Shown here: positions 1-64,000 of the stretch, piece after piece
How positions within the stretch are numbered: the stretch's first letter is position 1
How the letters are laid out: the number at the start of each line of letters is the position of its first letter
Source of the DNA: an archaeon
Lineage (GTDB): Archaea > Nanobdellota > Nanobdellia > Woesearchaeales > UBA9642
Direction: 5' to 3'
Length of the DNA: 64,000 bases
NCBI GenBank assembly: GCA_043806035.1
Contig: JAZDHK010000005.1
Coordinates: forward strand, 2,136 to 66,135
The notes under the pieces: model-generated
Database searches by the model: none
What the model was told of the DNA's origin: nothing
The model's input: only the letters and a program-made list of their open reading frames with translations
Position numbers and translations under genes: made by a program

Positions 1-230
1 CGTATGCAGGTATCCTGCGCTTATTGTCGTGTACGCTGCGGTGTCGTTGATGAGCGTTGGCAGTGTGAGATTTCCTCCATCCGTGCCATTGCCTAATTGG
101 CCATACGAATTGTCTCCCCAGCACAATACTCTGCTGTCGTTTGTTCGAATGGCGCACGTGTGTCTTTCTCCCGACGTGAGAGTGTCTGGCCTGACGAGCA
201 TGCCGGTAATGTTTGCTGCGCCATCAATGT
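1..230 (-). repeat. RCC1-like beta-propeller block 4 (partial, first blades only; continues beyond the window)
   Basis: The translation ends ...GERHTCAIRTNDSRVLCWGDNSYGQLGNGTDGGN...AAYTTISAGY at nt 1. Confidence 0.6.
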
Positions 231-3200
231 ACCAGGTGTAGTTGTAGACGAGCTTTTCCTCGAAAGGATCTGTGGCGTTGCAGTATCCGTACAAGGTGTC
301 GCTGTTGTTTGCGGATGGTGTTGGGATGATGCTTGCCGATATCATGGTTGGCTTGATGTACGTGAGTGTGTAATTCCCCTCGTCAGACCATTCCTCGTTG
401 CTGTCGGAATCATTGCCGAGGCAGTTCCACGTGTACGTGTCAGCATAGGGCAGGGTGAATGTCCAGTTCGTGCTGTTGATGATGCCACCCACGGCAGTGG
501 CGTTCGTAGTGATGAGGTCGTTTGTGCTGTTCCAAATGGAGAGCGTGAGCGCTGAGCTGTCCGTGTCATCCGTGATGTTGCACATGAATGCGTGTGTTGG
601 CTGCGTGGTGTTCGTCTGGTTTGCGGGACTGACGAGCTGCACTTTCAACGTTAAGTTCAGGATGCTGACTGAGCGCGTGCTCGTTGACAAATGTCCTGCC
701 GTGTCGATGGCGTACGCAGTGTACGTTTGGTTGCCATACTCGAGATTCGTGAAGTTATGATAGAGTGTGAATTCTGTGTTGTTGTACGAGGCGTTGATTT
801 CTTCCCAGGAGAGCTCGCGTGCGTAGATGCGCAGCTCATCCAGACTGCCGTTGAATCCACCTCCTCCAGACCAATACGAACCAAGCCTCAAGTTTGTCGT
901 CTGATTATATATCATGGCTCCTGGGAGAGTAGTGGTGGTGATGAGATTACCATCTCGGTATCCTTTCAGCGTTCCGCTGGCGTTGATGGTAAATGCAATG
1001 TGGCACCACGTCTGTGCAGGGCAAACACCTGCATTTGTGTAAGTTGCATCATTGCTACTGTTCTTGACACCAAATGCAGTCACGTTGGTGGCAGTTACGC
1101 CATAGATTAGCCAGGTCCAGCTGGAGGGTGAGTTCATAAGCATTATAGGATACGCCTGTTCAGCAGAGGCGTTCGGAGTGATATTCCAGTAGATCCAGAA
1201 CTCGAGCGTGAAGGGTACTGTGACATATGGTGTGTAATTGGCGATTGCGACATCGTATGTTACATTCGTTGCCTCACCGCCGTTGCTGAACCATAACGAG
1301 TTGCCAAACTTGCCAGCGGAGAAAGAGAATCCGCTTCCTGTTGAATTGGTGAGGTTTTTCTGCCCTGTTGAATTGTCGTAGACAGTGGTGTCGTTGACGG
1401 CGTCGAAGTTCCAGTACGCGCCTAACGTGTTGTTCCAGTCGAAGAACGCTGACGTGTTCGAGTAGTCGGTAATGGTGGTGTTGAGATACGCGTACGTTGC
1501 TGTCGTCAGTTCATTGTCTGGTGGTGTGGGATTCTCCCAGGTGATGACGGGTGGCAGGGTGTGGTTTACTGAGAAGGAAGTGTTTGCGGTGTTGCTGTTG
1601 TTGCTCGTGTCGTTTGCCCAGAGTGTTAGGTTGTATTGGCCGAGCTGCGTAAGATTAAGGAATGTGAGGGTGACGTTGCTCACTGCCGTGCTCGAGCTGA
1701 AGAGCAGGCTGCCGTCAGGATAGGTGATGTTGAACACGACATCACTAATTCCTGTGCCATCAGTCGCGGACCAGTTGATGTAAATGCTCTCGCTTCCCGC
1801 CTCAAGTATGCTGCTGTTCTTCTGGATGGCCAGCGTTGGGGCGACTTGGTCGAGTATGTGCGTGACGCTGCTGTTCAGCCACCTGCTCGTGAGCGTCGTG
1901 TTCGTGGCCATGCAGGATAACGTCCAATTCTCTCCCAGGCTCGTGAACGCATTGCCCAGAGTAGAAACGAGCAACTCTTGCGCTGAGGGCCAGCCTGGAT
2001 AGAAGCTTGCGGTGTTGTTGATGGGTGTGGGATTGTACATGCTGGTGGTGTTGCCATTGCCAAGCTGACCGTAGTCGTTGACGCCCCAGCACAGTACTTG
2101 TGAGTCGTTTGTCCTGATGCCACACGAACGATACGCTCTTGCGCTCACGCTCAGGTATGCTGCGCTGTCGTTGATGGGTGCGGGATTGGGATTGGTTCCT
2201 CCGCTGCTGCCATTGCCAAGCCGTCCATATCCGTTGCTTCCCCAGCACATGATTTGTGAGTCGTTCGCCCGGACGGCGCAGGTATGACCATATCCTGCGC
2301 TCACTGTCAGATATGCTGCGCTGTCGTTGATAAGTTGCGGGTTGAGAGCATTGCCTCCTGTGCTGCCGTTGCCGGTTGCACCGTCGCTATTGGCTCCCCA
2401 GCATTTGACGCTACCGTTGATGAGAATGCCGCAGGCATGATACTCTCCAGCGCTCACGCTCAGGTATGCTGCGCTGTCGTTGATAGGTGCTGGATTGTAA
2501 TGGTTTGTTTGCGTACCATCTCCTAACTGTCCGTTGCCGTTTCTTCCCCAGCATAACACTCGTGAGTCGTTTGTTCGTATGCCACACGTATACTCAATTG
2601 CTGCCGTTATGGTGATGTATGCTGCAGTATCATTGATGAGTGTTGGGTTGTACATGTTGGTGGTGTTGCCGTTGCCAAGCATGCCGTAGTTGTTCCTGCC
2701 CCAGCAGAGTGCTTTGCTGTCGTTTGCGCGTATGCCGCACGTGTGATAATTTCCTGCGCCAACTAGACTGTATGCTGTATCGTTGATGGGCCAGGGGTTC
2801 TTGTGCTGCGTGTCTGTGCCGTCTCCGAGCGCACCGTAAGGATTATATCCCCAGCACAGCACTTGAGAATCATTGGCACGAATGCCGCATGTGTGGGTGT
2901 AACCTGCACTTATTGCAGTATAGTTTGCACTGTCGTTGATGGGTATGGGATTGGGACTAGTTCCTCCATCACTACCGTTGCCGAGCATGCCCCACAAGTT
3001 GCTTCCCCAGCACAGCACTTGCGAATCATTCGCGCGTATGCCACACGTATGATACGTGCCAGCACTCAGTGTTCCTGCCTTGAACACCACACCATTCATG
3101 AAGGCCGTGCTGTCATTGTACCACGTGTAGTTGTACATGACCTTTCCACCAGTAGGATGCGTTGCGTTGCAATAACCAAGAAGGTTGTCCGTGTGGTTGG

Positions 3201-6200
3201 CGAACAATGCAGGACTGATGCGTACGCTGATGACAGTTATTGGCGTGTAGTTTATCGTGTAATTCCCTTCACTACTCCAGGCAGTGTTGTCAAAACTGTC
3301 ATTGCCCAAGCAATTCCACGTGAAAACGTCAGGATGGGGGAATGCGTACGACCAGCTCGTGCTGTTGCTCACTCCTGCCAGTGTTGTCACATTCGTCTGC
3401 AACGTTCCTGAACTGTTCCACACGTACACCGTCAATGCCTTCACTTGATAGTCGTCGGTGATGTTGCACGCGAGTGCATAACTGTCGTTGGTCGTGTTCG
3501 TCTGGTTGGCCGGGCTGACGAGATGCACGACAGGGGCAATGTCTTCCGTTATCAGTGTGCTGCTGCTGTTGAGCCAGGACGTCACTTGGCTGTTCTGGTC
3601 TGATGCGCTGCACGACAACGTCCAGTTCTCTCCCGTCTCGGTGAAGGCGCTTCCGATGACGCCGACGAGGACTTCCTTGCCCGCGGGGAAGCCGGGGAAG
3701 TAGCTGGAGGCGTCCGTGATGGTGGTTGGGTTAAGCTTTTGTGTGGTGTCGCCAATTCCAAGTTGTCCCCAATTATTATATCCCCAACAGAGTGCTTGAC
3801 CGTCGTTTGCTCGCACACCGCAACTGTAGTGTGCTCCTGCGGTGATGTACCTATACGTTGCGGTGTCGTTGATAAGGGCGGGATTAAGTCTGTCTGTTTG
3901 TGATCCGTCTCCTACTGCTCCGTTATCGTTTTTGCCCCAACAGAGTGCCATACTATCGTTGGCTCGAATGCCACAGGTGTGCTGCCAACCAGCATTCACA
4001 TCAGTATACGCACTCGTGTCATTGATGAGTGTGGGGTTGAGCCGTTGTGTTGTTGTCCCATCCCCCAGAGCGCCTTCCGTATTGTTTCCCCAGCAGAGGA
4101 CTCTGCTGTCATTGGCTCGAATGCCGCATGTATGCCGTCCAAAATCCCCTCCTCCGGTCGAGACCAGTCTGTACCCTGCCGTGTCGTTGATGGGTGTGGG
4201 GTTTTCTCTTTGTGTTTGTGTTCCGTCTCCTAATTGACCATTAGTATTATGACCCCAGCAGAGTACTCTGCTGTCGTTGGCTCGGATGCCGCACGAGTGG
4301 ATGTATCCTGCGCTTACTGACATATACGCGCCGCTGTCGTTGATGAGTGTTGGATTTGTTTTTGGTGTGTCCGTCGTTCCGTCTCCCGCTTGACCGACAT
4401 TGTTTTGGCCCCAGCAGAGCACGCGAGAATCGTTTCGTATAGCACAGGTGTGCACGCGCCCACCATAGATGCTTATGTAGGGAGTAGTATCGTTGATGGG
4501 TGTGGGCGTCCACATGTTGGTGGTGTTGCCATTGCCTAATTGGCCATTATCATTGTCTCCCCAGCAGAGTACTCTGCTGTCGTTAGCTCGAATGCCACAC
4601 GTATGATAATCACCAGAGCTAATAGTGCTGTATGCGCTGTCGTCTGCTGTCAGTGTCGGATTGAGCTTGTCATTTGGAGCATCGCCATCACCTATTTGAC
4701 CATTTGCATTGTCTCCCCAGCATAATACTCTGCTATCGTTCGCTCGAATACCACAGGTGTGCATACGTCCTGCGCTTATTGTTTCTGCCTTGAACAACGC
4801 GTTCTGGTAGATGATGGTGTTGTTGTACCAGGTGTAGTTGTACAGGACTTTGAGGTTTGCCGTGTGGCTTGCGTTGCAGTAGCCGAACAAGTTCAGGAGC
4901 GTGTCTGCCGTCGGCGTGGGATTGATTCTGCTGCCGTTCATTTCCGGATAGCTGATGCAGTCGTTGTTGCTGCAGAAATAGCCTTCGTCGCATTGGCTGT
5001 CATTGAAGCAGTCATGCCACGTTCCTTCAAGGCAGTAGTCGAGGTTGCTGTTCTCATCGACATCGAGGGGAATGGTATCATTCTCGTAGCAGCTCCTGTC
5101 AAAGACGCAACTATTCGTGATGTTGCAGCACGCGCTTGTAGTATTTGTGAATCCGGGAAGCCCTGAGGAAGAGGCTTGCGCGTAGAATTCTGTGCTGTCA
5201 TCGCCGCAGCAGTTGCTGTTGTACGTGCCATCACTCTGGCTCATGATGTCCCAGCTGAAGGAGGTGCTGTTGAGGATGTAGCAGCTCGCTCCGTTGCAAG
5301 CCGTGCTTCCTACTGTTTCGTCGCACGTGCATTGGCTGGCATCATCTGTTGAGAGGCTCGCGCCAGGATACGCTGACGTCAAGTACGGGCAGTAGATGAC
5401 CCTGCCCACCACTGGGCTGTCGCTATAATCAAGGATTTGTGCAGCGATAGTGTTCTCGTTCGTCGTTCCCCACCAGTTGCTCGTCGCATTCTGGTCTTTT
5501 GTTGTTCCCGACATTATCCAATCGTACGTCCCTCCGAAGACGTTGTTGTTTAGGAACGTGAGATTCTGGTCGTTTGTCGAGCTCAATGGGTAGACGATGT
5601 TGAACGTGTTGTTCGTGATGTTGCTCTGCACGACGTAGCTCATGTAATTCTCGTCAGCCAGCTTGAGCACGATGCCGTTGTAGTTGTAACGTATTCTGCT
5701 ATTGTTGATGGTGATGCCAATCACGTAACCTGTGCTGTCATCGTAATAGACGCCCGTGCCGCTGTTGTTCTCTATCGTGATGTTGTTGAATGTGTAGTCT
5801 TGCGAGGGAACTCCTTCGAGATAGACGCCATATTCTGAGCTGTTGGTTATCGTGACGTGTTGGACAGTTAATGCGCCAACATCTCCATCGAACGAAAGCC
5901 CTCTCGTCTGGTTTGTCGTCCCTCCCTTGAATGTGCCTCCGCTGATCGTTGTGCCAAAATCGTGAACGATGACGCTCCTGTTGAAGCCGTACACGTTGCA
6001 GTTGGTGAGGGAAGAGGCACCGTCTGCGAGTATGCCTGTGCCCGTTCCTTGATCGCCGCCGTAGATCCAGTAGTTGTTGCAGTCGACGGCCGCCCCGCTA
6101 GTGACAGTGATGCCTCCTGCAGGACAGCCCAGTCCCGTATCATTGGAAAGGTTGCCCGTGAAGTTCGTGTCTGTCGTTATCGTGTCTCCGCAGCCCACGA

Positions 6201-9200
6201 TGCTCAAGTTAATCCTGCCCGTTCCAATTTGGCTCTGCGTCAAGTTCCAGGTTTTGTTGTGCGTCGTTGCATATCCTGCCCGCGAGGCGATGAAGCTGTA
6301 ATTGGTGAAGTACGTCACGTTATCAGGATACACTTGCGTGCTGTTCTGGCTGTACTCGTAGAAGCTTTGCCCGGTGATGAGTCCTGAGGCGTCGGTCGTC
6401 GTGTTCATGAACAACGCGTATGAGTTGTCATAGGCGAGAACGGTCGCCCCGCTCACTGCAGTTCCCGAGAGTTTTCCCACAAAAAGATCGGCAAACCACT
6501 TTACATACAGTTTCGTCGCTCCCGCAGATGAGAACGTGATGTTTGATGTGTTATAGCCAATGGGGTTGATGAGGGTGAGGTTGTAATTTCCCGAGCCGGT
6601 GAGGTACAGCATGCGTGATGCGTTGCAGTCCGTGAAGCTGAAGTTCGTGAACGTATTGTTAGTTGCCGCGCTTGAATAGATGCATGTTCCTGCAACGTTG
6701 TTCGTGATGATTCCAGTCATGTCGTCGAATGTGTTATGCTGTCTACTTGGAATAAACGCCAAGATAGTGCTATTCACTCCGGCAAGCGTGTTGTTCCTGA
6801 AAGTGTTACTGTTGCTTGCGACTTCCAAGAGATGGGTTGTTTGGTTGAGGTCAGTGCTAATGTAGTTGTTCTGGATTGTTGCTGAGCCGCCAGTCACATC
6901 AATGCCGTACATCGTTCCCGTGTAGGATTCTGTCGTCATGCTGATGTTATTGCCAGTAAGGTTTGCGCTGCCTCCCAAAAGATGGATTCCTGATTTGATG
7001 TAACTCAGGTTGCACCGTGCAAGTATGGCGTTCGCTGCGCTTATCTCGAGACCTTTGCTGCCGGTAGTGTCAGAATAGCCCGCGCGTGAAATGAGGCTAT
7101 CTTGGACATTGAACGTTGCCCCACTTTGCACGACGAAAGCATAGTCTGCAGTGCTCGTCTCTCCATTCGTGATGTTGCTGCTGTTGCTCACATTGAATGT
7201 GCCGCTTCCCTGCACAGTAATGCCATACGTGCCGTCGCTGCTGCCATTCATTCTCAGTGTTTCCCTATTGAGGATGTACGTGCCATTAATAGTGAGGTTG
7301 CCATTCTGCCAAATCGTGCTTCCTCCATTCACTGTTTTGAACGTTCCACCATTCCTTACTCGGGTGTTGCCGTTCACGATGAGGGTAACATTGCTCAAGT
7401 TGAGATAACCGGTGCTGCCGATGTCCAGGCTGCCGTTGATGATGAGAGCTTGGTCTGAAAAGCTGCACGTTGACAGGACGTTGAACCCGTAGCTCAAGGG
7501 CGTGCAATTGACTGAATCATTGGCAAGGTACGTGATGTTGACCGCATACAGTTCTGGCTGGCTTGAGCTTGTGATTTCCCTGCCGAAGAATGCTTTGTAT
7601 TGGAAGTAGCGCGAGGTGCTGGCATTCAATTCCTGGCCAGTAAGATCGGTGTAGTAGGTGCTGTTTGAGCCGCTCGGTCCGGTGAAGTTCTCCCCGTTGC
7701 ATGCCGCATCGTCGCAATTTCTCGCTTGGAATGTGATGTTTCCCACATCGTTTGTTGCTGCGCTGAGCGTGTACCACACGCTGGCATTGCTGCCGATGTC
7801 AAAGACTTGCGAGGAATAATTCCCAAAACGGGTGTGACTTTGATTGGTGTAGAGCTGGCTGATAACACTTGAGCTGTACGCTGCATCGTAGATAGCAATT
7901 TCATCGTAATAGCCAGCAGCATCATTTACGAGACTCATGTTTGCGCCGATGCTGATGTTGACGCTGAGTGTCCCTATGTCTGCTCCCGGGAAGAGGTCTC
8001 CACTGCTATTGACGAGCTTAGAGCCATCACGATACAGGGTTATTTCTCCATCGCTCAGGCTCTTGTTCCACACGACAGCGTACATGTGCCAGCCCGAACT
8101 TGCTATGCCACTGTTTGCAGTAATAGTCTGTACAGTTTTGAAGTGCCTGAGGGTGACGTTTGCAGCATACATTATGCTCGGATTTATGTCGGACAAGGTC
8201 AGGTGATAGATCGAGCTACCATATATTTGTAAGAGGGTGAATGCTCCCGTGCCACTGTAACTTTTTCTGAACCAGAACGTCACCGTCCCATAGTCCATAT
8301 TCTTGCTGTCAGGATATCTCAACTCACACAGGTTGCTGCAGCCGAGGAAAGCTGTTCCGTTCATGGACTCATAGGTGAGGCTTGCTGAAAAGCCGTCATA
8401 ATTGGCGACTTCTCCCGAGTTGGCTCTAAAATCGTCGCCAGGTCCGTAGTCGAAGTATTGCAAGAACGTCGTCTGGCCATTGTTGATTGCCGCCTGCCTC
8501 GTATCGTCGATGGTGATGTTGGCAATGCCGTTAAGTGTTGTCCCTTGGCTGAAATTTCCGAGGCTGAACCCCGAAACTGTTTTGTTCGTCGACCAGTTGC
8601 TCTGGCTCGCATTGTTCGTTGCATAGCAGCCCAGTGATAATGCCTTGTCCATCAGCAGGCCTACGGGATTGATGTTGTTGCTGAAATCTGCCGTAGTATT
8701 GGCACTGAAGCCACTAACGCTTTGGTAGCTCACATTCTGCCACCCAACGGTGCCCGCATACAAGGTTATGTCATTGACCGTGCTGTACGCCGTTGCTGCC
8801 GTGCACGAGAACGGGCTTGCCGCATCTCCCGTGAATTTGACGTTCGTGCTTGCATCCGCGGGACTGTCAAGGCTCACGACGATGTTCGGTGATGCATTGA
8901 GAGTAAAGTTGTACGTTCCCGTCGCATTCTGCAGTTGCGAGTCGTTCGCGGTCGCCATCCAATAATACGCGCCATTTCGCATCGTGTACAAGTAGTAGAC
9001 TTCTTCCGCAGAAAGGTTTCTGTCCCAGACGGCGACGTCATCGATGGAGCCGCTCATGAATTCGCTGCCATCGAGACACTCACCAATGGTCAGGTTATTC
9101 GTTGCGGCAATGAGCAGAGGCACGCCTTCAAACTCGCCACTATCACAACGCAGGCCGTTGACGTAGATTTCATAGCCACCATCATGGACCACATAAACTA

Positions 9201-12200
9201 TCTGGACCCACGTTCCGACATCAGCACTTCTGCTGCAGGCAGCAGTTTCTTTCAGCCAATCACTCCCATTACCTATGCTGCCCTGAATGCTGCTTTTCAT
9301 TATTTTGAAGTTGAAAAGCTCGTCAGTGGCTCCAATGCGCGTACTCAGGACACAGTTATTGTCTCCGTCATTGTCGACGTTCACCCACGCGGCAACGGTA
9401 TAATTGCTCAACGCGAGAGAAGAGGAATACGGCACTTCCACATATTCTTCTCCGCTGAAGTTGTACGCTCCACCAAACTTCCCTCCAGTAATGTCCATAA
9501 CGGGGCAGGAATCACAGGTCGCATTATTATCATTGCCCGAATAGTCACGTGCAAACGTATCATTTTCTCCATACTCTGAGAGGTTATCGAAGTGCACCAG
9601 CAACACAGTGTTGTCGTCTGCAGCAATAGGCGCGGACGTCCAGGGATAAATGGACGTGGTGTTAGTAATACTCAGGTTATACCTGAGAACGCTGGTGTCG
9701 AGCTGGGAAGCGTTCATGCTGCCGAAGAAACGCACGGTCGAGGGAAGCGTGCCATTCACGCTGATGTTCAAGTTCACTGAGGAAACCGTGGCATCATTCG
9801 CTGGGCTGTTCACGGTGATGTACGGAGGAATTCTGTACCCGTAGTAGTGGTAGCCGATGTCGAGAGGAGAGAGATCTCCCGACATGCCGTCGGGGTTCGT
9901 GCCGTAACCTGAAGAAGCAAGCGGAGATCCGCCGTAATAGCTGCCTGCATTGATGATAGGAGAGGACTGGTTCAAGTAATGACTGTTGCCGTTCGCAGCA
10001 ACAAGCGGATTGTCCGTGAGGTTGATCTCGTTGCTGTACGTCTGGTTCGTGCAATTGTCTTCTGTCTGGTTGTAGTATCTGCACGCAACGTTATAGTGTG
10101 CGTTGTAATCATGGACGTATGTGTCGAGCACCTCTGAGTCGTTGAAGCTTATCGAGGTGTTCGTGTTCAGGAAAAGATTATTCGTTATGCTGTTTTGGGG
10201 ATAGTTTGCTGATCCTATTTCTTCTATCGCAACGCCGAGTATGCCATCAAACGTGTTTGAAGCTACAATGAACGCTTCATAGTTAATCTGTTTTCCTTTC
10301 AGGCCGTCCGTGCAGTTGATGATGAGATTTTTTTTGAATTCAGTGATTGTATTGAAGTTGATGTAGCCATCGTTCTCTTTGAAGATGTTGTCGTATATGA
10401 TCATGCCTGCTGTTGGACCGTCCAAATATGGCCTACCGGAAGCGTAACTGACCTGCATCCACTCAAAATGATACGTTGTGGTGCTGTTGATGCTTCCCCA
10501 GTCACCTTTGCTTGGCGTTGCATTGCTTCCTGAAATATTCGCCCCCACTGTATTGTCGTTGATGGAGGTGAAGTACGTCAGTGTGCTGCTCGAATAGGTG
10601 TAATTGAGATTTGCCACGTTGATGCTGCCGTTCCCTGCTGGCGTGCTTGCTGACTTCACGATGCTTCCTGCCAGCAGTGTCCAGTTGCTAACGTATAACG
10701 TGCAGCCTGTGCAGAGGAACAGCGTGTCATTCCTTCCATAATAGACGAGGTTACTGGGCATGATTCTGTTGTAGGTGGTCAGATTGATTTGGAAAGGATA
10801 TGCTGGCGTTGTCTGGTATGCAGAGCTGTTGATGTATGTGAAATTCTGTGCGGCAATGGTCATTCCTGTCGCAAGATTCCAACCCACATTCTCAATGGAT
10901 GTGTTGATGATGCTCAAGCGCGCTGTCTGGTCTGCGCTGATCTCGTACTTTGCCTCTGCAACATCTCCATTCGTGATGTTGCTCAGGTTGGTGCTGAGAT
11001 TTCCCGCATCCTGCACGATGATATTTGCACTGCCGTTCTCTGTCCCGTTCATGCGTATGGTCTCATTGTCCCAGATGACCGTGCCATTGATAGTGAGGTT
11101 GTCGTTGAACCAGAGCGTGCTTCCACCGTCTCGTGAGATGAAGATTGCACCATTTGCCACGCTGGTTGTCCCATTGACGCGCAGTGTGCTGTTCTGCAAG
11201 GTGAGATTGCCTGTTATGTTCAATACGTTAACCGTGAGGTTGGTGTTCGTGAGGTTGAGTGCCGCGTCCGAGGAAATGGTGAGCGCGTCCACTGCCAAAT
11301 TGCTGTCTGCGCAGTTCGTGGCTTGGCTGAGCGTCTCATTTCCTGATGGCGAAGTGCATGCTGTAGTCGACGATTGCCTGGCATCCTTCACCGTGCTGCC
11401 ATTCTGGTCTATAGCCCATGCTGTGTAGTTGTACGTTCTGGATGCTATGCCTAACGTAACGTCCGTGAAGTTGTTCTTTAACTGGTAGAGTCCGCTGTTG
11501 TACGAGGCGTTGATCTCCTGCCATGACAATGTCCTATTCCAGATCTTCAGTTCATCAATGCTGCCGTTGAACCCGCAACAGTATGACCCGCTGCCGATGG
11601 TCACCCAATTTGGGTTTGTTCGGGACAGGCTGCAGTTGCCGTTCGCCAATGAATCGTTGAGTTGGCCGTTGACGTACACTCGCATGGATGTGCTGTTGTA
11701 CGTGCCGCAGCCGTAATACCACGTATCTGCCAGAAGAATAGAGTCACTCAGTCCTACGCTGTATTCCGTGCCAGCTCTTTTGCAGCCGAAGATGAGACTA
11801 TTACTTTCTTGCCAGATGAGCTGGGTGAAGTTGTCATTGTCCCCGTGCCTGTCTCTCAACAGCACTTGTGTCGTGCCGAGACCATCGTCGGCTCGCTTGA
11901 ACCAAAGGCAAATAGTCATTTCAGTGTAGTCCTCGAGCAGGTTCTCGTTTGACGAGACGTTCAGATAGGACGCGTTTCCTCCAGTGAAGGTTACGCCCTG
12001 GCCGAATTTTCCTTCTCCTATCGGCGAAGGGGTCATGTTGGTGAACGTGGCATTGTATCCATATGTTGAGTTGTCGAACACATGCGTGTCGTTGTAGTAT
12101 TCGAACGAATAATAGGCGACGAGACTTCTGTTCCAGTCGAAGAACGCTGACGTGTTCAGCAAGGAGGTGATGGTTGCATTCAGGTATGCCCACGCGGTCG

Positions 12201-15200
12201 TTATGTTCTCTCCCACTTCTGGTGTCGGGTCTTCCCAAGTGATGTTTGGCAAGGCATAGTATGCTATGCTATAATTTTGGCCCCAGTTGCTGTTCCCTAC
12301 AGAGTCATTCCCTTCGCAATTCCAGGTGAAGCTGCCTTCGTACGGGAGGGTGACTGTCCAGTTCGTGCTGTTGCTCGTCCCCCCTACGCTGACGGTTGTG
12401 CGGCTGATGTTCCACCACATACCTTCCTCCCAGATTCTGGCGCTTGAAAGATAGGATCTTAATGTCTGCCAGTCGGTAGAGTTCCAGCATTGCCAATACG
12501 TATCTGTATTGTGCTGATCTGATTCAGCACGCAATTGCAGAGAAGTTTGGTCCCAGCACAATTGCGGTAGAGAGAGATTCATTGTGGCTTCATTATCCTT
12601 CACCTGCCAAAGACTGGTGGATTGTGCCCTGGCTGGCTTTGAGTAATTTACGTACATGTAGCCGGGCTCCTCCTCGTCAGGTAGGTAAGTTCCATACGAT
12701 TCGTAATTTCCATCGTTTAGATTACCTCCGTCCGTCCACATTCCTGTGAGTGCATATGCTCCCGTAGCCAAGCCGCCGCAACTCGTAAGGGTGTTCGCGC
12801 TTTCCTGGTAACACCATTCAGATATGTCCGCTGCGACATTATCTCCCGTGCTGTTCCACACGTACAATGTCACGTTGGCTATTCCTGCATTGTCCGTGAT
12901 GTTGCACGTGAACGTGTTGTCTGCGGTGATTGTGCGGGTCTGGTTGGCTGGACTCACGAGAGTTACTGTTGGAGGGGCACCGTCTATGGTGATCGTTTGC
13001 GTGCTCTTCGTCATGTTGCCGTTCTCATCGGTGGCCCATGCCGTGTAGCTGTACGTGCCGTTGTCAAGCTGAGTGAAGTTGTTCTCCAGCCTGAAGAGGC
13101 CATTGTTGTACGAGGCGTTGATTTCCTGCCAGGAAAGCACCCGTTGATGGATGCGTGCTTCGTCGACAATTCCTTTAAAGGGGTAGCCGCTGCTGCCAAT
13201 TTTTACTGATGAATTTGAAGGGTACAGGTCTGTCATTCCTGCTGTTGCTGTCTGCTTGTCGCCATTGATGTAGACACTGACGTTGTAGCTCTCATTGAGG
13301 GTGAACACGTAATGATACCACGTCCCTACCGTTGCAGAGGCATCTGATATGACGCCACTCATTGTACTTGTTGAATTCCTGAAAGCAACGTTGGTTTTAT
13401 TGTCTGAAGCTAGGCCGTAGATGAGCCAAGAATACCAGGGGGTTTCCGAATGCCACTTGCCAAAGATGTAACTCGCGGTGCCCGTCTCGTTCGGCAGTAC
13501 GTCGTATTTGAACCATATCTCTACAGTGAGCGGTGCAGTTATGAATGTGCCGTTCGCGCCGGCTGCGGACAATGTGGCGCCGGTGCTGAAGTTGAGTCCT
13601 TTGCCATATCGTCCTGTGCTGATGTTGCTCGTGGAGAGTCCTGCTCCAAATGTTGCAAAATAATTGTTGCTCGAATTATCAAGTATGCCTGACGTGTTGT
13701 AGTACTCGAAATTCCAGTACGCGCCTAACGTGTTGTTCCAGTCGAAGAATGCGGACGTGTTCAGGCTGGCGTTCACCGTTGCGTTCAAGTATGCCCAGTC
13801 ATTGGTTGTGGTTGCTCCATTTTCTGGCGTTGGATACTCCCACGTGATGTTTGGCGGATTATACGGTGGGCCTATGGTTGTTGCCGAGCTGTTCAGCCAG
13901 GTGCTGTTAGAGAAGCCATCCTGTGCCTGGCAGGAAAGGATCCAACTATCACCATTCGTTGTGTGGCGGTTGTGCTGCATGCTTACGAACACTTCCTGTC
14001 CTGACGGGAAGCCAGGCATGTAGCTTGACGTGCTATTGACATAGACCGGACTATTACGCTGTGTGTTCGTGCCATCGCCAAGTTCATAGTAGTAGTTTCC
14101 TCCCCAGCATTTCGCCGTGCCGTTCAGCAACACGCCGCAAGTAGAGAATGAGTTAAATGCTGCACTATTATCCCCGCCAGCGTCTACAATCACATATGAT
14201 GCCGTGTCATCAATGAGCACTGGGGAATCCCGCTCTGTAGCGTCACCATGACCTCCTTCACCCACATAGTCAATTCCCCAGCATAATACTCTGCTGTCGT
14301 TTGCTCGAATACCGCAAGCATCAGTTATGCTTACTGTTATCCATGAATAAGCAGCAGTGTCAGTCGTCTGTTTCGGATTAGGTTCATTGCCGGTAGCCGA
14401 TCCAATACCCACTTGTCCCATGCTGTTATCTCCCCAGCAGAGCACTCTCGAGTCGTTTGCTCGAATGCCACACGTCACGCCAATCCCGTTACTAAAACTT
14501 TCAATAGTTATCATGGAGTACGCACTCGTATCATTAATGAGTGTTGGATTGTTTTTTTGTGTTGTGCTGCCATCGCCAAGTTGGCCATTACCATTCAATC
14601 CCCAACATAATACTCTGCTGTCGTTTGCTCTGATGCCACACGTGCTGTCTCCACCGACAGAGATGCTCGAGAATGAAGACGTAGTGTTGATGAGTGTCGG
14701 ATTAATTCTATCTGTATCCTCAGTGCCGTCTCCCAATTGTCCGTAGGTGTTGCTTCCCCAGCAGAGCACTCGTGAATCGTTGGCTCGGATGCCGCACGTC
14801 GTGCCCCATGTGTTTGGAGCACTAGGCCATCCGCCCACACCAACTTGTGTATACGCTGCCGTGTCATTAATGAGCGTTGGATTGAGCTTGTCTGTTGTCG
14901 TGCCATCACCTAACTGTCCACGTTGATTGTCTCCCCAGCATAATACTCTGCTGTCGTTTGCTCGTATGGCGCAGGTGTGTACGTTGCTTGCCGAGACCAT
15001 GAGATACGCGCTCGTATCGTTGATGGGTATGGGATTGTGGCTGTTGCCTCCGGTGCTGCCGTTGCCAAGCTGGCCGTACGTGTTGTCTCCCCAACACAGA
15101 ATGTATGAGTCATTCGCACGAATGCCACACGTATGGACGCCTCCGGTCGTTATGGTGTTTGCTTTGAATAATCTGCCTGAGGTGTTGAGTACATCATTCC

Positions 15201-17964
15201 TGTACCATGTATAGTTGTAGATAACTTTTGGTTCTTCAGACGAGTTCGTCGTGCCGTTGCAGTAGCCGTAGAGGTCGTCGGTGTCGTTCGCTGTTGAATT
15301 GGGGTTGATCCTGCTCGTGCTCATGTTCGCTTGCGATGCATCATTGAACGCATATGCCGTCTCGTTCCCGAACGTGAATTGTTGTACGTGCTTGCCCGCA
15401 GTGTGCACCTTCACTGTCCACGTTGCCGTTTCATTGCACGAATAGTCCTCGTACAGGTACGAGATGTGTTCGCTTCTGTTCGAGAAATCAGCGACGGGCA
15501 TCGTTTCTGTTTCCGTGACGTAGTAGGAATGCTCGGTGCGGTTCTCTGCCTTGCTGAACAGCGTCGCGTTGCCGCATGCGAGTGAGAGTATTTCGAGATC
15601 GTCTTCCGTTTCAGGATTATCATTGCCCTCCTCCAGATACGTGGTGCCGTTGATAGCTGCAATGCTCAAGTTACCCTCTCCTGACGTGTTGATGCTGACC
15701 TGCCACAGCCCTCCCACATACGGGTAGCTCTGCACGTTGAGGATGGTAATGCTAACTTCGTACGTCTGGTTGCTCAGCGAAGGAGTAATCCATGAGATGT
15801 AGTCAATCAACCCGTTGTTGTTCTCATCATAATACGAAACGCCCTCCACCTTTACTCGGGTATTGTTCACGAGCCAGTAGAGCGTGATGCTCTCCCGTCT
15901 CACATCTGGAATTGCCGTGTACGTGAAGATGTCCGTGTAGTGCACGTCTGAAGAAACCACGACTTGTTTCCTTCCTTGCACGAATGCTGTTTCCGTGCTT
16001 GTTGGCCCTTCCGTGTAGTATTCTACCTGGATGTGCTGGGCCTCTTCGTGAACGGTAATAGTTATGCTGTCGCTTGTATCCACTCGTGTTTCCTGTTCGG
16101 GAACGGAGAAGTCAGCAATCACATTGCCCGTGATGAGACCGTCCTCTGCAGATTCGGCAGGCGGAGCGCCTTCTCTCGTTATTTTCTCTTCAGGAATTTC
16201 TACTACTGTATTGTTGGTGATCTCTTTCGCAGAGAGATTGTATGCGAGCACAGGGATGGTGGTGGTGAAGTTCTGCACTATCTCCTCTGCCCGTATGTCT
16301 TCCACCCAGCGTACTGGTTTGTTGATGATGACCATTCTCGTGAGGTTGCGCAGGAAACTCGGCAGCGTCGCATTCGTTCTGTTCTGCGTGATGTTAATCA
16401 GGAAAACGTTGCTCTTCACGAGCGATTCGCCGTCAGTAGCATAGATGAACGTTGCATACTCCCCCTCCCGTCCAGAGAATGAGATAGATTCTCCGTGTAC
16501 CTCGACAGTGAGGTCTGTGCTCTTGGTGCTGAACACTAGCGGATCATGATCGGGGTCGAGGAAGTGCGTGCTGGCGTTGATGGTCAGTGTTTCATTCTCC
16601 TCGAGCGTGTAGTTGCCGACTTGTGCGATTTGCTCTGGCTCTCTGTTTCCTGCCGTGTAGGTGATGCTGTCGATGGTGATGCTGCCCTCTACCTCGATGT
16701 ACAGGAGTGCCTTGTCCAACATCAGACTGCATGCCTGGCCGCACACATTGTCAAAGGAGAACGGCACGAGTTCTGAAACATTGGTTGCATTGCTTACGTT
16801 CGTGCTCAGGTTCTGCTCAAGCTGGGTGATATTCTCTACGAGGGTTTCGTTCTTGATGAGCGTCTCATTCTCAACTTCGCTGCCAATCGTCACGTTTTCA
16901 GGCACGGTCTCGTTCAGCGTTGCGTTTGCGTCTGTGGTCTCATTCGGGATCAGTGTGGTGTTCTCCGTGATAGCTGTGGTGTTCTCTGGGATGATGGTTG
17001 CATTCTCTGCAGTTGCATTCACCAATTCATTCGCTGTTTCATTCATGCTTTCGTTCAACGTTGCATTCAAGGGATGCTCTTGCGTCTCATTCTGTGTCTC
17101 GTCAATGATGGGCTGGCTGATGTTTTCTTCAGTGAGGTTTTCTGCTAGCTCAAGGGGAGTCTCTGGCATGTCCTGCTCGGAAGATGGTTCTGTGCTGTTT
17201 TCGGAAACGTTGTCAGAGACGATTTCTTCAACAATCATTTCATCTGTGTGTGTGTCAAAAGAAGTATTGAGAGCAGTGTCTGCTGGTGTTTCTTGAAGTG
17301 GTGTTTCGGGAATTTGCTCTGCTGGTGTGCTTTCTTCCTGGACTGGCGGTTGCGTTGTTTCCTCGATGACGTCTTGAGGGACAGGTTCTGGTGCAGTGGC
17401 GGTTGTTATTTCTTCCGGCGGCAGTTCTTGCTCAGGAGGCGTTTCTTCAATGACTCTTCCCGTCAGTAAGTTCTGCTCGTTCTTCTGTTCTGTCGTGAAG
17501 AGCAACATGCGCTCTCCATCGGTGAGCAAGTAAATGCGTGCAGTGCCCTGGCCGTGTCCGGTGATGTGTAGTCCGCTGACGTTCGTGAGTCCAGTGTCAT
17601 ACGCAGTGTTCTCAGTGAATGTCTTGTTGATGAACAAGATTTTTTCTTGCGCAAACGTGAGCTTGCCGGTGATGCCCGCATAGTTGATCATGCCGACGAG
17701 GAGCAGGCCGAAGAGCAGGACGGTTATGGCAAGAAGCGGTGTGTGCCTGCTTTCAGTTCTTGGCTGACGCTTGAGATGCCTGATCTCTTCTTCTACTTCC
17801 TTGTAGTATTGTGTCTCTGGTTTGCCGTTGAAGAGCTTGTCGATGTGCTCTTGATAGTCCTGATAGGATATCTTTCGTTCATTGAGCAACTTGTTGAGTT
17901 TGCTCTGTACATGCAAGGTCTTTTCCTTTAGCTGTTCAAGCTTTCGTGCTCTACTTGCGTGCAT
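1..17964 (-). CDS. Giant membrane-anchored cell-surface or adhesin-like protein, partial (at least 5988 aa in window; the 3' end lies beyond the window start). Domain order: N-terminal ~75-aa charged/coiled segment, one TM helix, acidic NxS/T-rich linker, four 7-bladed RCC1-like beta-propellers, at least five LamG/ConA-like lectin domains, two parallel beta-helix (PbH1) regions, and recurring Ig-like 'SPANQTNTT..CNITDD..WNS' and 'SAFFDWNN' modules.
   Basis: Manual reverse-strand translation from ATG (plus-strand 'cat') at 17962-17964 gives MHASRARKLEQLKEK...HTPLLAITVLLFGLLLVGMINYAGI (TM). It continues in one frame with no stop down to nt 1. The ORF track lists no minus-strand ORF of at least 60 aa beginning near 17964, which is expected because the track appears to list only ORFs that end in a stop inside the window. 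Repeats such as HTCGIRANDSRVLCWGDNxxGQLGDG (RCC1 blades) and DExRIxxRxLSxxEInASYNnG (LamG C-terminus) are plainly readable. The plus-strand 'MAIRIVSPAQYSAVV...' ORFs are their antisense shadows. An in-frame TAG sits 22 codons upstream of the ATG. Confidence 0.85.
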   Translation of the reverse strand, partial: MHASRARKLEQLKEKTLHVQSKLNKLLNERKISYQDYQEHIDKLFNGKPETQYYKEVEEEIRHLKRQPRTESRHTPLLAITVLLFGLLLVGMINYAGITGKLTFAQEKILFINKTFTENTAYDTGLTNVSGLHITGHGQGTARIYLLTDGERMLLFTTEQKNEQNLLTGRVIEETPPEQELPPEEITTATAPEPVPQDVIEETTQPPVQEESTPAEQIPETPLQETPADTALNTSFDTHTDEMIVEEIVSDNVSENSTEPSSEQDMPETPLELAENLTEENISQPIIDETQNETQEHPLNATLNESMNETANELVNATAENATIIPENTTAITENTTLIPNETTDANATLNETVPENVTIGSEVENETLIKNETLVENITQLEQNLSTNVSNATNVSELVPFSFDNVCGQACSLMLDKALLYIEVEGSITIDSITYTAGNREPEQIAQVGNYTLEENETLTINASTHFLDPDHDPLVFSTKSTDLTVEVHGESISFSGREGEYATFIYATDGESLVKSNVFLINITQNRTNATLPSFLRNLTRMVIINKPVRWVEDIRAEEIVQNFTTTIPVLAYNLSAKEITNNTVVEIPEEKITREGAPPAESAEDGLITGNVIADFSVPEQETRVDTSDSITITVHEEAQHIQVEYYTEGPTSTETAFVQGRKQVVVSSDVHYTDIFTYTAIPDVRRESITLYWLVNNTRVKVEGVSYYDENNNGLIDYISWITPSLSNQTYEVSITILNVQSYPYVGGLWQVSINTSGEGNLSIAAINGTTYLEEGNDNPETEDDLEILSLACGNATLFSKAENRTEHSYYVTETETMPVADFSNRSEHISYLYEDYSCNETATWTVKVHTAGKHVQQFTFGNETAYAFNDASQANMSTSRINPNSTANDTDDLYGYCNGTTNSSEEPKVIYNYTWYRNDVLNTSGRLFKANTITTGGVHTCGIRANDSYILCWGDNTYGQLGNGSTGGNSHNPIPINDTSAYLMVSASNVHTCAIRANDSRVLCWGDNQRGQLGDGTTTDKLNPTLINDTAAYTQVGVGGWPSAPNTWGTTCGIRANDSRVLCWGSNTYGQLGDGTEDTDRINPTLINTTSSFSSISVGGDSTCGIRANDSRVLCWGLNGNGQLGDGSTTQKNNPTLINDTSAYSMITIESFSNGIGVTCGIRANDSRVLCWGDNSMGQVGIGSATGNEPNPKQTTDTAAYSWITVSITDACGIRANDSRVLCWGIDYVGEGGHGDATERDSPVLIDDTASYVIVDAGGDNSAAFNSFSTCGVLLNGTAKCWGGNYYYELGDGTNTQRNSPVYVNSTSSYMPGFPSGQEVFVSMQHNRHTTNGDSWILSCQAQDGFSNSTWLNSSATTIGPPYNPPNITWEYPTPENGATTTNDWAYLNATVNASLNTSAFFDWNNTLGAYWNFEYYNTSGILDNSSNNYFATFGAGLSTSNISTGRYGKGLNFSTGATLSAAGANGTFITAPLTVEIWFKYDVLPNETGTASYIFGKWHSETPWYSWLIYGLASDNKTNVAFRNSTSTMSGVISDASATVGTWYHYVFTLNESYNVSVYINGDKQTATAGMTDLYPSNSSVKIGSSGYPFKGIVDEARIHQRVLSWQEINASYNNGLFRLENNFTQLDNGTYSYTAWATDENGNMTKSTQTITIDGAPPTVTLVSPANQTRTITADNTFTCNITDNAGIANVTLYVWNSTGDNVAADISEWCYQESANTLTSCGGLATGAYALTGMWTDGGNLNDGNYESYGTYLPDEEEPGYMYVNYSKPARAQSTSLWQVKDNEATMNLSLPQLCWDQTSLQLRAESDQHNTDTYWQCWNSTDWQTLRSYLSSARIWEEGMWWNISRTTVSVGGTSNSTNWTVTLPYEGSFTWNCEGNDSVGNSNWGQNYSIAYYALPNITWEDPTPEVGENITTAWAYLNATITSLLNTSAFFDWNRSLVAYYSFEYYNDTHVFDNSTYGYNATFTNMTPSPIGEGKFGQGVTFTGGNASYLNVSSNENLLEDYTEMTICLWFKRADDGLGTTQVLLRDRHGDNDNFTQLIWQESNSLIFGCKRAGTEYSVGLSDSILLADTWYYGCGTYNSTSMRVYVNGQLNDSLANGNCSLSRTNPNWVTIGSGSYCCGFNGSIDELKIWNRTLSWQEINASYNSGLYQLKNNFTDVTLGIASRTYNYTAWAIDQNGSTVKDARQSSTTACTSPSGNETLSQATNCADSNLAVDALTISSDAALNLTNTNLTVNVLNITGNLTLQNSTLRVNGTTSVANGAIFISRDGGSTLWFNDNLTINGTVIWDNETIRMNGTENGSANIIVQDAGNLSTNLSNITNGDVAEAKYEISADQTARLSIINTSIENVGWNLATGMTIAAQNFTYINSSAYQTTPAYPFQINLTTYNRIMPSNLVYYGRNDTLFLCTGCTLYVSNWTLLAGSIVKSASTPAGNGSINVANLNYTYSSSTLTYFTSINDNTVGANISGSNATPSKGDWGSINSTTTYHFEWMQVSYASGRPYLDGPTAGMIIYDNIFKENDGYINFNTITEFKKNLIINCTDGLKGKQINYEAFIVASNTFDGILGVAIEEIGSANYPQNSITNNLFLNTNTSISFNDSEVLDTYVHDYNAHYNVACRYYNQTEDNCTNQTYSNEINLTDNPLVAANGNSHYLNQSSPIINAGSYYGGSPLASSGYGTNPDGMSGDLSPLDIGYHYYGYRIPPYITVNSPANDATVSSVNLNISVNGTLPSTVRFFGSMNASQLDTSVLRYNLSITNTTSIYPWTSAPIAADDNTVLLVHFDNLSEYGENDTFARDYSGNDNNATCDSCPVMDITGGKFGGAYNFSGEEYVEVPYSSSLALSNYTVAAWVNVDNDGDNNCVLSTRIGATDELFNFKIMKSSIQGSIGNGSDWLKETAACSRSADVGTWVQIVYVVHDGGYEIYVNGLRCDSGEFEGVPLLIAATNNLTIGECLDGSEFMSGSIDDVAVWDRNLSAEEVYYLYTMRNGAYYWMATANDSQLQNATGTYNFTLNASPNIVVSLDSPADASTNVKFTGDAASPFSCTAATAYSTVNDITLYAGTVGWQNVSYQSVSGFSANTTADFSNNINPVGLLMDKALSLGCYATNNASQSNWSTNKTVSGFSLGNFSQGTTLNGIANITIDDTRQAAINNGQTTFLQYFDYGPGDDFRANSGEVANYDGFSASLTYESMNGTAFLGCSNLCELRYPDSKNMDYGTVTFWFRKSYSGTGAFTLLQIYGSSIYHLTLSDINPSIMYAANVTLRHFKTVQTITANSGIASSGWHMYAVVWNKSLSDGEITLYRDGSKLVNSSGDLFPGADIGTLSVNISIGANMSLVNDAAGYYDEIAIYDAAYSSSVISQLYTNQSHTRFGNYSSQVFDIGSNASVWYTLSAATNDVGNITFQARNCDDAACNGENFTGPSGSNSTYYTDLTGQELNASTSRYFQYKAFFGREITSSSQPELYAVNITYLANDSVNCTPLSYGFNVLSTCSFSDQALIINGSLDIGSTGYLNLSNVTLIVNGNTRVRNGGTFKTVNGGSTIWQNGNLTINGTYILNRETLRMNGSSDGTYGITVQGSGTFNVSNSSNITNGETSTADYAFVVQSGATFNVQDSLISRAGYSDTTGSKGLEISAANAILARCNLSYIKSGIHLLGGSANLTGNNISMTTESYTGTMYGIDVTGGSATIQNNYISTDLNQTTHLLEVASNSNTFRNNTLAGVNSTILAFIPSRQHNTFDDMTGIITNNVAGTCIYSSAATNNTFTNFSFTDCNASRMLYLTGSGNYNLTLINPIGYNTSNITFSSAGATKLYVKWFADLFVGKLSGTAVSGATVLAYDNSYALFMNTTTDASGLITGQSFYEYSQNSTQVYPDNVTYFTNYSFIASRAGYATTHNKTWNLTQSQIGTGRINLSIVGCGDTITTDTNFTGNLSNDTGLGCPAGGITVTSGAAVDCNNYWIYGGDQGTGTGILADGASSLTNCNVYGFNRSVIVHDFGTTISGGTFKGGTTNQTRGLSFDGDVGALTVQHVTITNSSEYGVYLEGVPSQDYTFNNITIENNSGTGVYYDDSTGYVIGITINNSRIRYNYNGIVLKLADENYMSYVVQSNITNNTFNIVYPLSSTNDQNLTFLNNNVFGGTYDWIMSGTTKDQNATSNWWGTTNENTIAAQILDYSDSPVVGRVIYCPYLTSAYPGASLSTDDASQCTCDETVGSTACNGASCYILNSTSFSWDIMSQSDGTYNSNCCGDDSTEFYAQASSSGLPGFTNTTSACCNITNSCVFDRSCYENDTIPLDVDENSNLDYCLEGTWHDCFNDSQCDEGYFCSNNDCISYPEMNGSRINPTPTADTLLNLFGYCNASHTANLKVLYNYTWYNNTIIYQNALFKAETISAGRMHTCGIRANDSRVLCWGDNANGQIGDGDAPNDKLNPTLTADDSAYSTISSGDYHTCGIRANDSRVLCWGDNDNGQLGNGNTTNMWTPTPINDTTPYISIYGGRVHTCAIRNDSRVLCWGQNNVGQAGDGTTDTPKTNPTLINDSGAYMSVSAGYIHSCGIRANDSRVLCWGHNTNGQLGDGTQTQRENPTPINDTAGYRLVSTGGGDFGRHTCGIRANDSRVLCWGNNTEGALGDGTTTQRLNPTLINDTSAYTDVNAGWQHTCGIRANDSMALCWGKNDNGAVGDGSQTDRLNPALINDTATYRYITAGAHYSCGVRANDGQALCWGYNNWGQLGIGDTTQKLNPTTITDASSYFPGFPAGKEVLVGVIGSAFTETGENWTLSCSASDQNSQVTSWLNSSSTLITEDIAPVVHLVSPANQTNTTNDSYALACNITDDYQVKALTVYVWNSSGTLQTNVTTLAGVSNSTSWSYAFPHPDVFTWNCLGNDSFDNTAWSSEGNYTINYTPITVISVRISPALFANHTDNLLGYCNATHPTGGKVMYNYTWYNDSTAFMNGVVFKAGTLSAGTYHTCGIRANDSQVLCWGSNLWGMLGNGSDGGTSPNPIPINDSANYTAISAGYTHTCGIRANDSQVLCWGYNPYGALGDGTDTQHKNPWPINDTAYSLVGAGNYHTCGIRANDSKALCWGRNNYGMLGNGNTTNMYNPTLINDTAAYITITAAIEYTCGIRTNDSRVLCWGRNGNGQLGDGTQTNHYNPAPINDSAAYLSVSAGEYHACGILINGSVKCWGANSDGATGNGSTGGNALNPQLINDSAAYLTVSAGYGHTCAVRANDSQIMCWGSNGYGRLGNGSSGGTNPNPAPINDSAAYLSVSARAYRSCGIRTNDSQVLCWGVNDYGQLGNGNTTSMYNPTPINNTASFYPGWPSAQELLVSTLGNAFTSLGENWTLSCMATNTTLTSRWLNSSVTHILDQVAPTLAIQKNSSILEAGSESIYINWSATDGTGISDVVFNITYPDGSLLFSSSTAVSNVTLTFLNLTQLGQYNLTLWANDTSNNSNTANTSFSVNHTLPPVITWENPTPPDNELTTATYAYLNTTITDYSNTSAFFDWNNTLGAYWNFDAVNDTTVYDNSTGQKNLTNSTGSGFSFSAGKFGNSLWFSNGGEATNVTYDVAIANYTPYVTVPFTLEFWIYWNITPNASAEQAYPIMLMNSPSSWTWLIYGVTATNVTAFGVKNSSNDATYTNAGVCPAQTWCHIAFTINASGTLKGYRDGNLITTTTLPGAMIYNQTTNLRLGSYWSGGGGFNGSLDELRIYARELSWEEINASYNNTEFTLYHNFTNLEYGNQTYTAYAIDTAGHLSTSTRSVSILNLTLKVQLVSPANQTNTTQPTHAFMCNITDDTDSSALTLSIWNSTNDLITTNATAVGGIINSTNWTFTLPYADTYTWNCLGNDSDSNEEWSDEGNYTLTYIKPTMISASIIPTPSANNSDTLYGYCNATDPFEEKLVYNYTWYIDGAANITGMLVRPDTLTSGERHTCAIRTNDSRVLCWGDNSYGQLGNGTDGGNLTLPTLINDTAAYTTISAGYLHT
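2000..3075 (-). repeat. RCC1-like beta-propeller block 3 (7 blades)
   Basis: The run TCGIRANDSQVLCWGSN ... SCGIRTNDSQVLCWGVNDYGQLGNG was read directly. Coordinates are approximate. Confidence 0.7.
3700..4790 (-). repeat. RCC1-like beta-propeller block 2 (7 blades)
   Basis: The run HTCGIRANDSRVLCWGDNANGQIGDG ... SCGVRANDGQALCWGYNNWGQLGIG was read directly. The plus-strand shadow 'MAIIIVSPAEYSAVV' (4540..4725) is its antisense. Coordinates are approximate. Confidence 0.7.
14020..15190 (-). repeat. RCC1-like beta-propeller block 1 (7 blades: CGIRANDSRVLCWGxN...GQLGDG)
   Basis: Seven consecutive repeats of about 50 aa read in the translation. Plus-strand shadows include 14357..14746 and 14927..15214. 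Coordinates are approximate to about 50 nt. Confidence 0.7.
16810..17470 (-). repeat. Low-complexity acidic E/T/P/N-rich linker, dense in N-glycosylation sequons (NET/NAT/NES/NVS...)
   Basis: The translation reads EETPPEQELPPEEITTATAPEPVPQDV...NATLNESMNETANELVNATAENATIIPENTTAITENTTLIPNETTDANATLNETVPENVT. It is a stalk-like region between the TM anchor and the first globular domains. Confidence 0.6.
17670..17739 (-). other. Predicted single transmembrane helix (LLAITVLLFGLLLVGMINYAGI) anchoring the giant protein, N-terminus in the cytoplasm
   Basis: A hydrophobic stretch of about 23 residues follows a K/R/E-rich N-terminus. Everything downstream is NxS/T-rich and therefore predicted to be extracellular. 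Confidence 0.6.
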
Positions 17965-18187
17965 GTTCCCTCTTTCTTCTGGAACGTTGATAGACTGTCC
18001 AGATGGTCCGTTCGTTTCTGTTGAGGAGAATGGCTATTTCCTTGTACGTGTAGCCTCGCTTGTCCTTGAGAAATTCGACTATTGCCTCAAGCACTTTGAG
18101 GGTTCGGTCCTGGAAGATGTAGGAGGGGAAATTGACGTAGTCCGGGAGTTCTTTTTTTCGCTGTTCGTTACTGTCTTTTGTCGTCAC
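17951..18187 (-). CDS. Small HTH DNA-binding protein (LuxR/GerE- or sigma-70 region-4-like helix-turn-helix), 78 aa. Its last 14 nt overlap the start codon of the giant gene.
   Basis: ORF track protein MTTKDSNEQRKKELP...LKVLEAIVEFLKDKRGYTYKEIAILLNRNERTIWTVYQRSRRKREHARK. Its TAG stop at 17951-53 lies out of frame inside the first codons of the giant ORF (ATG 17964). A TATA-like box sits at 18231-18238 upstream. Confidence 0.6.
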   Translation of the reverse strand: MTTKDSNEQRKKELPDYVNFPSYIFQDRTLKVLEAIVEFLKDKRGYTYKEIAILLNRNERTIWTVYQRSRRKREHARK

Positions 18188-18214
18188 ACGCTCAGGCTAC
18201 ACTCATTTTTCTCG

Positions 18215-18226
18215 TACATTGTAAGT
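18215..18226. promoter_or_regulatory. Copy 1 of the 12-mer TACATTGTAAGT, lying between the TATA box (18231-38) and the HTH start codon (18187). Candidate operator.
   Basis: Exact 12-mer, repeated at 18291-18302 (direct) and 18332-18343 (inverted). Confidence 0.45.
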
Positions 18227-18290
18227 ATCATTTATAAAGTTTTCTTGTCTAATTATAGAGAAAAATGTGTGTATGAGCACAATTATATTT

Positions 18291-18302
18291 TACATTGTAA
18301 GT
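18291..18302. promoter_or_regulatory. Copy 2 of TACATTGTAAGT (direct orientation)
   Basis: Exact match. It forms an inverted-repeat pair with copy 3, separated by 29 bp. Confidence 0.4.
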
Positions 18303-18331
18303 GAAGATTAAGATAACATAAAGGAAAAGAT

Positions 18332-18343
18332 ACTTACAATGTA
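18332..18343. promoter_or_regulatory. Copy 3 of TACATTGTAAGT (inverted: ACTTACAATGTA)
   Basis: Exact reverse complement of the 12-mer. Confidence 0.4.
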
Positions 18344-18443
18344 GGTATTCTTTTTTTATTTTTCCGTCGCATCCACCTTTCCATATTGGTGAAGAAAACA
18401 CGAGAAAAATGGTTTAAATCTCCGTGCAAGCACAGCAGAAAGT

Positions 18444-18451
18444 TTATAAAC
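18444..18451 (+). promoter_or_regulatory. TATA box (TTTATAAA) about 24 bp upstream of tRNA-Asn
   Basis: The motif sits in the sequence gtttataaacc, 24 nt before the tRNA 5' end at 18475. Confidence 0.45.
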
Positions 18452-18474
18452 CATTCCTGAATTCTGAGCAGTGT

Positions 18475-18589
18475 GCCTCCGTAGCTTAACGGTGGAGCGT
18501 GCGGCTGTTATCCTTGCTGCGTTTGCACAAAAAAAAACACGGCAGGGCAAGTGACCGCAAGGTCACCGGTTCGAACCCGGTCGGAGGCG
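18475..18589 (+). tRNA. tRNA-Asn (anticodon GTT) containing an intron of about 43 nt at the canonical 37/38 position. The intron includes a 9-A run.
   Basis: Hand-folded cloverleaf. Acceptor GCCTCCG/CGGAGGC, D-arm GCT-TAACGGTGG-AGC, anticodon stem TGCGG/CCGCA with loop CTGTTAT, T-arm ACCGG-TTCGAAC-CCGGT, discriminator G. The antisense ORF 18356..18550 is a shadow. Confidence 0.7.
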
Positions 18590-18603
18590 TTGCACACATC
18601 AAC

Positions 18604-18707
18604 GAGCCCGTAGCTTAGCCTGGTGGAGCATCCGACTGATAAAAACGGCCGGTAAACTGGTCGATTGTCGTTTCGGAAGGTCGCGAGTTCAAATCTCGCC
18701 GGGCTCA
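18604..18707 (+). tRNA. tRNA-Ile (anticodon GAT) containing an intron of about 30 nt
   Basis: Acceptor GAGCCCG/CGGGCTC plus A, anticodon stem TCCGA/TCGGA with loop CTGATAA, T-arm GCGAG-TTCAAAT-CTCGC. The antisense ORF 18508..18708 begins 'MSPARFELATF', the classic tRNA antisense translation. Confidence 0.7.
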
Positions 18708-18741
18708 TAAATTATTTATACTACTTCTCACTTTCTCACCT

Positions 18742-20475
18742 ATGGACAAGCTAGCAATTCTTGATATGGGTGGACAATATTGTCACCTCTTGGCAAGACG
18801 CATCAGGGACTTAGGGGTGTATGCGGAAATCCTGCCAGCAACGACACCTGCAACACAACTCAAACAGTATGCGGGAATCATTCTTTCAGGAGGCCCAGCG
18901 AGCGTCTACGAACACAACGCTCCAAACGTTGATCCTGCACTGTTCTTTCTTTCCCCACCCATCCTTGGCTTGTGCTACGGCCACCAACTCATGGCACATA
19001 GTCTGCACGGCAATGTGCAGCGAGGGAAAACAAAAGAATACGGCACGGCACGACTCACCGTCAAAAAATCAAAACTCTTTGCAGGACTTGCAGCTCAGGA
19101 AACGGTATGGATGAGCCACGGCGACACCATAACCGAATTGCCACCAGGCTTCCGCGTCATCGGCAGCACTCCAGACTGCCCAATAGCCGCCATGGAGCAC
19201 AACAATCACTACGGCCTGCAATTCCATCCGGAAGTGACACACACACCAGCAGGAAAGAAGATGCTCAATAATTTTTTGGACATCTGCAACGCAAGAAGAG
19301 ACTGGAATCCAGAACACTATCTTGATGACATCATCTCGGCAATCAAAACACGTGCATCCGCGGAAACAACAGGCACCATGAAAAAAATCCTGCTCTTCCT
19401 CTCCGGAGGAGTCGATTCCATGGTGTGCCTCGCCCTCCTGCAAAAAGCCATACCTGGACACTATACTGCAGTGCACGTCGATACGGGATTCATGCGCCTC
19501 GGCGAGAGCAAGGACGTACAGGACATGGTTGCGCAGATGGGAGCACACGTGAATATTGTTAACGCACATGACATCTTTTTTGAGGCGACACGCGACGTCT
19601 ACGACCCTGAGCTGAAACGGCAACGCATCGGTGATGCATTCCTGACTGTTTTTGATCAGACTCTTTCAGATCCTGCAAAGCAGGACTGGCTCCTCTGCCA
19701 GGGCACCATCTATCCCGACACCATCGAGACAGGAGGAACGCAACGTGCAGCAAAGATCAAAACACATCATAATCGCGTTGGCAGAATCCATGCACTGATT
19801 GTGCAAGGAAAACTTATTGAGCCATTAGCCAACTTGTACAAGGACGAAGTTCGTTTGCTAGGCAAGAAACTGGGCATGCCGGACAACATACTGCAGCGGC
19901 ATCCTTTTCCCGGGCCAGGGCTGGCCGTGCGCTGCCTCTGTTCAGATGAGGACTACACCACTCGTGTGCATGACGTTCTGCCACTGCGTTCGGTCGGCGT
20001 GCAAGGTGACGACAGAACGTACAAGAAACCGTACTTGTTGCGAACACTCGATTGGACACAGGCCAACGAGCAGTCGACGATGATCACGAACAGCAGAACT
20101 GACGTGAATCGTGTTGTTGCCTTGCTCTATCCTGACGACATTCGTGACGTGCACGTCAAGCGAGCATCGATAACCAAAACGCGCATAACACTCCTGCAGC
20201 AGGCCGACGCGCTTGTCAGAGAAAAGCTCGACACGGCAGGACTCTATACTCAAGTATGGCAGTTCCCTGTCATCCTCGCACCACTCTCGCTGCAGGGAGG
20301 GGAAACCATCATCCTGCGTCCTGTTCTCTCGACAGAAGCGATGACGGCAAGTGTCGCCCAACTTCCCGCATCCTTTCTCACCGGCCTCGTCAGCGGCTTA
20401 GCGAGCATTCAGGGCATTGACTGTGTCCTATACGACATAACCAGCAAGCCTCCGGGAACGATAGAGTGGGAATAA
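18742..20475 (+). CDS. guaA: GMP synthase (glutamine-hydrolysing), single fused polypeptide (GATase plus ATP-pyrophosphatase, PP-loop SGGVDS)
   Basis: N-terminal class-I GATase motifs (GLCYGHQL, catalytic Cys). Mid-protein LLFLSGGVDSMV PP-loop. C-terminal GMP-synthase dimerisation region. 577 aa. Confidence 0.9.
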   Translation: MDKLAILDMGGQYCHLLARRIRDLGVYAEILPATTPATQLKQYAGIILSGGPASVYEHNAPNVDPALFFLSPPILGLCYGHQLMAHSLHGNVQRGKTKEYGTARLTVKKSKLFAGLAAQETVWMSHGDTITELPPGFRVIGSTPDCPIAAMEHNNHYGLQFHPEVTHTPAGKKMLNNFLDICNARRDWNPEHYLDDIISAIKTRASAETTGTMKKILLFLSGGVDSMVCLALLQKAIPGHYTAVHVDTGFMRLGESKDVQDMVAQMGAHVNIVNAHDIFFEATRDVYDPELKRQRIGDAFLTVFDQTLSDPAKQDWLLCQGTIYPDTIETGGTQRAAKIKTHHNRVGRIHALIVQGKLIEPLANLYKDEVRLLGKKLGMPDNILQRHPFPGPGLAVRCLCSDEDYTTRVHDVLPLRSVGVQGDDRTYKKPYLLRTLDWTQANEQSTMITNSRTDVNRVVALLYPDDIRDVHVKRASITKTRITLLQQADALVREKLDTAGLYTQVWQFPVILAPLSLQGGETIILRPVLSTEAMTASVAQLPASFLTGLVSGLASIQGIDCVLYDITSKPPGTIEWE

Positions 20476-21176
20476 GCTCCAGTCGTTTACACAGCACACT
20501 ATTGCAGAAGCGAGTAGAAAAGCTTAAAAACAAGGATGGAACAGGTGCATGCATGAAGGCAGTTCTTTTTGATCTCGACGGCGTCATCATCAACAGCCCA
20601 AAAGCGCACTATGCCGCATGGAAGAAAGCATTCAAGGAATTTGCTGTCGACATCAAGCCGGACGACCTTTTTCTCATTGAGGGCATGACAAAGGACGAGA
20701 TTGCCAAACGGCTCTGCAAGCAATCTGACCTCCCTGTGCTCGAAGCTGCGAAGGTCATCCAAAAAAAAGACCAGCATTTTGAAAAGAGCAAGATATCGCT
20801 TTATCCAGGCATGCTTGAACTCATACTCCTGTTGAGAAAAAAAGGGGCGAAGTTGGCCATCGTCACGGCGAGCAGCCATGCAAGCATCGGCGGCGTGCTG
20901 ACGGATGCATTCCTCAAAAAATTCGATGCCGTCGTCTTCGGCAGCAAGCAAGGCAAGGATAATCCCTACGCGCAAGCGGCAAAGCAGATAGGCGTTCCTG
21001 CAGAGCACTGTGTCGTCGTCGAGAATGCACCCATCGGCGTGCAGGCGGCGAAGGCAGCAGGCATGTACTGCATTGCCATCACCACGACACTGAAAGAGAA
21101 CCAGCTCTCGCAAGCGGACAAAGCAGTCAAAGATGTTGCAGCCCTTGCTGAACTTTTGAAAGTACTCATTGCATAA
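20466..21176 (+). CDS. HAD-superfamily hydrolase (beta-phosphoglucomutase/phosphatase-like)
   Basis: VLFDLDGVIINS motif I (DxDG), a conserved Lys and a C-terminal DD-like motif. 236 aa. The start overlaps the guaA stop. Confidence 0.8.
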   Translation: MGISSSRLHSTLLQKRVEKLKNKDGTGACMKAVLFDLDGVIINSPKAHYAAWKKAFKEFAVDIKPDDLFLIEGMTKDEIAKRLCKQSDLPVLEAAKVIQKKDQHFEKSKISLYPGMLELILLLRKKGAKLAIVTASSHASIGGVLTDAFLKKFDAVVFGSKQGKDNPYAQAAKQIGVPAEHCVVVENAPIGVQAAKAAGMYCIAITTTLKENQLSQADKAVKDVAALAELLKVLIA

Positions 21177-21226
21177 CTGGACAAGGCACAACAACCCATA
21201 TAAACAACCAGTTCTTCTCGGCAATC

Positions 21227-24200
21227 ATGTCAAGAACGCTCGCCATTCCCGAGGTCATGGGCGATGCAGCGATCAATATAGCCTTCGATACGATTGCCAG
21301 GGAGAAGCAGGCATTGTTCTTTCTCAATTCCAAACGAAATGCAGAGAGTCTCGCAGAGCGCATCGCAGCCAAGATAAAGGAAGCGCAGCCGAACAATGAC
21401 GTGCTTGCCAAAAAAGCATTGCACCTACCCAAACCGACAAAACAGTGCCAACGCTTGGCCCTCGTCCTGAAAAAGGGAATGGCCTTCCACCACGCAGGCC
21501 TGACGAGCCAGCAAAGAGAACTCATAGAGCAAGGTTTTAGGGAAGGAAACATTAAAATCATTTGTGCGACGCCAACTTTGTGCTTGCATAAAGATGCACT
21601 CATATGGCAAGGTTTGACGGAAAAAAAAGTCTGTGAAATCAAAAAAGGCAACATGGTTTATGCATTAAAAGAAAAAGCTGTAATAAAAGTGCCTGTTTCT
21701 GCAATTCACAAAAACACAGCAACAGGATACCTTACCATCACATCTGTCTCAGGGCATTCGGTGACTGTTACACCCAATCATCGTGTGCTCATAAAGAGAA
21801 ATGGCGAGGTAAAATTAATTCAGGTAAGAGACTGTAAAAAAACAGATTATATCGCAACGCTAGGACTTTTGAGCGTATCTTCCAAAAATGTGCGTCTCTC
21901 TAGATTAGTCAGGGATAATCAACTCCCTTTTTCTGATAAACTGCTGGATCCGAATGATTATTATCTCATCGGAAGTATGTTGGGAGATGGATACTCAGGA
22001 GCAGAATATAGAGGGAAAAAGATAATCTATAAAGGTTCACCATGTATTGTGGGTAACGACCAAGAAATATTTGCCAGGATAAAGGACAAGTGTGCGCAAT
22101 ATGATTTGTTGTGCAAAGCGGATAAGAACTATCACGGGACGAACCAACTCATACTCAGTAAGAAGAAATGGTTCAGAGAATTTCTTTGCCGTGCGGGTAT
22201 ACAAATCCGAGAACAAAAGCACATATGTGTATCTCTCCTCGGAGCGCCTGAATCTTGTGTTCGTGCTCTGCTTCAGGGATTGTTCGATACAGATGGCTAT
22301 GTGCAGCAATACCGCAATGTGGGATTTTCAAACATATCCTGTGTGCTCGTTCGTCAAATGCAGAGACTATTATTACGATGGGGCATAGTAACCAGATTCA
22401 GGCAAAGAAAACCGGGCAAAATGAAAATGTACGGTAAAGAGTATTTAACAAAAATCGGCTACGAGTTAACGATAGTACATAAACTCAGCATCCTTAAATT
22501 CAATGAGTGTGTTGGCTTTTCCGTTGAAAGAAAGAAAAAATCCTTACAAGTAATCGTTGCGAACATAATGGACAACATTCATTACGCACACTGTCCAATT
22601 TGCAAGTATAGAATATACGCTGATCTTTTTACGGGAAGAACTAAAGAACAACAACTTTGGGGAAAACAAAAACACACAATTCTCTCATTCCTTGGGCGAT
22701 ATGGAGAGTTAGCGTCTAATGAGATCATTAAACGTTTGGGAATAGAACCGAGAAAAAAAGACAGACGTCTTAATCATCATTATCAACTCATTACAAAAAG
22801 AAAGAAGGGAGTCATAAGCAAGACAGAATGGTACTGGTCACTAAATGCCATTGGCTCGTATCTTTATAAGCATGACCTGTTCAATAATCTCACTTTGTTT
22901 TTTAAGAGAACGCACTGTCCCCTCTGCGGTACTGAACTTATGATGCGACTAAAATCAGGTTGGAGAACGAAAGACATAGATGGAGACATTTTTTGGGACA
23001 AAATACATTCCCTAGAACCCACCTTTGTTAAGGAAGAATCATATGATGTTGTTCTGTCTACAGACAGGAGTAATGATCACTTGTTTGTAGCGAACGGCAT
23101 ATTTGTTCATAATTCGGCAGGCGTTGACCTTCCTGCTTTTCGCGCGGTCATCCGTGACGTGCAACGGTACGGCAAGCACGGCATGCAGCACATTCCCGTC
23201 CTGGAGTATGAGCAGATGGCGGGCAGGGCGGGCAGGCCGGGCAAGGACGACCACGGTGAGGCAATTCTCATCGCAGCATCCGAGAAGGATAAGCAGCTCC
23301 TCAAGGAAGCATACGTTGATGGGGAAACAGAATCCATTTACAGCAAGCTTGCGGTAGAGCCTATCCTGAGGACGTACTGCCTCAGTCTTATTGCGACGAA
23401 CTACGTCAAGGACGAGAACGAACTAAAGACATTCTTTGCGAAGACGTTCTACGCACACCAGTATGGCGACCTTAAAAAATTGGCAAAATTGCTCGACAAG
23501 ACCATCGCGCGACTGCAGGAATGGCAGTTCTTGCACAACAGCAAGGATGATTTTGTGGGTGCAGACCAGTTGCTCAGAAAAGAGACTGCGCTTGCGGCAA
23601 CCCTGTTCGGCAAGAGGACATCAGAGCTCTATCTTGACCCGTATACGGCACGGTTCTTGCTGGACTGCATACTCACCACGAGAAAGAGAACGCCGAGCGT
23701 CTTTTCCTACCTGCATGTCCTGTGCTCCTGCTTGGAAATGCGGCCGCTGCTCAGAGTGAAAGTTGCTGACATGGACACGCTGCAGGCAAAAATAACCCTG
23801 CACAGCGAGGAGCTCTTAGTGAAAGAACCCTCGTATTATGACGAGGAGTACGATGCCTTCCTACAGTCATGCAAGACGGCGCTGTTTTTCATGGACTGGA
23901 TTAATGAAATGAATGAGGATGATTTGTTGAACACGTATGATGTCCGTCCTGGTGAGATTCGCGCAAAACTCGACATTGCAGACTGGCTACTCTACGCGAT
24001 GGAAGAATTGGCACGCATCAGCAAGAACCTCGGTGTCATCGCAGATGTGCGAAAGCTCAGAGTGCGGTTGAAGCACGGCGCTAGGGAGGAATTGCTACCC
24101 CTACTCAAATTGAAGGGCATAGGCAGGGTGCGGGCGAGACTGCTCTTCAAGAACGGCGTCAAGGACATTGGCGGCGTAAAAGAGGCGAGCACGACGACGC

Positions 24201-24322
24201 TTGGCCAGTTGCTCGGCAAGGCCATTGCAGAGGACATCAAGAAGCAAGTTGGTGAGGACATCCCCGAAGAAGTGAGCCCTCGCAAGCGCAAAGGCCAGAT
24301 GTCGATGGACAAGTACGAATGA
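21227..24322 (+). CDS. hel308: Hel308/Hjm (Ski2-like) DNA helicase, C-terminal fragment only (RecA2 domain onward plus winged-helix, ratchet and HhH domains), interrupted by a 511-aa intein. No RecA1 (Walker A/DEAH) domain is encoded.
   Basis: The ORF begins ...ALFFLNSKRNAESLAERIA (start of helicase domain 2). Motifs HHAGL and IICATPTL|C...VHN|SAGVDLPA follow, then MAGRAGRPG (motif VI). The C-terminal ...LLKLKGIGRVRARLLFKNG is the HhH domain. An in-frame TGA at 21149-51 precludes any N-terminal extension. Confidence 0.85.
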   Translation: MSRTLAIPEVMGDAAINIAFDTIAREKQALFFLNSKRNAESLAERIAAKIKEAQPNNDVLAKKALHLPKPTKQCQRLALVLKKGMAFHHAGLTSQQRELIEQGFREGNIKIICATPTLCLHKDALIWQGLTEKKVCEIKKGNMVYALKEKAVIKVPVSAIHKNTATGYLTITSVSGHSVTVTPNHRVLIKRNGEVKLIQVRDCKKTDYIATLGLLSVSSKNVRLSRLVRDNQLPFSDKLLDPNDYYLIGSMLGDGYSGAEYRGKKIIYKGSPCIVGNDQEIFARIKDKCAQYDLLCKADKNYHGTNQLILSKKKWFREFLCRAGIQIREQKHICVSLLGAPESCVRALLQGLFDTDGYVQQYRNVGFSNISCVLVRQMQRLLLRWGIVTRFRQRKPGKMKMYGKEYLTKIGYELTIVHKLSILKFNECVGFSVERKKKSLQVIVANIMDNIHYAHCPICKYRIYADLFTGRTKEQQLWGKQKHTILSFLGRYGELASNEIIKRLGIEPRKKDRRLNHHYQLITKRKKGVISKTEWYWSLNAIGSYLYKHDLFNNLTLFFKRTHCPLCGTELMMRLKSGWRTKDIDGDIFWDKIHSLEPTFVKEESYDVVLSTDRSNDHLFVANGIFVHNSAGVDLPAFRAVIRDVQRYGKHGMQHIPVLEYEQMAGRAGRPGKDDHGEAILIAASEKDKQLLKEAYVDGETESIYSKLAVEPILRTYCLSLIATNYVKDENELKTFFAKTFYAHQYGDLKKLAKLLDKTIARLQEWQFLHNSKDDFVGADQLLRKETALAATLFGKRTSELYLDPYTARFLLDCILTTRKRTPSVFSYLHVLCSCLEMRPLLRVKVADMDTLQAKITLHSEELLVKEPSYYDEEYDAFLQSCKTALFFMDWINEMNEDDLLNTYDVRPGEIRAKLDIADWLLYAMEELARISKNLGVIADVRKLRVRLKHGAREELLPLLKLKGIGRVRARLLFKNGVKDIGGVKEASTTTLGQLLGKAIAEDIKKQVGEDIPEEVSPRKRKGQMSMDKYE
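21581..23113 (+). mobile_element. Intein (511 aa) with a LAGLIDADG homing-endonuclease domain and CxxC/CxxC zinc-ribbon-like insertions, inserted in helicase motif V (ATPTL^AAGV-type site)
   Basis: The intein's first residue is Cys after ATPTL. Its last residues are HN, followed by Ser (+1). LAGLIDADG motifs are LIGSMLGDGYSG and LLQGLFDTDGYV. HCPICKY...HCPLCG Cys pairs are also present. Frame arithmetic: 21581-21227=354 and 23114-21227=1887, both multiples of 3. Confidence 0.8.
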
Positions 24323-24364
24323 TGTGTGCGAATGATTTAAATATTTCTGCACGTCTCTTGCACT

Positions 24365-24565
24365 ATGAGCTTGGTCGGTATATTGCGAGAGTACGCTATC
24401 ATTCCTGGAACGTACGAGCAGGGAACGAGGAAGCCAGGCCTGTTCTTGAACAAACTCTATGGACTGAGGGACTCGTTCAGGAATAGCGTGTACGGACAGC
24501 AGGCAGAGTATTACTTCTTGAAGATACAAGAAACGTGGAATTCCTTACGACCGAACAACCCATAA
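24365..24565 (+). CDS. Small hypothetical protein (66 aa), possibly a leaderless transcript
   Basis: ORF track only. A TATA-like box (gatttaaatattt) lies about 25 bp upstream. The 3' end overlaps the convergent nmd3-like gene. No recognisable domain. Confidence 0.25.
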   Translation: MSLVGILREYAIIPGTYEQGTRKPGLFLNKLYGLRDSFRNSVYGQQAEYYFLKIQETWNSLRPNNP

Positions 24566-25486
24566 TCCGCCGTGAAGGATGACCTGCACGGTATGGCCGA
24601 GGACGCACTCTTTCTTGTCTGCATGCACGATAGGCTCGCTCTGAAATGTCAAGGGGTGCATGGCCTCGAGGTGTGGACGAATTTTTGTTATGGTCGTTGT
24701 ATAGACGGCCAGTATTGTTGGTGTATGAGGGATGCGGATGCTCGTGCTTGATCCCGACTGCACATTCTTCACTTTGAAACTCTTGCCCGTATTGATGACC
24801 TCGAAGGGAAGGTGGTTGTGCAGGAAAAACGTCCCTTTTTTCAATGCGGGAAAGTTGAGGATGATGTTGAGCCTGAAAATGTCTCTGCTCGATTGTGTAT
24901 TTCTGGAAAAGAGTTGTGCGTGTCTCTCGTACGTTCCTCCGAACGCAGCGCGAAGATGCTTTGCCAGGGCATCAATGGCCTTTCGCGGGCTGAGATAGAG
25001 GTCGATGCCGTTCTGTACGTGCACTTCTTTGGCGAGATGCGCACGTTCTCTCTTCAGCATGGCTTTTGCCCTGCCGATGATGTGCTCATCTGCATTGCGT
25101 AGTTGCAGTACCCCCTCATAGTACGTTCCTGTCTTCATATCTGGGCTGTTCCTGCCCCAAAACTTCGCAGGGATATCTGCGTACTGGTTGCCGATCTTCA
25201 CCGTCAGCAAGATAGGGAAGAGCTGACCGTCCTTCACCTCAGTTAGTGTAGGCGTGGTATTTACGAGCGTGATGCGCTGTTTGGTCTTGATTGCTTGCTG
25301 TGCAGTTTTCTCGATAGCCTCAGTGACATCCTTGCAGGACTTCCAGGAATTTCCCACAAGGTATTTCATCGAGGGACTCACGGTGATGGTGATATCTTTG
25401 TACGTGAATTCTCGAGAGGGTGCACAGTCTGCACAGAACGTCTCCTTGCGTGTCGTTTCTTTTCCGCAGCGTGGGCAGAAGCGCAT
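24545..25486 (-). CDS. NMD3-family protein (archaeal Nmd3-like, N-terminal C4 zinc ribbon)
   Basis: MRFCPRCGKET...FCADC N-terminal Cys cluster followed by an NMD3-like body, 313 aa. A TATA-like box (tttaaa, 25511-16) lies about 27 bp upstream. Confidence 0.5.
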   Translation of the reverse strand: MRFCPRCGKETTRKETFCADCAPSREFTYKDITITVSPSMKYLVGNSWKSCKDVTEAIEKTAQQAIKTKQRITLVNTTPTLTEVKDGQLFPILLTVKIGNQYADIPAKFWGRNSPDMKTGTYYEGVLQLRNADEHIIGRAKAMLKRERAHLAKEVHVQNGIDLYLSPRKAIDALAKHLRAAFGGTYERHAQLFSRNTQSSRDIFRLNIILNFPALKKGTFFLHNHLPFEVINTGKSFKVKNVQSGSSTSIRIPHTPTILAVYTTTITKIRPHLEAMHPLTFQSEPIVHADKKECVLGHTVQVILHGGLWVVRS

Positions 25487-25529
25487 ACGCCAAGAGAAGA
25501 AGGTGTTTCTTTTAAACGTTTACGAAATC

Positions 25530-25536
25530 TTTATAA
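25530..25536 (+). promoter_or_regulatory. TATA box (TTTATAA) 25 bp upstream of the signal-peptidase ATG (leaderless). A divergent TATA for the nmd3-like gene is at 25511-25516.
   Basis: Both boxes sit in the sequence ctttataagaac ... ATG at 25561. Confidence 0.4.
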
Positions 25537-25560
25537 GAACTTCCCCTTTTTTGCAGGCCC

Positions 25561-26172
25561 ATGAAGAAACGCGCTCCGCCAAAGCACGACGATCATTGGC
25601 TCAAGAAAGCATGGTATTTCATCTGGTACGACAACAGTCCCTTGAGCTGGGCAGTCAACATCCTGCTCGCATTCGTACTCATCAAATTCGTCATCTACCC
25701 CGGCATAGGACTCTTGTTCGGGACGAGCTTGCCGGTAGTCGCTGTCGTAAGCACGAGCATGGAACATCAAGGAAACTTCGACCAGTGGTGGCAGACACAC
25801 CAAGAATTCTACGTGCAGCGCAACATCTCAGAGCAGCAGTTCAGGACGTTCATCTTCGTGCACGGCTTCAACAAAGGAGACATCATGGTGCTCATCGGCA
25901 AGAAACCAACAGAAATAACGCAGGGTGATGTCATCGTCTTCCAGGCAAGAAAACCCTATCCTATCATCCACCGGGTCGTTGCAATACATGACGGCTTTTT
26001 TGAGACGAAGGGAGACAACAACCTGCAGCAAATAGTGAGCCTCGACCTTAACGAACAGTACGTCACCACCCAGCAGCTCATAGGAAAGGCAGTCTTCAGA
26101 ATCCCCCTGCTCGGCTGGGTCAAGATATGGTTTGTCGATTTCTTAGGATTGTTCGGCGTGCCTGCGTTCTGA
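25561..26172 (+). CDS. Signal peptidase I (archaeal Sec11/S26B-type)
   Basis: TM anchor, catalytic VVSTSMEH (Ser), GDIMV and HRVV boxes. 203 aa. Confidence 0.8.
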   Translation: MKKRAPPKHDDHWLKKAWYFIWYDNSPLSWAVNILLAFVLIKFVIYPGIGLLFGTSLPVVAVVSTSMEHQGNFDQWWQTHQEFYVQRNISEQQFRTFIFVHGFNKGDIMVLIGKKPTEITQGDVIVFQARKPYPIIHRVVAIHDGFFETKGDNNLQQIVSLDLNEQYVTTQQLIGKAVFRIPLLGWVKIWFVDFLGLFGVPAF

Positions 26173-26213
26173 CTTCCGTAACTTTTTTAAAGGAAGAGGA
26201 AACTGGCATTCGT

Positions 26214-26531
26214 ATGCTGTTCTGCCCGAAATGCAAGAGTCTCCTCAAGCCGAGAAGTGAGGGTGGCAAGAGAATCCTCGGATGCAGCTGCGGGTACAAG
26301 GAAAAGAATCCACAGCAGCAGGAATTCAAGGAAAAGGTCAAGGATGCCCTTGGTGTTGCGGTCATTGAAAAGGAAGATGAGCAGGCACTGCCGGTCATCG
26401 ATGCGGACTGCCCCAAATGCCATCACACCAAGGCCCAGTTCTGGACCATACAAACCAGGGCCAGCGATGAGCCAGAAACAAAATTCTTGAAGTGCGAACA
26501 GTGCAAGCACGTGTGGAGAGACTACAGTTGA
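26214..26531 (+). CDS. tfs: Transcription factor S (TFS/TFIIS-like; RpoM paralogue)
   Basis: MLFCPKCKSLL N-terminal Zn ribbon and C-terminal CPKCHHTKAQFWTIQTRASDEPETKFLKCEQCKHVWR Zn ribbon carrying the acidic DE hairpin. The internal Met at 26214 is chosen over the upstream listed start. Confidence 0.85.
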   Translation: MLFCPKCKSLLKPRSEGGKRILGCSCGYKEKNPQQQEFKEKVKDALGVAVIEKEDEQALPVIDADCPKCHHTKAQFWTIQTRASDEPETKFLKCEQCKHVWRDYS

Positions 26532-26758
26532 CCCTGCTTCCCCGTTTCTTTTATGTCCAGGTGAAGACGAACAGGCCAAAGACAAAAATCACGGCATACG
26601 ATGAATCCTCGAACACGCTTTTTCTCGACGTGCACGCCCCGCCTGAGAGGGGAAAGGCAAATGCAGAACTCCAAAAGTACTTGCGTAAAGAGATCGGCAA
26701 ACAGGTCACCATCAAGTCAGGACTGACGAGCAAGCGCAAACTTATCGTAGTATCTTGA
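26492..26758 (+). CDS. DUF167/YggU-family protein (UPF0235)
   Basis: VQVKTNRPKTKI...LDVHAPPERGKANAEL...VTIKSG pattern. The true start may be the GTG at about 26561, because the listed start overlaps tfs by 40 nt. Confidence 0.55.
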   Translation: MRTVQARVERLQLTLLPRFFYVQVKTNRPKTKITAYDESSNTLFLDVHAPPERGKANAELQKYLRKEIGKQVTIKSGLTSKRKLIVVS

Positions 26759-27386
26759 GTCTTCGCTGGTCCTCGAGAATGAGCTGATGAATGGTAGGAA
26801 TGTCCTGTGTGCCATCGATGACCATGGCGCTCTCGGGGAAAAGTGCAGGCAATGCATCGTATGCATCAATGACTTTGCGCGTGAATACAGGATCTGATTC
26901 GAGCCTATCGAGCGATTTTCCCGACTGCCGTAAGCGTTCCTCAACGACGGTGTAGGGAATTCTAAAGAGATAACCACGCAAGGGCGTAATACAGTCCGCA
27001 AAGCTGGACAGCCAAAGAATGTCCTCGATAGGCACACCGCGTGCGTGCTGGTAGGCGAGTGTTGACCAATAGGATCTATCCTGGACAACTACCTGCCCCT
27101 TCTCAAGCAAAGGTTTCAATTGTAGGTTTGTAATCGCCCGTGACGCAGTATAGAGCAATGTTTCGCATTGTGGTGTGATGTCTGTATTCTCTTTATCGAG
27201 TAGAATCGTCCGTATCTTCTCTGCGGACAGCGACCCGCCTGGCTCGCGCCATCGCTCATAGGCTATACCTTGTTGTTTGTATACTTCGAGAAGAAGATTG
27301 AACTGTTTTGATTTTCCACAACCATCGACCCCTTCGAAAAAAATGAGCGCTCCTGTCATCCCTGCTGAAGGAGTATTGTAGTGCAT
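26742..27386 (-). CDS. tmk: Thymidylate kinase
   Basis: IFFEGVDGCGKS P-loop, REPGG motif and DR lid. 214 aa. Confidence 0.9.
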   Translation of the reverse strand: MHYNTPSAGMTGALIFFEGVDGCGKSKQFNLLLEVYKQQGIAYERWREPGGSLSAEKIRTILLDKENTDITPQCETLLYTASRAITNLQLKPLLEKGQVVVQDRSYWSTLAYQHARGVPIEDILWLSSFADCITPLRGYLFRIPYTVVEERLRQSGKSLDRLESDPVFTRKVIDAYDALPALFPESAMVIDGTQDIPTIHQLILEDQRRLKILR

Positions 27387-27896
27387 TTAAACATTTCTCT
27401 CCTCTGGGCTACAACACCTTGTCACGATGTCTTGAACGATGGTCTGTACTGGTTGTGTGGCATCTATGTTCTTTCCATATTCGAAGCGGTTCACGAGCAT
27501 GTGCACTGCCCTTGCCGCATCTTCCCCATAGCCGTTCTTGCGCGCCGTATCACGCGCTATGCAGGCATCCACTGGAGCAGTGAGAGTGAAGACATACCCT
27601 GGAACAGGCATCTCTCCTATGAGTTCATCTATGTTCTCCTTATGATAAAAGCAACCGTCGATGACTACCGGCTTTGTCTTGAGTGCCGTTCGTATGTGCG
27701 GCAACATGATTGCTTGTGCTTTGCGGAACTGCTCTGCAGGGATGCACGGCTCATCTTTAGGGACGAGATCAAGCTTGTGCTCGACCATAACCGCATCAAG
27801 TGCTATGTACGCTGCATGGAGTTGCTTCGCGACCGCTTGTGCTATTGTCGTTTTGCCAACGCCCAAAGGACCGCGGATGAGGACATAGTAGCTCAT
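27387..27896 (-). CDS. P-loop kinase (AAA_33/chloramphenicol-phosphotransferase-like NTP kinase)
   Basis: LIRGPLGVGKTTIA Walker A. 169 aa, no further family signature. Confidence 0.55.
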   Translation of the reverse strand: MSYYVLIRGPLGVGKTTIAQAVAKQLHAAYIALDAVMVEHKLDLVPKDEPCIPAEQFRKAQAIMLPHIRTALKTKPVVIDGCFYHKENIDELIGEMPVPGYVFTLTAPVDACIARDTARKNGYGEDAARAVHMLVNRFEYGKNIDATQPVQTIVQDIVTRCCSPEERNV

Positions 27897-27947
27897 GCAC
27901 TAAGGATCGCCTATACCTATATAAATCATGCTCTTCTTCCAGGCAGC

Positions 27948-30035
27948 ATGTGCGGCATTGTCGGTTGTCAGAACGAGCATGCAGATGAACTCCTGAGGAA
28001 AGGGCTTATGACGCTCCACTATAGAGGCAAGGATGGCGTTGGTGTTGCCTCCGCACGAGCCAGAAGCACAGCAGCATCTCTCTCTCATCTCGATTTTTCC
28101 TGCAAGGACAACATCATGTTCGGGCACACGCTGCATGCCATTGTTGATGTAGTGCCGCAACCGTTTCTGGGAAAGGGCATGCTGGTGGTGAATGGTGAAA
28201 TCTATAATTGGAAAGAGCTAGCGGAAAAATGTGGCAGGCATGCCGTGAATGATGCAGAACTGCTCTTCCAGCTTCTCGAGCAGAAAACTCTTGAGCAGAT
28301 TCCTGCACTCATTGAAGAATTGGATGGCGATTACGCCTTCGCATACGCACGTGAAGGTAAAATCATTCTTGCCAGGGACATCATCGGCGTGAAGCCGCTC
28401 TGGATTGCACAGCCATTCGCCTTCGCTTCAGAACGGAAAGCACTCTATGCCATGGGCTTTGCATATGCAGAAGAGCTCAATCCACGACAGATACTTATCT
28501 ATGATACAGCAACAAAGACCACAACGGCAATACAACGGAATTTCTTCATCGAACATCCAGAACTGGACCTGCCAAAACAGGCCATCATCGATCAATTGCA
28601 TGTCCTTTTCGAGCAAGCAGTACAGAAACGAATTCCCGAGCAAAAGCTCGGCATACTCTTCTCCGGAGGCATAGATTCTACATTGCTTGCTTGGTTCTGC
28701 AAAAAACACGCCATTCCATTCACGTGCTACACTGCGGCCGTCAGCGAGACTGCTGAGGATCTTGTCTGGTCGAGAAAAGTGGCACAGGAACTGGACTTTC
28801 CGCTCAAGGAAATCATCATCGACAAGGACGACCTTCCTGCATTGCTCAAGGAACTAGTCCCTCTCATTGAGTCATCGAACGTCGTGAAAGTTGGCGTTGC
28901 CCTTCCCTTGTTTTGTGCGACACGGCTCGCGAAGGAAGACCATGTCAAAATTCTTTTTTCTGGGTTAGGCAGCGAGGAACTCTTTGCGGGTTATGAACGT
29001 CACCTGCGTGCAACGAACATTAACAAAGAATGCATTGCCGGGCTGAGGAAAGTGTACGAGCGGGACTTGTACAGGGATGACGTACTCACCATGTACAACA
29101 CGATAGAGCTCCGCGTCCCTTTTCTTGACAGAGCCCTTGTCGACTTTGCCGTGCGCATCCCTGCACAATACAAAATAGTCGGCATGCACAAAAAACACAT
29201 TTTGCGCGAGCTTGCCCTGCAGCAAGGCCTGCCAGAACACGTAGCGTTCCGGCCGAAGCGGGCGGCGCAGTACGGCAGCAAGTTCGATGCGGCACTCGAG
29301 AAGCTAGCAAAGCAGAACAGGCAAAACAAGTCTGCCTACCTCAAGCAGTATTACGACCACAATCTTCGGCTCGGCGTGCTGTTCTCGACGGGGAAGGACA
29401 GCAATTACGCCCTGTATATCATGCAGCAGCAGAATTACGACGTCACCTGTCTCATCACGATCAGTTCAGAGAATCCTGACTCGTACATGTATCACACGCC
29501 CACTATTTATTTGGCGAAGGAACAGGCGGACTGCTTGGGCTTGCCATTGCTGGTGAAAGAGACTGCGGGTGAGAAGGAAGAGGAGTTGGTCGAGTTGGAG
29601 CAGGCTATCCGCGAGGCGAAAGAGCAGTATGCACTAGATGGAATTGTGACAGGAGCACTGTATTCTACGTATCAGCGTGACAGGATTGAGCGTGTCTGCG
29701 AGAAGCTCGGCCTGAAAGTATTCCATCCACTCTGGCACAAACAACAGGAAGAGGTGATGCGTCAGCTCATCGACGACGGCTTCCAGTTTATTCTTACCAA
29801 GGTTGCTGCAGAAGGCCTTGACAAATCTTGGTTGGGCAGGGTCATTACGCACGATGATGTGGACAGGCTCGTTGTGCTGAGCAGGCAGTACGATATCAAT
29901 GTTGCAGGAGAGGGAGGGGAGTTTGAAAGTTTCGTGCTCTACGGGCCGCTGTTCAAGAAAGCGCTCACCATAAAAAAATCGCACGTACGCAAAGATGGGG
30001 CGGCATATGAACTCGTCATCGACGAGCATGCATGA
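27948..30035 (+). CDS. Three-domain fusion: asparagine synthetase (glutamine-hydrolysing; class-II GATase plus AsnB PP-loop synthetase) joined to a C-terminal Dph6/MJ0570-like ATP_bind_4 amidoligase domain (diphthine-ammonia ligase-like)
   Basis: The start MCGIVG (Cys2 nucleophile) is at 27948. The first listed ATG at 27381 is antisense to the kinase gene. LGILFSGGIDST is the AsnB PP-loop. A C-terminal run of about 230 aa, LGVLFSTGKDSNYALYIMQQ...EGGEFESFVLYGPLF, matches the MJ0570/Dph6 ATP-binding family. Single ORF, 696 aa. Confidence 0.8.
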   Translation: MCGIVGCQNEHADELLRKGLMTLHYRGKDGVGVASARARSTAASLSHLDFSCKDNIMFGHTLHAIVDVVPQPFLGKGMLVVNGEIYNWKELAEKCGRHAVNDAELLFQLLEQKTLEQIPALIEELDGDYAFAYAREGKIILARDIIGVKPLWIAQPFAFASERKALYAMGFAYAEELNPRQILIYDTATKTTTAIQRNFFIEHPELDLPKQAIIDQLHVLFEQAVQKRIPEQKLGILFSGGIDSTLLAWFCKKHAIPFTCYTAAVSETAEDLVWSRKVAQELDFPLKEIIIDKDDLPALLKELVPLIESSNVVKVGVALPLFCATRLAKEDHVKILFSGLGSEELFAGYERHLRATNINKECIAGLRKVYERDLYRDDVLTMYNTIELRVPFLDRALVDFAVRIPAQYKIVGMHKKHILRELALQQGLPEHVAFRPKRAAQYGSKFDAALEKLAKQNRQNKSAYLKQYYDHNLRLGVLFSTGKDSNYALYIMQQQNYDVTCLITISSENPDSYMYHTPTIYLAKEQADCLGLPLLVKETAGEKEEELVELEQAIREAKEQYALDGIVTGALYSTYQRDRIERVCEKLGLKVFHPLWHKQQEEVMRQLIDDGFQFILTKVAAEGLDKSWLGRVITHDDVDRLVVLSRQYDINVAGEGGEFESFVLYGPLFKKALTIKKSHVRKDGAAYELVIDEHA

Positions 30036-30377
30036 CTACCACTCCTCGATTCGTTTCTCGACGGTGTCGCTCCACTGCTTGATGATATGCTTCACCGTCA
30101 TGCGCACGAGTTTCTTGTCTGCGCGATACGTGAATTGGTAGCCTCCTCCGTGCAGGTTCTCTTGGAATCTGCTGATGAGTTTCTTCTCGTGCAGTTTCTT
30201 GAGCGTCCGCTGGACCGTGCTCTGGTCAAGACCGAGCTTTATTGCTATGTCTTGTGAGGAGAGCGTCTTTTCTTGAGATGAAAGCAGGTGCAAAACCGCG
30301 TAATCTCCTTTGGTGAGGTTAAGGCTGCACTTGACGATGTCCTCTATCCTGAAGTGCTTGCAGGCAAAATCGATCAT
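30036..30377 (-). CDS. Winged-helix transcriptional regulator (TrmB/MarR-like HTH)
   Basis: [43 protein letters not shown] is a typical wHTH. 113 aa. Confidence 0.6.
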
Positions 30378-30694
30378 GCTTTCACGAATGTTTGCAGCTT
30401 CTGCTTGAGCAGAGATGCCGGTGCGAAGCCGACAATTCTGTCCACTTCCTTGCCGTTCTTGACGATGACGAGTGAGGGTATGCCTCGTATTCCGAATTTT
30501 TCTGCCAGGAGCGGCTCCTCATCGACATTGATTTTGCCGAATCGTAATTGAGGAAGTTCTTTGCTGAGCTGTTCGAAGACAGGTGCCATCATCCTGCATG
30601 GTCCGCACCATTCTGCCCAGAAGTCGAGGACGACGGGCTGTGTGGATTCCGTCACGTTTTTGTCAAATGTTGTGGTGGTGATGTTCGTTACCAT
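30374..30694 (-). CDS. trxA: Thioredoxin
   Basis: WAEWCGPC active site. 106 aa. Confidence 0.9.
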
Positions 30695-30773
30695 GGTGTC
30701 CTCCTCTGCTGTTCATCTTTCACTATTTTTTTTACTATAGTAATTCTTTTACAGTACTGTGAGAAATTGGCAG

Positions 30774-30782
30774 TTATATTTA
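30774..30782 (+). promoter_or_regulatory. TATA box (TTATATTTA) followed by a GGTGG SD-like element, candidate promoter of the hydrogenase operon
   Basis: AT-rich 30700-30790 region between trx (minus strand) and the FNR-like gene. Confidence 0.4.
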
Positions 30783-30880
30783 AAGGTGGTGGAGTGCTGA
30801 TATTTTTTCTGTGCTGGTGCAGCACTGCTTCGCAAGCTTTAAAAACATGCCCTCCACAAGTGCAGAAGAAGAGGTGGGTT

Positions 30881-31570
30881 GTGAAGGTCATTGATGTCAT
30901 CGATGTCGCGCCGCAAGTGCGGACCATACGTCTCGAGCGTCCCAAAGATTTTTCGTACAAACCAGGACAGTTCTTGCTCGTCTCCATGCAGGTAAATGGG
31001 GAGATGCGGCGCAGGGCGTACAGCATAGCGAGCTCTCCAACGGAGCCGGACTATGTAGACATAACGTTCAAAAAAGTAGCAGGAGGGATGGTAAGCCCAA
31101 GACTCTACGATCTCAGTATCGGCGATGAGCTGGACGCCAAAGGACCGTATGGCTTATTCACGTTGGACGAGACGCACCTACAAAACCTCGTGCTCGTTGG
31201 CGGAGGAACGGGCATAACTCCATTGCGGAGCATCATGAAATTTGTCGTCGACAAAAAACTGGAGAACGTGAACATTTCCCTCATCTACGGAGCGAGAACC
31301 CCACTCGATCTCGTCTACCATGATGAAATCCAGGCCATGCACGCCAACCATAGCAAGATACGCATTTTCTTCACAATTGAGCAGGATGGCGGAGAGCCCT
31401 GGCCCTGGCACAGAGGCATGGTTTCAGTAGATTTTATTAAGGAGAGCGTTCCCGACTATGCGGGGTGCATGTACTATTTGTGTGGCCCTCCACTCATGAT
31501 CGAGCACCTCCTGCACGAGCTCGTCCAGCAAGGGGTTGATCCTCGCAACATCCATGTTGACCGGTGGTGA
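30881..31570 (+). CDS. FNR-like FAD/NAD(P)-binding oxidoreductase (hydrogenase-gamma/PyrK-like, without a C-terminal Fe-S Cys cluster)
   Basis: RAYSIAS (RxYS FAD motif), GGTGITP (NAD-binding) and a CGPP motif. The start is uncertain: in-frame GTG codons at 30794, 30860 and 30881. The listed N-terminus at 30548 is antisense to trx. Confidence 0.7.
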   Translation: MKVIDVIDVAPQVRTIRLERPKDFSYKPGQFLLVSMQVNGEMRRRAYSIASSPTEPDYVDITFKKVAGGMVSPRLYDLSIGDELDAKGPYGLFTLDETHLQNLVLVGGGTGITPLRSIMKFVVDKKLENVNISLIYGARTPLDLVYHDEIQAMHANHSKIRIFFTIEQDGGEPWPWHRGMVSVDFIKESVPDYAGCMYYLCGPPLMIEHLLHELVQQGVDPRNIHVDRW

Positions 31571-31601
31571 ATGGACGAGCAGATGGATTGATGGGTATGG
31601 C

Positions 31602-32585
31602 ATGGTAACGATGACTGCGTATCGGCAAGACAAAGAGACATTCGGCAAGTTCATGCTTGCACTGCTCAAGAACAGCAAGGTCTATGCGCCGCTCAACAAA
31701 GACGTCGTGCGCTTTTCTCAACTGACAAACGAGGACATACCCAACATATATTTAGAGAAGAATGCGTACTTTCCGTTGAAAGAATATTTTTTTAGGCATC
31801 AGCAAACACTCTTCACATTCAAAAAGAATGATTTGCAGCCCATCATTGAAGAAGAGCCTGCACGTGTATTCTTTGGCGTAAGAAAGTGCGACCTCAACGC
31901 CATACACCATCAGGACATGGTGTTCTTGCAGGACGCGAAAGACCCCTATTATGCGGCAGCCAGGAAAAATGTACTGCTTTTCGGCTATCACTGCGATGAA
32001 GCACCTTCACCGCATTGTTTTTGTGGCTCTCTCAATCTTGTCGACTGCTATGATTTGATGTTCTATGACAAGGGAGATTATTTCCTCATCGAAGTGGGTT
32101 CTGAGAAAGGGCAAGACATCGTTGACAAGCACGCATCGTTCTTTGTACAAGGCAGAAAGGTAACACAGGAGGAGAAACAGATTAGGAATGCAGACCGCTT
32201 GCTCAAACACGACATCTCTGCGCTCTATGATCATCCTGACTGGCAGAAAGGCGTGAAGCTCTGCCTTTCCTGTGCTGCTTGCACGGCGCTCTGTCCAACG
32301 TGCTACTGCTTCGACATACACGACGAGCTTTCCACAAAAGATCCAACAGCAGGAGAACGCATACGGCAGTGGAGTTCTTGCCAATTGCCAGAATTCACGA
32401 AGGTCGCGGGCAATCACATATTCAGGCAGGACAGAGCACAGCGCTTCAAGCACCGCATCTACCACCAGTTGGACTATTTCAAGCAGAAGTACGGCATCCA
32501 GCTCTGCGTTGGCTGCGGCAGGTGCATCGAAGGCTGCCCTACCCGGATAGATTTTGTACAGATCATCAACGAGATGAACCCATGA
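31602..32585 (+). CDS. hydB: Hydrogenase beta subunit (sulfhydrogenase HydB-like, Cys-rich Fe-S cluster-binding subunit)
   Basis: MVTMTAYRQDK start after the previous stop. C-terminal CLSCAACTALCPTCYC and CVGCGRCIEGCP ferredoxin-like clusters. Confidence 0.8.
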   Translation: MVTMTAYRQDKETFGKFMLALLKNSKVYAPLNKDVVRFSQLTNEDIPNIYLEKNAYFPLKEYFFRHQQTLFTFKKNDLQPIIEEEPARVFFGVRKCDLNAIHHQDMVFLQDAKDPYYAAARKNVLLFGYHCDEAPSPHCFCGSLNLVDCYDLMFYDKGDYFLIEVGSEKGQDIVDKHASFFVQGRKVTQEEKQIRNADRLLKHDISALYDHPDWQKGVKLCLSCAACTALCPTCYCFDIHDELSTKDPTAGERIRQWSSCQLPEFTKVAGNHIFRQDRAQRFKHRIYHQLDYFKQKYGIQLCVGCGRCIEGCPTRIDFVQIINEMNP

Positions 32586-33445
32586 GCAAGGCAACAAAAA
32601 AAGAAAAGAGCAAGAAAGAAAAGGGCAAGATGCACCCAGGTGCTGGTGTGCTCAACCCCTACTTACCCTTTCCTTACAAGGTGCTCGACTTCTATCGAGA
32701 AACACCCGACACGTTCACCATCACCGTCGACATGAAAGTCCAGCATGACCCTGGCCAGTTCGTGCAGGTGAGCCTGCCAGGCATTGGAGAGAGTCCCATC
32801 AGCATCTGTTCCGACTCGCGAGAATACATCAAACTCAACGTCAGAGAGGTGGGCAATGTCACCAAAGCACTAGCCCATTTGAAGAAAGGCGACACCATTC
32901 TTCTTCGCGGCCCGTACGGGCACGGCTATCCCATGAAAGAACTCAAGGGGCACACGCTCATCATCATCGGTGGAGGATGCGGCGTCGCACCCCTGAAAGG
33001 CATCATCGACTATGTCGAGAATCATCGCAACGAGTATCATGACGTGCTGCTTTTTCTTGGCTATCGTTCTCCTAACGACATCATCTTCCAGCGGGAGCTC
33101 GTGGAATGGAAAGACAAATACCATTTGCAGGTGAGCGTTGATAAGAATCCACAAGGGCAGTTCTGCTACGACGCCAAAGAAGGGTTCATTACACAAATGC
33201 TGCAGGAAACAACATTCACTACGGAAGGGAGCATCGTCTTTCTCTGCGGGCCGCCCATCATGCTGGACAAAGTCCTCGAGATTTTGTACGCGAAGGGATT
33301 CCAGGACGATCACATCTTCGTCAGTGCAGAACGCCTCATGTATTGTGGTATCGGCGTGTGCTGCCACTGCATGATCCATGGAAAGTACGCATGTGTTGAT
33401 GGTCCTGTCTTCAGGCAGGATGAGTTGAGGTACAAGAATGACTGA
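32582..33445 (+). CDS. hydG: Hydrogenase gamma subunit (FAD/NAD(P)-binding, C-terminal [2Fe-2S] CGIGVCCHC)
   Basis: The MSKATKK start overlaps the hydB stop (ATGA). GGGCGVAP NAD motif. C-terminal C-x4-C-x2-C...C cluster. Confidence 0.85.
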   Translation: MSKATKKEKSKKEKGKMHPGAGVLNPYLPFPYKVLDFYRETPDTFTITVDMKVQHDPGQFVQVSLPGIGESPISICSDSREYIKLNVREVGNVTKALAHLKKGDTILLRGPYGHGYPMKELKGHTLIIIGGGCGVAPLKGIIDYVENHRNEYHDVLLFLGYRSPNDIIFQRELVEWKDKYHLQVSVDKNPQGQFCYDAKEGFITQMLQETTFTTEGSIVFLCGPPIMLDKVLEILYAKGFQDDHIFVSAERLMYCGIGVCCHCMIHGKYACVDGPVFRQDELRYKND

Positions 33446-34220
33446 TACGACCAGCAAAAAGCCCATAGTGGGATTTTACGGTATCACGGGCTGTGCAGGT
33501 TGCTTGCTCTCCGTTATTTTCAATGAGAACGACATACTTGACCTGCTCAACCTTATCGACCTGCGGGCATTCCCTTTCATCAAAGAAGTAAATGTGGATG
33601 ACCATTTCGACTATGTTTTCATCGAAGGCCTTGTGGCGAGCAACGAGGACAAGGACGTCATCGAAAAGCTCAGGAAGAATTCCACCTTCGTCGTCAGCCT
33701 AGGTGCGTGCGCCTGCACGGGTTGCGTGCCTGCCTATCGTCACTTCTCGCTCAAGGAAAATTATGAGCACTTGCTCTACCAGAAAGAGCACAATGTGCAG
33801 GACGTCGAACCAACACCCATCGATATGCACATCGCTGTTGATTATTACGTGCCCGGCTGCCCGCCTGACAAGAAACAGATACTGCAGTTCATCAAGCAGC
33901 TCGTCAGGGGAAAGCAGCCGATGCCCTACACGAATCCTGTCTGCGTGGAGTGCAGGCGCAACCAGAACCAGTGCTTGCTTGACCTGGGAAAGCCCTGCCT
34001 CGGACCCATCACCGTAGGTGGCTGCAACAGCGTCTGTATCAATGGTGGCTTCGAATGCTGGGGATGCAGGGGACCCACGAACGACATGAATCTCGACCTT
34101 ATGATCAGTATTCTCAAGCAGAAAGGATTTGACGACAAGTTTATCCACGACCGAATGCGCACGTTTGCAGGACTGAAACTGCCCATGCTGGAGAAACTCA
34201 ATGAAAACCATAACCCTTAA
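33438..34220 (+). CDS. hydD: [NiFe]-hydrogenase small subunit (delta)
   Basis: GCAGC near the N-terminus, GCPP, and multiple Cys ligands for Fe-S clusters. 260 aa. Confidence 0.85.
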   Translation: MTDTTSKKPIVGFYGITGCAGCLLSVIFNENDILDLLNLIDLRAFPFIKEVNVDDHFDYVFIEGLVASNEDKDVIEKLRKNSTFVVSLGACACTGCVPAYRHFSLKENYEHLLYQKEHNVQDVEPTPIDMHIAVDYYVPGCPPDKKQILQFIKQLVRGKQPMPYTNPVCVECRRNQNQCLLDLGKPCLGPITVGGCNSVCINGGFECWGCRGPTNDMNLDLMISILKQKGFDDKFIHDRMRTFAGLKLPMLEKLNENHNP

Positions 34221-35469
34221 CCACATAACAAAGATCGAAGGGCACGCAAAGCTCAATCTCAGCATAGATGAAGGAAAAGTGAGTGTCTGCGAACTTTCAG
34301 CAGTGGAAGGCTCGCGATACTTCGAAGGGCTGGTCATCGGCAGAAAATATTTTGAGGCGCATGAGATAACCTCTCGCATTTGTGGCATTTGCTCGTGTGC
34401 CCATGTCATCGCAGCCATCACTGCCATTGAGAACGCGCTCGGCTTCCACGCTAGTCAGCAAACAAAACAGCTCAGGGAATTGCTCATGATTGGGGAGCGC
34501 ATAAGGAGTCATGCAACGCATCTCTACTTCCTTGCCCTGCCAGATTATCTCGGCTATGAATCAGCGCTCGCCATGGCAGGTAAATACAAGAAAGAGATCC
34601 AACGGGCTCTTGCCATGATGCGTATGGGCAATCTCATCGTCAAGACTATTGGCGGCAGGGACTTGCATCCCATCTCGGCAACGGTCGGTGGCTGGCTCAA
34701 ACTCCCTGACAAGGAACAGCTCAACATGCTTGCAAAGGAACTCTTTGCCTTGACTGCTGATGCTTTGGCGACCGTCAAGCTCTTCGCAGGCCTCAAGAAT
34801 CCTGTCTTCCATTCAGAGACGGAATGGTTCAGCATCTCGCACGCAAAAGAATATGCGTTGTTGGAGGGCATGTTCATCTCCCAGAAGACAAAATTCGAGC
34901 CCGTCCGTTATAAGGAGTTCATCAGGGAATATCATGAGCCGAGGAGCACGAGCAATTTCATCGTCAAGAAAGACCACAGATACATGGTGGGGGCGCTAGC
35001 GAGACTGAACAACAACCACCAGCACCTTTCGGCGAACGCAAAGCGCGCCCTGCAGCTCGCAAAACTCAAGATGCCCTCGGACAATCCCTACCATAACAAT
35101 CTCGCGCAGGCAATAGAGATTGTGCACTGCATTGACCATGCCATCCGCATTTGCAAGGCAGGCGTGCAGCCTGAACCGGTAGCGAACATTCCACTGCGTG
35201 CGGGCACGGGCATTGCTGCCATCGAAGTTCCTCGGGGGACGCTCTGGCACGAATACACGGTCGATGAGAAAGGCACAATCATAAAAGCGAACATCATCAC
35301 GCCGACAGCGCAGAACCTGCTGAACATGCAAGAGGACATCCGCTCCTTCCTGCCCAGCATCATCAATAGGTCAAAAGAGTACATCGTGCTTGCTGTGGAA
35401 AAGCTCATCAGGAGCTACGATCCGTGCTTCAGCTGCTCGGCGCACTTCCTCGAGGTCAACTGGCGATGA
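34201..35469 (+). CDS. hydA: [NiFe]-hydrogenase large subunit (alpha)
   Basis: N-terminal RICGICSCAH and C-terminal DPCFSCSAH Ni-Fe-binding motifs. 422 aa. Confidence 0.9.
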   Translation: MKTITLNHITKIEGHAKLNLSIDEGKVSVCELSAVEGSRYFEGLVIGRKYFEAHEITSRICGICSCAHVIAAITAIENALGFHASQQTKQLRELLMIGERIRSHATHLYFLALPDYLGYESALAMAGKYKKEIQRALAMMRMGNLIVKTIGGRDLHPISATVGGWLKLPDKEQLNMLAKELFALTADALATVKLFAGLKNPVFHSETEWFSISHAKEYALLEGMFISQKTKFEPVRYKEFIREYHEPRSTSNFIVKKDHRYMVGALARLNNNHQHLSANAKRALQLAKLKMPSDNPYHNNLAQAIEIVHCIDHAIRICKAGVQPEPVANIPLRAGTGIAAIEVPRGTLWHEYTVDEKGTIIKANIITPTAQNLLNMQEDIRSFLPSIINRSKEYIVLAVEKLIRSYDPCFSCSAHFLEVNWR

Positions 35470-35807
35470 TCTGCGTCTTCGGCAACGCCTACCTCGCACA
35501 GGACAATCTTGCATTGGCCGTCGCGAAAGAGCTGAATGTGCCCGTGCGGCATTGCACCTCTCCAGAACAGTTGCTGGACATGGATGACATCATCATCCTC
35601 GACGTGGTCAAGAACATAACACAACCGTTGCTCCTCAGTCCCAATCAGATCAAGGCAAGGAACATCATGAGTATGCATGACTTTGATGTCGGCTTCTTTT
35701 TGAAGCTGATGCAGGAATTGGACATGAAGAAGAACATCATCATCATCGGTCTGCCCCAGGAAGGTGATGCAGTACAGCTCGCACAGCAGGTGAAAGCATG
35801 GATTTGA
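35466..35807 (+). CDS. Hydrogenase maturation endopeptidase (HycI/HybD-like)
   Basis: MICVFGNAYLAQDNLALAVAKEL resembles the HycI N-terminus (GN..L.D...A..VA..L). The start overlaps the hydA stop by 4 nt. The listed upstream start lies inside hydA. Confidence 0.55.
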   Translation: MICVFGNAYLAQDNLALAVAKELNVPVRHCTSPEQLLDMDDIIILDVVKNITQPLLLSPNQIKARNIMSMHDFDVGFFLKLMQELDMKKNIIIIGLPQEGDAVQLAQQVKAWI

Positions 35808-36662
35808 AATACCTCATTCTCTTGACCGCGCTCATTTCAGGCATCAGCATCTTCCTCAACAGCTACGCTGTGAAAGGCTTCGAGGCGACCATCTTCACGC
35901 TTGCAAAGAATGTGCTTGTTGCAGTCGCACTCTTCTCCATCATCATCGCGATAGGACAGTGGCAAGAGCTCAAGAAGCTCTCCAAAAAACAATGGATCCA
36001 GCTTGCAGGCATCGGTCTTGTTGGCGGAAGCATACCGTTCATACTGTTCTTCAAGGGACTGCAATTGACGACAGGGACGACGGCGGGATTCCTGCACAAG
36101 ACACTCTTCATCGTCGTCATCATACTTGCGCTCGTCTTTCTGAAAGAAAAACTCAACCTGCGCTTCGCATTCCTGGCAGGAGCCATGCTGCTCGGCACGT
36201 TCTTGCTCGCAAAACCCGACGTGCAGTTCAGCACAGCCCACCTGCTCATCGTTGGCGCAGTGCTCTTCTGGGCTATTGAGAACGTTTTTGCAAAGCACGT
36301 GCTGAAATCACTCTCAGGGAATGTCGTTGCTTTTGGTAGAATGTTCTTCGGCAGCATCTTCATCCTCTGCTATCTTTTCGTTCTTGACAAACAGGCATTG
36401 CTCTTCAGCATGTCCTCTGCACAATATCTGTGGATAGGTATCACTGCAGGTATGCTCTTCCTGTACGTCCTCACCTACTACAATGGGCTCAAGCACGTCC
36501 AGGTCAGCGTCGCCGCGTCGCTGCTCACCCTGGGTTTGCCGATCACGGCATTGCTTGATGCGGCATTCAGGCACGTCGTCCTCTCTTTCGCTGACATTGC
36601 AGGCATACTTCTTGTTGTAGGCAGTGTTGTTGTGCTCTGCATTCCCTCTGTGCAGGTGGCGT

Positions 36663-36676
<14 letters not shown>
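35798..36676 (+). CDS. EamA/DMT-superfamily transporter (10 TM)
   Basis: Two repeated 5-TM EamA-like halves. 292 aa. Confidence 0.75.
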
Positions 36677-39018
<2,342 letters not shown>

Positions 39019-39258
39019 TCAACAGAAACCGAGTGCTGCAAACATTAATAAATTCGGCATCGTTCTCATTTCCTATGGAGTATGGACGGCACGAATACAC
39101 CCCCGACAGGATAGAAAAAGACGGCAAGACCCTTCCCGTGTACATTCCCGCAGATGCAACTGCTCCAGAAGCCAAGCCCGGCAGCAAGGCAGGCAATCCT
39201 CACCTCGATGTGTTGCTCGAGGAAGAGCGCAAGGAACAAATTATGCGGCAGGCAGACC

Positions 39259-40023
39259 ATGATGCTCAAGACCTATGCGAAGATCAACCTTGACCTGAAC
39301 ATCCTGGACAGGCAAGACAACGGCTACCACACCATCCGTTCTACCTTTCAGTCAATCACCTTATACGATCTCTTAGAAGTCGAGCCTGCGGCACACTTCA
39401 GTCTCACTGGACGCGTATACAGAAACAACCTGATAGAGAAAGCGAAGGACGCTCTCGAAAAAGCGACAGGCAAAGAAATGTGTTGCAGCATCCACCTCAC
39501 CAAAGGCATTCCCGAATGTGCAGGACTGGGAGGGGGAAGCAGCGATGCTGCTGCAGCATTGTGGGCCATGAACACCATTTGCTCATTGGGCATGGGCGTC
39601 AAGGCATTACAGGATATTGCGTTTGAGATTGGCAGCGACGTGCCCTTCTTTCTCAGCAATTATGGCAGTGCCGTTGTTGAGCAGACAGGAGAATTGCTTT
39701 CGTATAGAGAACTCGATGTCAGCCCCTATTTTGTTCTCGCCAAACCACCGTTCATGAAGAGCACGAAAGACATGTTCGAACGGCACGACCGTACGGGAAA
39801 AAATTTCTATGATATCATGTGCCAGCTCTGTCCTGACGTACAACGGCTCAAGGAACACTTCAGTAAGGGTGCACACGAGTGCGGCATGACGGGTTCAGGG
39901 CCCACTATCTTTGCAGGATTCCCCACATTAGAAGAAAGCATAGCAGCAGTGAAGTTGTGTACAGTCGATGGAAAATTCTTTATTGCCAGGCCAGTTGACA
40001 TTTCTCATGAAGTTATTGGCTGA
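39259..40023 (+). CDS. ispE: IspE-like GHMP kinase (4-diphosphocytidyl-2-C-methyl-D-erythritol kinase family)
   Basis: MMLKTYAKINLDLNILDRQDNGYH IspE-type N-terminus and PECAGLGGGSSDAAAAL GHMP ATP loop. Internal Met start. The listed 39154 start would overlap the upstream small ORF. Confidence 0.75.
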   Translation: MMLKTYAKINLDLNILDRQDNGYHTIRSTFQSITLYDLLEVEPAAHFSLTGRVYRNNLIEKAKDALEKATGKEMCCSIHLTKGIPECAGLGGGSSDAAAALWAMNTICSLGMGVKALQDIAFEIGSDVPFFLSNYGSAVVEQTGELLSYRELDVSPYFVLAKPPFMKSTKDMFERHDRTGKNFYDIMCQLCPDVQRLKEHFSKGAHECGMTGSGPTIFAGFPTLEESIAAVKLCTVDGKFFIARPVDISHEVIG

Positions 40024-40225
40024 GCACTTCCTGATACGCACGAAGGCTTTCTTCAGCTTCTTCTTCGGGAACTTTCATGACTGCAATCTTGCCCTGCACG
40101 AGCACGTAGTCCCCTATCGTGAAGGAATCGTCAAGAAGTTTCGCTTCCCTCGTCTCAATGCCATAATCGACGGTAGCAATATCCTCATCGATGCTGATGA
40201 TCTTGCCAGGGACGAGCAGGCACAC
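40013..40225 (-). CDS. hypC: Hydrogenase assembly chaperone HypC
   Basis: MCLLVPGKII... (MCL(A/L)xP N-terminus). 70 aa. Confidence 0.8.
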   Translation of the reverse strand: MCLLVPGKIISIDEDIATVDYGIETREAKLLDDSFTIGDYVLVQGKIAVMKVPEEEAEESLRAYQEVLSQ

Positions 40226-40545
40226 TATTCCACCACGACTTTCTTGATGACGATCTCCGTCCCCTCAATGAGTTCGGGCATGCCCTTGCAGCTCGGGCAT
40301 TCGATCATGAAGCTGTCATGGCCGCGTTCGAGAATGGTCGGGTGACCGTGGAAACCGCACGTGCATTTTACTCTTGCCTTTTTTTCTCTGTGGTGCAATT
40401 CCCAATCCACGAGGCGCTCAAGGCAGGCCATGAGCTCGTGAGCAGGGACGTGCGCAAGCTCTCCTATCTCCAGATGGAGTTCTTTGACCTTGCCGTGCTT
40501 CTTTGCTTCCTCGATGATGTTCATTGCAATGACTGTTTCGTGCAT
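40225..40545 (-). CDS. hypA: Hydrogenase nickel-insertion protein HypA
   Basis: MHE start. C-terminal CTCG...CPSC zinc finger. 106 aa. Confidence 0.8.
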   Translation of the reverse strand: MHETVIAMNIIEEAKKHGKVKELHLEIGELAHVPAHELMACLERLVDWELHHREKKARVKCTCGFHGHPTILERGHDSFMIECPSCKGMPELIEGTEIVIKKVVVE

Positions 40546-40569
40546 GCAGTCGCTTGAGAAGCGAGGTTT

Positions 40570-41673
40570 TTATGGATTGTGGTTATGTTCGGGAAACAAA
40601 GACAACAGTCCTTGCTCGGATGCAGGACACGTGCCACGTTCGGTGATAAGACCGGTCACGAGCCGTGCAGGGGTAACGTCAAAACCGTAATTCTTCGTAG
40701 GGCTGTTCGTCACTCGCACGTCGACGATATTCCCCTCGTACAATCCTTGGACGTGGGTTACTTCCCCGCTGTCACGCTCCTCAATAGGAATGTTTGCGCC
40801 GTTACGTAACGTCCAGTCGATGGATGCTGATGGCAATGCAACATAGAAGGGGACTTTGTTGTCATTTGCCGCCAACGCCTTCAGATACGTTCCTATTTTG
40901 TTGGCAACATCTCCCGTGCGCGTGGTACGATCACTGCCAACAAGCACGATATCAATAAGATTTTTCTGCATCAGATGCCCTCCCACATTATCAACGATGA
41001 CCGTGTGCGGGATGCCTTGCTGCGCTAGCTCCCATGCCGTGAGTGATGCTCCTTGATTTCTTGGTCGAGTCTCGTCAACATACACGTGTAGGGGCATGCC
41101 TCGCTCATGTGCGGCATAGACCGGAGAGAGTGCCGTGCCATAATCGACCATGGCAAGCCATCCTGCATTGCAATGCGTCAAGACAGTAACATTTCCTTTT
41201 TTTTGGGCAATGTCCTCGAGCAGAGTGAGACCGTACTTGCCGATACGCTTGCACGTATCCACATCCTCATCTGCCATTGCCTCTGCTGTTGTTAGCGCAC
41301 AGGTTATTTTGTCCTGCACGGTTGTTTCTGCAGAGATTGCTGCAACCATACGATCGATCGCCCATGACAAGTTAATTGCAGTGGGACGAGTGCTGCGCAA
41401 TGCTTCTGCCGCAGTCTTCATACACTCATCGAATGATGCTGACTGCACGTTGTCCTGCAGTGCCTGCTTTGCGGCGATATACATGCCATACGCAGCAGCC
41501 ACACCTATCAGTCCCGCACCACGTACGTGCATGTCCTTGATGGCAACGACGACTTGCTCAAGCGTGTACAAGTCCTCTATGACAAATCGGTGAGGAAGAT
41601 ATCGTTGGTCTATGGTCTTGACTGAACCGTGCTCTTGCCAGATGGTGCGATAGTGCTTCCCTCCTACATGCAT
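40570..41673 (-). CDS. eIF-2B alpha/beta/delta-family isomerase (MtnA 5-methylthioribose-1-phosphate isomerase or ribose-1,5-bisphosphate isomerase)
   Basis: HVRGAGLIGVAAAYG and the other family motifs. 367 aa. Confidence 0.8.
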   Translation of the reverse strand: MHVGGKHYRTIWQEHGSVKTIDQRYLPHRFVIEDLYTLEQVVVAIKDMHVRGAGLIGVAAAYGMYIAAKQALQDNVQSASFDECMKTAAEALRSTRPTAINLSWAIDRMVAAISAETTVQDKITCALTTAEAMADEDVDTCKRIGKYGLTLLEDIAQKKGNVTVLTHCNAGWLAMVDYGTALSPVYAAHERGMPLHVYVDETRPRNQGASLTAWELAQQGIPHTVIVDNVGGHLMQKNLIDIVLVGSDRTTRTGDVANKIGTYLKALAANDNKVPFYVALPSASIDWTLRNGANIPIEERDSGEVTHVQGLYEGNIVDVRVTNSPTKNYGFDVTPARLVTGLITERGTCPASEQGLLSLFPEHNHNP

Positions 41674-41738
41674 GCCTGATGAGAATGTGGTGCGTTATTT
41701 ATTCTTTTCCTTCATCGCGCTAGCGACTACAGAAACGC

Positions 41739-41746
41739 ATATAAAT
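41739..41746 (+). promoter_or_regulatory. TATA box (ATATAAAT) about 21 bp upstream of the membrane-protein ATG (leaderless)
   Basis: The motif sits in gcatataaatgtgaggg, in a divergent intergenic region shared with mtnA. Confidence 0.4.
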
Positions 41747-41766
41747 GTGAGGGAGTGTTGCATTCC

Positions 41767-42300
41767 ATGCTCTCGTATGTTCTTGCTACACTTCCTTTCA
41801 TCCAGTTCTTTCTCGTCTGGCAGTTTGCCGCACGATTCAAGAGGATTGATTCGTTCTTGCACAACTATGCATTGGTGTATTTGGATTGGTTCTTTGTCCC
41901 GTTCAATTTTTTGTTTCCTCTTGCCGTGCCGTTCTCGCCGCTGATTCTTCTCTGGCTACTTCTGGGTTTGATTGCCAGCTGGCTCATGCACGCAGTATGG
42001 AAATCCTTGCCGAAAAAACCGGCAGAGACAAAACTCTTTACTTCAGAGAAAGGGCTCACGCCGGAAGGCTGGACGCATTTTGTGTTTATGACAGTGCAGC
42101 TTGCATTGATCATCAGTGCACTGCTCGCTCCTGCGTCTTCGTATCTGTGCATCATGCTTTGTGTGCTGCTTGCCTATCTTCTTGCCTTTGTGGCGATTGT
42201 TGTTTTTGTGCGCAAAATAAGATTGAGAAGCAGGTTTGATTGGCCGTTCATTGTTATTGGTATCGTTGTTGTTTTGGCTAGGCTTATTTTTTCTTTATGA
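41767..42300 (+). CDS. Hypothetical integral membrane protein (4-5 TM)
   Basis: Hydrophobic segments throughout. The ATG at 41767 is preferred over the listed GTG at 41755. Confidence 0.5.
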   Translation: MLSYVLATLPFIQFFLVWQFAARFKRIDSFLHNYALVYLDWFFVPFNFLFPLAVPFSPLILLWLLLGLIASWLMHAVWKSLPKKPAETKLFTSEKGLTPEGWTHFVFMTVQLALIISALLAPASSYLCIMLCVLLAYLLAFVAIVVFVRKIRLRSRFDWPFIVIGIVVVLARLIFSL

Positions 42301-42308
42301 AGAACTAT

Positions 42309-42422
42309 TGCGGGGAGGAGGATTCGAACCCCCGAAGGCACTAAGCCACATGGCGTTTCTATCTGAAAGCGTTGCTTCCAGATGCCTGAACCATGCCCGA
42401 TTGGCCGCTCCGGCACCCCCGC
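42309..42422 (-). tRNA. tRNA-Leu (anticodon CAG), type II with a long variable arm, containing a 31-nt intron at the canonical 37/38 position
   Basis: The reverse complement folds as: acceptor GCGGGGG/TCCCCGC plus A, D-arm CCG-GAGCGGCCAAT-CGG, anticodon stem CATGG/CCATG with loop TTCAGGC, variable arm TGGCTTAGTGCC, T-arm GGGGG-TTCGAAT-CCTCC. Confidence 0.7.
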
Positions 42423-43240
42423 AAAATCATGTTTAGTTTACGGACTTTCTTCTTACACGTCAGTAGACGCTGTTCTTTTATAAGTTTAACGTATCCGACA
42501 GGTATCCTAAGTTCATAGTGCAGTCCGACTGATTCCCCTATATACACGCGTACGGGATAGATTGTTGAACATATGCCTAATCGCATAAGTGACGATGCAA
42601 TATCTCTGAGTATGTTCGATTGAGGAACGCTTCGGAGGGTTTCTTTTACCTTGTTCCATCTGACAAAATACACCCGTCTATCTTTCATGTTGTATGCATT
42701 TGCCTGCCGTATCAGTTGATTCCTTGTTTTCGCGTCAACAAAAAGACGAACAGACTGCTGCACTGCTACCGTTTTGTGAACACTTGCCTCTGCATTGAAA
42801 AATCCACGAATGAATGCTACATGCATTTCCTTATTTTGAAGAATGTGCAGTGGAGCATTGGGGTTTATTGCGCTTTTTTTTCCTGCAGGATACCCTAACG
42901 AGGCCATGTGCTTTGCAAGGCTCCTTCTGAACCGAACAACAAATATGCCTTCTTTTTTCTGAATCTTCGGTTTGAATCCAAAAACGAACTGAGTTAGGGT
43001 GCTTGCTCTGCGAACGAGATCTTTCTCGTCATGAGAGAAGGTGAGTACAAGATTATAGAGTCCCCCTCGCGTGTTCTTGTATTTGTGCAGCGAACCGTCA
43101 CCGTAGAGATTGCCGAGCAATTCAGCAAATGCCTCTGCTTTCTTTTTCTTGAATGTTGATGATGGATTGTATGTTGTCGATCTTCCTCGCATGGCGTTTT
43201 TGCTTTCTTGAGTTCTTTGCGTATCTGTTCCCTGCCACAC
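42359..43240 (-). CDS. LAGLIDADG homing endonuclease (double-motif), possibly degenerate. The C-terminal 64 nt read into the tRNA-Leu 5' exon and stop inside its intron.
   Basis: LLGNLYGDGSL (motif 1) and IRGFFNAEASV (motif 2). 293 aa. The N-terminal 35 aa are low-complexity. Confidence 0.6.
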   Translation of the reverse strand: MWQGTDTQRTQESKNAMRGRSTTYNPSSTFKKKKAEAFAELLGNLYGDGSLHKYKNTRGGLYNLVLTFSHDEKDLVRRASTLTQFVFGFKPKIQKKEGIFVVRFRRSLAKHMASLGYPAGKKSAINPNAPLHILQNKEMHVAFIRGFFNAEASVHKTVAVQQSVRLFVDAKTRNQLIRQANAYNMKDRRVYFVRWNKVKETLRSVPQSNILRDIASSLMRLGICSTIYPVRVYIGESVGLHYELRIPVGYVKLIKEQRLLTCKKKVRKLNMILRGCRSGQSGMVQASGSNAFR

Positions 43241-43356
43241 CTCACAGCAAGTGCCTCGATAGCATGTATACTATTGCCTTGCTTATACAACCGTATTATT
43301 CTTTCGCGAAGATCTCTTCTCATCTGGGTGCAGGAGAGGAAGATGAATATAAACAT
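42994..43356 (-). CDS. HTH-containing ORF overlapping the LAGLIDADG ORF out of frame. It could be a frameshifted N-terminal DNA-binding part of the same element.
   Basis: RRDLRERIIRLYKQGNSIHAIEALAVRCGREQIRKELKK is a helix-turn-helix-like stretch. The remainder is low-complexity basic sequence. Confidence 0.3.
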   Translation of the reverse strand: MFIFIFLSCTQMRRDLRERIIRLYKQGNSIHAIEALAVRCGREQIRKELKKAKTPCEEDRQHTIHHQHSRKRKQRHLLNCSAISTVTVRCTNTRTREGDSIILYSPSLMTRKISFAEQAP

Positions 43357-43405
43357 TACCGTTTGACCACCGAAGAATTTTCAAATCAATCTAGTGGGTA
43401 AATAG

Positions 43406-43478
43406 TGGGGCTGGTGAGATTTGAACTCACGACATCCACCATGTGAGGGTGGCGTCATAACCACTAGACCACAGCCCC
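43406..43478 (-). tRNA. tRNA-Val (anticodon CAC), no intron
   Basis: The reverse complement GGGGCTGTGGTCTAGTGGTTATGACGCCACCCTCACATGGTGGATGTCGTGAGTTCAAATCTCACCAGCCCCA folds as a canonical cloverleaf. Confidence 0.85.
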
Positions 43479-43503
43479 GTGCCTGCCACAAACCCCGCTG
43501 CTT

Positions 43504-43977
43504 TTAAATACTTTTCTGCAAACGTATTTTTATCTGTTCTATCTTTTCCTTGTCTTTCTCTCTGCCCAATCGCTGATATGCAGCGAGTTCTTCCTCGAGC
43601 GGGCACAGAGGCAGTGCACGTCCTTGATACGTGATGTAGTGTGTTTTAGGAAAGAACGGTCGTTCTTGCCAGACGCTGTCAATGCAGATTTCCTTGTGTG
43701 CCATCACTTCTACACTTGTGTCATCGATAGTGTATGCGTCAAGATACGAACCCGTGCTTCCTGTCCGCGTGTAGCGCGTTGGCTTAATCGTATACTTTTG
43801 TAGACGCTCGCGTATGCGCGTCATGCCTTCTTGCGTGGTGAGCACATCGACATCATTCGGCTGTAGAGGGATGTCTTGCAGGGCAAGATTCGTGCTGGCA
43901 ACGACCATCCAGGGAATGCCGTGCAGCTTATCCTGCAAAACGCACAGTGTGCTTTTAATGTTTTCTGGAATCATCAT
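43504..43977 (-). CDS. Hypothetical protein, possibly a nucleotidyltransferase fold (D-x-D-like NDVDVL)
   Basis: Weak motif only. 157 aa. Confidence 0.35.
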   Translation of the reverse strand: MMIPENIKSTLCVLQDKLHGIPWMVVASTNLALQDIPLQPNDVDVLTTQEGMTRIRERLQKYTIKPTRYTRTGSTGSYLDAYTIDDTSVEVMAHKEICIDSVWQERPFFPKTHYITYQGRALPLCPLEEELAAYQRLGREKDKEKIEQIKIRLQKSI

Positions 43978-44026
43978 GCATTGGCGGATAGTAACTATTA
44001 TAAAGTATTCTTTTCATCTGTAATGC

Positions 44027-44488
44027 ATGGATTGGAAGGAGGCGTTCTCTCGGCTTCAGGAATCTCCACTATTTGCAGGACATACGAAAGACTGCTATCT
44101 CGTTCACGTGTTTAGCATGTTTGGCCAGGCATGGCAGTTCGGCTACTACCATCCAGAAACGGACAAAGTCATCGTCTTCACGGTTGCTGATGCAGTAAGT
44201 GTAGAGCCGCCGCAGGAAGCGGCGAAGGAAGGAAGGACCATACTACAATTGCACATTGAGAACGTAACCGTTAGCCCAGACCGGGCTTTGGCCATCCTTG
44301 AAAAGAGAAGGCAGGCTGAATTTCCCGCGGATCTTCCCGACAAGACCATACTGTTGCTGCAGCGCCTTGATAGACCTGTATGGAATATTACGCTGATTAC
44401 CCTCACGTTTGCTATTCTCAATGCGAAGATCGATGCGGAGACGGGCGAGGTATTGTCGCTGAAGAAAGAGACGTTACTCCGCTGGTAA
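44027..44488 (+). CDS. Hypothetical protein with a PepSY-like C-terminal segment
   Basis: ILNAKIDAETGEVLSLKKE resembles the PepSY end motif. 153 aa. Confidence 0.35.
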   Translation: MDWKEAFSRLQESPLFAGHTKDCYLVHVFSMFGQAWQFGYYHPETDKVIVFTVADAVSVEPPQEAAKEGRTILQLHIENVTVSPDRALAILEKRRQAEFPADLPDKTILLLQRLDRPVWNITLITLTFAILNAKIDAETGEVLSLKKETLLRW

Positions 44489-44633
44489 AGTGAAACGAAA
44501 CTTTTTTTAAAAATGTTCTAGAAAAATTATGGTGACGCAACATGTGCTTTCTTAAGAAAGAGATTTCATGCTATAGTTAGCATCCCCATTTTATTTATAT
44601 ATGAGTGCGTGCAAGGGAACAAGTAGGTGTGTT

Positions 44634-44714
44634 ATGGCAAAAGTGAGTTATGAAGCGATGAAAAGCAGCCACGATCTCAGCAAATTCTTCAAAGAGGAAG
44701 AAGACGAGGCATGA
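44634..44714 (+). CDS. Candidate 26-aa upstream ORF (MAKVSYEAMKSSHDLSKFFKEEEDEA). Its TGA overlaps the cdd ATG (ATGA).
   Basis: A TATA-like box (tttatata, about 44593-44600) lies 35 bp upstream. The ORF is too short for the ORF track. Confidence 0.25.
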   Translation: MAKVSYEAMKSSHDLSKFFKEEEDEA

Positions 44715-45157
44715 ATTCTCCGCTCAAACAGAAACTTATCAATGCGGCTATCACCGCAAATGATTTTGCATTCCATCCGATAACGGACGGCACGGTGGGC
44801 GCTGCATTGCTGACGACAGAGGATGAGATTTTTCACGGCTGCAACGTGCAAACAACCATCGCAGGACTGGGCTGCTGTGCCGAGCAATGTGCAATCTATA
44901 ACGCCGTTGTGCATGGCAAGTACAACTTCAAAGCGATCGCCGTCTACTATCCGAAAGAGCGGTTTCTCAAGCCGTGCGGGTGCTGTCTGCAATTGCTCAA
45001 TGAGTTCGCGCAGCTGATAGACAAGGACATAGAGATCATCATGGTCAACAAAGAAATGAAAGTGAAAACAACAACCGTGTTCAAAGAGCTAACAGACGCA
45101 TACGGTCCAAGAGTCGCGGGAAAGAACATTGCGCCGTACCAGCGGAATAGACAATAA
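44711..45157 (+). CDS. cdd: Cytidine deaminase
   Basis: CAEQCAI (C/H-A-E) and PCGCC zinc-binding motifs. 148 aa. Confidence 0.8.
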   Translation: MNSPLKQKLINAAITANDFAFHPITDGTVGAALLTTEDEIFHGCNVQTTIAGLGCCAEQCAIYNAVVHGKYNFKAIAVYYPKERFLKPCGCCLQLLNEFAQLIDKDIEIIMVNKEMKVKTTTVFKELTDAYGPRVAGKNIAPYQRNRQ

Positions 45158-45380
45158 TAACAGTTTTGTCCCTTAACATGCTCTTAGGCGAATGGTCGTG
45201 CCATGCTCCGTTTCAGCAGGTCTTTGGCATCTCGTACCGAGGATTCTCGTCACCCATTGCGCGCATCATGACTCCGCCCGATGGCATTATTTGCCCAAGA
45301 TTCCCCTTAAAAAAAAATTTATAAACACTCATATCAAATTTCCTCCCAAAGAGCGTGAAAAATCAGTTTGGAGGGAAATC

Positions 45381-46091
45381 ATGAAGAAAGTGTTTGTAGC
45401 ATTGGCCCTTTTTGTTGCTGTGCTGTTCATCGCAGGATGCGCTGGCCAAGCAACGAAGGCAGTAGTGGCAAAAGACGCCCAGAGTGCAAGGATTGAGCCC
45501 GAGCAAGTAAGACCTGACGTTATAGATACGGGAGCAGCTGTTAAAAAGAATACTACAAACAGTACTAATGTGAGCGCTTCATGCACCGACTCAGATGGTG
45601 GTCTGAACTATTACACGTATGGATGGGTAAGTGGTTATATGGCAGGTAATGGATCTCCATACACGTTCTATGACTCCTGCTCTGGCAACAATGTAAATGA
45701 ATGGTATTGTAGCGGCAGTGCGGCAGCAATAGACCATTACACCTGCCCCTTCGGTTGCAGTAATGGAACGTGCGTGAATCAGTCGAATCAGCCGCCAAGC
45801 CTGACGTATTATTACGTTCAGTACCAGTACACGAACACAACATATGCCACGAGTAACGTGACGTGGTCGGCATCTGATGCGAACGGTAACATGGCATATG
45901 TGGAGTTGAAGTCCTATCGTAACGGCGTAATCCAGAGCACGTCAACTTTCCCCTGTACGGGATCCTCTTGCTCGGGATCGACGTTAGTGACGAGGAACCA
46001 GACTGGCTACTACGTCTATAATGCGACTGCTGTGGATGCCGCATCTGCAAGAAGCGCTATACTCTCGCGCTGGCTCTTCTACGTACCATAA
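45381..46091 (+). CDS. Secreted or lipoprotein-like Cys/Ser/Thr/Asn-rich hypothetical protein
   Basis: The internal Met (MKKVFVALALFVAVLFIAGCAG) is a signal peptide with a lipobox-like AGC. A GGAGGG SD lies 7 nt upstream. The listed 45192 start is spurious. Confidence 0.5.
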   Translation: MKKVFVALALFVAVLFIAGCAGQATKAVVAKDAQSARIEPEQVRPDVIDTGAAVKKNTTNSTNVSASCTDSDGGLNYYTYGWVSGYMAGNGSPYTFYDSCSGNNVNEWYCSGSAAAIDHYTCPFGCSNGTCVNQSNQPPSLTYYYVQYQYTNTTYATSNVTWSASDANGNMAYVELKSYRNGVIQSTSTFPCTGSSCSGSTLVTRNQTGYYVYNATAVDAASARSAILSRWLFYVP

Positions 46092-46097
46092 TTTTTT

Positions 46098-46637
46098 TTA
46101 TACTCTTTTTTTTTCTTGTTTCTCATGCAGCGTCTTCTGTCCTGGATGCCAGTCAATGGGGCAGAGCCCTCCTGTCTGTAATGCCTGTACAACGCGTAGC
46201 GTTTCGTCAACACTCCTGCCAACATTCAGGTCAGACACGACAATGTACTGTATGATTCCTTCTGGGTTGATGATGAACGTTCCCCTGTAGGCAATGCCTT
46301 CATCCTCCTTCAGCACACCATACGCTTTGCTGATGGCATGGCTGGTGTCTGCGAGGATGGGGAATTTCACATCAGGCAGGTCTTTCTCGAACCAGGCCTT
46401 GTGGCTGTATGCAGAATCGGTGCTGCACCCCAATACTTGCGCGTTGAGCTTCTTGAACTCTTCCTCCTTTGCCGCAAAGCCTCTGATTTCGGTAGGGCAG
46501 ACGAACGTGAAGTCCAAAGGGTAGAAGAACAGGACGACCCATTTTCCTTTGTACTCTTTGAGCGTAAGGCGCTTTACCTGTCCGGCAACGTATGCTTCTG
46601 CATCGAATTCTGGCGCTGTATCATTAATCATGACCAT
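46098..46637 (-). CDS. Peroxiredoxin (2-Cys Prx/AhpC-type)
   Basis: FTFVCPTEI peroxidatic Cys motif. The ATG at 46637 is preceded by a GAGGTGG SD. The listed GTG at 46646 overlaps that SD. Confidence 0.9.
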   Translation of the reverse strand: MVMINDTAPEFDAEAYVAGQVKRLTLKEYKGKWVVLFFYPLDFTFVCPTEIRGFAAKEEEFKKLNAQVLGCSTDSAYSHKAWFEKDLPDVKFPILADTSHAISKAYGVLKEDEGIAYRGTFIINPEGIIQYIVVSDLNVGRSVDETLRVVQALQTGGLCPIDWHPGQKTLHEKQEKKRV

Positions 46638-46729
46638 TAATACCACCTCAAGAACTAATTGAAGAAAATTCTGCTCATTTTTAAATATTGTGAAGTACTT
46701 TTATATATTGCAGTTCATTTCTCTCCTCC

Positions 46730-47116
46730 ATGAATGCACTGGTATTACGCGGCCATCATCTCTGTACGGTGTGTGGGTACATCTGCCATAAGGAAATGCA
46801 CGAAACGCGCGATCCCTTCCAGGACTATCGGAAACACAAGTATGGAGAAGCGTTCATAACTCATTGCAGAACCTGGCATGAGCTACTCTACCAGCAGCCC
46901 TCTCAAAAGATTACGATCGTCAGTAACGTCTTTGACCTGTTCTGCCAAGGACCGTGCGGCATGAAGAGCCCTGCTTGTCTGGAAGGGGATGCTGATATTC
47001 GTGAATCAGAGAAACTAGGATTTCACGTAGGAAACACGTACACGATGCGTGATGTCATCTCTGTCGTGAGGGAAAAGTACGGACTCTGGCCCCTCGATTT
47101 GGGCAGGGCATGGTAG
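46730..47116 (+). CDS. Cys/His-rich hypothetical protein
   Basis: CTVCGYICHKEMH and CQGPCGMKSPAC clusters. 128 aa, no family recognised. Confidence 0.35.
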   Translation: MNALVLRGHHLCTVCGYICHKEMHETRDPFQDYRKHKYGEAFITHCRTWHELLYQQPSQKITIVSNVFDLFCQGPCGMKSPACLEGDADIRESEKLGFHVGNTYTMRDVISVVREKYGLWPLDLGRAW

Positions 47117-47802
47117 CACAAGTCATAAAAAGAGTGGACTTCTTAGTTTGTGTAATGATCCTTGCCGAGCAAGCATTCCACGAACTGTATCCCGAAAAGC
47201 AAGAACGCAGAACATTCTCGCTCAAATACTCCAGAGCTCTCAAATGCTACAACGCAAACGTCAAAGCATCTTCTTTTCTTATTGCATTCAAGCTCAGCCG
47301 TGCCTGGAAGGACATCAGTCCGGACATTCAGAAAGGCCTGCTGCAATCCTTGCTTGTGAAACTGTTCAAGGAAAAGAAAAGGACGACAGAGATGGAGCTG
47401 TACGATGCTTTCCTGAAAAACCTAAGCGATTATGCCATAGTCCAAAAGACGGACAGCGTCCTTGAGGCGAGCTTTTCCCGCATGAACGAGAAATTCTTTA
47501 ATGGTATGCTTGACAAGCCAAACTTGTTGTGGGGCAGTGAGAGTCTTGCCAAGCTCGGCCATTACGAATACGCAACAAACACTATCGTCATCAGCACTAT
47601 ACTCAGAGAAGATCAGTTCTTGCTGGATTACGTCATGTATCATGAGATGCTCCACAAGAAGCTCAAGTTTCACAGTTCTGGCATGAAGACCTACCATCAC
47701 ACGCGACAGTTCAAGGATCTCGAGGCGAGATACGCGTCTGGTGCGGAACAACGCCTTCACACCTTTCTCAGAAAGAAACGATGGAAACGGTTCTGGTTCT
47801 GA
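47110..47802 (+). CDS. SprT-like zinc metalloprotease-domain protein (HEMLH motif)
   Basis: YVMYHEMLHKKL is an HExxH motif with SprT-like surrounding context. 230 aa. Confidence 0.45.
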   Translation: MVAQVIKRVDFLVCVMILAEQAFHELYPEKQERRTFSLKYSRALKCYNANVKASSFLIAFKLSRAWKDISPDIQKGLLQSLLVKLFKEKKRTTEMELYDAFLKNLSDYAIVQKTDSVLEASFSRMNEKFFNGMLDKPNLLWGSESLAKLGHYEYATNTIVISTILREDQFLLDYVMYHEMLHKKLKFHSSGMKTYHHTRQFKDLEARYASGAEQRLHTFLRKKRWKRFWF

Positions 47803-47860
47803 TATCCTGTTTTCACGAAAAAAGCAACCTTTTTAAACTCGCACAAAATTCTGCATGTGC

Positions 47861-48259
47861 ATGGCAGGAGTAATCCAAAAGAGCGTCGGCTCACTGCAGA
47901 AGGGCAATTATATCGTCATCGATGGGGTGGCCTGCTCTGTTTCGGGCACGCAAGTAAGCCGTCCGGGGAAGCACGGACATGCGAAAGTGCGCCTTGATGC
48001 GGTAGGCTTGATTGATGGCAAGAAGAAGCAGATCGTCATGCCCGGTCATGACAACGTTGACGTTCCCATCATCGAGAAAAAGACCGCCCAAGTGCTCAGT
48101 GTCCATGAGGATACGGCAAATGTCATGGATGCCGAGACGTATGAGACGTTTGACCTAAAAATCCCTGAAGAGCTCAAGGACGAGTGCAGGGATGGCGTCT
48201 CCATCCTGTACTGGGAGATACTCACGGACAAGGTCATGAAACAGATTAAGAAAGAATGA
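47861..48259 (+). CDS. eif5a: Translation initiation factor 5A (aIF-5A, hypusine-containing)
   Basis: SRPGKHGHAKV hypusination loop. The MAGVIQ start is preferred. A TATA-like box (ttttaaa) lies about 25 bp upstream. Confidence 0.85.
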   Translation: MAGVIQKSVGSLQKGNYIVIDGVACSVSGTQVSRPGKHGHAKVRLDAVGLIDGKKKQIVMPGHDNVDVPIIEKKTAQVLSVHEDTANVMDAETYETFDLKIPEELKDECRDGVSILYWEILTDKVMKQIKKE

Positions 48260-48263
48260 GATC

Positions 48264-48425
48264 ATGGTAAAGTTTCCAGAGGCGGCAGCCCGCATAACAC
48301 AGAACATCTTCGTCTGCAGGATCTGCAAAAGCAAGATTAGAACGAGCAATATGCGCGTCCTCGCAGGAAAGGTACGTTGCAGGAAGTGCCACAGCAAAGC
48401 GCTCCGACCTGCTCGCAGAAAGTAA
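48264..48425 (+). CDS. rpl40e: Ribosomal protein L40e (53 aa, C4 zinc-binding)
   Basis: Hand translation: MVKFPEAAARITQNIFVCRICKSKIRTSNMRVLAGKVRCRKCHSKALRPARRK. It is absent from the ORF track because it is shorter than 60 aa. It lies directly downstream of aIF-5A. Confidence 0.7.
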   Translation: MVKFPEAAARITQNIFVCRICKSKIRTSNMRVLAGKVRCRKCHSKALRPARRK

Positions 48426-48457
48426 ACTTTTTAAACAACACCTTTCTTTGCTGTCCC

Positions 48458-49624
48458 ATGAGTTTCTTGCAGTTTCTCATAAATTACAAGTGGCCGCTCC
48501 TATTCTATGCGTTAATAGTTCTGCTCATCTACCTCAACAGGAAGAAGTTCACGTTCGAGAGCAAGATCATCGCCATCTATAAGACGAAGCTCGGCATGAA
48601 CATCATAGACAGGCTCGCCACGGCCTATCCGCGGACGATACGCTTTCTTGGCTACATTGGTGTGATTATAGGGTTTGCGGGTATGCTGGGCAGCGCAATC
48701 TATATAGGTTATCAGTTCATTGTCATGGTAACAATTCCTGGCGCTCCACCAGCAGTAAGTCCAGTCATTCCAGGACTTCCTATTCCAGGGACGGGTATCG
48801 TCATCCCTTTCCTCCAAGGCATTCTGGCATTGTTCATCGCAGTCGTCGTCCACGAGTTGAGCCACGGCTTCGTGGCGAGAGCGCACGGCTTGAAGATAAA
48901 GTCAACGGGCTTTGTCATGTTTGGCCCTCTTCCCGGAGCGTTCGTTGAACCTGACGAGAAGAGCCTCAAGAAGAAGAACCTTCACGTCAGGAATAGCGTT
49001 TTTGCTGCAGGGCCTTTAGCCAATGTCATCGCTGCAGGCGTTGCTGTGCTCCTGCTCTCGTTCATTCTCGCTCCTGTCATCAATGGCATGGCTGTTGACA
49101 AGGGCATGACCTTTGCTCAAGTGACTTCCGACAGCCCTGCAGAACGAGCAGGTCTGCAGACGAATATAACCTACACTATGCTCAATGACCAGCCTTTGCA
49201 TAGCGTCAACGACTTCATTGACGTCCTGGAAAAACTTCACGTGAACGACACCATCGTGTTAGGTAATGAGAATTACAGCCAGGCAGTCGTCCTGGGCTCA
49301 AGCCCGACAAATTCGGAAAAGACATACGTTGGCGTCACTGGCCTGCAGACCGTAACTGAGCTTAAGCCAGGGGTCTCTTCATTCCTGTATGGAGTGATAT
49401 TGTGGATATTCATCCTCCTCACCTGGGTATTCATCTTGAACGTTGGGCTGGGCATGGTAAATCTCTTACCCATAGGACCATTGGATGGCGGCAGGATGTT
49501 CGAGGCGACCCTCGTCAAATTCTTCAATGAGAAAATTGCTCATCGCGTCTGGGCGACAGTCAGCATCATTGGTGTTGTTATTCTCTTCTTGTTGTTGGTC
49601 TTTCCTTTGGTGAGAGGACTATGA
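48458..49624 (+). CDS. Site-2 protease (M50 family intramembrane zinc metalloprotease with a PDZ domain)
   Basis: VVHELSHG HExxH in a TM helix, PDZ-like region and a C-terminal LDGG motif. Internal Met start MSFLQF. Confidence 0.8.
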   Translation: MSFLQFLINYKWPLLFYALIVLLIYLNRKKFTFESKIIAIYKTKLGMNIIDRLATAYPRTIRFLGYIGVIIGFAGMLGSAIYIGYQFIVMVTIPGAPPAVSPVIPGLPIPGTGIVIPFLQGILALFIAVVVHELSHGFVARAHGLKIKSTGFVMFGPLPGAFVEPDEKSLKKKNLHVRNSVFAAGPLANVIAAGVAVLLLSFILAPVINGMAVDKGMTFAQVTSDSPAERAGLQTNITYTMLNDQPLHSVNDFIDVLEKLHVNDTIVLGNENYSQAVVLGSSPTNSEKTYVGVTGLQTVTELKPGVSSFLYGVILWIFILLTWVFILNVGLGMVNLLPIGPLDGGRMFEATLVKFFNEKIAHRVWATVSIIGVVILFLLLVFPLVRGL

Positions 49625-50316
49625 GTCTTTTTGTAGTTCTCGTCCAGCCACATACGCCAGGCAATATCGGGGCTATTGCTCGTGTCATGGCCAATTTCGG
49701 GGCTAAAAAGCTCTTTCTTGTCAATCCAAAATGCGATTATCTGTGCAAGGAATCACTGGATAGGGCGAAGCATGCAAAGCACATCTTGAAAGATGCAATC
49801 ATCACGACGCTTTCCCAGCTCAAAAAAGACATGCACGTCCTTGTAGCGACGACGGCAAGACTGGGTGACAAGTATAACTTCCCTCGCATTCCTTTCACGC
49901 CGCAGCAGTTGGCGAAAGAGCTCGCACACCTCTCACCGCGGACAAAGATAGGGATTGTTCTGGGCAGGGAGACTGATGGCCTGACGAACGAAGAGGTGGC
50001 ATTGTGCGATTTCTGCGTTACCATTCCCACACACCCCTCATATGCAAGCATGAATGTGAGCCATGCAGCAGCAGTAATCCTCTCACATCTGTACCTGCCA
50101 GAAACATCTATTGAAGAAAAATATACGCTGCTCACGCCAAAAGAGAAGGAAGTCGCTCTCAAACTCATTGATGCTGCCATCGACGGCATGACCTTCCCTG
50201 CTCCGCACATGAAGGACACGCAAAAAACATTGTGGAGAAGGCTCATCGGAAAATCATTCCTCACCAAGCGAGAGGGGTATGCGCTCATGGGCTTCATGAA
50301 GAATGTGAAGAAGTGA
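49621..50316 (+). CDS. SpoU/TrmH-family RNA 2'-O-methyltransferase (TrmJ-like)
   Basis: VVLVQPHTPGNIGAIARVMANFG motif 1, GRETDGLT motif 2 and a C-terminal SPOUT knot region. 231 aa. Confidence 0.8.
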   Translation: MSLFVVLVQPHTPGNIGAIARVMANFGAKKLFLVNPKCDYLCKESLDRAKHAKHILKDAIITTLSQLKKDMHVLVATTARLGDKYNFPRIPFTPQQLAKELAHLSPRTKIGIVLGRETDGLTNEEVALCDFCVTIPTHPSYASMNVSHAAAVILSHLYLPETSIEEKYTLLTPKEKEVALKLIDAAIDGMTFPAPHMKDTQKTLWRRLIGKSFLTKREGYALMGFMKNVKK

Positions 50317-50327
50317 GCAAGTACAAC

Positions 50328-50726
50328 ATGTCTATCCTCTGTTTTTATGATAAAGAGGGCAAGATACTTCTCCAGGGGAGGAAGAATATAAGCAAATGGG
50401 GTGCGGAGTGGGGTTTCTTTGGTGGGAAGATAGAGGAGGGAGAAACTCCTGAGCAGGCAATTGTGAGAGAGATATGTGAAGAGCTGTCCTATACTATACG
50501 AGAACGTAGATACGTCGGCAATGTGTCGTTCGATAACAACGACATTAACGTTACTGCGAACATCTAAGTCACTCCACTCCCGGACATGCAGGCATTCGTG
50601 CAACGAGAAGGGGACGGTATGCAATTGTTCTCTCTGCAAGAAGCAAGACAGCTCAAAATGCCTCCTGGTTCAGTGCACATCTTTGATAAGATAGAAGCGT
50701 ATTTTTCCAAAGGAGAACATTCATGA
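50328..50726 (+). pseudogene. NUDIX hydrolase interrupted by an in-frame TAA (50565-50567). The two segments together give about 132 aa.
   Basis: Segment 1 carries the Nudix box GGKIEEGETPEQAIVREICEELSY and ends ...TANI*. Translation resumes in the same frame: VTPLPDMQAFVQREGDGMQLFSLQEARQLKMPPGSVHIFDK...EHS*. Confidence 0.55.
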
Positions 50727-50769
50727 AACGGTTATCGAAACTAATAAATACTCCCGACGCATGAGGTAA

Positions 50770-52146
50770 TTGATGAAAAAACGTGCAGTGCTGTTCATTC
50801 TCATTATTGCCATTTTTGCTGTCGGTTGTGTTGAAAACGGTTTTGATGTTCCTCAAGGAGAGCCGGCAAATACCACCGTCGTGAACGACACAGGGCTGAT
50901 GGCTGTCGATCATAACGCTACGACCGTTGCGCAGAGCGAGTTATCCCCTCCTGAGTTTCCTTCTGAAGAAGAGCTGCAGGATTCCGTCAAAGCATGCGAG
51001 CTGTACAAGAATCAAGGCTACAAGGACATGTGTTATTATTATCATGCAAAGGCAAAAAAAGACGAAACATTATGCATGCGCATTCTCAATAACGGTATTC
51101 AGAACAACTGCAATTTTGAAGTTGCACTTGCAAAAGAGGACGTGAGTATTTGTAAGCGTATGACTGATACGAATTTGCAAGAAGTCTGCTTCAGAGAATT
51201 GGCCAAGCGAAAAAAAGACTTTTCACTCTGCTTACTCGCTCAACAGCAATGGCAACAGATAGAGTGCACTCGCCAAGTGGGAGAAGAAACAAAGACCGTT
51301 TCCTCTTGTGATGATGCCGCATTTGTGGATGCGTGCAGAACTGGCGTGGCTACTGGGCTGGGCGATAGTTCCGTCTGTGCAGTAGTGCAAGCAGCTGAAG
51401 AGAAAGACTGGTGCAGAAGAGGTGCTGCTATCGGAAGCGGACGTATGGATCTTTGCAAAGAGATCGCCAGCGCCAGCATTCGCGCAAGGTGTCAGAGCGA
51501 CGTTGCCATTGCAAGTAACAATACTGCCTTGTGCGAAGAGGTGCAAGAGCAGCTCAGTAAGGATGTTTGTTATTTTGCGCTCAGCCAGTATGCAAAGGAC
51601 GATTTTTCTCTTTGTCTTAAAATTAAAGATCCTAGCAGGCATGACGAATGCACATCCAATGTGGCCTTGTACAGAAAGGACAGAGCACTTTGTGCGGAGG
51701 TCACCAATCCGGATGTCAGGTTTTTCTGTGCCAGCGGCCTTGCTCGTCTGTTGAAGGACCCGGACTCTTGTGAGCTGCTTCCCGAAGGAATGATGAAAGA
51801 CCAATGCTTGAGCCAAGCAGGTATTGAACTGCTCGATACTGCGGTGTGCTTGCGTATCAGTGATGCCGGATGGAAAGATGAATGTCTTGCAAATGTGGGA
51901 AAAAATCTTGCTGATTCCAGTATATGCGAGCAAGTTACACAACAGTCAAAGAGAGATTACTGTTTCAGATACGCTGGTCAGAAGAAGAATGATGCCCTGC
52001 TATGCATGCAAGTCACTGAAGAAATTTGGAGAGACGCATGCTATTTTGATGTGGCCATTAATATGACTGATGCGGGTCTCTGCGAAAAAATAGAATACCT
52101 TCCTTGGCGTGAAAACTGCCTACACGTCGTTAGTGCAGCAAATTAG
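50770..52146 (+). CDS. Secreted or lipoprotein-like tandem Cys-pair repeat protein (about 16 repeats of about 22 aa, D-x-S-[LI]-C ... D-x-C)
   Basis: Signal peptide MMKKRAVLFILIIAIFAVGCVENG with a lipobox-like VGC. Motifs recur: DFSLCL..., DVSICK..., DSSVCA..., DALLCM..., each followed by a second Cys 8-12 residues later. Confidence 0.6.
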   Translation: MMKKRAVLFILIIAIFAVGCVENGFDVPQGEPANTTVVNDTGLMAVDHNATTVAQSELSPPEFPSEEELQDSVKACELYKNQGYKDMCYYYHAKAKKDETLCMRILNNGIQNNCNFEVALAKEDVSICKRMTDTNLQEVCFRELAKRKKDFSLCLLAQQQWQQIECTRQVGEETKTVSSCDDAAFVDACRTGVATGLGDSSVCAVVQAAEEKDWCRRGAAIGSGRMDLCKEIASASIRARCQSDVAIASNNTALCEEVQEQLSKDVCYFALSQYAKDDFSLCLKIKDPSRHDECTSNVALYRKDRALCAEVTNPDVRFFCASGLARLLKDPDSCELLPEGMMKDQCLSQAGIELLDTAVCLRISDAGWKDECLANVGKNLADSSICEQVTQQSKRDYCFRYAGQKKNDALLCMQVTEEIWRDACYFDVAINMTDAGLCEKIEYLPWRENCLHVVSAAN

Positions 52147-53258
52147 TGTCGATTCCAATCTTTTAAAAAAGAACTCTTGAACTCCTCAAACGTCCCCGCG
52201 ATGATGCTTTCCCTCATCTTCCTCATCAGCTGCTGCATGAAATACGAGTTGTGGTAGCTCCGGTATCTTTTGCCGACGGGCTCGTTGATCCTGGCTAGGT
52301 GGTGCATGTACGCTTTGGTGAAATTTTTACAGACGAAACAGTCACACTGTTCATCGATGGGTGAGAGGTCGTTCATATATTTTGATTTCCTGATGTCGAG
52401 CTTACCCCTCCAGGTGAAGAGCGTGTGGCGCCGTGCGTTCTGCGTTGGGTAGACGGAATCAAAACAATCTACGCCGAGACCGACGCATGCAATGACGTCC
52501 TCGGGGCTGCCGACACCCATGACATATCTTGGTTTCTTCTCATCAACAAAAGGAAGGCTGGCATGCAATGCCTGGTACATCTCCTTTTTTGGCTCGCCTA
52601 TCGCAACACCGCCAATGGCAATACCGTCAAAATCAAGCGAGGAAAGGTATGCAGCACTTTCTTTTCTGAGGTCTGGGAAAAATCCGCCTTGAACGATACC
52701 AAACAGCAGTTGTCGTTTCTTGTCCTGCTTACGCAGCTCCTTGTGCGCATCAAGGCAGTCTTTCGCCCAGCGGTGCGTCTTTTCTAAGGCTTGCTCGAAT
52801 TGCTCTTTTGACGAGCCGTACGGAGCCATCTCATCAAGGACCATCGCAACATCGCTGCCGATGTCGTATTCTATCTGCATAATCTTTTCCGGCGTGAGGA
52901 TGTGCAGTTTCCCGTCGAATGGACTCTTGAAGTGGATGCCGTTCTTCGTTATTTTGACAAACATGCTCTCCTGACTAATCTGGAAGCCGCCGCAGTCCGT
53001 GAAGATGCTCCCGTTGTAGTGCATGAACTTGTGCAAGCTGCCGTGCGCCTTGATGACTGCAGTGCCCGGCTGCATGCTCAGCACGAGCGCATTGGCGATG
53101 ATGCACGGTGCTTTCATGTCGTTGTAGTCATCGCTGCCGATGCTTTTTCCTACAGCTCTCGTTGCTACAGGCATGAAGAACGGCGTCTCCATTTTTCCTG
53201 TTTTGGTTTCGAGCATGCCTGCGCGTGCATTGCCGTCTTTAGCGGTGATGGTGAACAT
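52143..53258 (-). CDS. tgt: tRNA-guanine transglycosylase (short form, without a PUA domain)
   Basis: Catalytic-region motifs MPVATR and DCGGFQ, and zinc site CDCFVCKNFTKAYMHHL. The start is taken at MFTITAKDG (53258). The listed 53432 start adds a non-conserved extension. Confidence 0.8.
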   Translation of the reverse strand: MFTITAKDGNARAGMLETKTGKMETPFFMPVATRAVGKSIGSDDYNDMKAPCIIANALVLSMQPGTAVIKAHGSLHKFMHYNGSIFTDCGGFQISQESMFVKITKNGIHFKSPFDGKLHILTPEKIMQIEYDIGSDVAMVLDEMAPYGSSKEQFEQALEKTHRWAKDCLDAHKELRKQDKKRQLLFGIVQGGFFPDLRKESAAYLSSLDFDGIAIGGVAIGEPKKEMYQALHASLPFVDEKKPRYVMGVGSPEDVIACVGLGVDCFDSVYPTQNARRHTLFTWRGKLDIRKSKYMNDLSPIDEQCDCFVCKNFTKAYMHHLARINEPVGKRYRSYHNSYFMQQLMRKMRESIIAGTFEEFKSSFLKDWNRH

Positions 53259-53370
53259 GTGTTGTGGCAATCCTGAACGATATTTAAAATCTCTGGAAAT
53301 AGCGTATTTTTCTTTTTTGGAGCGCAATCTATTTAAAAGAAGAGAACAAGGGTTGTTGAGGGGTGTTACT

Positions 53371-54111
53371 ATGTTATTGACTGTTGTGTTAATTGTGGTG
53401 GGACTGTACTTGCTTGCGGGAATCAGGGTCATTAATCAGTACGAGCAGGCAATTATTTTTACGTTGGGCAGGTTCACTGGCGTGCGTCAGCCAGGATTGC
53501 AGTTCATCTTCATCATCTTCCAGCGCATGGTAATAGTGGATTTGCGTGTTAGGACGATAGACATCGACAAGCAACAGGTCATGACGGAAGACAACGTGCC
53601 TGTTCTGGTAAATGGTGTCGTGTTCTTCAAAGTACGAAAGATCCAGGACGCCATCATTAAGGTGCAGGATTACGAGTACGCTATTGCGCAGTACGCACAG
53701 ACTGCGTTACGAGATGTGATCGGCGGCATGACCCTCGATACCGTTCTTGGCCAGCGTCAGAAAGTGGGTGATGAAATTAGGAAGATCGTTGACAAGGAGA
53801 CTGACCAGTGGGGTCTTGATGTGCAGGTCATCAAATTGCAGGACATCGAAGTGCCGAATGACCTCAAGACGATCATGAGCAGGCAGGCAGGAGCAGAGAG
53901 AGAAAAGCGCGCGAACATCATCAAGAGCGAAGGTGACCTTGCAGCGTCGAAGAATCTCTCTGCGGCAGCAGGCATCATGGCGAAGAACAAGGGAGCCATG
54001 CAGCTGCGTACATTACAGACCCTCGATGGCCTCGGACCGACGGCCAGCAACACGGTGGTCATAGCTTTGCCTGTCGAGCTGATGGAGTTTTTCGACAAGT
54101 TCAAGAAATGA
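53371..54111 (+). CDS. SPFH/band-7 (stomatin/prohibitin-like) membrane protein
   Basis: N-terminal TM followed by an SPFH domain (VINQYEQAIIFTLGRF...). A GAGGGGTG SD precedes the ATG at 53371. Confidence 0.8.
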   Translation: MLLTVVLIVVGLYLLAGIRVINQYEQAIIFTLGRFTGVRQPGLQFIFIIFQRMVIVDLRVRTIDIDKQQVMTEDNVPVLVNGVVFFKVRKIQDAIIKVQDYEYAIAQYAQTALRDVIGGMTLDTVLGQRQKVGDEIRKIVDKETDQWGLDVQVIKLQDIEVPNDLKTIMSRQAGAEREKRANIIKSEGDLAASKNLSAAAGIMAKNKGAMQLRTLQTLDGLGPTASNTVVIALPVELMEFFDKFKK

Positions 54112-54284
54112 TTTCGTAAATATTATAAACGCGGTCTGCACTCCCCACATCATGTTTGTCAGACAACGTTGCCTAAAGCGATATATTCTCGACCTAGCTA
54201 ATCGATAGTTTCTTTCTCATCATTTGTAATTCATTTTGGTAAGACATTTAAACCGTTGTATCACCAAAGCAAGGAGGGATACTC

Positions 54285-55598
54285 ATGAAATGCGAAGAAT
54301 CAAAGGAAGGCAAGTACAGCAGCATCGCCGCTGCCATCAAGCAAGGCACGGGCAAGGCAAGCATCAGAGGGTGGGTGTACAGAGAAAGAGGCAGCGCTGC
54401 CAGAAAATTCATCGTCTTGAGAGACAGCACGAACACCATCCAATGCGTCATCGAAAAAAGCGTCGTCGGCGAGGAGCAGTATGCTGTCGCTGACAAGATC
54501 CAGCTCGAGGCAAGCATGGAATTGCACGGCGAAATCCACAAGGATGATAGGGCACCGACAGGATTCGAGCTGCGCGTGGATGCGTTCACCGTCATTGGAC
54601 CGAGCGAGAACTTCCCCCTCAACAAGGATCACGGTGCAGAATTCCTTGCGGACAACAGGCATCTTTGGCTGAGGAGCAGAAAGATGACCGCCATCCTCAA
54701 AATCAGGAGCGAAGTATTCAGGGCCATAGACGAGTATTTTAAGAAGGAAGGCTTCTACGAATACCACTCTCCCATCTTCCAGAGCGTGCAGTGCGAAGGC
54801 GGCTCCTCATTGTTTGAGGTTGACTATTTCAAACAGAAAGGCGTTTTTTTGGCGCAGACGTGGCAGCTCTACGCAGAGCCTGCCATTTTCAGCCTCGAAA
54901 AGATTTACACAATCGCTCCCAGCTTCAGGGCAGAAAAATCAAAGACGAGCAGGCACCTGACTGAGTACTGGCATTGCGAGATGGAAGTGGCCTGGGCATC
55001 TTTCAAAGACATCCAAGACTACGGGGAAGCGCTTATCAAGCACATCGTCAGGGCAGTATTGGATACTTGCCAGGCAGAGTTGAAAATCCTTGAGCGGGAT
55101 CCGAAAAAGCTCGAGCCCACGGTTGAGAAGCCTTTCCCGAGAATGACCTACGACGATGCGCTCAAACTCTTGCGGGAGAACAAGCTTGCTTGGGGAGAGG
55201 ACCTCAGGACGCTTGAAGAAGACGAACTCTCGAAGCACCACGACACGCCGTTCCTCATCACCCATTATCCCAAAAAGGTGAAGGCGTTCTACATGAAGGA
55301 ATGTCCCGATAACCCCGATGTGGTGCACGGTGTTGACTTCATAGGACCTGAAGGATATGGAGAGATTATTGGCGGCAGCGAGCGGGAGAGCGACATGCAC
55401 AAAATTGAGAAGAGGCTCGAGGACGATGGTGAAGATGTTGCGCAATACGCATTCTACCTGGATACGAGAAGGTATGGCTCGGTTCCTCATGGCGGCTTTG
55501 GCCTTGGTATAGAGCGGCTTATCAGTTGGATCTGTGGCCTGGATAACATCAAGGATGCCATTCCCTTTCCCAGAACCATGGTCAGGTGGACACCCTAA
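54285..55598 (+). CDS. asnS: Class IIb aminoacyl-tRNA synthetase, most likely asparaginyl-tRNA synthetase (an aspartyl-tRNA synthetase is not excluded)
   Basis: OB-fold N-terminus. Motif 2 FRAEKSKTSRHLTEYWHCEMEV matches the AsnRS-like FRAENSNTSRHL pattern. Motif 3 GGFGLGIERL. An AGGAGGGA SD lies 5 nt upstream. Confidence 0.8.
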   Translation: MKCEESKEGKYSSIAAAIKQGTGKASIRGWVYRERGSAARKFIVLRDSTNTIQCVIEKSVVGEEQYAVADKIQLEASMELHGEIHKDDRAPTGFELRVDAFTVIGPSENFPLNKDHGAEFLADNRHLWLRSRKMTAILKIRSEVFRAIDEYFKKEGFYEYHSPIFQSVQCEGGSSLFEVDYFKQKGVFLAQTWQLYAEPAIFSLEKIYTIAPSFRAEKSKTSRHLTEYWHCEMEVAWASFKDIQDYGEALIKHIVRAVLDTCQAELKILERDPKKLEPTVEKPFPRMTYDDALKLLRENKLAWGEDLRTLEEDELSKHHDTPFLITHYPKKVKAFYMKECPDNPDVVHGVDFIGPEGYGEIIGGSERESDMHKIEKRLEDDGEDVAQYAFYLDTRRYGSVPHGGFGLGIERLISWICGLDNIKDAIPFPRTMVRWTP

Positions 55599-55603
55599 CT
55601 ATT

Positions 55604-55641
55604 TTCGTTTTTTATTACTTATTAGTAGTTACAAAAACGAA
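55604..55641 (+). terminator. Hairpin (TTCGTTTTT ... AAAAACGAA, 9-bp stem) with a T-tract, lying after asnS. Candidate terminator.
   Basis: A perfect 9-bp inverted repeat read directly. It is followed by a TATA-like box (atttatata, 55643-55651) for the next gene. Confidence 0.4.
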
Positions 55642-55674
55642 AGATTTATATAGTGGTACTCCCTCTATGGATAC

Positions 55675-56367
55675 ATGGCGCTCAAAGGAAGACTTGACAA
55701 AGACAATCTTGAACAAACCATAGCAAATATGGACGTGGGTCAAGAAGGCTACGTTGAACCAGAGGCACTTATCATAACTCATACACGAGAATCCTATCTA
55801 GATACGAGCGTTAAGATCCTTTCTTCTGTTAAACAACCGAAACAGTACATCCGTGTGAAACGAACTGGCAGCGGAAAAAACGCGTATGACGTAGATATCT
55901 CAAGCACGCAATATGTCTGGAAGACCGTGGAAAACCCCCACGGCAATAGTTTCGCTGAAATGCTTAGCGCATATCAGGGATCACCCATAGTCTGTCTTAC
56001 AGAAAAACAAGAGACTGATACTTCTTCTAAAAAACGGTCTACTGCCAAGAAAGAGAAGAAACCAAAAACTACTGATCCGTATACTGAATACATGAATACT
56101 ATAGGACAACTCACTAGAAAGATGCGCATCGATTCAGGACTAGAACCCGATTACGACAACCTCCCCATCGATCAAGAGTTCATGGACGATCTTGAAAGAA
56201 CATCAGCTATCGCGTTAGGCATAGAAATCGACCCGCGAAAATATCCGCAAACACACTCGTTACGTGTCCAACTGTATAATGCAGTTCTGGAAGAAGACTA
56301 CTCTGCCGCAGAGCAGCTCAAAAATCAGATTCTCAAGACAGACCAGTCATTATACTCTGAAAAATAG
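55675..56367 (+). CDS. Hypothetical protein
   Basis: ORF with a K/E-rich central region. No recognisable domain. Confidence 0.4.
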   Translation: MALKGRLDKDNLEQTIANMDVGQEGYVEPEALIITHTRESYLDTSVKILSSVKQPKQYIRVKRTGSGKNAYDVDISSTQYVWKTVENPHGNSFAEMLSAYQGSPIVCLTEKQETDTSSKKRSTAKKEKKPKTTDPYTEYMNTIGQLTRKMRIDSGLEPDYDNLPIDQEFMDDLERTSAIALGIEIDPRKYPQTHSLRVQLYNAVLEEDYSAAEQLKNQILKTDQSLYSEK

Positions 56368-56371
56368 ATGC

Positions 56372-57577
56372 TCACTCGAGTCCGAGCGTTGTTTTTCCCT
56401 GCTTGCGCATCCTGTCCTCGTAGCTGTACACTTTCTCTCCATCCTCACGAGGAACGCTCAGGATGCTCATGAGCTTCTTGGCAAGCGCTATCTCTTCTTC
56501 AGGAGTCATGCCCGTCTTTACTTGCCCTGCGTGTTCGTGCAAGAACGCAGATTCCAATTCTTCGGCTGAATGGTACTCCTTCTTGAACTCCTCGAACTGC
56601 TCTGAAGTGAACGCCGCCGTGTTTTTCAGGAAAGCATACGCGCCCTGATTGAGCGTTTGCTGCATAATTTCATTGAAAGGAACATCGGCAGTCTTGCCGC
56701 TCGCCAAGCACCCTTCCACGCGCAGCGTGATGATGGCATCATGCACATCAGTGAGTGCGTCCTTGATTGCTGCCGTGACTTGTGCAGGCGTGCTGTGCTC
56801 GGCACTGACCGTTATGCTCAACACTTTTTTCAAAGGCAAATCTTTGCGGATGATTGTGCCGTTACTATAGATGAAGAATCCGCCGTGCTCGAGCTGTTCT
56901 AACTCAGAGAAGCTGTTCGGAAAGAGCGGCCCAGGATACACGATGTGTTGGTAGTGCGGAAAGCTGTGCTGGATGACCTCGTGTACGTGCCCGCCTGCAT
57001 AGTAGAGGAAATTCTTGGGCAGGAAAGACAAGGGAGAGGAGATGCTGTGGCTCATGCCTGCACTCTTGAGCTCATCGAGCGCAGTATGAAAGAGGAACAG
57101 TTTCTCCCCCTGTTCACGCTCGAGCGCATCAGCGTCCAAATGCTCGTAATAGTTCTTCTCCAGCATGCCTCTCCTGCCCAACATGCCAGTCAGTTTAACT
57201 CCCGTCTTCTTGTCGTGCGTGAAATGCAGGCGTAAGCGCTGTTCCTCGACATGTCCTCTGAAGACGTTCTTGACGAGCCGCGCCTCTTCCAGCACGTCAA
57301 TCATGCTCTTGCCCGTATGCGTCACGTCATGGCTGCCCGGGATGATGTAAACGGGGATGCTTGCCTGCTTAAGTCGCTCCAGTTGGGAAACAGTAAATTT
57401 GAGCACGTCGATGTTCGGCAGGGCGGTGTTGAAGAGATCTCCGCAGATGAGGACAAAATCCGTCTGCTCACGAATGCACGTGCTGACTGCTTGCTCGAAT
57501 GCCTGTAGCGAGAGCGCCTTGAGTTTCTGTTCTCTCCACGCGTCGAGATGGCAGTCGGCCAGATGCCCAAATTTCAT
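56372..57577 (-). CDS. mre11: Mre11 DNA double-strand-break repair nuclease
   Basis: Phosphoesterase motifs [21 protein letters not shown] and GHVH. The internal Met start abuts the herA stop. Confidence 0.85.
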
Positions 57578-59085
57578 AGTCTCATCCCGAACACCTGCCT
57601 GTTCTGCGCTGCCGCTTTTTTGCATCGTTCATCGAAGAAAGGGATCTTAATGGGGATGGCGAATTTTGCGAAGTTGCTGCTCACGATGGCCTCGCCCTTG
57701 TCGAGGCTGGCAATGGTTCTCTGGTCCTTGCTCAAATCGTGTGCGCAACTCTCGATGAGCGCTATACGTTCTGTCTGCATCTCCACACCGAGAATTATTT
57801 TCGTGTTCATGTTGGCAAGTATTTCTCTTGGGATGAGCGAGGGCAGCTGGGTTATTGCCGTAAGTCCCACTTTGAACTTCCTTCCTTCCCTAGCGAGTGT
57901 CGAGAAGATGTTCTGGCCTTGCTCGAGTGCTTCCTTGCCCAGAACTCTGGGCGCTTCTTCCAAGACGATGCTGATGACGGGCTTGTCGTTCAGTTCATTG
58001 TTCATCTTGAGCAGCTTGTACCGTGTATAGATTTCTGTCGCGATAATGCTGCCGATGAGCAATTCTACATTCCCCGAAAAATTGCTCGTGTTGATGATAA
58101 TCGTTTTTGCCTGCATGAGCGCCTCGGCAATATCCGTTATGGTAGATTCTCCTGCGCTGAACTGAAATGCGCCGTTGCAGAAAATCTGGTTGTTGGCAAA
58201 GTCGAGGTCGAGCAGGGAGCGCATGCGCCTTTTCAAGACGGCAACGGTAGCATCGACAAAACTCACTTTGAGCGGCTTCTCGAGCAGGATGCCCTCGATC
58301 CAGCGCTCTCCATATTCTTTGTAGTATGCTTGCATGGCCTGTTTTTGCGGCCCGGAAAAGTCAATGAAGTCAAAATGTTCTGGCTTGAGCAGCCTTAGAT
58401 TGATGGTGAGGCTGCGCTGCCCGCGAGGAGGATTTTTTGCATAGTACAGTACCCTTTCTTTTTTCGGATGCAGACTCATGCCCACACCATTCCTCAAATA
58501 ATATTCGTCGTGCGGGTCGAGCACGAGCATGCCCGTGTGCTGGGCGTCGATGGCATCCCAGATGAGATTGCTCATCAGCACGGATTTTCCCTTGCCCGTC
58601 GTTCCCACGATGAGGACGTGATGGCTGAACACCTGCTCTGCATCCAGCGTAATGGGCAAGTCGAGCGTCTTGCTGCCGCTACGGAGATTGCCCAAGAAGA
58701 ACGGCTTGTACTGGTCGAGCAGGAACTGCAAGTCAGCAGTTGTCGGCTCGCGCAACGGCGAGAATGCCTCGGGCAATTCTTTTGCTGTCGTCGCCGTCTT
58801 TCCTTCTAAGGTGAGCAAGTTCTTGAGTATGGCGAGCTTGTACGTTCTCAGCTCCTCGTCTATCAAAGAAACGTCAGCTTGTTCGTCCATGCTTAGCCCT
58901 GAGATCATCTCGAGATGCTGCTGCGGCAATTGGCTCCCGTACAAGAGATCATACACTTGCAGTAATGACTTCTTCCCTTGCATGTCCGCAATGACGAGCT
59001 CGCCTAATTGGAATTCCTCTCCAGACTTCTGCCTGGCGATGACCTCATTGAACCTGCCTGCGATGACTTGGCCCTTGACTACCAT
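57574..59085 (-). CDS. herA: HerA helicase (FtsK/HerA-superfamily ATPase)
   Basis: [11 protein letters not shown] Walker A and HerA-like barrel/HAS regions. 503 aa, directly upstream of mre11. Confidence 0.85.
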
Positions 59086-59129
59086 GCTGTCGGGAAAGAA
59101 GGTGCTTATTTAAAGATTATGGCCGTATC

Positions 59130-60614
59130 TCATGGTGCTCGGATGACTTGTTTCTGCACCAAGTCAAGCGTAAGTCTTCCTTTTGTGTCGACGTAGAAAT
59201 CAGTCACTACAATCTTCCTGGTCTTCCACACAATGATGAAATACAGGGGTGCTGCCACGCAGCTGATGAGCAAGGCCAAGAGTAACATGACCGTGCCTAT
59301 GCCGTAACTTTGTGCCATCCATGAGAAGATGGGTACGAGGATGATGATGGGGATGATGGAGAGCAGCGCGAGACTGGAGAAGTATCCTGCAAGCTCGTCT
59401 TTGAGAAGGATCTTCCTGAAAAACATGCCTTGTGCCGTCCCCAACAGTGCTGCGCCGATGATGCTGATGGCAGTTGCCGTTCCCACGCTGATGAGCATGG
59501 GGCTGGCGTAGATGGTGAGCGGCAGGATGGCGACGAGCAAGGTGCCGAAGACGAGCATAGGTCCTTCCCCTATCTTGAGATTGACGCTTCTCGTTATTAA
59601 CGGCCCGAAGACGGCTGCGACGAGTGCTATGACGAAGATAACGGCAACGTTCATGAACCCTCCTAGTCCGACATTGCTGAACTGCCTGTAGATGAAGATG
59701 CCAAAGTAGCTGTTCACGACGAGTTCTGAGACGATGATGAGCACGGTTGCAGCAGTTGCCAGCACGGCAAGCGAGTTCTTCCTCCAGATCTTGAGGTTTT
59801 GTTGTGTCTTGAGCAGGAATGCGTCGAAAATGAACACGTTCTTCTCTTGCACCTCTTCCGGTTTGAGCCTGCTGAGCAGGTATCCTGAGATGATGAAAAG
59901 GATCGCGGTAACTTCAAAGCAGATGATGAATCCGTAAAGTCTGAAGCTCAGCTGCATGCCCAGTAGGGAGAGCGTGAGGGGAATTCCCTGGAGGGGGATG
60001 CTACTCATGATGTAGCCGCTCACGAGCAAGCCTGCTGCAGTGAAGAGCAGTCCTGCAAGGCTTATGTGTGCCAAAAACCAGGGCATTTTTTCCTTGCGCA
60101 ATTGCTGGTGCGTGAATTGCTGGAAGGTATCGCCGTGCGTGACTATCCCTATACTGCCTGAGAGCAAGGCGATGGTGAAGAACCAGGGCGCCTTGAAGAT
60201 GATGCCTATGCTGAGGAAGATGAAGCTGAATCCGAACAGGATGCCTCCCGACCTAATCATGGTCGGGGTTATTCGTTTTGACTTGTCGTACTCTTGGACG
60301 AGCCCTCCGATGATGTTGGTGAGTATTGCCTTCAGCCCATTGACGAGACCTATAAGAAAGAGTCCTGCGCCGGTGAAGAGGAAGAGGATGTTGACGAGTT
60401 GCGGGCTCGTGAGTCCATACCCTATTCGGTCAATGATCTCTTTCGTGGTGATGACGTTGGCTTTTTGCTGCACGTCCGGCCGTTGGTCATGTTTTTGGAT
60501 GGTCACGTCTATATCTACGTCCATAAAGCCTTGCGCGGAGAGCCGTGCTTTCAGTTCCGGCTTGCTTTGACCTTCAGCTATACCTTTACGTACGAGAACG
60601 TCTAACTCACCCAT
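59130..60614 (-). CDS. MFS-type transporter (about 12 TM) with an N-terminal soluble extension of about 60 aa
   Basis: Twelve hydrophobic segments. Assignment to the MFS family is by topology only. Confidence 0.55.
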   Translation of the reverse strand: MGELDVLVRKGIAEGQSKPELKARLSAQGFMDVDIDVTIQKHDQRPDVQQKANVITTKEIIDRIGYGLTSPQLVNILFLFTGAGLFLIGLVNGLKAILTNIIGGLVQEYDKSKRITPTMIRSGGILFGFSFIFLSIGIIFKAPWFFTIALLSGSIGIVTHGDTFQQFTHQQLRKEKMPWFLAHISLAGLLFTAAGLLVSGYIMSSIPLQGIPLTLSLLGMQLSFRLYGFIICFEVTAILFIISGYLLSRLKPEEVQEKNVFIFDAFLLKTQQNLKIWRKNSLAVLATAATVLIIVSELVVNSYFGIFIYRQFSNVGLGGFMNVAVIFVIALVAAVFGPLITRSVNLKIGEGPMLVFGTLLVAILPLTIYASPMLISVGTATAISIIGAALLGTAQGMFFRKILLKDELAGYFSSLALLSIIPIIILVPIFSWMAQSYGIGTVMLLLALLISCVAAPLYFIIVWKTRKIVVTDFYVDTKGRLTLDLVQKQVIRAP

Positions 60615-60758
60615 GGTGTGATTTGGCTGATGATACTTTTTAAAGATTGCTGTTTCAATACCTTTTTAAAGAGTCATTCCTGAGGAGCAAAAAACGAACA
60701 TTGGATGTTTTCTTTTTTTTTTCATAATCTTTAAAAACGCCTTCCCGTTCATGAGCGC

Positions 60759-62195
60759 ATGGCATTGCAGTTCTTCAATACGCGGACGAGAAGCAAAGAG
60801 CCCTTCATGCCCGTCACGGACATAGTTAGATTGTACACGTGCGGTCCCACCGTCTACAATTATGCGCATCTCGGCAACTTCAGGACATACATCTTCGAAG
60901 ACTTGCTGAGAAGATATTTGGAATTCAAAGGCTACACGGTGAAACAAGTCATGAACCTCACTGATGTCGATGACAAAACCATCAAAGGCAGTCAGGCAGA
61001 ACACACGCCGCTGGCGGCGTTTACAAAAAAGTACAAGGACGCATTCTTTGCAGACATCAAGACACTGAACATCGAACCTGCAGACGTCTATCCTGAAGCG
61101 ACGATGCATGTCAAGGAAATGATTTTGCTCATCAAAGCGCTGCTCAAGAAAGGCCTAGCGTACAAGGGAGAGGATGGCAGCATCTACTTCAGCATCAAAA
61201 AATTTCCTGGCTATGGCAAGCTCAGCCACACACCTATTGAGAACCTGCAGGCAGGAGCACGGGTCAAGCAAGATGAGTATGAGAAGGAGAGCGCTGCAGA
61301 CTTTGCCTTGTGGAAGGCATGGGATGAGCAAGACGGTCCTGTCTTCTGGGAAAGTCCACTAGGAAAAGGAAGGCCTGGCTGGCACATTGAGTGCTCAGCC
61401 ATGAGCATGAAGCACCTCACCACTGTTTTCGACGATGGTTTCCATCCGGAGCGGTTCGAAACAATAGATCTGCATACAGGGGGCGTTGACAATCTCTTTC
61501 CGCATCACGAGGATGAGACGGCGCAGAGCGAAGGAGTAACCGGGAAAAGATTCGTGAACTTCTGGTTGCATGCCGAGCATCTCATCGTCGACGGCAAGAA
61601 AATGTCGAAATCACTCGGCAACTTCTACACACTACGGGACGTGCTCGCCAAAGGATATCTCCCCAAAGCAATTCGTTATTGCCTCTTGAGCACGCACTAT
61701 CGCCAACAGCTCAACTTCACCTTCGACAGCCTCGCTGCCGCCCAGACGGTCATCACCCGATTCAGGGACTTCATGCTCAAGCTGAATGAGCTCGTGAGCA
61801 AGCACCAGGATGCCGTCGATGAAAAGATAGCAGCGTACATTGCAAAAGCACGAGAAGATTTCACGATAGCGCTCGACGACGACCTCAACATCAGCGAAGG
61901 ATTGGCCGTGCTGTTCGAATTCATGCGTCTCATCAACACCCTCATGCCTGAAATGAGCGGAAGCGACGCTGCAGCAGTACTCTCATTCGTCGAGGAACTG
62001 GACACCGTGCTTGGTCTGCTTGATTTTGATGAGGAAACGCTAGACCCTGAATTGCAGGCATTAATCGAGCAGCGGGAAGATGCGCGGGCAAAGAGAGACT
62101 ACAAGAGGGCAGACCAGATCAGGAAGGCGTTGAGCGACAAGGGGATCATCCTCGAGGACACCCCGCAAGGCGTGCGCTGGAAGAAAGAGCTGTGA
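60759..62195 (+). CDS. cysS: Cysteinyl-tRNA synthetase
   Basis: CGPTVYNYAHLGN (HIGH region) and KMSKSLGN motifs. A TATA-like box (tctttaaaaa) lies about 24 bp upstream. Confidence 0.9.
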   Translation: MALQFFNTRTRSKEPFMPVTDIVRLYTCGPTVYNYAHLGNFRTYIFEDLLRRYLEFKGYTVKQVMNLTDVDDKTIKGSQAEHTPLAAFTKKYKDAFFADIKTLNIEPADVYPEATMHVKEMILLIKALLKKGLAYKGEDGSIYFSIKKFPGYGKLSHTPIENLQAGARVKQDEYEKESAADFALWKAWDEQDGPVFWESPLGKGRPGWHIECSAMSMKHLTTVFDDGFHPERFETIDLHTGGVDNLFPHHEDETAQSEGVTGKRFVNFWLHAEHLIVDGKKMSKSLGNFYTLRDVLAKGYLPKAIRYCLLSTHYRQQLNFTFDSLAAAQTVITRFRDFMLKLNELVSKHQDAVDEKIAAYIAKAREDFTIALDDDLNISEGLAVLFEFMRLINTLMPEMSGSDAAAVLSFVEELDTVLGLLDFDEETLDPELQALIEQREDARAKRDYKRADQIRKALSDKGIILEDTPQGVRWKKEL

Positions 62196-62214
62196 TGCAC
62201 GCAGAGGAAACAGC

Positions 62215-64000
62215 ATGCTGACGGACAAGGAACTCAAGAAAAAATTCAAGATCGAGGCAGGCAAGGAACCGAAGAAGTATTATCCTGTTACTGTCCTGCA
62301 AGCAGAAGGTTTTGTGCGCAAGCAATGCCCGTCCTGCCAAAAATATTTTTGGACCACGACACAAAGCAAGGTGTGTGGGGATAGCGCTTGCCAGGGCAGG
62401 GTCTCTCTCGACAAGGGCAGCCCTGCAAAGAATGTCCTCTCCTTCATCCAAGTATGGGAGTTGTTCAAAGACTTCTTCAAAAAAAGAGGATACCAACCCG
62501 TGCAGAGATATCCTGTCGCGGCACGCTGGAATCCCACCATGGAATACACCATAGCAAGCATCGCAGCATTCCAGCCCCAGGTCGTATCAGGAGAGATAGA
62601 CCCTCCAGCGAAGAAACTTGTCATCCCCCAATTCTGCCTCCGCTTCGGCGATATAGATAACGTCGGCATCACCGGGAGCCACTGCACGGGATTCGTCATG
62701 ATCGGGCAGCACGCATTCCTCAGCGCAGAGGAGTGGGACCAGGCAACGTTCTTCAGGGACATCTACGAATTCCTCATGCTCGGCATAGGCTTGGAGAAGG
62801 AAGAGCTCATCATCCACGAGGACGCCTGGGCGGGCGGAGGAAATTTTGGCCCGTGCATGGAATTCTTCTCAAGAGGCGTAGAACTCTTCAACCAAGTGTA
62901 CATGATGTTCGAACACAGCGACGCAGGAGACAAGCCGCTCTCCATCAAAGTGCTCGACATGGGATTGGGCATGGAACGCACGGCGTGGTTCACGCAAGGA
63001 ACGCCAACTATCTATGATGCTATTTTCCCTACTGTGCTGGAAAAGCTCAAGGACATAACAAACATCAAGTATGATGGGGAGTTGTTCAGGAAATTCTCTC
63101 CCTATGCGTCATTGCTCAATCTCGACGAAGTCGAAGACATAGACAAGGCATGGGCGCTCGTCGCAAAAAACGTGGGCATTCCTGTTAGTGAGCTGAGAAG
63201 CAAAATACAGGAAATGGCTGCCTTGTATAGCATTGCCGAGCACACCCGCGCATTGCTTGTCGCATTTACTGATGGTGCATTGCCGAGCAATGTTGGCGGA
63301 GGCTATAACTTGCGTGTGCTCATGCGACGCGTCTTCAGCTTCATCGAACAGCACTCGTGGGATATTAACATATTAAGCATCTGCAAGCTCCACGCAGCAT
63401 ATCTCAAGCCAGTATTTCCTGAGCTCATGGACAATCTCGGAGATGTGGGCAGGATCATCGCCAGCGAGAAGAAAAAATATGATGAGAGCAAGAAGCGCAG
63501 CCTGCTCGTGCTTGAGCAAGCGATCAAAAAGCCCATAACGCAAGACGTGTTGATTGACTTGTATGACAGTCATGGCATCACGCCGAGTTCCGTACAGGAC
63601 TATGCTGCGCAGCACGACCTTGTTGTTCGTGTCCCCGATAACTTTTATGCATTGGTGCAGCAACGCCATGAGAAGCAGGAGGTCAAGACGCAGACGCACA
63701 AGGAAGAGAAGCTCCCTCTCGACAACATTCCCGCAACGCAAATCCTCTATTACGATCATTATGACTACCTGGACTTCGAAGCGACCATAACAAAAATTAT
63801 CGGAAACCATGTTATCCTCAACAGAACGGCATTCTACCCGACGAGCGGAGGGCAGTTGCATGATCTCGGGACGATCAACAAGTGCCCCGTCATTGACGTC
63901 TTCAAGCAAGGCAGTGTTATCGTGCACGTCCTCGAACAGCACGCGTTCAAAGAAGGGGACAAAGTGCAAGGAAGGATTGATTTCGAGAGACGGCTGCAGC
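62215..64000 (+). CDS. alaS: Alanyl-tRNA synthetase, 5' part (continues beyond the window end)
   Basis: Hand translation from ATG 62215: MLTDKELKKKFK...FFKKRGYQPVQRYPVAARWNPT...CLRFGDIDNVGITGSHCTGFVMIGQHAF...WAGGGNFGPCMEF. There is no stop through nt 64000. A GAGGA SD lies 8 nt upstream. The gene is absent from the ORF track because it runs off the window edge. Confidence 0.8.
   Translation, partial: MLTDKELKKKFKIEAGKEPKKYYPVTVLQAEGFVRKQCPSCQKYFWTTTQSKVCGDSACQGRVSLDKGSPAKNVLSFIQVWELFKDFFKKRGYQPVQRYPVAARWNPTMEYTIASIAAFQPQVVSGEIDPPAKKLVIPQFCLRFGDIDNVGITGSHCTGFVMIGQHAFLSAEEWDQATFFRDIYEFLMLGIGLEKEELIIHEDAWAGGGNFGPCMEFFSRGVELFNQVYMMFEHSDAGDKPLSIKVLDMGLGMERTAWFTQGTPTIYDAIFPTVLEKLKDITNIKYDGELFRKFSPYASLLNLDEVEDIDKAWALVAKNVGIPVSELRSKIQEMAALYSIAEHTRALLVAFTDGALPSNVGGGYNLRVLMRRVFSFIEQHSWDINILSICKLHAAYLKPVFPELMDNLGDVGRIIASEKKKYDESKKRSLLVLEQAIKKPITQDVLIDLYDSHGITPSSVQDYAAQHDLVVRVPDNFYALVQQRHEKQEVKTQTHKEEKLPLDNIPATQILYYDHYDYLDFEATITKIIGNHVILNRTAFYPTSGGQLHDLGTINKCPVIDVFKQGSVIVHVLEQHAFKEGDKVQGRIDFERRLQ

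Follow-up and report, generated by a model that had tools for sequence, protein, structure and literature searches.

The window analyzed here, a 64-kb stretch of an archaeal contig, carries a gene for the C-terminal part of a Hel308 helicase that has no ATP-binding domain of its own and is interrupted by an intein. Is such a gene a remnant, or does it encode one subunit of a helicase that is made from two genes? Features of the locus are collected in Table 1. The helicase frame runs from stop to stop between positions 21152 and 24319 and is closed on its 5' side by a TGA, as a first-pass annotation of this DNA had reported. That annotation took the ORF from 21152, but the earliest start codon of any type in the frame is the ATG at 21227, which gives a protein of 1,031 aa; the identical protein in GenBank is labeled "LAGLIDADG family homing endonuclease." The TATA-like box preceding this ATG is a putative promoter belonging to the gene itself, from which a leaderless transcript would arise. 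The preceding gene encodes a HAD hydrolase, again as annotated. It probably starts at the ATG at 20553 (MKAVLFDLDG) and has no relation to the helicase.

Table 1. Features of the Hel308 C-half locus (positions in the window)
Feature	Position	Strand	Remarks
HAD-family hydrolase, upstream gene	20466..21176	+	Pfam HAD_2, E = 5.3e-28, residues 33-205
In-frame TGA closing the helicase frame	21149..21151	+	26 codons (78 nt) before 21227
TATA-like box ATATAAA (putative promoter)	21198..21204	+	29-23 nt 5' of the ATG
Hel308 C-half precursor gene	21227..24322	+	1031 aa plus stop; GenBank MFH1173693.1
N-extein, aa 1-118, RecA2 part	21227..21580	+	Motifs IV, IVa and first half of V
Motif IV, QALFFLNSKR	21308-21337	+	N-extein
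Motif IVa, AFHHAGL	21482-21502	+	N-extein
Motif V, first half, ATPTL	21566-21580	+	N-extein
Intein, 511 aa (aa 119-629)	21581..23113	+	Pfam Intein_splicing and Hint
Block B TPNH region	21764-21787	+	Intein; TPNH = aa 182-185
Homing-endonuclease core, two LAGLIDADG motifs	21965..22303	+	Pfam LAGLIDADG_3, E = 1.4e-14
LAGLIDADG motif LIGSMLGDGY	21965-21994	+	Intein
LAGLIDADG motif LLQGLFDTDGYV	22268-22303	+	Intein
Extra intein module (CPIC, 22592-22603; CPLC, 22916-22927)	22592..22927	+	Two CxxC pairs flanking ~100 aa
C-extein, aa 630-1031	23114..24319	+	Rest of motif V (SAGVDLPAF), motif VI, winged helix, domains 4-5, tail
Motif VI, QMAGRAGRP	23213-23239	+	C-extein
PIP-like tail KGQMSMDKYE	24290-24319	+	End of C-extein
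NMD3 family gene, convergent, downstream	24545..25486	-	Pfam NMD3

A Pfam search of the ORF returned Helicase_C, HTH_61, Helicase_dom4_arc (E = 2.4e-32), HHH_5, Intein_splicing, Hint, and LAGLIDADG_3 but no DEAD or ResIII domain. Once the intein is removed, the chain contains the RecA2 motifs IV, IVa (F/YHHAGL), V, and VI of Hel308, followed by winged-helix domain 3, ratchet domain 4, and HhH domain 5; the RecA1 motifs Q, I (GKT), Ia, Ib, II (DExH), and III, which a Hel308 carries in the same chain, are missing. Against the PDB, the extein aligned with Hjm residues 229 to 711 (E = 3.7e-85) and was colinear with Afu Hel308 residues 237 to 680, bearing out the annotation's statement that everything through the C-terminal HhH domain is encoded; the AlphaFold model of the C-half had a pLDDT of 83.8. 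The same annotation placed the start of the ORF exactly at domain 2, which is slightly off. The ORF begins at about Hjm residue 212 in an alignment to PfuHjm, in which domain 2 comprises residues 198 to 399 (PMC2636818), and thus the opening ~15 to 20 residues of RecA2 are absent from it. The C-terminal tail, for which the family consensus is KRKGQISLxDY, matches the pattern Qxx[LM]xxY but has no second aromatic residue. Neither an SF2 RecA1 signature (GK[TS] followed by DExH) in any of the six frames nor a tblastn match to Hel308 N-terminal sequences was found anywhere in the 64 kb.

The truncated architecture proved to be that of a family. The spliced extein matched 7652 proteins at E <= 1e-10, and the best 120 of these, all from Woesearchaeota and Nanoarchaeota MAGs, were 496 to 572 aa long and had Helicase_C and Helicase_dom4_arc but no DEAD domain. 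The closest unsplit relatives, at 43 to 47% identity, belong to other DPANN lineages (e.g., Aenigmarchaeota and Micrarchaeota). The loci in which ORFs were verified were drawn from species-representative genomes and from four metagenome or MAG places, in addition to the window itself. In 82 of 85 C-half loci, an in-frame stop lies 5' of an ORF of 474 to 572 aa, the window ORF with its 1,031 aa being the sole exception. TATA-like hexamers in 82 C-half loci were concentrated at positions -30 to -26 (108 starts, versus 3 to 19 in each other 5-nt bin). Motifs IV, V, and VI (Q..GRAGRP) were invariant in 31 sequences that share 51 to 64% identity with the window protein. These results dispose of both alternatives that the first-pass annotation had left standing: a sequencing or assembly error is excluded as the cause of the upstream stop by the 82 independent loci with this architecture, and a pseudogene is excluded by the invariance of the helicase motifs. 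NMD3 also neighbors the C-half in loci L001, L003, and L004 and was detected by tblastn, anywhere in the locus, in 16 of 84 C-half loci.

The missing third of the helicase was reached by way of an unsplit DPANN relative, P0128. With one N-half, P0243, as the query, 4750 proteins were matched at E <= 1e-10; nearly all of the best 120 were 211 to 228 aa long with a DEAD domain only, titled DEAD/DEAH box helicase and assigned to Woesearchaeota or Nanoarchaeota, and one record was flagged as complete, with both start and stop codons present. In 82 metagenome N-half loci the ORF was complete, most often 220 aa long, and almost every protein ended in ...IEF followed by 0 to 2 residues and the stop (e.g., ...IEFKK). 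Each N-half comprises motifs Q, I, Ia, Ib, II (DEIH), and III, which are all invariant in the family alignment, plus the first beta-hairpin of RecA2 (WRPVKL...IEF). The N-halves are by far the better conserved, with 67 to 87% identity to the reference of their alignment versus 51 to 64% for C-halves. An AlphaFold model of the N-half (pLDDT, 84.5) best matched Hjm domain 1 (TM, 0.86; 45% identity), and the lower pLDDT of its C-terminal 25 residues (~69 to 70) would fit a partner-dependent segment. TATA-like hexamers peaked at -30 to -26 here as well; the conserved neighbors are FtsY and prefoldin for the N-half and NMD3 for the C-half.

The two families fit together as parts of one protein. On NCBIfam model NF002654 (739 positions), the N-half covered positions 9 to 217 (283 bits) and the window extein covered positions 224 to 711 (460 bits), while unsplit P0128 covered positions 1 to 709 (753 bits); neither half reached the equivalog cut-off of 887, but neither did unsplit P0128, and NF040935 gave 307 bits against a cut-off of 1200. 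Alignment to P0128 and to PfuHjm placed the junction between the halves at the same point, so that two complete ORFs tile an unsplit homologue without overlap. The halves are not neighbors: 85 C-half loci (1.2 Mb) and 82 N-half loci (0.7 Mb) contained no partner half at a distance of 10 kb or less, and in the one MAG found to contain both (GCA_016185945.1), N-half P0442 lies on JACPMR010000010.1 (318 kb) and the C-half lies on JACPMR010000015.1 (311 kb). The annotation had surmised that the Walker A/DEAH half is encoded elsewhere and that a stand-alone RecA1 ORF of ~200 aa might be found; at the family level this holds, with a RecA1-only family of ~220 aa in the lineage that ends where our ORF begins and that has no member in the 64-kb window. 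The window organism's own MAG presumably encodes an N-half too.

We therefore conclude, with good though not complete confidence, that the window ORF encodes the C-terminal subunit of a Hel308 DNA helicase (Hjm/HELQ-type, Ski2-like SF2) made from two genes, an arrangement that would be normal in Woesearchaeota-type DPANN archaea. Because a distant gene of its own encodes the ATP-binding third across Woesearchaeota, a motor assembled from two proteins is the most likely outcome. One gene (~220 aa) would supply RecA1 and the first RecA2 beta-hairpin, and the second, unlinked gene (~520 aa) would supply the remainder of RecA2, the winged helix, the ratchet domain, the HhH domain, and the PIP-like tail. 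Each would be transcribed from its own promoter, and the proteins would join posttranslationally, without protein splicing between them, into a Hel308-like ATP-driven motor, the hairpin of the N-half probably filling out the RecA2 fold. The conserved motifs and the retention of that hairpin on the N-half lead us to infer that a heterodimer forms, and helicase activity of the assembled halves would be expected. The RecA domains of SF2 helicases usually bind each other weakly when isolated, and a stable complex would therefore hinge on the proposed hairpin complementation.

Could the C-half instead work on its own and without ATP, in DNA binding, in annealing, or as a PCNA-tethered factor, with the RecA1 protein an unrelated stand-alone ATPase? 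Hel308 is reported to anneal strands, an activity that motif IVa modulates (PMC10484726). The C-half retains the DNA-contacting domains 3 to 5 and the PIP-like tail, and the halves are unlinked and have different gene neighborhoods. Motifs V and VI, however, act at an ATP site shared with RecA1, and in the C-half they are invariant, including the arginines of QxxGRAGRP, as are all of the ATPase motifs in the N-half. Moreover, the halves tile a single Hel308 profile exactly, with bit scores that together amount to that of an unsplit protein, and the RecA2 hairpin kept on the N-half would have no role in a lone RecA1 domain (PMC2636818). We consider separate functions quite unlikely and retain the two-gene helicase as the preferred reading.

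The window gene differs from the rest of its family in carrying an intein. Its length of 511 aa and its Pfam domains agree with the large LAGLIDADG intein that had been annotated, but the junction does not read ATPTL/AAGV, as had been stated; it reads ATPTL/C...HN/SAGV, with Ser as the +1 nucleophile. The intein has its full set of splicing blocks: it begins with Cys1 (CLHKDAL, C119), contains the TxxH motif, and ends through blocks F and G in ...FVHN629, followed by S630 (+1), and both LAGLIDADG motifs retain the conserved acidic residue. The spliced product, ATPTLSAGVDLPAF, equals the family consensus, and the host motif is restored by intein removal. The intein would have to excise itself to give ATPTL-SAGVDLP before the subunit could work, and its sequence leads us to expect splicing activity. 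Because the split gene is combined with this insertion, a functional enzyme would need two genes and one protein-splicing step. The extra CxxC module gave only subthreshold zinc-ribbon matches in Pfam and is kept in the nearest intein relatives. Motif V is a recurrent insertion site, as annotated: unsplit Hel308 proteins of Thermococcales (P0184 and P0234) and of other archaea (P0249, P0258, P0308, and P0347) have inteins at the same position, and those of the latter four are 43 to 44% identical to ours over the full length and share the two CxxC pairs. Both GC content (0.389 in the intein versus 0.503 and 0.533 in the exteins) and GC3 (0.376 versus 0.585 and 0.684) set the intein apart from its host. 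This foreign composition, together with the same-site relatives in unsplit Hel308, suggests that the intein was imported recently. The closest relative of the window protein, P0001 (65% identical, with the same synteny), has no intein, and the window gene is the only intein-bearing split C-half among the relatives examined.

An insertion of this kind, or loss of the N-half, might have left the window gene a decaying relic of a split family that functions elsewhere, and the extein is indeed the most divergent member seen (65% identity to its nearest relative and 50 to 56% to the others). Nevertheless, the reading frame is unbroken over 1,031 codons, and the window protein keeps the family residue in every column that is invariant in the 31-sequence alignment, itself included, among them those of motifs IV, V, and VI. 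The catalytic residues of the intein (C1, TxxH, HN, and S+1) are complete, the TATA box is at the family-typical position, and the synteny with P0001 is kept; decay is thus very unlikely.

Split inteins are known to join split gene products in Nanoarchaeota, and the window ORF does contain an intein. DNA polymerase I is listed as split in N. equitans (PMC3655853). Covalent joining of this N. equitans PolB type is extremely unlikely and is contradicted by the sequences: neither half has room for an intein fragment at the break (N-halves stop right after the helicase sequence, and C-halves begin ~12 nonintein residues before the first conserved helix), and the only intein present is a complete cis element in motif V, ~120 residues away from the break. 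An assembly, frameshift, or start-codon artifact is excluded by 82 + 82 independent loci, which stem from many assemblies and show stops and promoter-like boxes. In one MAG, moreover, the halves lie on separate contigs of >300 kb.

Beyond the two-gene helicase itself, we can imagine, although we think it unlikely, that the RecA1 subunit docks by donating its RecA2 beta-hairpin and that the split makes a regulated, modular helicase rather than being a mere accident of genome reduction. If that were true, the amount of the RecA1 subunit could be set independently of the C-half, or the subunit could serve other partners, and conditional splicing of the motif V intein would be a second switch in the window organism. 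Such a system would amount to a naturally occurring SF2 motor put together in three steps, with an ATPase site existing only between two separately controlled polypeptides.

To our knowledge, all characterized Hel308 proteins are single chains of ~700 to 720 aa, and we found no published description of a split Hel308 in the literature. The protein described here shares motifs IV, IVa (FHHAGL), V, and VI with Hel308/Hjm (PfuHjm, 2ZJ2; Afu Hel308, 2P6R; Sso Hel308, 2VA8), and the modeled N-half resembles Hjm domain 1, but the chain is broken within RecA2 and its parts are unlinked genes. Its PIP-like tail lies where a PIP box for PCNA binding has been reported at the C terminus of PfuHjm (PMC2636818). 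The intein occupies the identical site, ATPTL/C...HN/S(A/M/F)G, as the motif V inteins of Thermococcales and has the same Hint plus LAGLIDADG architecture, but it is only 25 to 28% identical to the Thermococcales intein, patchily, and unlike other Hel308 motif V inteins it resides in a split-gene C-half. Hel308 of Methanocaldococcus jannaschii also carries one, known as the "Mja helicase" intein. The first-pass annotation likened the split to nanoarchaeal split genes assembled in trans. Trans assembly may well apply at the family level, but the likeness is one of analogy, since Table 1 of PMC3655853, which gives the split proteins of N. equitans and Nst1, includes reverse gyrase, the large helicase-related protein Lhr (NEQ003-409), RNA polymerase B, AlaRS, and others but not Hel308. 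In both cases two dispersed genes of a reduced-genome DPANN archaeon together encode a single protein, the break falls where the parts could be reconstituted in trans, and posttranslational assembly would be needed; Lhr is likewise an SF2 helicase. Unlike those splits, which belong to one or two hyperthermophile genomes, the Hel308 split is common to a very large mesophilic radiation, with the ORF verified in 82 loci and thousands of database clusters matched.

The helicase reading frame spans 21152 to 24319 without a stop and is shut upstream by an in-frame TGA at 21149-51. The earliest start codon of any type within it is the ATG at 21227, rather than 21152 as the first-pass annotation had it, giving a 1031-aa product. 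Pfam assigns Helicase_C, HTH_61, Helicase_dom4_arc (E=2e-32), HHH_5, Intein_splicing, LAGLIDADG_3, and Hint domains to this product and finds neither a DEAD nor a ResIII domain; six-frame motif scans and tblastn with Hel308 N-termini detected no SF2 RecA1 domain in the 64-kb window. The annotated picture of a helicase lacking RecA1, closed off by a TGA and preceded by a HAD hydrolase gene, is therefore borne out by the frame, the Pfam assignments, and both kinds of scan. The exact protein is in GenBank (MFH1173693.1, from a 71,448-bp contig; P0121 in our protein collection), where the name "MAG: LAGLIDADG family homing endonuclease [archaeon]" hides the helicase from users of the public record.

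Coordinates of features in the window, in relatives' loci, and on the Hel308-type profile NF002654
Feature	Sequence	Positions	Strand	Details
Stop-free frame	window	1-18033	-	>=6011 codons, runs off window start
tRNA match (Rfam)	window	18475-18589	+	115 nt, 53.6 bits
tRNA match (Rfam)	window	18604-18707	+	104 nt, 58 bits
HAD hydrolase ORF	window	20466-21176		Directly upstream of helicase; Pfam HAD_2, E=5e-28
TATA-like box ATATAAA	window	21198-21204		Upstream of C-half ATG
Intein	window	21581-23113	+	Cys119-Asn629, 511 aa; then Ser630
Extra intein module	window	22592-22927		Intein aa 338-449
PIP box-like tail	window	24290-24319		KGQMSMDKYE here; KRKGQxSLxDY in the C-half family
Amidotransferase/asparagine-synthase/Diphthami_syn_2 protein	window	27960-30032	+	ORF 27381-30035
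DNA-repair cluster	window	56372-60614	-
Mre11-like phosphoesterase	window	56372-57625	-
HerA	window	57574-59085	-	DUF87
494-aa protein	window	59130-60614	-	No Pfam match
Ski2/Mtr4-like helicase	L047	15015-16958	-	647 aa, complete; ~3.5 kb from C-half
N-half P0442 (MBI2653772.1)	JACPMR010000010.1			318,447-bp contig of GCA_016185945.1
C-half ORF	JACPMR010000015.1			311,425-bp contig of GCA_016185945.1; normal, upstream stop present
N-half P0442	NF002654	9-217		283 bits
Window extein	NF002654	224-711		460 bits
Unsplit P0128	NF002654	1-709		753 bits

With the spliced 520-aa extein as the query, 7652 proteins were retrieved at E<=1e-10. The best 120 of these are all 496 to 572 aa long and 50 to 65% identical to the extein, have its domain set, again without RecA1, and derive from Woesearchaeota or Nanoarchaeota MAGs and from metagenomes. 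A scan of species-representative genomes with this C-terminal half (C-half) yielded at least 568 confirmed relatives, and every one of the best 80 loci among them comes from Woesearchaeota-type MAGs. The title "uncultured Methanosarcinales archaeon" (TPA "binchicken" assemblies), borne by many MAGs with such a C-half (L008, L015, L023, L031, and others), is probably a wrong taxonomic label. An upstream in-frame stop together with an ORF of 474 to 572 aa was present in 82 of 85 C-half loci; the window ORF, with its intein, is the sole longer C-half among the loci compared. A 31-member alignment shows no variation in motifs IV, IVa, V, and VI (Q..GRAGRP), even though its other 30 sequences are only 51 to 64% identical to the window extein. 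Such recurrence, and such invariance despite that divergence, rule out a pseudogene, a frameshift, or a misassembly, and with them the alternatives that the first-pass annotation had kept in view, a sequencing error at the stop or a decayed gene. The family C-termini (alignment A1) end in a conserved tail resembling a PCNA-interacting (PIP) box, and a PIP box has been reported at the matching position of PfuHjm, a characterized unsplit archaeal Hel308 (PMC2636818).

Searches by regular expression and tblastn revealed no N-terminal half (N-half) within 10 kb of a C-half across 84 C-half loci (1.2 Mb), nor any in the window. The only match was the complete Ski2-like helicase in L047, a relative's locus, which is not a partner; its presence means that Ski2-like helicases in this lineage are not all split. 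A query consisting of the PfuHjm N-terminus fused to the extein retrieved unsplit DPANN Hel308 proteins (from Aenigmarchaeota, Micrarchaeota, and other MAGs) that are 43 to 47% identical to the window extein. The route to the N-halves was an exhaustive HMMER search with the N-terminal 226 residues of the unsplit relative P0128, which returned short proteins ending just after RecA1, including P0243. Used as a query in turn, P0243 matched 4750 proteins at E<=1e-10; nearly all of the best 120 are 211 to 228 aa long with a DEAD domain only, they are 68 to 93% identical to P0243, and the names among them read "DEAD/DEAH box helicase" from Candidatus Woesearchaeota or Nanoarchaeota. Among these records, one from Tara carries a completeness flag, with both start and stop codons. 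The N-half ORF is bounded by stops in 82 metagenome loci; it is most often 220 aa long there, and almost every copy terminates in (I/V)EF plus 0 to 2 residues. RecA1 motifs Q, PTASGKT, Ia, Ib, DEIH, and SAT are all invariant in the family, and the AlphaFold model of an N-half (pLDDT 84.5) had Hjm, Sso Hel308, and Afu Hel308 as its top structural matches (TM 0.77 to 0.86; 42 to 48% identity). Viral contigs scanned with the N-half and C-half profiles contained no relatives.

The two families fit together end to end. On NF002654, an NCBIfam Hel308-type model of 739 positions, the scores of the N-half and the extein sum to roughly that of unsplit P0128, and in an alignment with P0128 and PfuHjm the C-half starts coincide with the N-half ends. 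Domain 1 of PfuHjm comprises residues 1 to 197 and domain 2 residues 198 to 399 (PMC2636818). The N-half extends to about Hjm residue 217, and Hjm residue 229 is matched by extein residue 18, which puts the cut about 15 to 20 residues inside RecA2. The first-pass view that the ORF lacks RecA1 stands, whereas its placement of the start exactly at the beginning of domain 2 does not, since the protein starts about 15 residues beyond that point. The WRPVKL…IEF hairpin is kept on the N-half side of the cut, and the model of the N-half alone shows this tail as a beta-hairpin with lower confidence (about 69 to 70 pLDDT). By completing the RecA2 sheet of its partner, the hairpin would hold the two subunits together. 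Joining of the halves by split-intein trans-splicing was rejected because the split ends of neither half carry intein fragments.

Both genes are found in a single genome, GCA_016185945.1, on separate contigs. No C-half was present in the N-half flanks across 0.7 Mb. Another N-half, P0466, belongs to JACPMX, and no JACPMX locus was among the C-half loci compared. Each gene has a TATA-like hexamer starting 30 to 26 nt ahead of its ATG (C-half, 108 hexamers in that bin versus 3 to 19 in other bins; N-half, 93 versus 3 to 37), the geometry expected of archaeal leaderless transcripts. Neighborhoods are conserved for each half but unlike between the halves. Of 84 N-half loci, tblastn detected FtsY in 49 and prefoldin in 32, and where genes were called, FtsY lies convergent downstream, followed by prefoldin and PRPP synthetase. 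This order, with these neighbors on the opposite strand, holds across distant genomes (L165 to L168 and L172 to L174), and an H+-pyrophosphatase gene lies upstream of the N-half in L165, L166, and L172 to L174. Of 84 C-half loci, 16 contain NMD3 by tblastn, and it is convergent downstream of the C-half in the window, L001, L003, and L004. When the loci of unsplit P0128 and P0146 were compared to infer which half had moved, they had no neighbors in common with N-half or C-half loci. The separate N-half family, the tiling of the halves on NF002654, and the presence of both in one genome support the first-pass proposal of a split gene, and we consider it likely that the window gene encodes the C-terminal subunit of a Hel308 that is made from two genes throughout the lineage.

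The window C-half has one extra feature, a motif V intein that appears to have been acquired recently. Its length, its LAGLIDADG character, and its location were as first annotated, except that the +1 residue is Ser630 and not Ala. Removal of the intein restores an intact motif V (ATPTL-SAGVDLPAF), and the splicing elements are all present (Cys1, block B TPNH, …FVHN, and Ser+1), as are two LAGLIDADG motifs. Inteins of unsplit Thermococcales Hel308 (P0184 and P0234) occupy the same insertion point, ATPTL|C…HN|S, and so do those of four other unsplit Hel308 proteins (P0249, P0258, P0308, and P0347), which are 43 to 44% identical to the window intein over its full length. As a member of a known allelic intein family, the window intein is ordinary. 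Among the relatives compared, it is the only case in a split C-half. An extra module of ~100 aa lies between two CxxC pairs that are conserved in those four closest relatives. Pfam gave no family at threshold for this module, with zinc-ribbon matches only below it, and the one PDB sequence match was a weak one to a mini-intein; the module may be a DNA-binding zinc ribbon. The low GC content of the intein (0.389, versus 0.503 and 0.533 in the flanking exteins) and low GC3 (0.376 versus 0.585 and 0.684), together with the same synteny without an intein at the closest relative, P0001, point to recent acquisition by homing.

Elsewhere in the window, the long frame at its start, which probably encodes a giant DPANN surface protein, lies where AT skew is strong (-0.19 to -0.33 across most of 1-18 kb); in L001, the closest relative's locus, the matching position is occupied by a giant gene whose product has at least 4544 aa and Laminin_G_3, RCC1, and Pentaxin-like matches. 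The two adjacent tRNA matches were not reported by ARAGORN, and their length suggests intron-containing archaeal tRNA genes. The fusion of glutamine amidotransferase, asparagine-synthase, and C-terminal Diphthami_syn_2 (diphthamide synthase) domains in one protein looks unusual.

Hel308/HELQ, a conserved helicase of genome stability, has its ATP site between RecA1 and RecA2. In an entire, highly diverse radiation of archaea it appears to be made from two unlinked genes, with the break just within RecA2, and this offers a natural system for studying the assembly of an SF2 motor and the coupling of its domains in trans. C-halves are labeled "helicase-related protein" or "hypothetical protein" and N-halves "DEAD/DEAH box helicase," so Hel308 may be scored as absent or partial in comparative genomics of Woesearchaeota. 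We found no description of a split Hel308 in DPANN or Woesearchaeota in a literature itself incompletely covered, an absence that is no proof of novelty, and none is mentioned in the passages searched in surveys of archaeal Ski2-like and Lhr helicases, in reviews of DPANN, or in a survey of fusion and fission. Hel308, split genes, and motif V inteins are each already known kinds, and the surprise is accordingly moderate, as is the interest for helicase mechanism, DPANN genome evolution, and annotation. The first-pass comparison with known DPANN split genes does not extend to Hel308 itself: reverse gyrase and the Lhr helicase are among the split proteins listed for N. equitans and Nst1, but Hel308 is not (Table 1, PMC3655853). 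The present system adds a widespread, apparently ancient case to these split genes and bears on the question of old versus derived splits. Characterized Hel308/Hjm proteins are single chains, whereas the window lineage appears to use two unlinked genes.

Follow-up and report, generated by a model that had tools for sequence, protein, structure and literature searches.

An open reading frame of 695 codons plus a stop lies at 27948..30035 on the forward strand of the window, the 64,000-nucleotide stretch of archaeal DNA analyzed here. It opens with ATG, the encoded N-terminus reads MCGIVG, and no internal stop codon interrupts it. An NCBI entry 100% identical to the encoded protein is named diphthine--ammonia ligase. 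Elongation factor 2 (EF-2) of archaea and eukaryotes carries a conserved modification, diphthamide, whose synthesis ends with the enzyme Dph6. The following features were assigned.

27918..27925, forward strand: TATA-like box TATATAAA, centered about 27 nt upstream of the ATG (from reading the sequence only)
27948..30035, forward strand: whole coding sequence, comprising class-II glutamine amidotransferase (GAT-II), AsnB-type PP-loop and Dph6 modules (continuous frame, domain matches, identical NCBI protein)
27948..28535, forward strand: class-II (N-terminal-nucleophile, Ntn) glutamine amidotransferase domain, residues 1-196, nucleophile Cys2 (profiles, alignments)
28131..28133, forward strand: Leu62 codon, at the position of E. 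coli AsnB Arg49 and human asparagine synthetase (ASNS) Arg48 (alignment)
28560..29282, forward strand: AsnB-type PP-loop (adenylating) synthetase domain, residues 205-445 (alignments to human ASNS, E. coli AsnB and CarA; Foldseek)
28662..28679, forward strand: first PP-loop, SGGIDS, residues 239-244 (S, G, G and S invariant; D in 119/120)
28965..28967, forward strand: Leu340 codon, at the position of E. coli Glu348 and human Glu364 (alignment)
29262..29372, forward strand: conserved junction AAQYGS...KS.YL..FY..HNL.LG, residues 439-475 (conservation and structural model)
29367..30026, forward strand: Dph6 / DUF71 / PF01902 diphthine--ammonia ligase domain, residues 474-693 (profiles, alignments, Foldseek)
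29385..29402, forward strand: second PP-loop, STGKDS, residues 480-485 (S, G, K, D and S invariant)
29910..29927, forward strand: Dph6 signature EGGEFE, residues 655-660 (E183-G-G-E186-x-E188 in PF0828 numbering; invariant)

An Ntn amidotransferase needs Met-Cys at its N-terminus, and because all homologs begin in this way, the ATG at 27948 was taken as the start. A longer frame with a GTG start at 27381 was rejected on the same ground, and it also overlaps an opposite-strand gene at 27387-27896. The position of the TATA-like box suggests a leaderless or short-leader archaeal transcript.

The presence of three modules in one ORF, proposed in an earlier note on this DNA, is borne out by the uninterrupted frame and by Pfam and NCBIfam matches, and the three motifs quoted there were all found (SGGIDS, STGKDS and EGGEFE, at the residues listed above). 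An artifact in which a frameshift from sequencing or assembly, or a lost stop, joined adjacent asnB and dph6 genes in a metagenome-assembled genome (MAG) has nothing in its favor except that the contig comes from a metagenome assembly, and it is effectively ruled out because 80/80 related loci from independent genomes, isolates included, hold both PP-loops in a single stop-free frame, with the junction sequence conserved.

When other archaeal genomes were searched for the fusion, the same three modules were recovered in one frame in all 80 species-representative genomes retrieved. These 80 loci include Methanosarcinaceae, with two cultured Methanolobus isolates, whose genus carries fused genes 48-49% identical to the window protein over its full length. 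Protein clusters of fused homologs number at least 120, with identities of 50-57%. The statement in the earlier note that no other case was known does not hold, given these at least 80 species genomes and 120 clusters and an AsnB-DUF71 fusion published in 2012 from Methanohalophilus, Methanosalsum and Nanosalinarum (de Crécy-Lagard et al., Biol Direct 7:32, PMC3541065). The three-module fusion is already known and the window holds one further member, from a DPANN-like MAG; the module order (GAT-II, Asn_synthase PP-loop, DUF71/Dph6) is identical in Methanohalophilus mahii, Methanosalsum zhilinae and Ca. Nanosalinarum. The family, reported in 2012 from "few Archaea" (PMC3541065), is now far larger and is common among small-celled DPANN archaea and some methanogens. 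Glutamine hydrolysis was proposed in that paper as the ammonia source in the fusion, and one of its reviewers asked which PP-loop consumes the glutamine-derived ammonia (PMC3541065). Literature searches for a biochemical test of any fusion member found none and surfaced only this comparative-genomics paper.

Across the 80 loci, no conserved neighbors of the fusion gene were found, and dph2, dph5 and EF-2 genes were not seen; a cytidylyltransferase-like ORF lies near the fusion in just 18/80. The precomputed domain annotations of every homolog list PF28410. A neighbor-joining tree of the AsnB-like part, built to ask whether the fusion had a single origin, is star-like and poorly resolved, and fused members fall among stand-alone ones in it.

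The C-terminal part, assigned in the earlier note to the Dph6 type, matches Diphthami_syn_2 (PF01902) at residues 476-689 (E 2e-66, Pfam) and lies above the equivalog cut-off of TIGR03679, Dph6_archaeal (277.2 bits against 197.3, residues 477-693, NCBIfam); a new amidoligase activity, the alternative raised there, finds no support in this module. Within the second PP-loop, S480, G482, K483, D484 and S485 do not vary among 120 homologs, the corresponding ATP-binding positions in PF0828 being S12, G14, K15 and D16. The motif EGGE/D-x-E188 marks Dph6, whereas the DUF71-B12 subgroup has ENGEF/YH (PMC3541065); the window module carries EGGEFE and is of the Dph6 type. The predicted EF-2 contacts S44, Y45, E78, Y103, Q104, A149, E183 and E186 correspond to S512, Y513, E546, Y575, Q576, A621, E655 and E658, all of which are conserved, and every catalytic or EF-2-contact residue named in PMC3541065 is kept (S12, K15, D16, S44, Y45, H48, E78, Y103, Q104, A149, E183, E186 and E188). 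The stand-alone archaeal Dph6 proteins PF0828 (PDB 3RJZ/3RK0/3RK1) and PH1257 (PDB 2D13) match the module at E ~1e-54 with about 40-44% identity, adopt the same fold (TM 0.92-0.93, rmsd 1.1-1.3 Å, Foldseek), and share its PP-loop, EGGExE motif and predicted EF-2 contacts, but they lack both the fused glutaminase and the additional PP-loop domain and are presumed to draw on free NH3. Eukaryotic Dph6 (yeast YLR143W) joins the same catalytic PF01902 domain to two C-terminal RidA/YjgF-like domains, which are unrelated to the N-terminal AsnB-type amidotransferase of the window protein; for this fused partner, too, a role in ammonia supply has been proposed (PMC3541065). M. mahii and M. zhilinae, both fusion carriers, each have a single DUF71 homolog (Table S1 of PMC3541065), which leaves the fusion as presumably the sole Dph6 in each. 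No second copy of Dph6 or AsnB was found within the 64-kb window, which is part of the genome.

At the opposite end of the protein, residues 51-167 match GATase_7/GATase_6 (Pfam). R26, N82, E84 and D102 (window numbering) are invariant in the family; in AsnB numbering, all 120 homologs keep the Cys1 nucleophile, R30, N74, E76 and D98. The position of Leu62 is Leu in 120/120 fused homologs and 63/64 genome copies, and the Arg that contacts the glutamine substrate in human ASNS (Arg-48; PMC6748925) is absent. Since Leu replaces this Arg family-wide, glutamine binding in the fusion may be altered.

The two ends are joined by a junction in which A439-S444 are invariant and many further positions are near-invariant. 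In the AlphaFold2 model, the junction has pLDDT 87-96 and contains helices at 440-443, 446-456 and 461-466; it is thus predicted to consist of ordered helices and not of a flexible linker. The model of all 695 residues (mean pLDDT 93.5, pTM 0.90) predicts a rigid three-domain body.

The middle domain matches Asn_synthase from residue 219 (E 2e-49, Pfam). The protein scores marginally below the cut-off of TIGR01536, asn_synth_AEB (266.1 bits against 267.1, NCBIfam), and below that of the AsnB equivalog NF006949 (204 bits against 499). E. coli AsnB (PDB 1CT9) and human ASNS (PDB 6GQ3) have the same two-domain fold (TM 0.78, Foldseek) and share Cys1, N74/E76/D98, SGGxDS, K449, D384 and R387 with the window protein, but its AsnB-like part is about 90 residues shorter, has Leu for Arg49 and for Glu348, and reads VKVG, as does its subfamily, in place of the TTxR motif (TTIR) of both enzymes. 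The fused family retains the E. coli AsnB residues D384, R387, K429, K449, E352 and Y357; the position of K437, the equivalent of E. coli Lys449 and human Lys-466, holds Lys in 118/120 and changes to Arg in 2/120. The position of Leu340 is Leu in 118/120 clusters, Leu, Ser, Asn or Met in genome copies, and Leu or Gln in stand-alone members, and is never Glu in the fused family. The stand-alone members are short archaeal AsnB-like proteins that lack a Dph6 domain, e.g., Methanosphaera sp. MCD7782051.1 (479 aa). They are 35-51% identical to window residues 1-461, with Leu at the R49 position in 37/50 and Leu or Gln at the E348 position in 46/50. No dph6 or PF01902 gene lies beside the stand-alone genes in three informative contexts; a fourth context, which ends 21 nt past the stop codon, was not counted among these. 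The AsnB-like module belongs to a subfamily of short archaeal proteins in which Cys1 and the PP-loop are retained, and the middle domain is under strong selection and probably continues to bind ATP.

On balance, we favor the reading that this gene encodes the host's Dph6 in a glutamine-dependent, fused form in which the AsnB-family module supplies the ammonia. The Dph6 domain would bind EF-2 and adenylate the diphthine carboxylate using ATP, a step proposed because the catalytic and EF-2-contact residues are fully conserved. Glutamine would be hydrolyzed by Cys2 of the GAT-II domain, since the nucleophile and the oxyanion and amino-group ligands are invariant. The released ammonia would then pass within the rigid three-domain body to the Dph6 site, with no dependence on free ammonium; such delivery is no more than hinted at, by the fusion itself and by the rigid body that was modeled with confidence. 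That glutamine-derived ammonia feeds diphthine amidation is a plausible inference, in keeping with an invariant Cys1, an intact Dph6 site and the confidently predicted rigid model.

Several observations count against a glutamine-fed Dph6. The ammonia tunnel of AsnB ends at AsnB's own synthetase site, which speaks against delivery to Dph6. The Arg48 position is occupied by Leu, the stand-alone AsnB-like genes do not adjoin dph6 in the three informative contexts, and the fusion gene has no conserved dph2, dph5 or EF-2 neighbors. Fused and stand-alone forms are intermixed in the poorly resolved tree, and stand-alone archaeal Dph6 and yeast Dph6 work without a fused glutaminase. The glutamine-ammonia hypothesis was also reached independently in PMC3541065.

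A clearly less likely reading, although the strongest of the alternatives, is that the protein is bifunctional. The AsnB module would make asparagine from aspartate, ATP and glutamine for asparaginyl-tRNA synthetase (AsnRS) and Dph6 would use free ammonium, the fusion serving co-expression, or both PP-loops would share the glutaminase, as worded in PMC3541065. Both PP-loop sites are intact and invariant, the six E. coli AsnB residues D384, R387, K429, K449, E352 and Y357 are kept, TIGR01536 falls short of its cut-off by just 1 bit, and stand-alone forms of both halves exist, genomically unlinked. The window, and hence the same contig, also encodes AsnRS (54285-55598; NF003037, 484 bits against a cut-off of 414), so the cell needs free asparagine. 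However, the equivalent of human Glu-364 is never present, its place being taken by Leu, Ser, Gln, Asn or Met, and the human ASNS variants E364A and E364Q are inactive even with ammonia (PMC6748925). CarA, a relative of AsnB with a different substrate, also deviates at this position (Tyr), and the TTxR motif has become V-K-V-G. A rigid, conserved junction and a high pTM would also be unexpected for a fusion that merely ensured co-expression.

The same substitutions allow the improbable reading that the middle domain is no asparagine synthetase at all, acting instead as an ammonia conduit or ATP-dependent gate to the Dph6 site, or adenylating another carboxylate. Leu, Ser or Gln at the position of human Glu364, VKVG for TTxR and Leu for human Arg48 are all family-wide, and the remainder of the site does not vary. 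Glu-364 lies at the tunnel exit in human ASNS (PMC11615228) and is needed for activity (PMC6748925), and a hydrophobic residue there would suit an extended tunnel. In contrast, the strict conservation of SGGxDS, K429, K449, D384/R387 and E352 points to an adenylation site that still works, stand-alone members carry these substitutions too although they lack any Dph6 to supply, and the near-invariant Lys314 may merely compensate for the lost Arg and Glu. More speculatively, and with a similarly small chance of being correct, the short archaeal AsnB-like subfamily, fused or stand-alone, might be a dedicated glutamine-amidotransferase partner of Dph6 and not an asparagine synthetase. In the fusion, ammonia would leave the Ntn glutaminase and reach the Dph6 site via a remodeled, hydrophobic former aspartate site (Glu to Leu, Arg to Gly), with the first PP-loop as an ATP-dependent gate. 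If this were true, the fusion would be the first glutamine-dependent protein-side-chain amidoligase with two PP-loop sites in series.

Returning to the favored glutamine-dependent Dph6, the window adds a member and not a discovery, because the hint at glutamine has been in print since 2012. At two positions whose function has been tested, the AsnB-like half differs from characterized asparagine synthetases, and the role of the second PP-loop thereby becomes a sharper question. The large family now includes cultured Methanolobus strains suited to biochemistry. The fusion is the clearest genomic hint that glutamine serves as the ammonia source for the last step of diphthamide synthesis in some archaea.

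The open reading frame claimed at 27948-30035 (+) is real. It starts with ATG, encodes an MCGIVG N-terminus and runs in one stop-free frame for 695 codons to a TGA. A longer frame from a GTG at 27381, overlapping the convergent gene at 27387-27896, was dismissed because every homolog starts with Met-Cys, as an N-terminal-nucleophile amidotransferase requires. The following domains were matched:

Residues 51-167: GATase_7/GATase_6 (Pfam).
From residue 219: Asn_synthase (Pfam, E 2e-49).
Residues 476-689: Diphthami_syn_2, PF01902 (Pfam, E 2e-66).
Residues 477-693: archaeal Dph6 equivalog TIGR03679 (NCBIfam, 277 bits, cut-off 197).

For the N-terminal part, the NCBIfam model TIGR01536 gives 266.1, just short of its cut-off of 267.1. 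The Pfam and TIGR03679 matches thus bear out the ATP_bind_4 assignment of the C-terminal part, on which the earlier note had staked its reading.

The same note knew of no other such fusion, a view refuted by database searches and by a report published in 2012. Among 5.8 billion proteins searched is an identical one, which NCBI lists as "MAG: diphthine--ammonia ligase [archaeon]" from a 71-kb contig, and at least 120 further clusters (680-746 aa, 50-57% identity, 96-100% coverage) all have the same three domains. PF28410.1 is a precomputed match in every fused homolog (P0002-P0120). With one genome taken per prokaryotic species, a scan gave 363 relatives; the best 80 of these are all covered at full length and carry both PP-loops in a single stop-free frame, which rules out an assembly or frameshift artefact. 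The carriers among these 80 include MAGs of Woesearchaeota, "Nanoarchaeota", Iainarchaeota and Nanobdellota, and Methanosarcinaceae represented by the cultured Methanolobus bombayensis DSM 7082 and M. psychrotolerans YSF-03, as well as Methanomethylovorans and one ANME-3 genome. One fused gene lies in an Altiarchaeota MAG (L058, JAUXGB010000063.1) and another in a MAG labelled Acidobacteriota bacterium (L044, DATGWN010000068.1). Since Dph6 is an enzyme of archaea and eukaryotes, the latter label probably arose from an error in binning or labelling.

The AsnB-Dph6 fusion is in fact already known. De Crécy-Lagard et al. (2012; PMC3541065) described an AsnB domain, consisting of GAT-II and an Asn_Synthase_B_C PP-loop, fused N-terminally to DUF71 in Methanohalophilus mahii, Methanosalsum zhilinae and "Ca. 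Nanosalinarum", and proposed that NH3 for both PP-loop enzymes could come from glutamine hydrolysis. The reviewer L. Aravind asked which PP-loop takes the ammonia, and what the job of the AsnB-like one is (PMC3541065). Literature searches found no experimental follow-up, and a 2018 overview of dph genes in archaea does not discuss the fusion.

The Dph6 half aligns to PF0828 and PH1257 (E ~1e-54), and its model superposes on them with TM 0.92-0.93 and rmsd 1.1-1.3 Å. The residues named by the 2012 paper were checked (PMC3541065): S12, K15, D16 and H48, the EF-2-contact set (S44, Y45, E78, Y103, Q104, A149, E183, E186) and the catalytic E188 are all conserved family-wide, the last within the EGGExE motif that distinguishes Dph6 from the B12-salvage subgroup (PMC3541065). 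M. mahii and M. zhilinae have one DUF71 homolog each (Table S1, PMC3541065), which should make the fused gene the sole Dph6 in these two species. In the 64-kb window, neither half occurs a second time.

The AsnB-like half was compared with E. coli AsnB (sequence from NC_000913) and human ASNS. Cys1, R30, N74, E76, D98 and the SGGxDS PP-loop are kept across the family, as are E352, Y357, D384, R387, R400, K429 and K449. Other positions are changed. The Arg49 position is Leu in 120/120 homologs; its human counterpart, Arg-48, is an N-domain residue placed for glutamine contact (PMC6748925). Glu is never found at the Glu348 position (human Glu-364): 118/120 homologs have Leu there, and the genome copies L, S, N or M. 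V-K-V-G stands in place of the TTIR motif. In human ASNS, Glu-364 is one of the residues lining the ammonia tunnel at its end (PMC11615228), the E364A and E364Q variants stay inactive when ammonia is supplied, and Lys-466 is essential (PMC6748925). At the Glu348/Glu-364 position, Tyr is found in carbapenam synthetase, which is related to AsnB but acts on another substrate.

Residues 1-461 were searched exhaustively against 1.84 billion representatives, which gave 666 matches below 1e-30. Of the 150 best, 50 contain a Dph6 domain, while about 50 others are stand-alone, complete-looking proteins of 430-600 aa bearing the same signature: the R49 position is Leu in 37/50, and the E348 position is Leu or Gln in 46/50. 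One of them, from a Methanosphaera MAG, is annotated as asparagine synthetase B. Judging from these sequences, the deviations are not due to the fusion, and the module is placed in a short archaeal AsnB-like subfamily.

An AlphaFold2 model of the whole chain, run on a 120-sequence alignment, has a mean pLDDT of 93.5 and a pTM of 0.90. Residues 439-475, which form the junction, are predicted to fold into ordered helices, and few stretches are as well conserved: AAQYGS never varies, and many neighbouring residues hardly do. This suggests that the domains sit in fixed positions relative to each other, which channelling would require. Dph2, dph5 and EF-2 were not found as conserved neighbours in the best 80 loci, no PF01902 neighbour was found in three contexts of stand-alone AsnB-like genes, and fused and stand-alone forms are intermixed without resolution in a neighbour-joining tree. 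These neighbourhood and tree results do not support a dedicated AsnB-like/Dph6 partnership.

Other features of the window are as follows:

1-18033 (-): single frame of 6011 or more codons without a stop, running off the window start, with RCC1-like WGDNSYGQLGNGT repeats and a coincident strong negative AT skew (-0.2 to -0.33); it probably encodes one of the giant surface proteins known from DPANN archaea.
18475-18589 and 18604-18707 (+): Rfam tRNA matches (115 and 104 nt; 53.6 and 58 bits), not reported by ARAGORN; probably intron-containing archaeal tRNAs.
21227-24322 (+): 1031-aa archaeal helicase (Helicase_dom4_arc) split by an intein that carries a LAGLIDADG homing-endonuclease domain.
30881-35469 (+): gene cluster similar to that of group-3b (sulfhydrogenase-type) NiFe hydrogenases, with FNR-like FAD/NAD, Fer4_22 iron-sulfur, Oxidored_q6 small and NiFeSe_Hases large subunits, and a second PyrK-like ORF assigned by eye from sequence.
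42359-43240 (-): free-standing ORF with a LAGLIDADG_3 domain, just upstream of tRNA-Val (43405-43478).
52143-53432 (-): tRNA-guanine transglycosylase that scores as bacterial queuine-type Tgt (TIGR00430, 433 bits, cut-off 307), below the cut-off for archaeal archaeosine TgtA (TIGR00432, 144 vs 350); unusual on an archaeal contig.
54285-55598 (+): asparagine--tRNA ligase, AsnRS (NF003037, 484 bits, cut-off 414).

With a bona fide AsnRS, tRNA-Asn is charged with free asparagine, which the organism therefore needs, and the middle domain may still serve asparagine synthesis. The main rival reading, a bifunctional protein whose two activities are independent, is possible if rather unlikely. We favour, with some reserve, a glutamine-dependent diphthamide synthetase as the most likely function. 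The earlier interpretation holds in part: the domain assignment stands, and the supply of glutamine-derived ammonia to diphthine amidation is a plausible proposal, though not a new one, having been in print since 2012. What is left of value is that the question of 2012 is now sharper and testable, and that cultured Methanolobus strains are known to carry the enzyme.

Follow-up and report, generated by a model that had tools for sequence, protein, structure and literature searches.

Homing endonucleases normally spare their host, being hidden in self-splicing introns or inteins or sited between genes. What, then, is to be made of an archaeal endonuclease open reading frame (ORF) that runs straight into a tRNA gene? 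Such an ORF is present in a 64,000-nucleotide stretch of DNA (the window) from a Woesearchaeales MAG. A first, sequence-only reading described a LAGLIDADG/HTH endonuclease gene with a tRNA gene on either side, took it for a degenerate or domesticated mobile endonuclease at a tRNA integration hot spot, and offered as an alternative a free-standing homing endonuclease that targets the tRNA. The comparative data presented here favor the alternative, with cleavage of the tRNA gene as a putative step.

Layout of the locus

The endonuclease gene indeed lies between tRNA-Val(CAC) and an intron-containing tRNA-Leu(CAG) (Table 1). Its LAGLIDADG ORF (42359-43240, minus strand) encodes 293 aa and matches Pfam LAGLIDADG_3 (4.4e-9); an overlapping ORF (42994-43356, minus strand) carries the HTH and matches the N-terminus of the family profile (E=5.6e-8). 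tRNA-Val is also the upstream neighbor in loci L012 and L001, and, the endonuclease aside, no flanking gene is common to the window and any other family locus.

Table 1. Features of the endonuclease/tRNA locus, in window coordinates
Feature	Position	Strand	Remarks
tRNA-Val(CAC)	43405-43478	-	Intron-less upstream neighbor; ARAGORN and Rfam RF00005 (69.6 bits)
Decayed relic of tRNA-Leu 5' half	43354-43375	-	D-arm to anticodon stem, cttcggtggtcaaacggtaatg; acceptor strand gone
TATA-like box	43346-43353	-	TTTATATT; 23 nt 5' of ATG
Segment coding for N-terminal HTH domain	43202-43323	-	MRRDLRERIIRLYKQGNSIHAIEALAVRCGREQIRKELKKAK; frame A; matches family N-terminus
Frameshift site	43197-43201	-	A5 run (T5 on plus strand); A6 gives a single ORF
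Segment coding for LAGLIDADG core	42416-43196	-	Frame B; Pfam LAGLIDADG_3
Internal ATG	43190-43192	-	Within the frame B core segment
Motif 1, LLGNLYGDGS	43091-43120	-	Within LAGLIDADG core
Motif 2, FIRGFFNAEAS	42782-42814	-	Within LAGLIDADG core
Read-through tail and TAG	42359-42415	-	CRSGQSGMVQASGSNAFR; encoded by tRNA-Leu positions 8-38 and intron
tRNA-Leu(CAG)	42309-42422	-	aragorn -i, 5' and 3' tRNA-Leu profiles, fold
tRNA-Leu(CAG) exon 1	42385-42422	-	
tRNA-Leu(CAG) intron	42355-42384	-	
tRNA-Leu(CAG) exon 2	42309-42354	-	

A single gene with one frameshift

The second, out-of-frame HTH-like ORF does overlap the endonuclease ORF, as the first reading had it, but it is no gene of its own. 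Each of the 21 homologues, which come from Woesearchaeota-type metagenome contigs, is a single ORF of about 307 aa containing both HTH and LAGLIDADG domains, and, judged by sequence, the HTH ORF of the window is the N-terminal domain of the endonuclease gene. The frameshift that had been suspected near 43150-43240 can be placed at 43197-43201: addition of one A in this run yields a 321-aa protein that matches the family profile from end to end (positions 1-306 of 307, 429 bits). A 1-nt deletion in the A-run would thus have split the HTH from the nuclease core in this copy. Because this single frameshift is the sole defect, and all 35 residues that are invariant in the family are retained, the label "degenerate" is unjustified, and the idea of a decaying endonuclease finds no further defect to draw on.

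The frameshift itself might not be a mutation. It could stem from a homopolymer error in sequencing or assembly, or from programmed -1 slippage on A-AAA-A with the full-length protein as the product, and we regard this as rather unlikely. The shift sits precisely in the A5 run, where a -1 slip of tRNA-Lys would yield the same product as A6, and the remainder of the gene is without flaw. In addition, the protein is missing from the deposited protein set of the MAG, so that annotators probably took the gene for a pseudogene. On the other side, an A5 run is short for an Illumina-type homopolymer error or for transcriptional slippage, and the site differs from the canonical X-XXY-YYZ heptamer. None of the homologues needs a frameshift, and thus programmed shifting is not a family trait. 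Nor is there a second assembly of the population for comparison, each neighboring protein searched being represented by one sequence on one contig; the endonuclease ORFs of the window were not found in the protein collection searched for second assemblies.

The nuclease

Pfam LAGLIDADG_3 matches 21 of the 22 family members, and HTH_58 or HTH_7 is detected in homologues. Both LAGLIDADG motifs (LLGNLYGDGS and FIRGFFNAEAS) end in a conserved acidic residue, and the catalytic Asp (YGDG, D48) and Glu (NAEA, E151) are invariant across all 22 sequences. An AlphaFold2 model (pLDDT 88.5, pTM 0.84) consists of two alpha/beta repeats and has the pseudo-dimeric alpha-beta-beta-alpha-beta-beta-alpha fold; the pLDDT exceeds 90 for most of residues 30-275, dips to 73 at residues 51-60, and is below 50 from residue 282, where the read-through tail is predicted to be disordered. 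Foldseek ranks I-DmoI, PI-PfuI, and the Tli VMA intein endonuclease highest, each with a probability of 1.00; the closest PDB sequences are 7qss/7qsu (~6e-5). A dN/dS of about 0.19-0.22 indicates purifying selection. The nuclease is intact across the family, the frameshift of the window copy excepted, and under selection, and it is a putative DNA-cleaving enzyme.

Overlap between the ORF and tRNA-Leu(CAG)

The downstream tRNA-Leu(CAG) is missed by Rfam, and its detection requires a search that admits introns (aragorn -i). Profiles of tRNA-Leu genes from elsewhere match it in the 5' part (E=3e-8) as well as in the 3' part (E=1.4e-12), its 30-nt intron is at the canonical 37/38 position, and the predicted fold of the pre-tRNA is a cloverleaf with an intron hairpin. 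The overlap with the tRNA gene comprises the last 20 full codons of the ORF and a single base of a Leu codon; the 3' end of the ORF is Lys-rich. The first reading had placed the last 21 codons entirely within the 5' exon; in fact, about 13 lie in the exon and about 8 in the intron. It was right that the stop codon, a TAG at 42359-42361, is inside the intron.

The same arrangement recurs throughout the family. A tRNA-Leu(CAG) on the same strand, confirmed by Rfam, is overlapped by the endonuclease ORF in 15 of 15 loci, and for this reason the overlap in the window cannot be attributed to chance. In nine of these loci the stop codon is formed by tRNA positions 8-10 (U8-A9-G10, TAG). The tRNA-Leu of the window has U8-G9-C10 (TGC) at the place where the family stop normally lies, and consequently its ORF is extended by 18 codons, to a stop within the intron. 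Rather than ending before the position that corresponds to 42423, homologues end 10 nt inside the tRNA, and the C-terminal tails of P0002, P0013, P0016, P0020, and P0024 are translated tRNA. Running into the tRNA is thus, on the sequences compared, a conserved feature of the family and not a sign of decay. There is a practical consequence for annotation: gene callers stretch such ORFs into the tRNA, and tRNA finders overlook tRNAs that bear introns.

A tRNA-Leu relic upstream of the endonuclease

In every copy, the relic of a tRNA-Leu 5' half is present upstream of the endonuclease gene, joined to a TATA-like box that precedes the ATG by 21-25 nt; a TTTAWAWA-like box at this distance is found in 14 of 15 loci. 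The box is presumably the promoter of a leaderless endonuclease mRNA. A profile of complete tRNA-Leu matches the upstream halves in L014 (1.8e-6), L004 (2.8e-6), L006 (5e-4), L017 (1e-3), and L003 (3e-3), and a profile of the upstream element recovers the held-out loci L008 (2e-9) and L009 (2e-8). A partial tRNA repeat, 24 nt long (z=10), also exists in L011.

The relic in the window is recognizable through the family profile only. Its match to the upstream-element profile made from eight other loci (43348-43370), although weak (E=0.017), is the top match in the 64-kb window, and an alignment of upstream elements places the relic at the homologous position. The tRNA-Leu 5' profile does not detect the window relic by itself (E=9.5), and a Smith-Waterman comparison of the window tRNA with its own upstream region gives only a chance match. 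The relic reads GGTCAAACGGG. Across the family the core of the relic is conserved even in loci whose acceptor strand has decayed, a pattern that could reflect common descent and promoter constraint instead of repeated captures.

A giant intron, a split tRNA, or alternative splicing of the 5' half to the downstream tRNA can be set aside: the anticodon loop of the relic (TTAAAAA or TTATATT) is the TATA box and lacks a Leu anticodon, and the downstream gene encodes a complete tRNA.

Occupied and empty sites

One pair of relatives, outside the lineage of the window, permits a comparison of occupied and empty sites. Locus L021 is syntenic with L014 and L004 (83% nucleotide identity in the flank, 87% identity in a neighboring protein) and has no endonuclease; an intact tRNA-Leu(CAG) is located exactly where L004 and L014 have the relic, the endonuclease, and a different tRNA-Leu(CAG). 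The first 25-26 nt of the L021 tRNA are identical to the L004 relic, and identity with L004 resumes (25/25 nt) at the last bases of the old tRNA. This right-hand remnant in L004 is visible by eye only, and a 3' profile finds no orphan tRNA-Leu 3' half downstream of the second tRNA in any locus. The event thus looks like an insertion plus a deletion and not like clean homing. The hot-spot description of the first reading undersells these data, as the element seems to lie within a former tRNA-Leu gene and to have introduced the tRNA-Leu(CAG) that is there now.

Between L004 and L014, nucleotide identity is 87% both for the endonuclease and for the flank, which fits a single insertion after the split from L021. 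The two loci are consistent with vertical descent since that insertion, and ongoing mobility is accordingly only a candidate property of the family. The pair comes from relatives because the databases contain no close relative of the MAG: no empty site of the window's own lineage was found, the neighboring MtnA has no relative above 65% identity, and neighboring proteins fall in single-member clusters.

The family is rare and its members lie in unrelated genomic contexts. Only 18 representatives are found at E<=1e-30 among 1.84 billion proteins, and a pattern scan of limited sensitivity finds only two loci among 185,579 species genomes. A search of IMG/VR for a viral origin found no relative. 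No description of an HTH-LAGLIDADG tRNA-Leu(CAG) cassette family was found in the literature.

A cassette that would replace tRNA-Leu(CAG)

By its sequence, the window gene belongs to a small family of cassettes in Woesearchaeota-like DPANN archaea. Each cassette consists of three parts: a presumed TATA-type promoter on an orphaned tRNA-Leu 5' half; one ORF of about 307 codons for an N-terminal HTH and a two-motif LAGLIDADG nuclease; and a complete tRNA-Leu(CAG), whose first 10 nt serve as the last two codons and the stop of the ORF. The reading that we hold with moderate confidence is that the window contains such a free-standing homing-endonuclease cassette, which disrupts the resident tRNA-Leu(CAG) by a putative cleavage and carries a resistant spare. 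The nuclease would cut the resident tRNA-Leu(CAG) of endonuclease-free genomes in the D-arm/anticodon-arm region, with the target site probably bounded to tRNA positions ~26-40. Repair of the break would copy the cassette into the cut gene, the old 5' half would persist as a relic now bearing the presumed promoter, and the cassette's own copy would supply tRNA-Leu(CAG) function. On this reading the window copy is an old insertion, its relic being without an acceptor strand.

The spare tRNA is presumably immune. Either its D-arm and anticodon stem are unlike those of the empty-site tRNA or it carries an intron, and either the altered arms or the interruption might let it escape cutting. Introns are present in the spares of the window, L001, and L011, and are absent in the 10 loci with a spare of another type. 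The exception is L012, whose spare lacks an intron and matches the presumed target in type, which leaves its immunity unexplained.

A stronger version of the cassette reading can be put forward only tentatively, and we think it less probable than not by some way: the cassette would be a natural "cleave-and-rescue" element of archaea, whose nuclease destroys tRNA-Leu(CAG) and installs a resistant copy, with the intron as the means of resistance for same-type spares (L012 excepted). Since the ORF physically overlaps the spare, the endonuclease gene could not then be cleanly deleted without damage to the only remaining tRNA-Leu(CAG). If this were true, intron-based resistance would directly support the old idea that archaeal tRNA introns shield tRNA genes from mobile elements.

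Two other explanations were weighed. In one, which we judge improbable, the protein is a domesticated, vertically inherited DNA-binding protein of the WhiA kind (LAGLIDADG plus HTH) that controls tRNA-Leu(CAG) or is expressed together with it, the overlap marking a shared transcription unit. Linkage and overlap with the tRNA are strict in all loci, the gene is under purifying selection, the HTH and the conserved upstream element could serve as regulator and operator, and L004/L014 are compatible with vertical descent. WhiA is also among the structural matches (Foldseek ranks 22, 32, and 36), and one family member has a weak match to LAGLIDADG_WhiA (0.0017). WhiA, however, has lost the catalytic acidic residues, both of which are invariant here, and its HTH is C-terminal instead of N-terminal; the family is therefore not placed in the class of WhiA-like domesticated regulators. 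The very rare and patchy distribution, and a sister lineage that has an intact tRNA and lacks the protein while occupied alleles carry a broken tRNA half, likewise speak against domestication.

In the other, to which we give equally little credence, the cassette moved by a different recombination route, for instance through an unseen recombinase or by illegitimate recombination among tandem tRNA-Leu genes. The endonuclease, placed between two tRNA-Leu genes, would then be a passenger that does not target tRNA-Leu and that has deleted the 3' part of the first of them. Tandem tRNA-Leu genes do occur in these genomes (CAG-UAA in L021, L022, and L006; another Leu upstream in L013 and L002), no orphan 3' halves were found, and the same architecture with a recombinase has been published for the tRNA-Thr of Caldiarchaeum (PMC3293823). 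Yet neither a recombinase nor an integrase is present in or next to the ~1.1-kb insert, the empty site of L021 shows disruption of the one tRNA-Leu(CAG) gene rather than of a second tandem copy, and the nuclease is intact and under selection.

Three further classes do not fit: an intron-encoded endonuclease (group I/BHB), since an Rfam search of the window and the loci yields no group I intron and the ORF is upstream of a complete tRNA and outside its 30-nt intron; an intein, since Pfam finds HTH and LAGLIDADG_3 alone, with no Hint domain, and the gene has its own ATG behind a TATA-like box; and an integrase-type tRNA-gene element, for want of a recombinase in the insert or the adjacent genes.

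The homing-endonuclease cassette would represent a third route for endonuclease genes, in which a LAGLIDADG gene apparently inserts in a tRNA gene and compensates with a replacement tRNA fused to its 3' end. If confirmed, it would link three puzzling features of archaeal tRNA genes to endonuclease attack, namely orphan halves, divergent isoacceptor "types", and introns whose positions vary, and would provide a case in which the hypothetical protection of tRNA genes by introns can be tested. A natural nuclease of compact size and with specificity for a tRNA gene, such as the family would provide, might also be of use as a tool.

Comparison with known systems

The closest folds, I-DmoI, I-Tsp061I, PI-PfuI, and the Tli/Pho VMA inteins (Foldseek E values of about 4e-9 to 4e-7), are monomeric two-motif enzymes like the cassette protein, and I-DmoI has the same Asp/Glu catalytic pair (see also the E117A title of a PDB entry). 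Unlike these intron and intein endonucleases, the cassette gene is outside any intein and any intron, the sole intron being the 30-nt one downstream, and its product has an extra N-terminal HTH.

SegB of phage T4 is a free-standing GIY-YIG homing endonuclease in a tRNA gene cluster (PMC2330249). It resembles the cassette as a free-standing endonuclease gene among tRNA genes, and it recognizes a tRNA-gene sequence and spreads with neighboring tRNA genes into endonuclease-free relatives (PMC2330249). SegB belongs to a different nuclease family and to a phage, whereas the window gene encodes a LAGLIDADG protein on an archaeal chromosome; its ORF does not overlap a tRNA, and its spread by homologous exchange leaves no broken target half. 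Cleavage by SegB has been demonstrated, whereas for the window family we infer it.

At the tRNA-Thr(GGU) locus of Caldiarchaeum subterraneum, a mobile element of 1.8 kb separates a 5' tRNA fragment from a complete tRNA that has an extra intron (Sugahara et al. 2012, PMC3293823), an arrangement seen as population heterogeneity (PMC3293823). The likeness is considerable: an orphan 5' fragment, an insert, and then a complete functional tRNA that, in having the extra intron, is unlike the parent of the fragment. The Caldiarchaeum element, however, encodes a DNA recombinase and is multi-copy, whereas the cassette is about 1.1 kb, encodes a LAGLIDADG protein, and is tied to one tRNA species; overlap between ORF and tRNA is a feature of the cassette family.

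In fungal mitochondria, endonuclease genes have inserted at the ends of atp6 or cob together with a duplicate of the C-terminal segment (PMC6279837). These show a similar pairing of an endonuclease ORF with a duplicated part of the host gene, the insert being flanked by an intact copy and an orphan fragment. There the targets are protein-coding and the duplicate is partial; the cassette has a tRNA target, a whole replacement gene, and an archaeal host.

The same logic of a nuclease linked to a resistant rescue copy underlies synthetic cleave-and-rescue and home-and-rescue drives, in which a nuclease kills an essential gene and a linked, cleavage-resistant copy rescues the carriers. Those drives are engineered with Cas9 in diploid animals, whereas the cassette would be a natural, protein-only nuclease acting in a haploid archaeon by the mechanism proposed here.

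The endonuclease gene

Between two tRNA genes, the window carries a LAGLIDADG ORF that runs into tRNA-Leu(CAG) and stops within its intron, an arrangement that the sequence-only reading had described and that ARAGORN, Rfam and Pfam confirm. The tRNA-Leu(CAG) is called neither by Rfam nor by ARAGORN in default mode; once spliced, its anticodon loop reads TTCAGGG, identical to that of the intron-less tRNA at the homologous locus L012. The final 20 codons of the ORF lie inside the tRNA gene and end in a TAG. An overlap of 21 codons, all in the 5' exon, had been proposed; the overlap is real, but about 8 codons are intronic.

Features of the tRNA-Val/tRNA-Leu interval of the window
Feature	Position	Strand	Evidence and description
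tRNA-Val(CAC)	43405-43478	-	ARAGORN, Rfam
tRNA-Leu(CAG)	42309-42422	-	ARAGORN, introns allowed; class II, 86 nt plus 30-nt intron
tRNA-Leu(CAG) intron	42355-42384	-	30 nt; splice at canonical 37/38 position
LAGLIDADG ORF	42359-43240	-	293 codons, between both tRNAs; Pfam LAGLIDADG_3 match
HTH-like ORF	42994-43356	-	Different frame; overlaps 5' end of LAGLIDADG ORF
Frame switch	43197-43201	-	Run of five A's

Elsewhere in the window, adjacent tRNA-Asn(GTT) (18474-18590, +) and tRNA-Ile(GAT) (18604-18707, +) genes carry introns of 43 nt and 30 nt, so introns are a common feature of tRNA genes in this genome. An Rfam match to 'Plastid-ycf2 5'UTR' at 43405-43478 (+; 44.7 bits, below the gathering score) is spurious, being tRNA-Val antisense. 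The top relatives of a methylthioribose-1-phosphate isomerase (40570-41673), at 63-65% identity, come from Chloroflexi/Caldilinea bacteria rather than archaea, which suggests possible horizontal acquisition and implies that the databases contain no close relative of the window MAG.

A search of 5.8 billion proteins yielded 21 relatives (39-49% identity, nearly all 302-322 aa), one of which is named as a Woesearchaeota LAGLIDADG endonuclease. All 21 are single ORFs whose first ~45 residues (consensus MDxxTxxxIIxLYxxGxSIRxI...RExIRxELKKxGVxLRGRG) match the window HTH ORF and then continue into the LAGLIDADG ORF, so the HTH ORF is not the separate gene it had seemed. The frameshift suspected near 43150-43240 is indeed present: with one more A at the frame switch, the product is 321 aa long and matches the family profile (307 positions) from position 1 to 306, at 429 bits. 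Because this is the single lesion, and all 35 invariant family residues are kept, including the catalytic Asp (YGDG) and Glu (NAEA), the earlier label of a degenerate, decaying element does not hold.

The frameshift, known from a single assembly of the window population, may be a true mutation or an assembly error. A sequencing error or a programmed slip is a rather unlikely explanation, and no homologue requires a frameshift. The protein numbering of the MAG (locus tags V1725_) leaves no accession for the endonuclease gene, and thus annotators probably handled it as a pseudogene. One may speculate that the LAGLIDADG core is translated from an internal ATG (43190-43192) despite the frameshift.

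The AlphaFold2 model of the window protein is confident (pLDDT 88.5, pTM 0.84), with disorder limited to the frameshift-derived N-terminus and the tRNA-encoded tail. The structures most like it are those of I-DmoI (an archaeal intron enzyme), PI-PfuI, the Tli/Pho VMA intein endonucleases and I-Tsp061I, with WhiA lower in the ranking; by sequence, the closest solved proteins are archaeal VMA inteins (about 6e-5). HTH_58 or HTH_7 is detected at homologue N-termini. Values of dN/dS are 0.19 (L004/L014) and 0.22 (L012/L001), from pairs of homologous loci; the nuclease is apparently functional and under selection. When 1.84 billion representatives were searched exhaustively with the family profile, 18 matched at E<=1e-30, followed by a gap to generic LAGLIDADG proteins; a pattern scan of limited sensitivity found two loci among 185,579 species genomes, and no family member was found in IMG/VR.

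Overlap with a presumed spare tRNA-Leu(CAG)

Homologue DNA was taken from species genomes, metagenomes and exact look-ups. In 15 of the 15 loci that reach the 3' end (the window, L001, L003, L004, L006, L007, L010-L014 and L016-L019), the ORF extends into the 5' end of a tRNA-Leu(CAG) gene on its own strand, the presumed "spare" tRNA of the cassette. Overlap with the tRNA is therefore the normal state of the family. At 9 loci, the final two codons are the 5' strand of the acceptor stem (e.g., GCAGGAG, encoding Q-E), with U8-A9-G10 (TAG) serving as stop. These bases are U8-G9-C10 (Cys) in the window and L012 and TGG in L016, and others use another frame; consequently, translation runs to the next chance stop, and protein tails such as CRSGQTGMVQ (homologue P0013) are translated tRNA. 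Given a stop within the tRNA, RNase P processing of the putative co-transcript would remove the stop codon. Alternatively, the tRNA may be expressed from a promoter of its own within the Lys-rich end of the ORF.

Rfam confirms the intron-less spare tRNAs (52-63 bits). An intron is present where the D-arm type of the spare tRNA equals that of an orphan tRNA-Leu fragment upstream of the gene (window, L001 and L011, with L012 as the exception) and absent in 10 loci where the types differ, a post hoc classification of phylogenetically non-independent loci which suggests that the intron may protect against the nuclease. In L001, both tRNA-Val(CAC) (3703-3799) and tRNA-Leu(CAG) (4776-4899) have non-canonical introns in the D region; missed or miscalled by ARAGORN -i and Rfam, they were recovered on deleting about 26 and about 40 nt.

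A relic tRNA-Leu 5' half in the presumed promoter

At many loci, a 5' part of tRNA-Leu (acceptor strand plus D-arm, e.g., GCGGGAGTGCCGGAGCGGTCAAACGGG) lies 30-60 nt upstream of the start codon, directly followed by TTTAAAAA or TTTATATA. A profile of complete tRNA-Leu genes only detects this relic in L014, L004, L006, L017 and L003 (E 1.8e-6 to 3e-3). A relic-element profile recovers the held-out loci L008 and L009 (about 1e-8 to 1e-9) and otherwise matches only real tRNA-Leu genes; its top match on both strands of the window is 43348-43370, directly upstream of the gene (E=0.017). The window relic has no acceptor strand, and since it has decayed, the insertion is old. The relic is not a functional tRNA half, as its anticodon-loop position reads TTAAAAA or TTATATT. 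The TATA-like box and the ATG are 21-25 nt apart in 14 of 15 loci, a spacing that would fit a leaderless archaeal transcript. The first 13 nt of contig L017 (GCAGACGTGCCAG, 1-13) repeat the 5' end of the orphan fragment, which itself follows about 120 nt downstream (123-149); the repeat may be a genuine short duplication or an artefact of the assembly edge.

Empty and occupied sites

The cassette layout (relic with presumed promoter, HTH-LAGLIDADG ORF, overlapping complete tRNA-Leu(CAG)) is conserved, and comparison of loci shows one insertion into a formerly intact tRNA-Leu(CAG) gene. For the gene adjoining the L014 cassette, a homologue of 87% identity lies on L021, a 42-kb contig that shares the gene order. 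L021 lacks the endonuclease and has, at the corresponding place, an intact tRNA-Leu(CAG) and then tRNA-Leu(UAA). Through the left flank and the initial 25-26 nt of this tRNA, L021 can be aligned to L004 and L014 as far as the end of their relic (about 84%, 568-679 nt). There follows in L004 an insert of about 1.1 kb, made up of the presumed promoter, the endonuclease, another type of tRNA-Leu(CAG) and a further 66 nt; identity then resumes, 25/25, over the end of the old tRNA and into its 3' flank. A lineage-specific T10 is common to the L004 relic and the L021 tRNA. The inserted L004 tRNA differs from that of L021 throughout the D-arm and anticodon stem and resembles the native tRNA-Leu(CAG) of L022, a more distant endonuclease-free lineage. 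The empty state is ancestral, since fragments could not give rise to an intact gene again. Between L004 and L014, similarity is equal in flank (86.7%) and endonuclease (87.3%), and both are more distant from L021 (83%), which fits one insertion after the split from L021. Across the family, endonuclease identity is only about 45%; the inserted gene must therefore have come from elsewhere.

Other elements occur at these sites. In L014, a second, unrelated LAGLIDADG_3 ORF (5046-5729; Pfam 1.9e-12; 23% identical to the family) begins 42 nt past the spare tRNA, with its own TATA-like box in front; endonuclease genes thus seem to accumulate around this tRNA cluster. On the short contig L024, from a close relative (neighbour protein 82% identical), a GIY-YIG/UvrC-like peptide (MLLYVGKAKNLRKRVSSYF; 1-170, reverse strand) starts the equivalent site instead of a tRNA or LAGLIDADG gene and may be a third allele. 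L022 (1-808) bears a further endonuclease load, a T2SSE-type ATPase gene with a LAGLIDADG_3 intein. Other tRNA-Leu isoacceptors (UAA, UAG) adjoin the cassette or empty site in L006 (1117-1252), L013 (3787-3913), L002 (3639-3784) and L021 (3841-3962); they have long or multiple introns, and ARAGORN miscalls some as Phe or Val.

A proposed mechanism

Comparison of the loci supports insertion into a tRNA gene with replacement, and one empty/occupied pair suggests the most likely mechanism. The nuclease would cut tRNA-Leu(CAG) genes of endonuclease-free genomes around the D-arm/anticodon arm, and the break would be repaired from a cassette-bearing genome. The spare tRNA would escape cutting through its differing D-arm and anticodon stem, or through an intron interrupting the site. 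The HTH would supply extra DNA contacts and may bind the half-site retained in its own promoter.

The cassette could instead have been carried along by some other kind of recombination: orphan 3' halves were detected at none of the loci, and the same architecture has been published with a recombinase-bearing element at the Caldiarchaeum tRNA-Thr locus (PMC3293823). No recombinase is present here, however, and this origin appears improbable. A domesticated WhiA-like regulator is equally doubtful, because the catalytic residues are invariant, the family is rare and an empty/occupied pair exists.

Relation to known systems

Intron-encoded, intein and integrase-driven identities were rejected for the window gene. 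The LAGLIDADG genes reported from Woesearchaeota to date lie within group I introns of rRNA genes (PMC6125680). No description of the HTH-LAGLIDADG/tRNA-Leu(CAG) family was found in the literature; it is a small, undescribed family in which the fused arrangement of endonuclease and tRNA-Leu(CAG) is conserved. The locus is of greater interest than a gene in decay would be. Free-standing homing endonucleases with a linked resistant target are already known as a kind of element; this one is set apart by its archaeal host, by replacement of a tRNA gene, by an ORF that overlaps a tRNA and by a presumed promoter derived from the relic. By predicted structure, the enzyme would be of the I-DmoI/intein type. 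In architecture, the cassette is closest to the Caldiarchaeum locus and also resembles fungal mitochondrial endonuclease ORFs that have duplicated gene ends at their flanks (PMC6279837). Functionally, the closest system, if the cassette nuclease cleaves as proposed, is T4 SegB, a free-standing endonuclease encoded within a tRNA cluster; SegB recognises a motif of a tRNA gene and spreads together with the tRNA genes beside it (PMC2330249).
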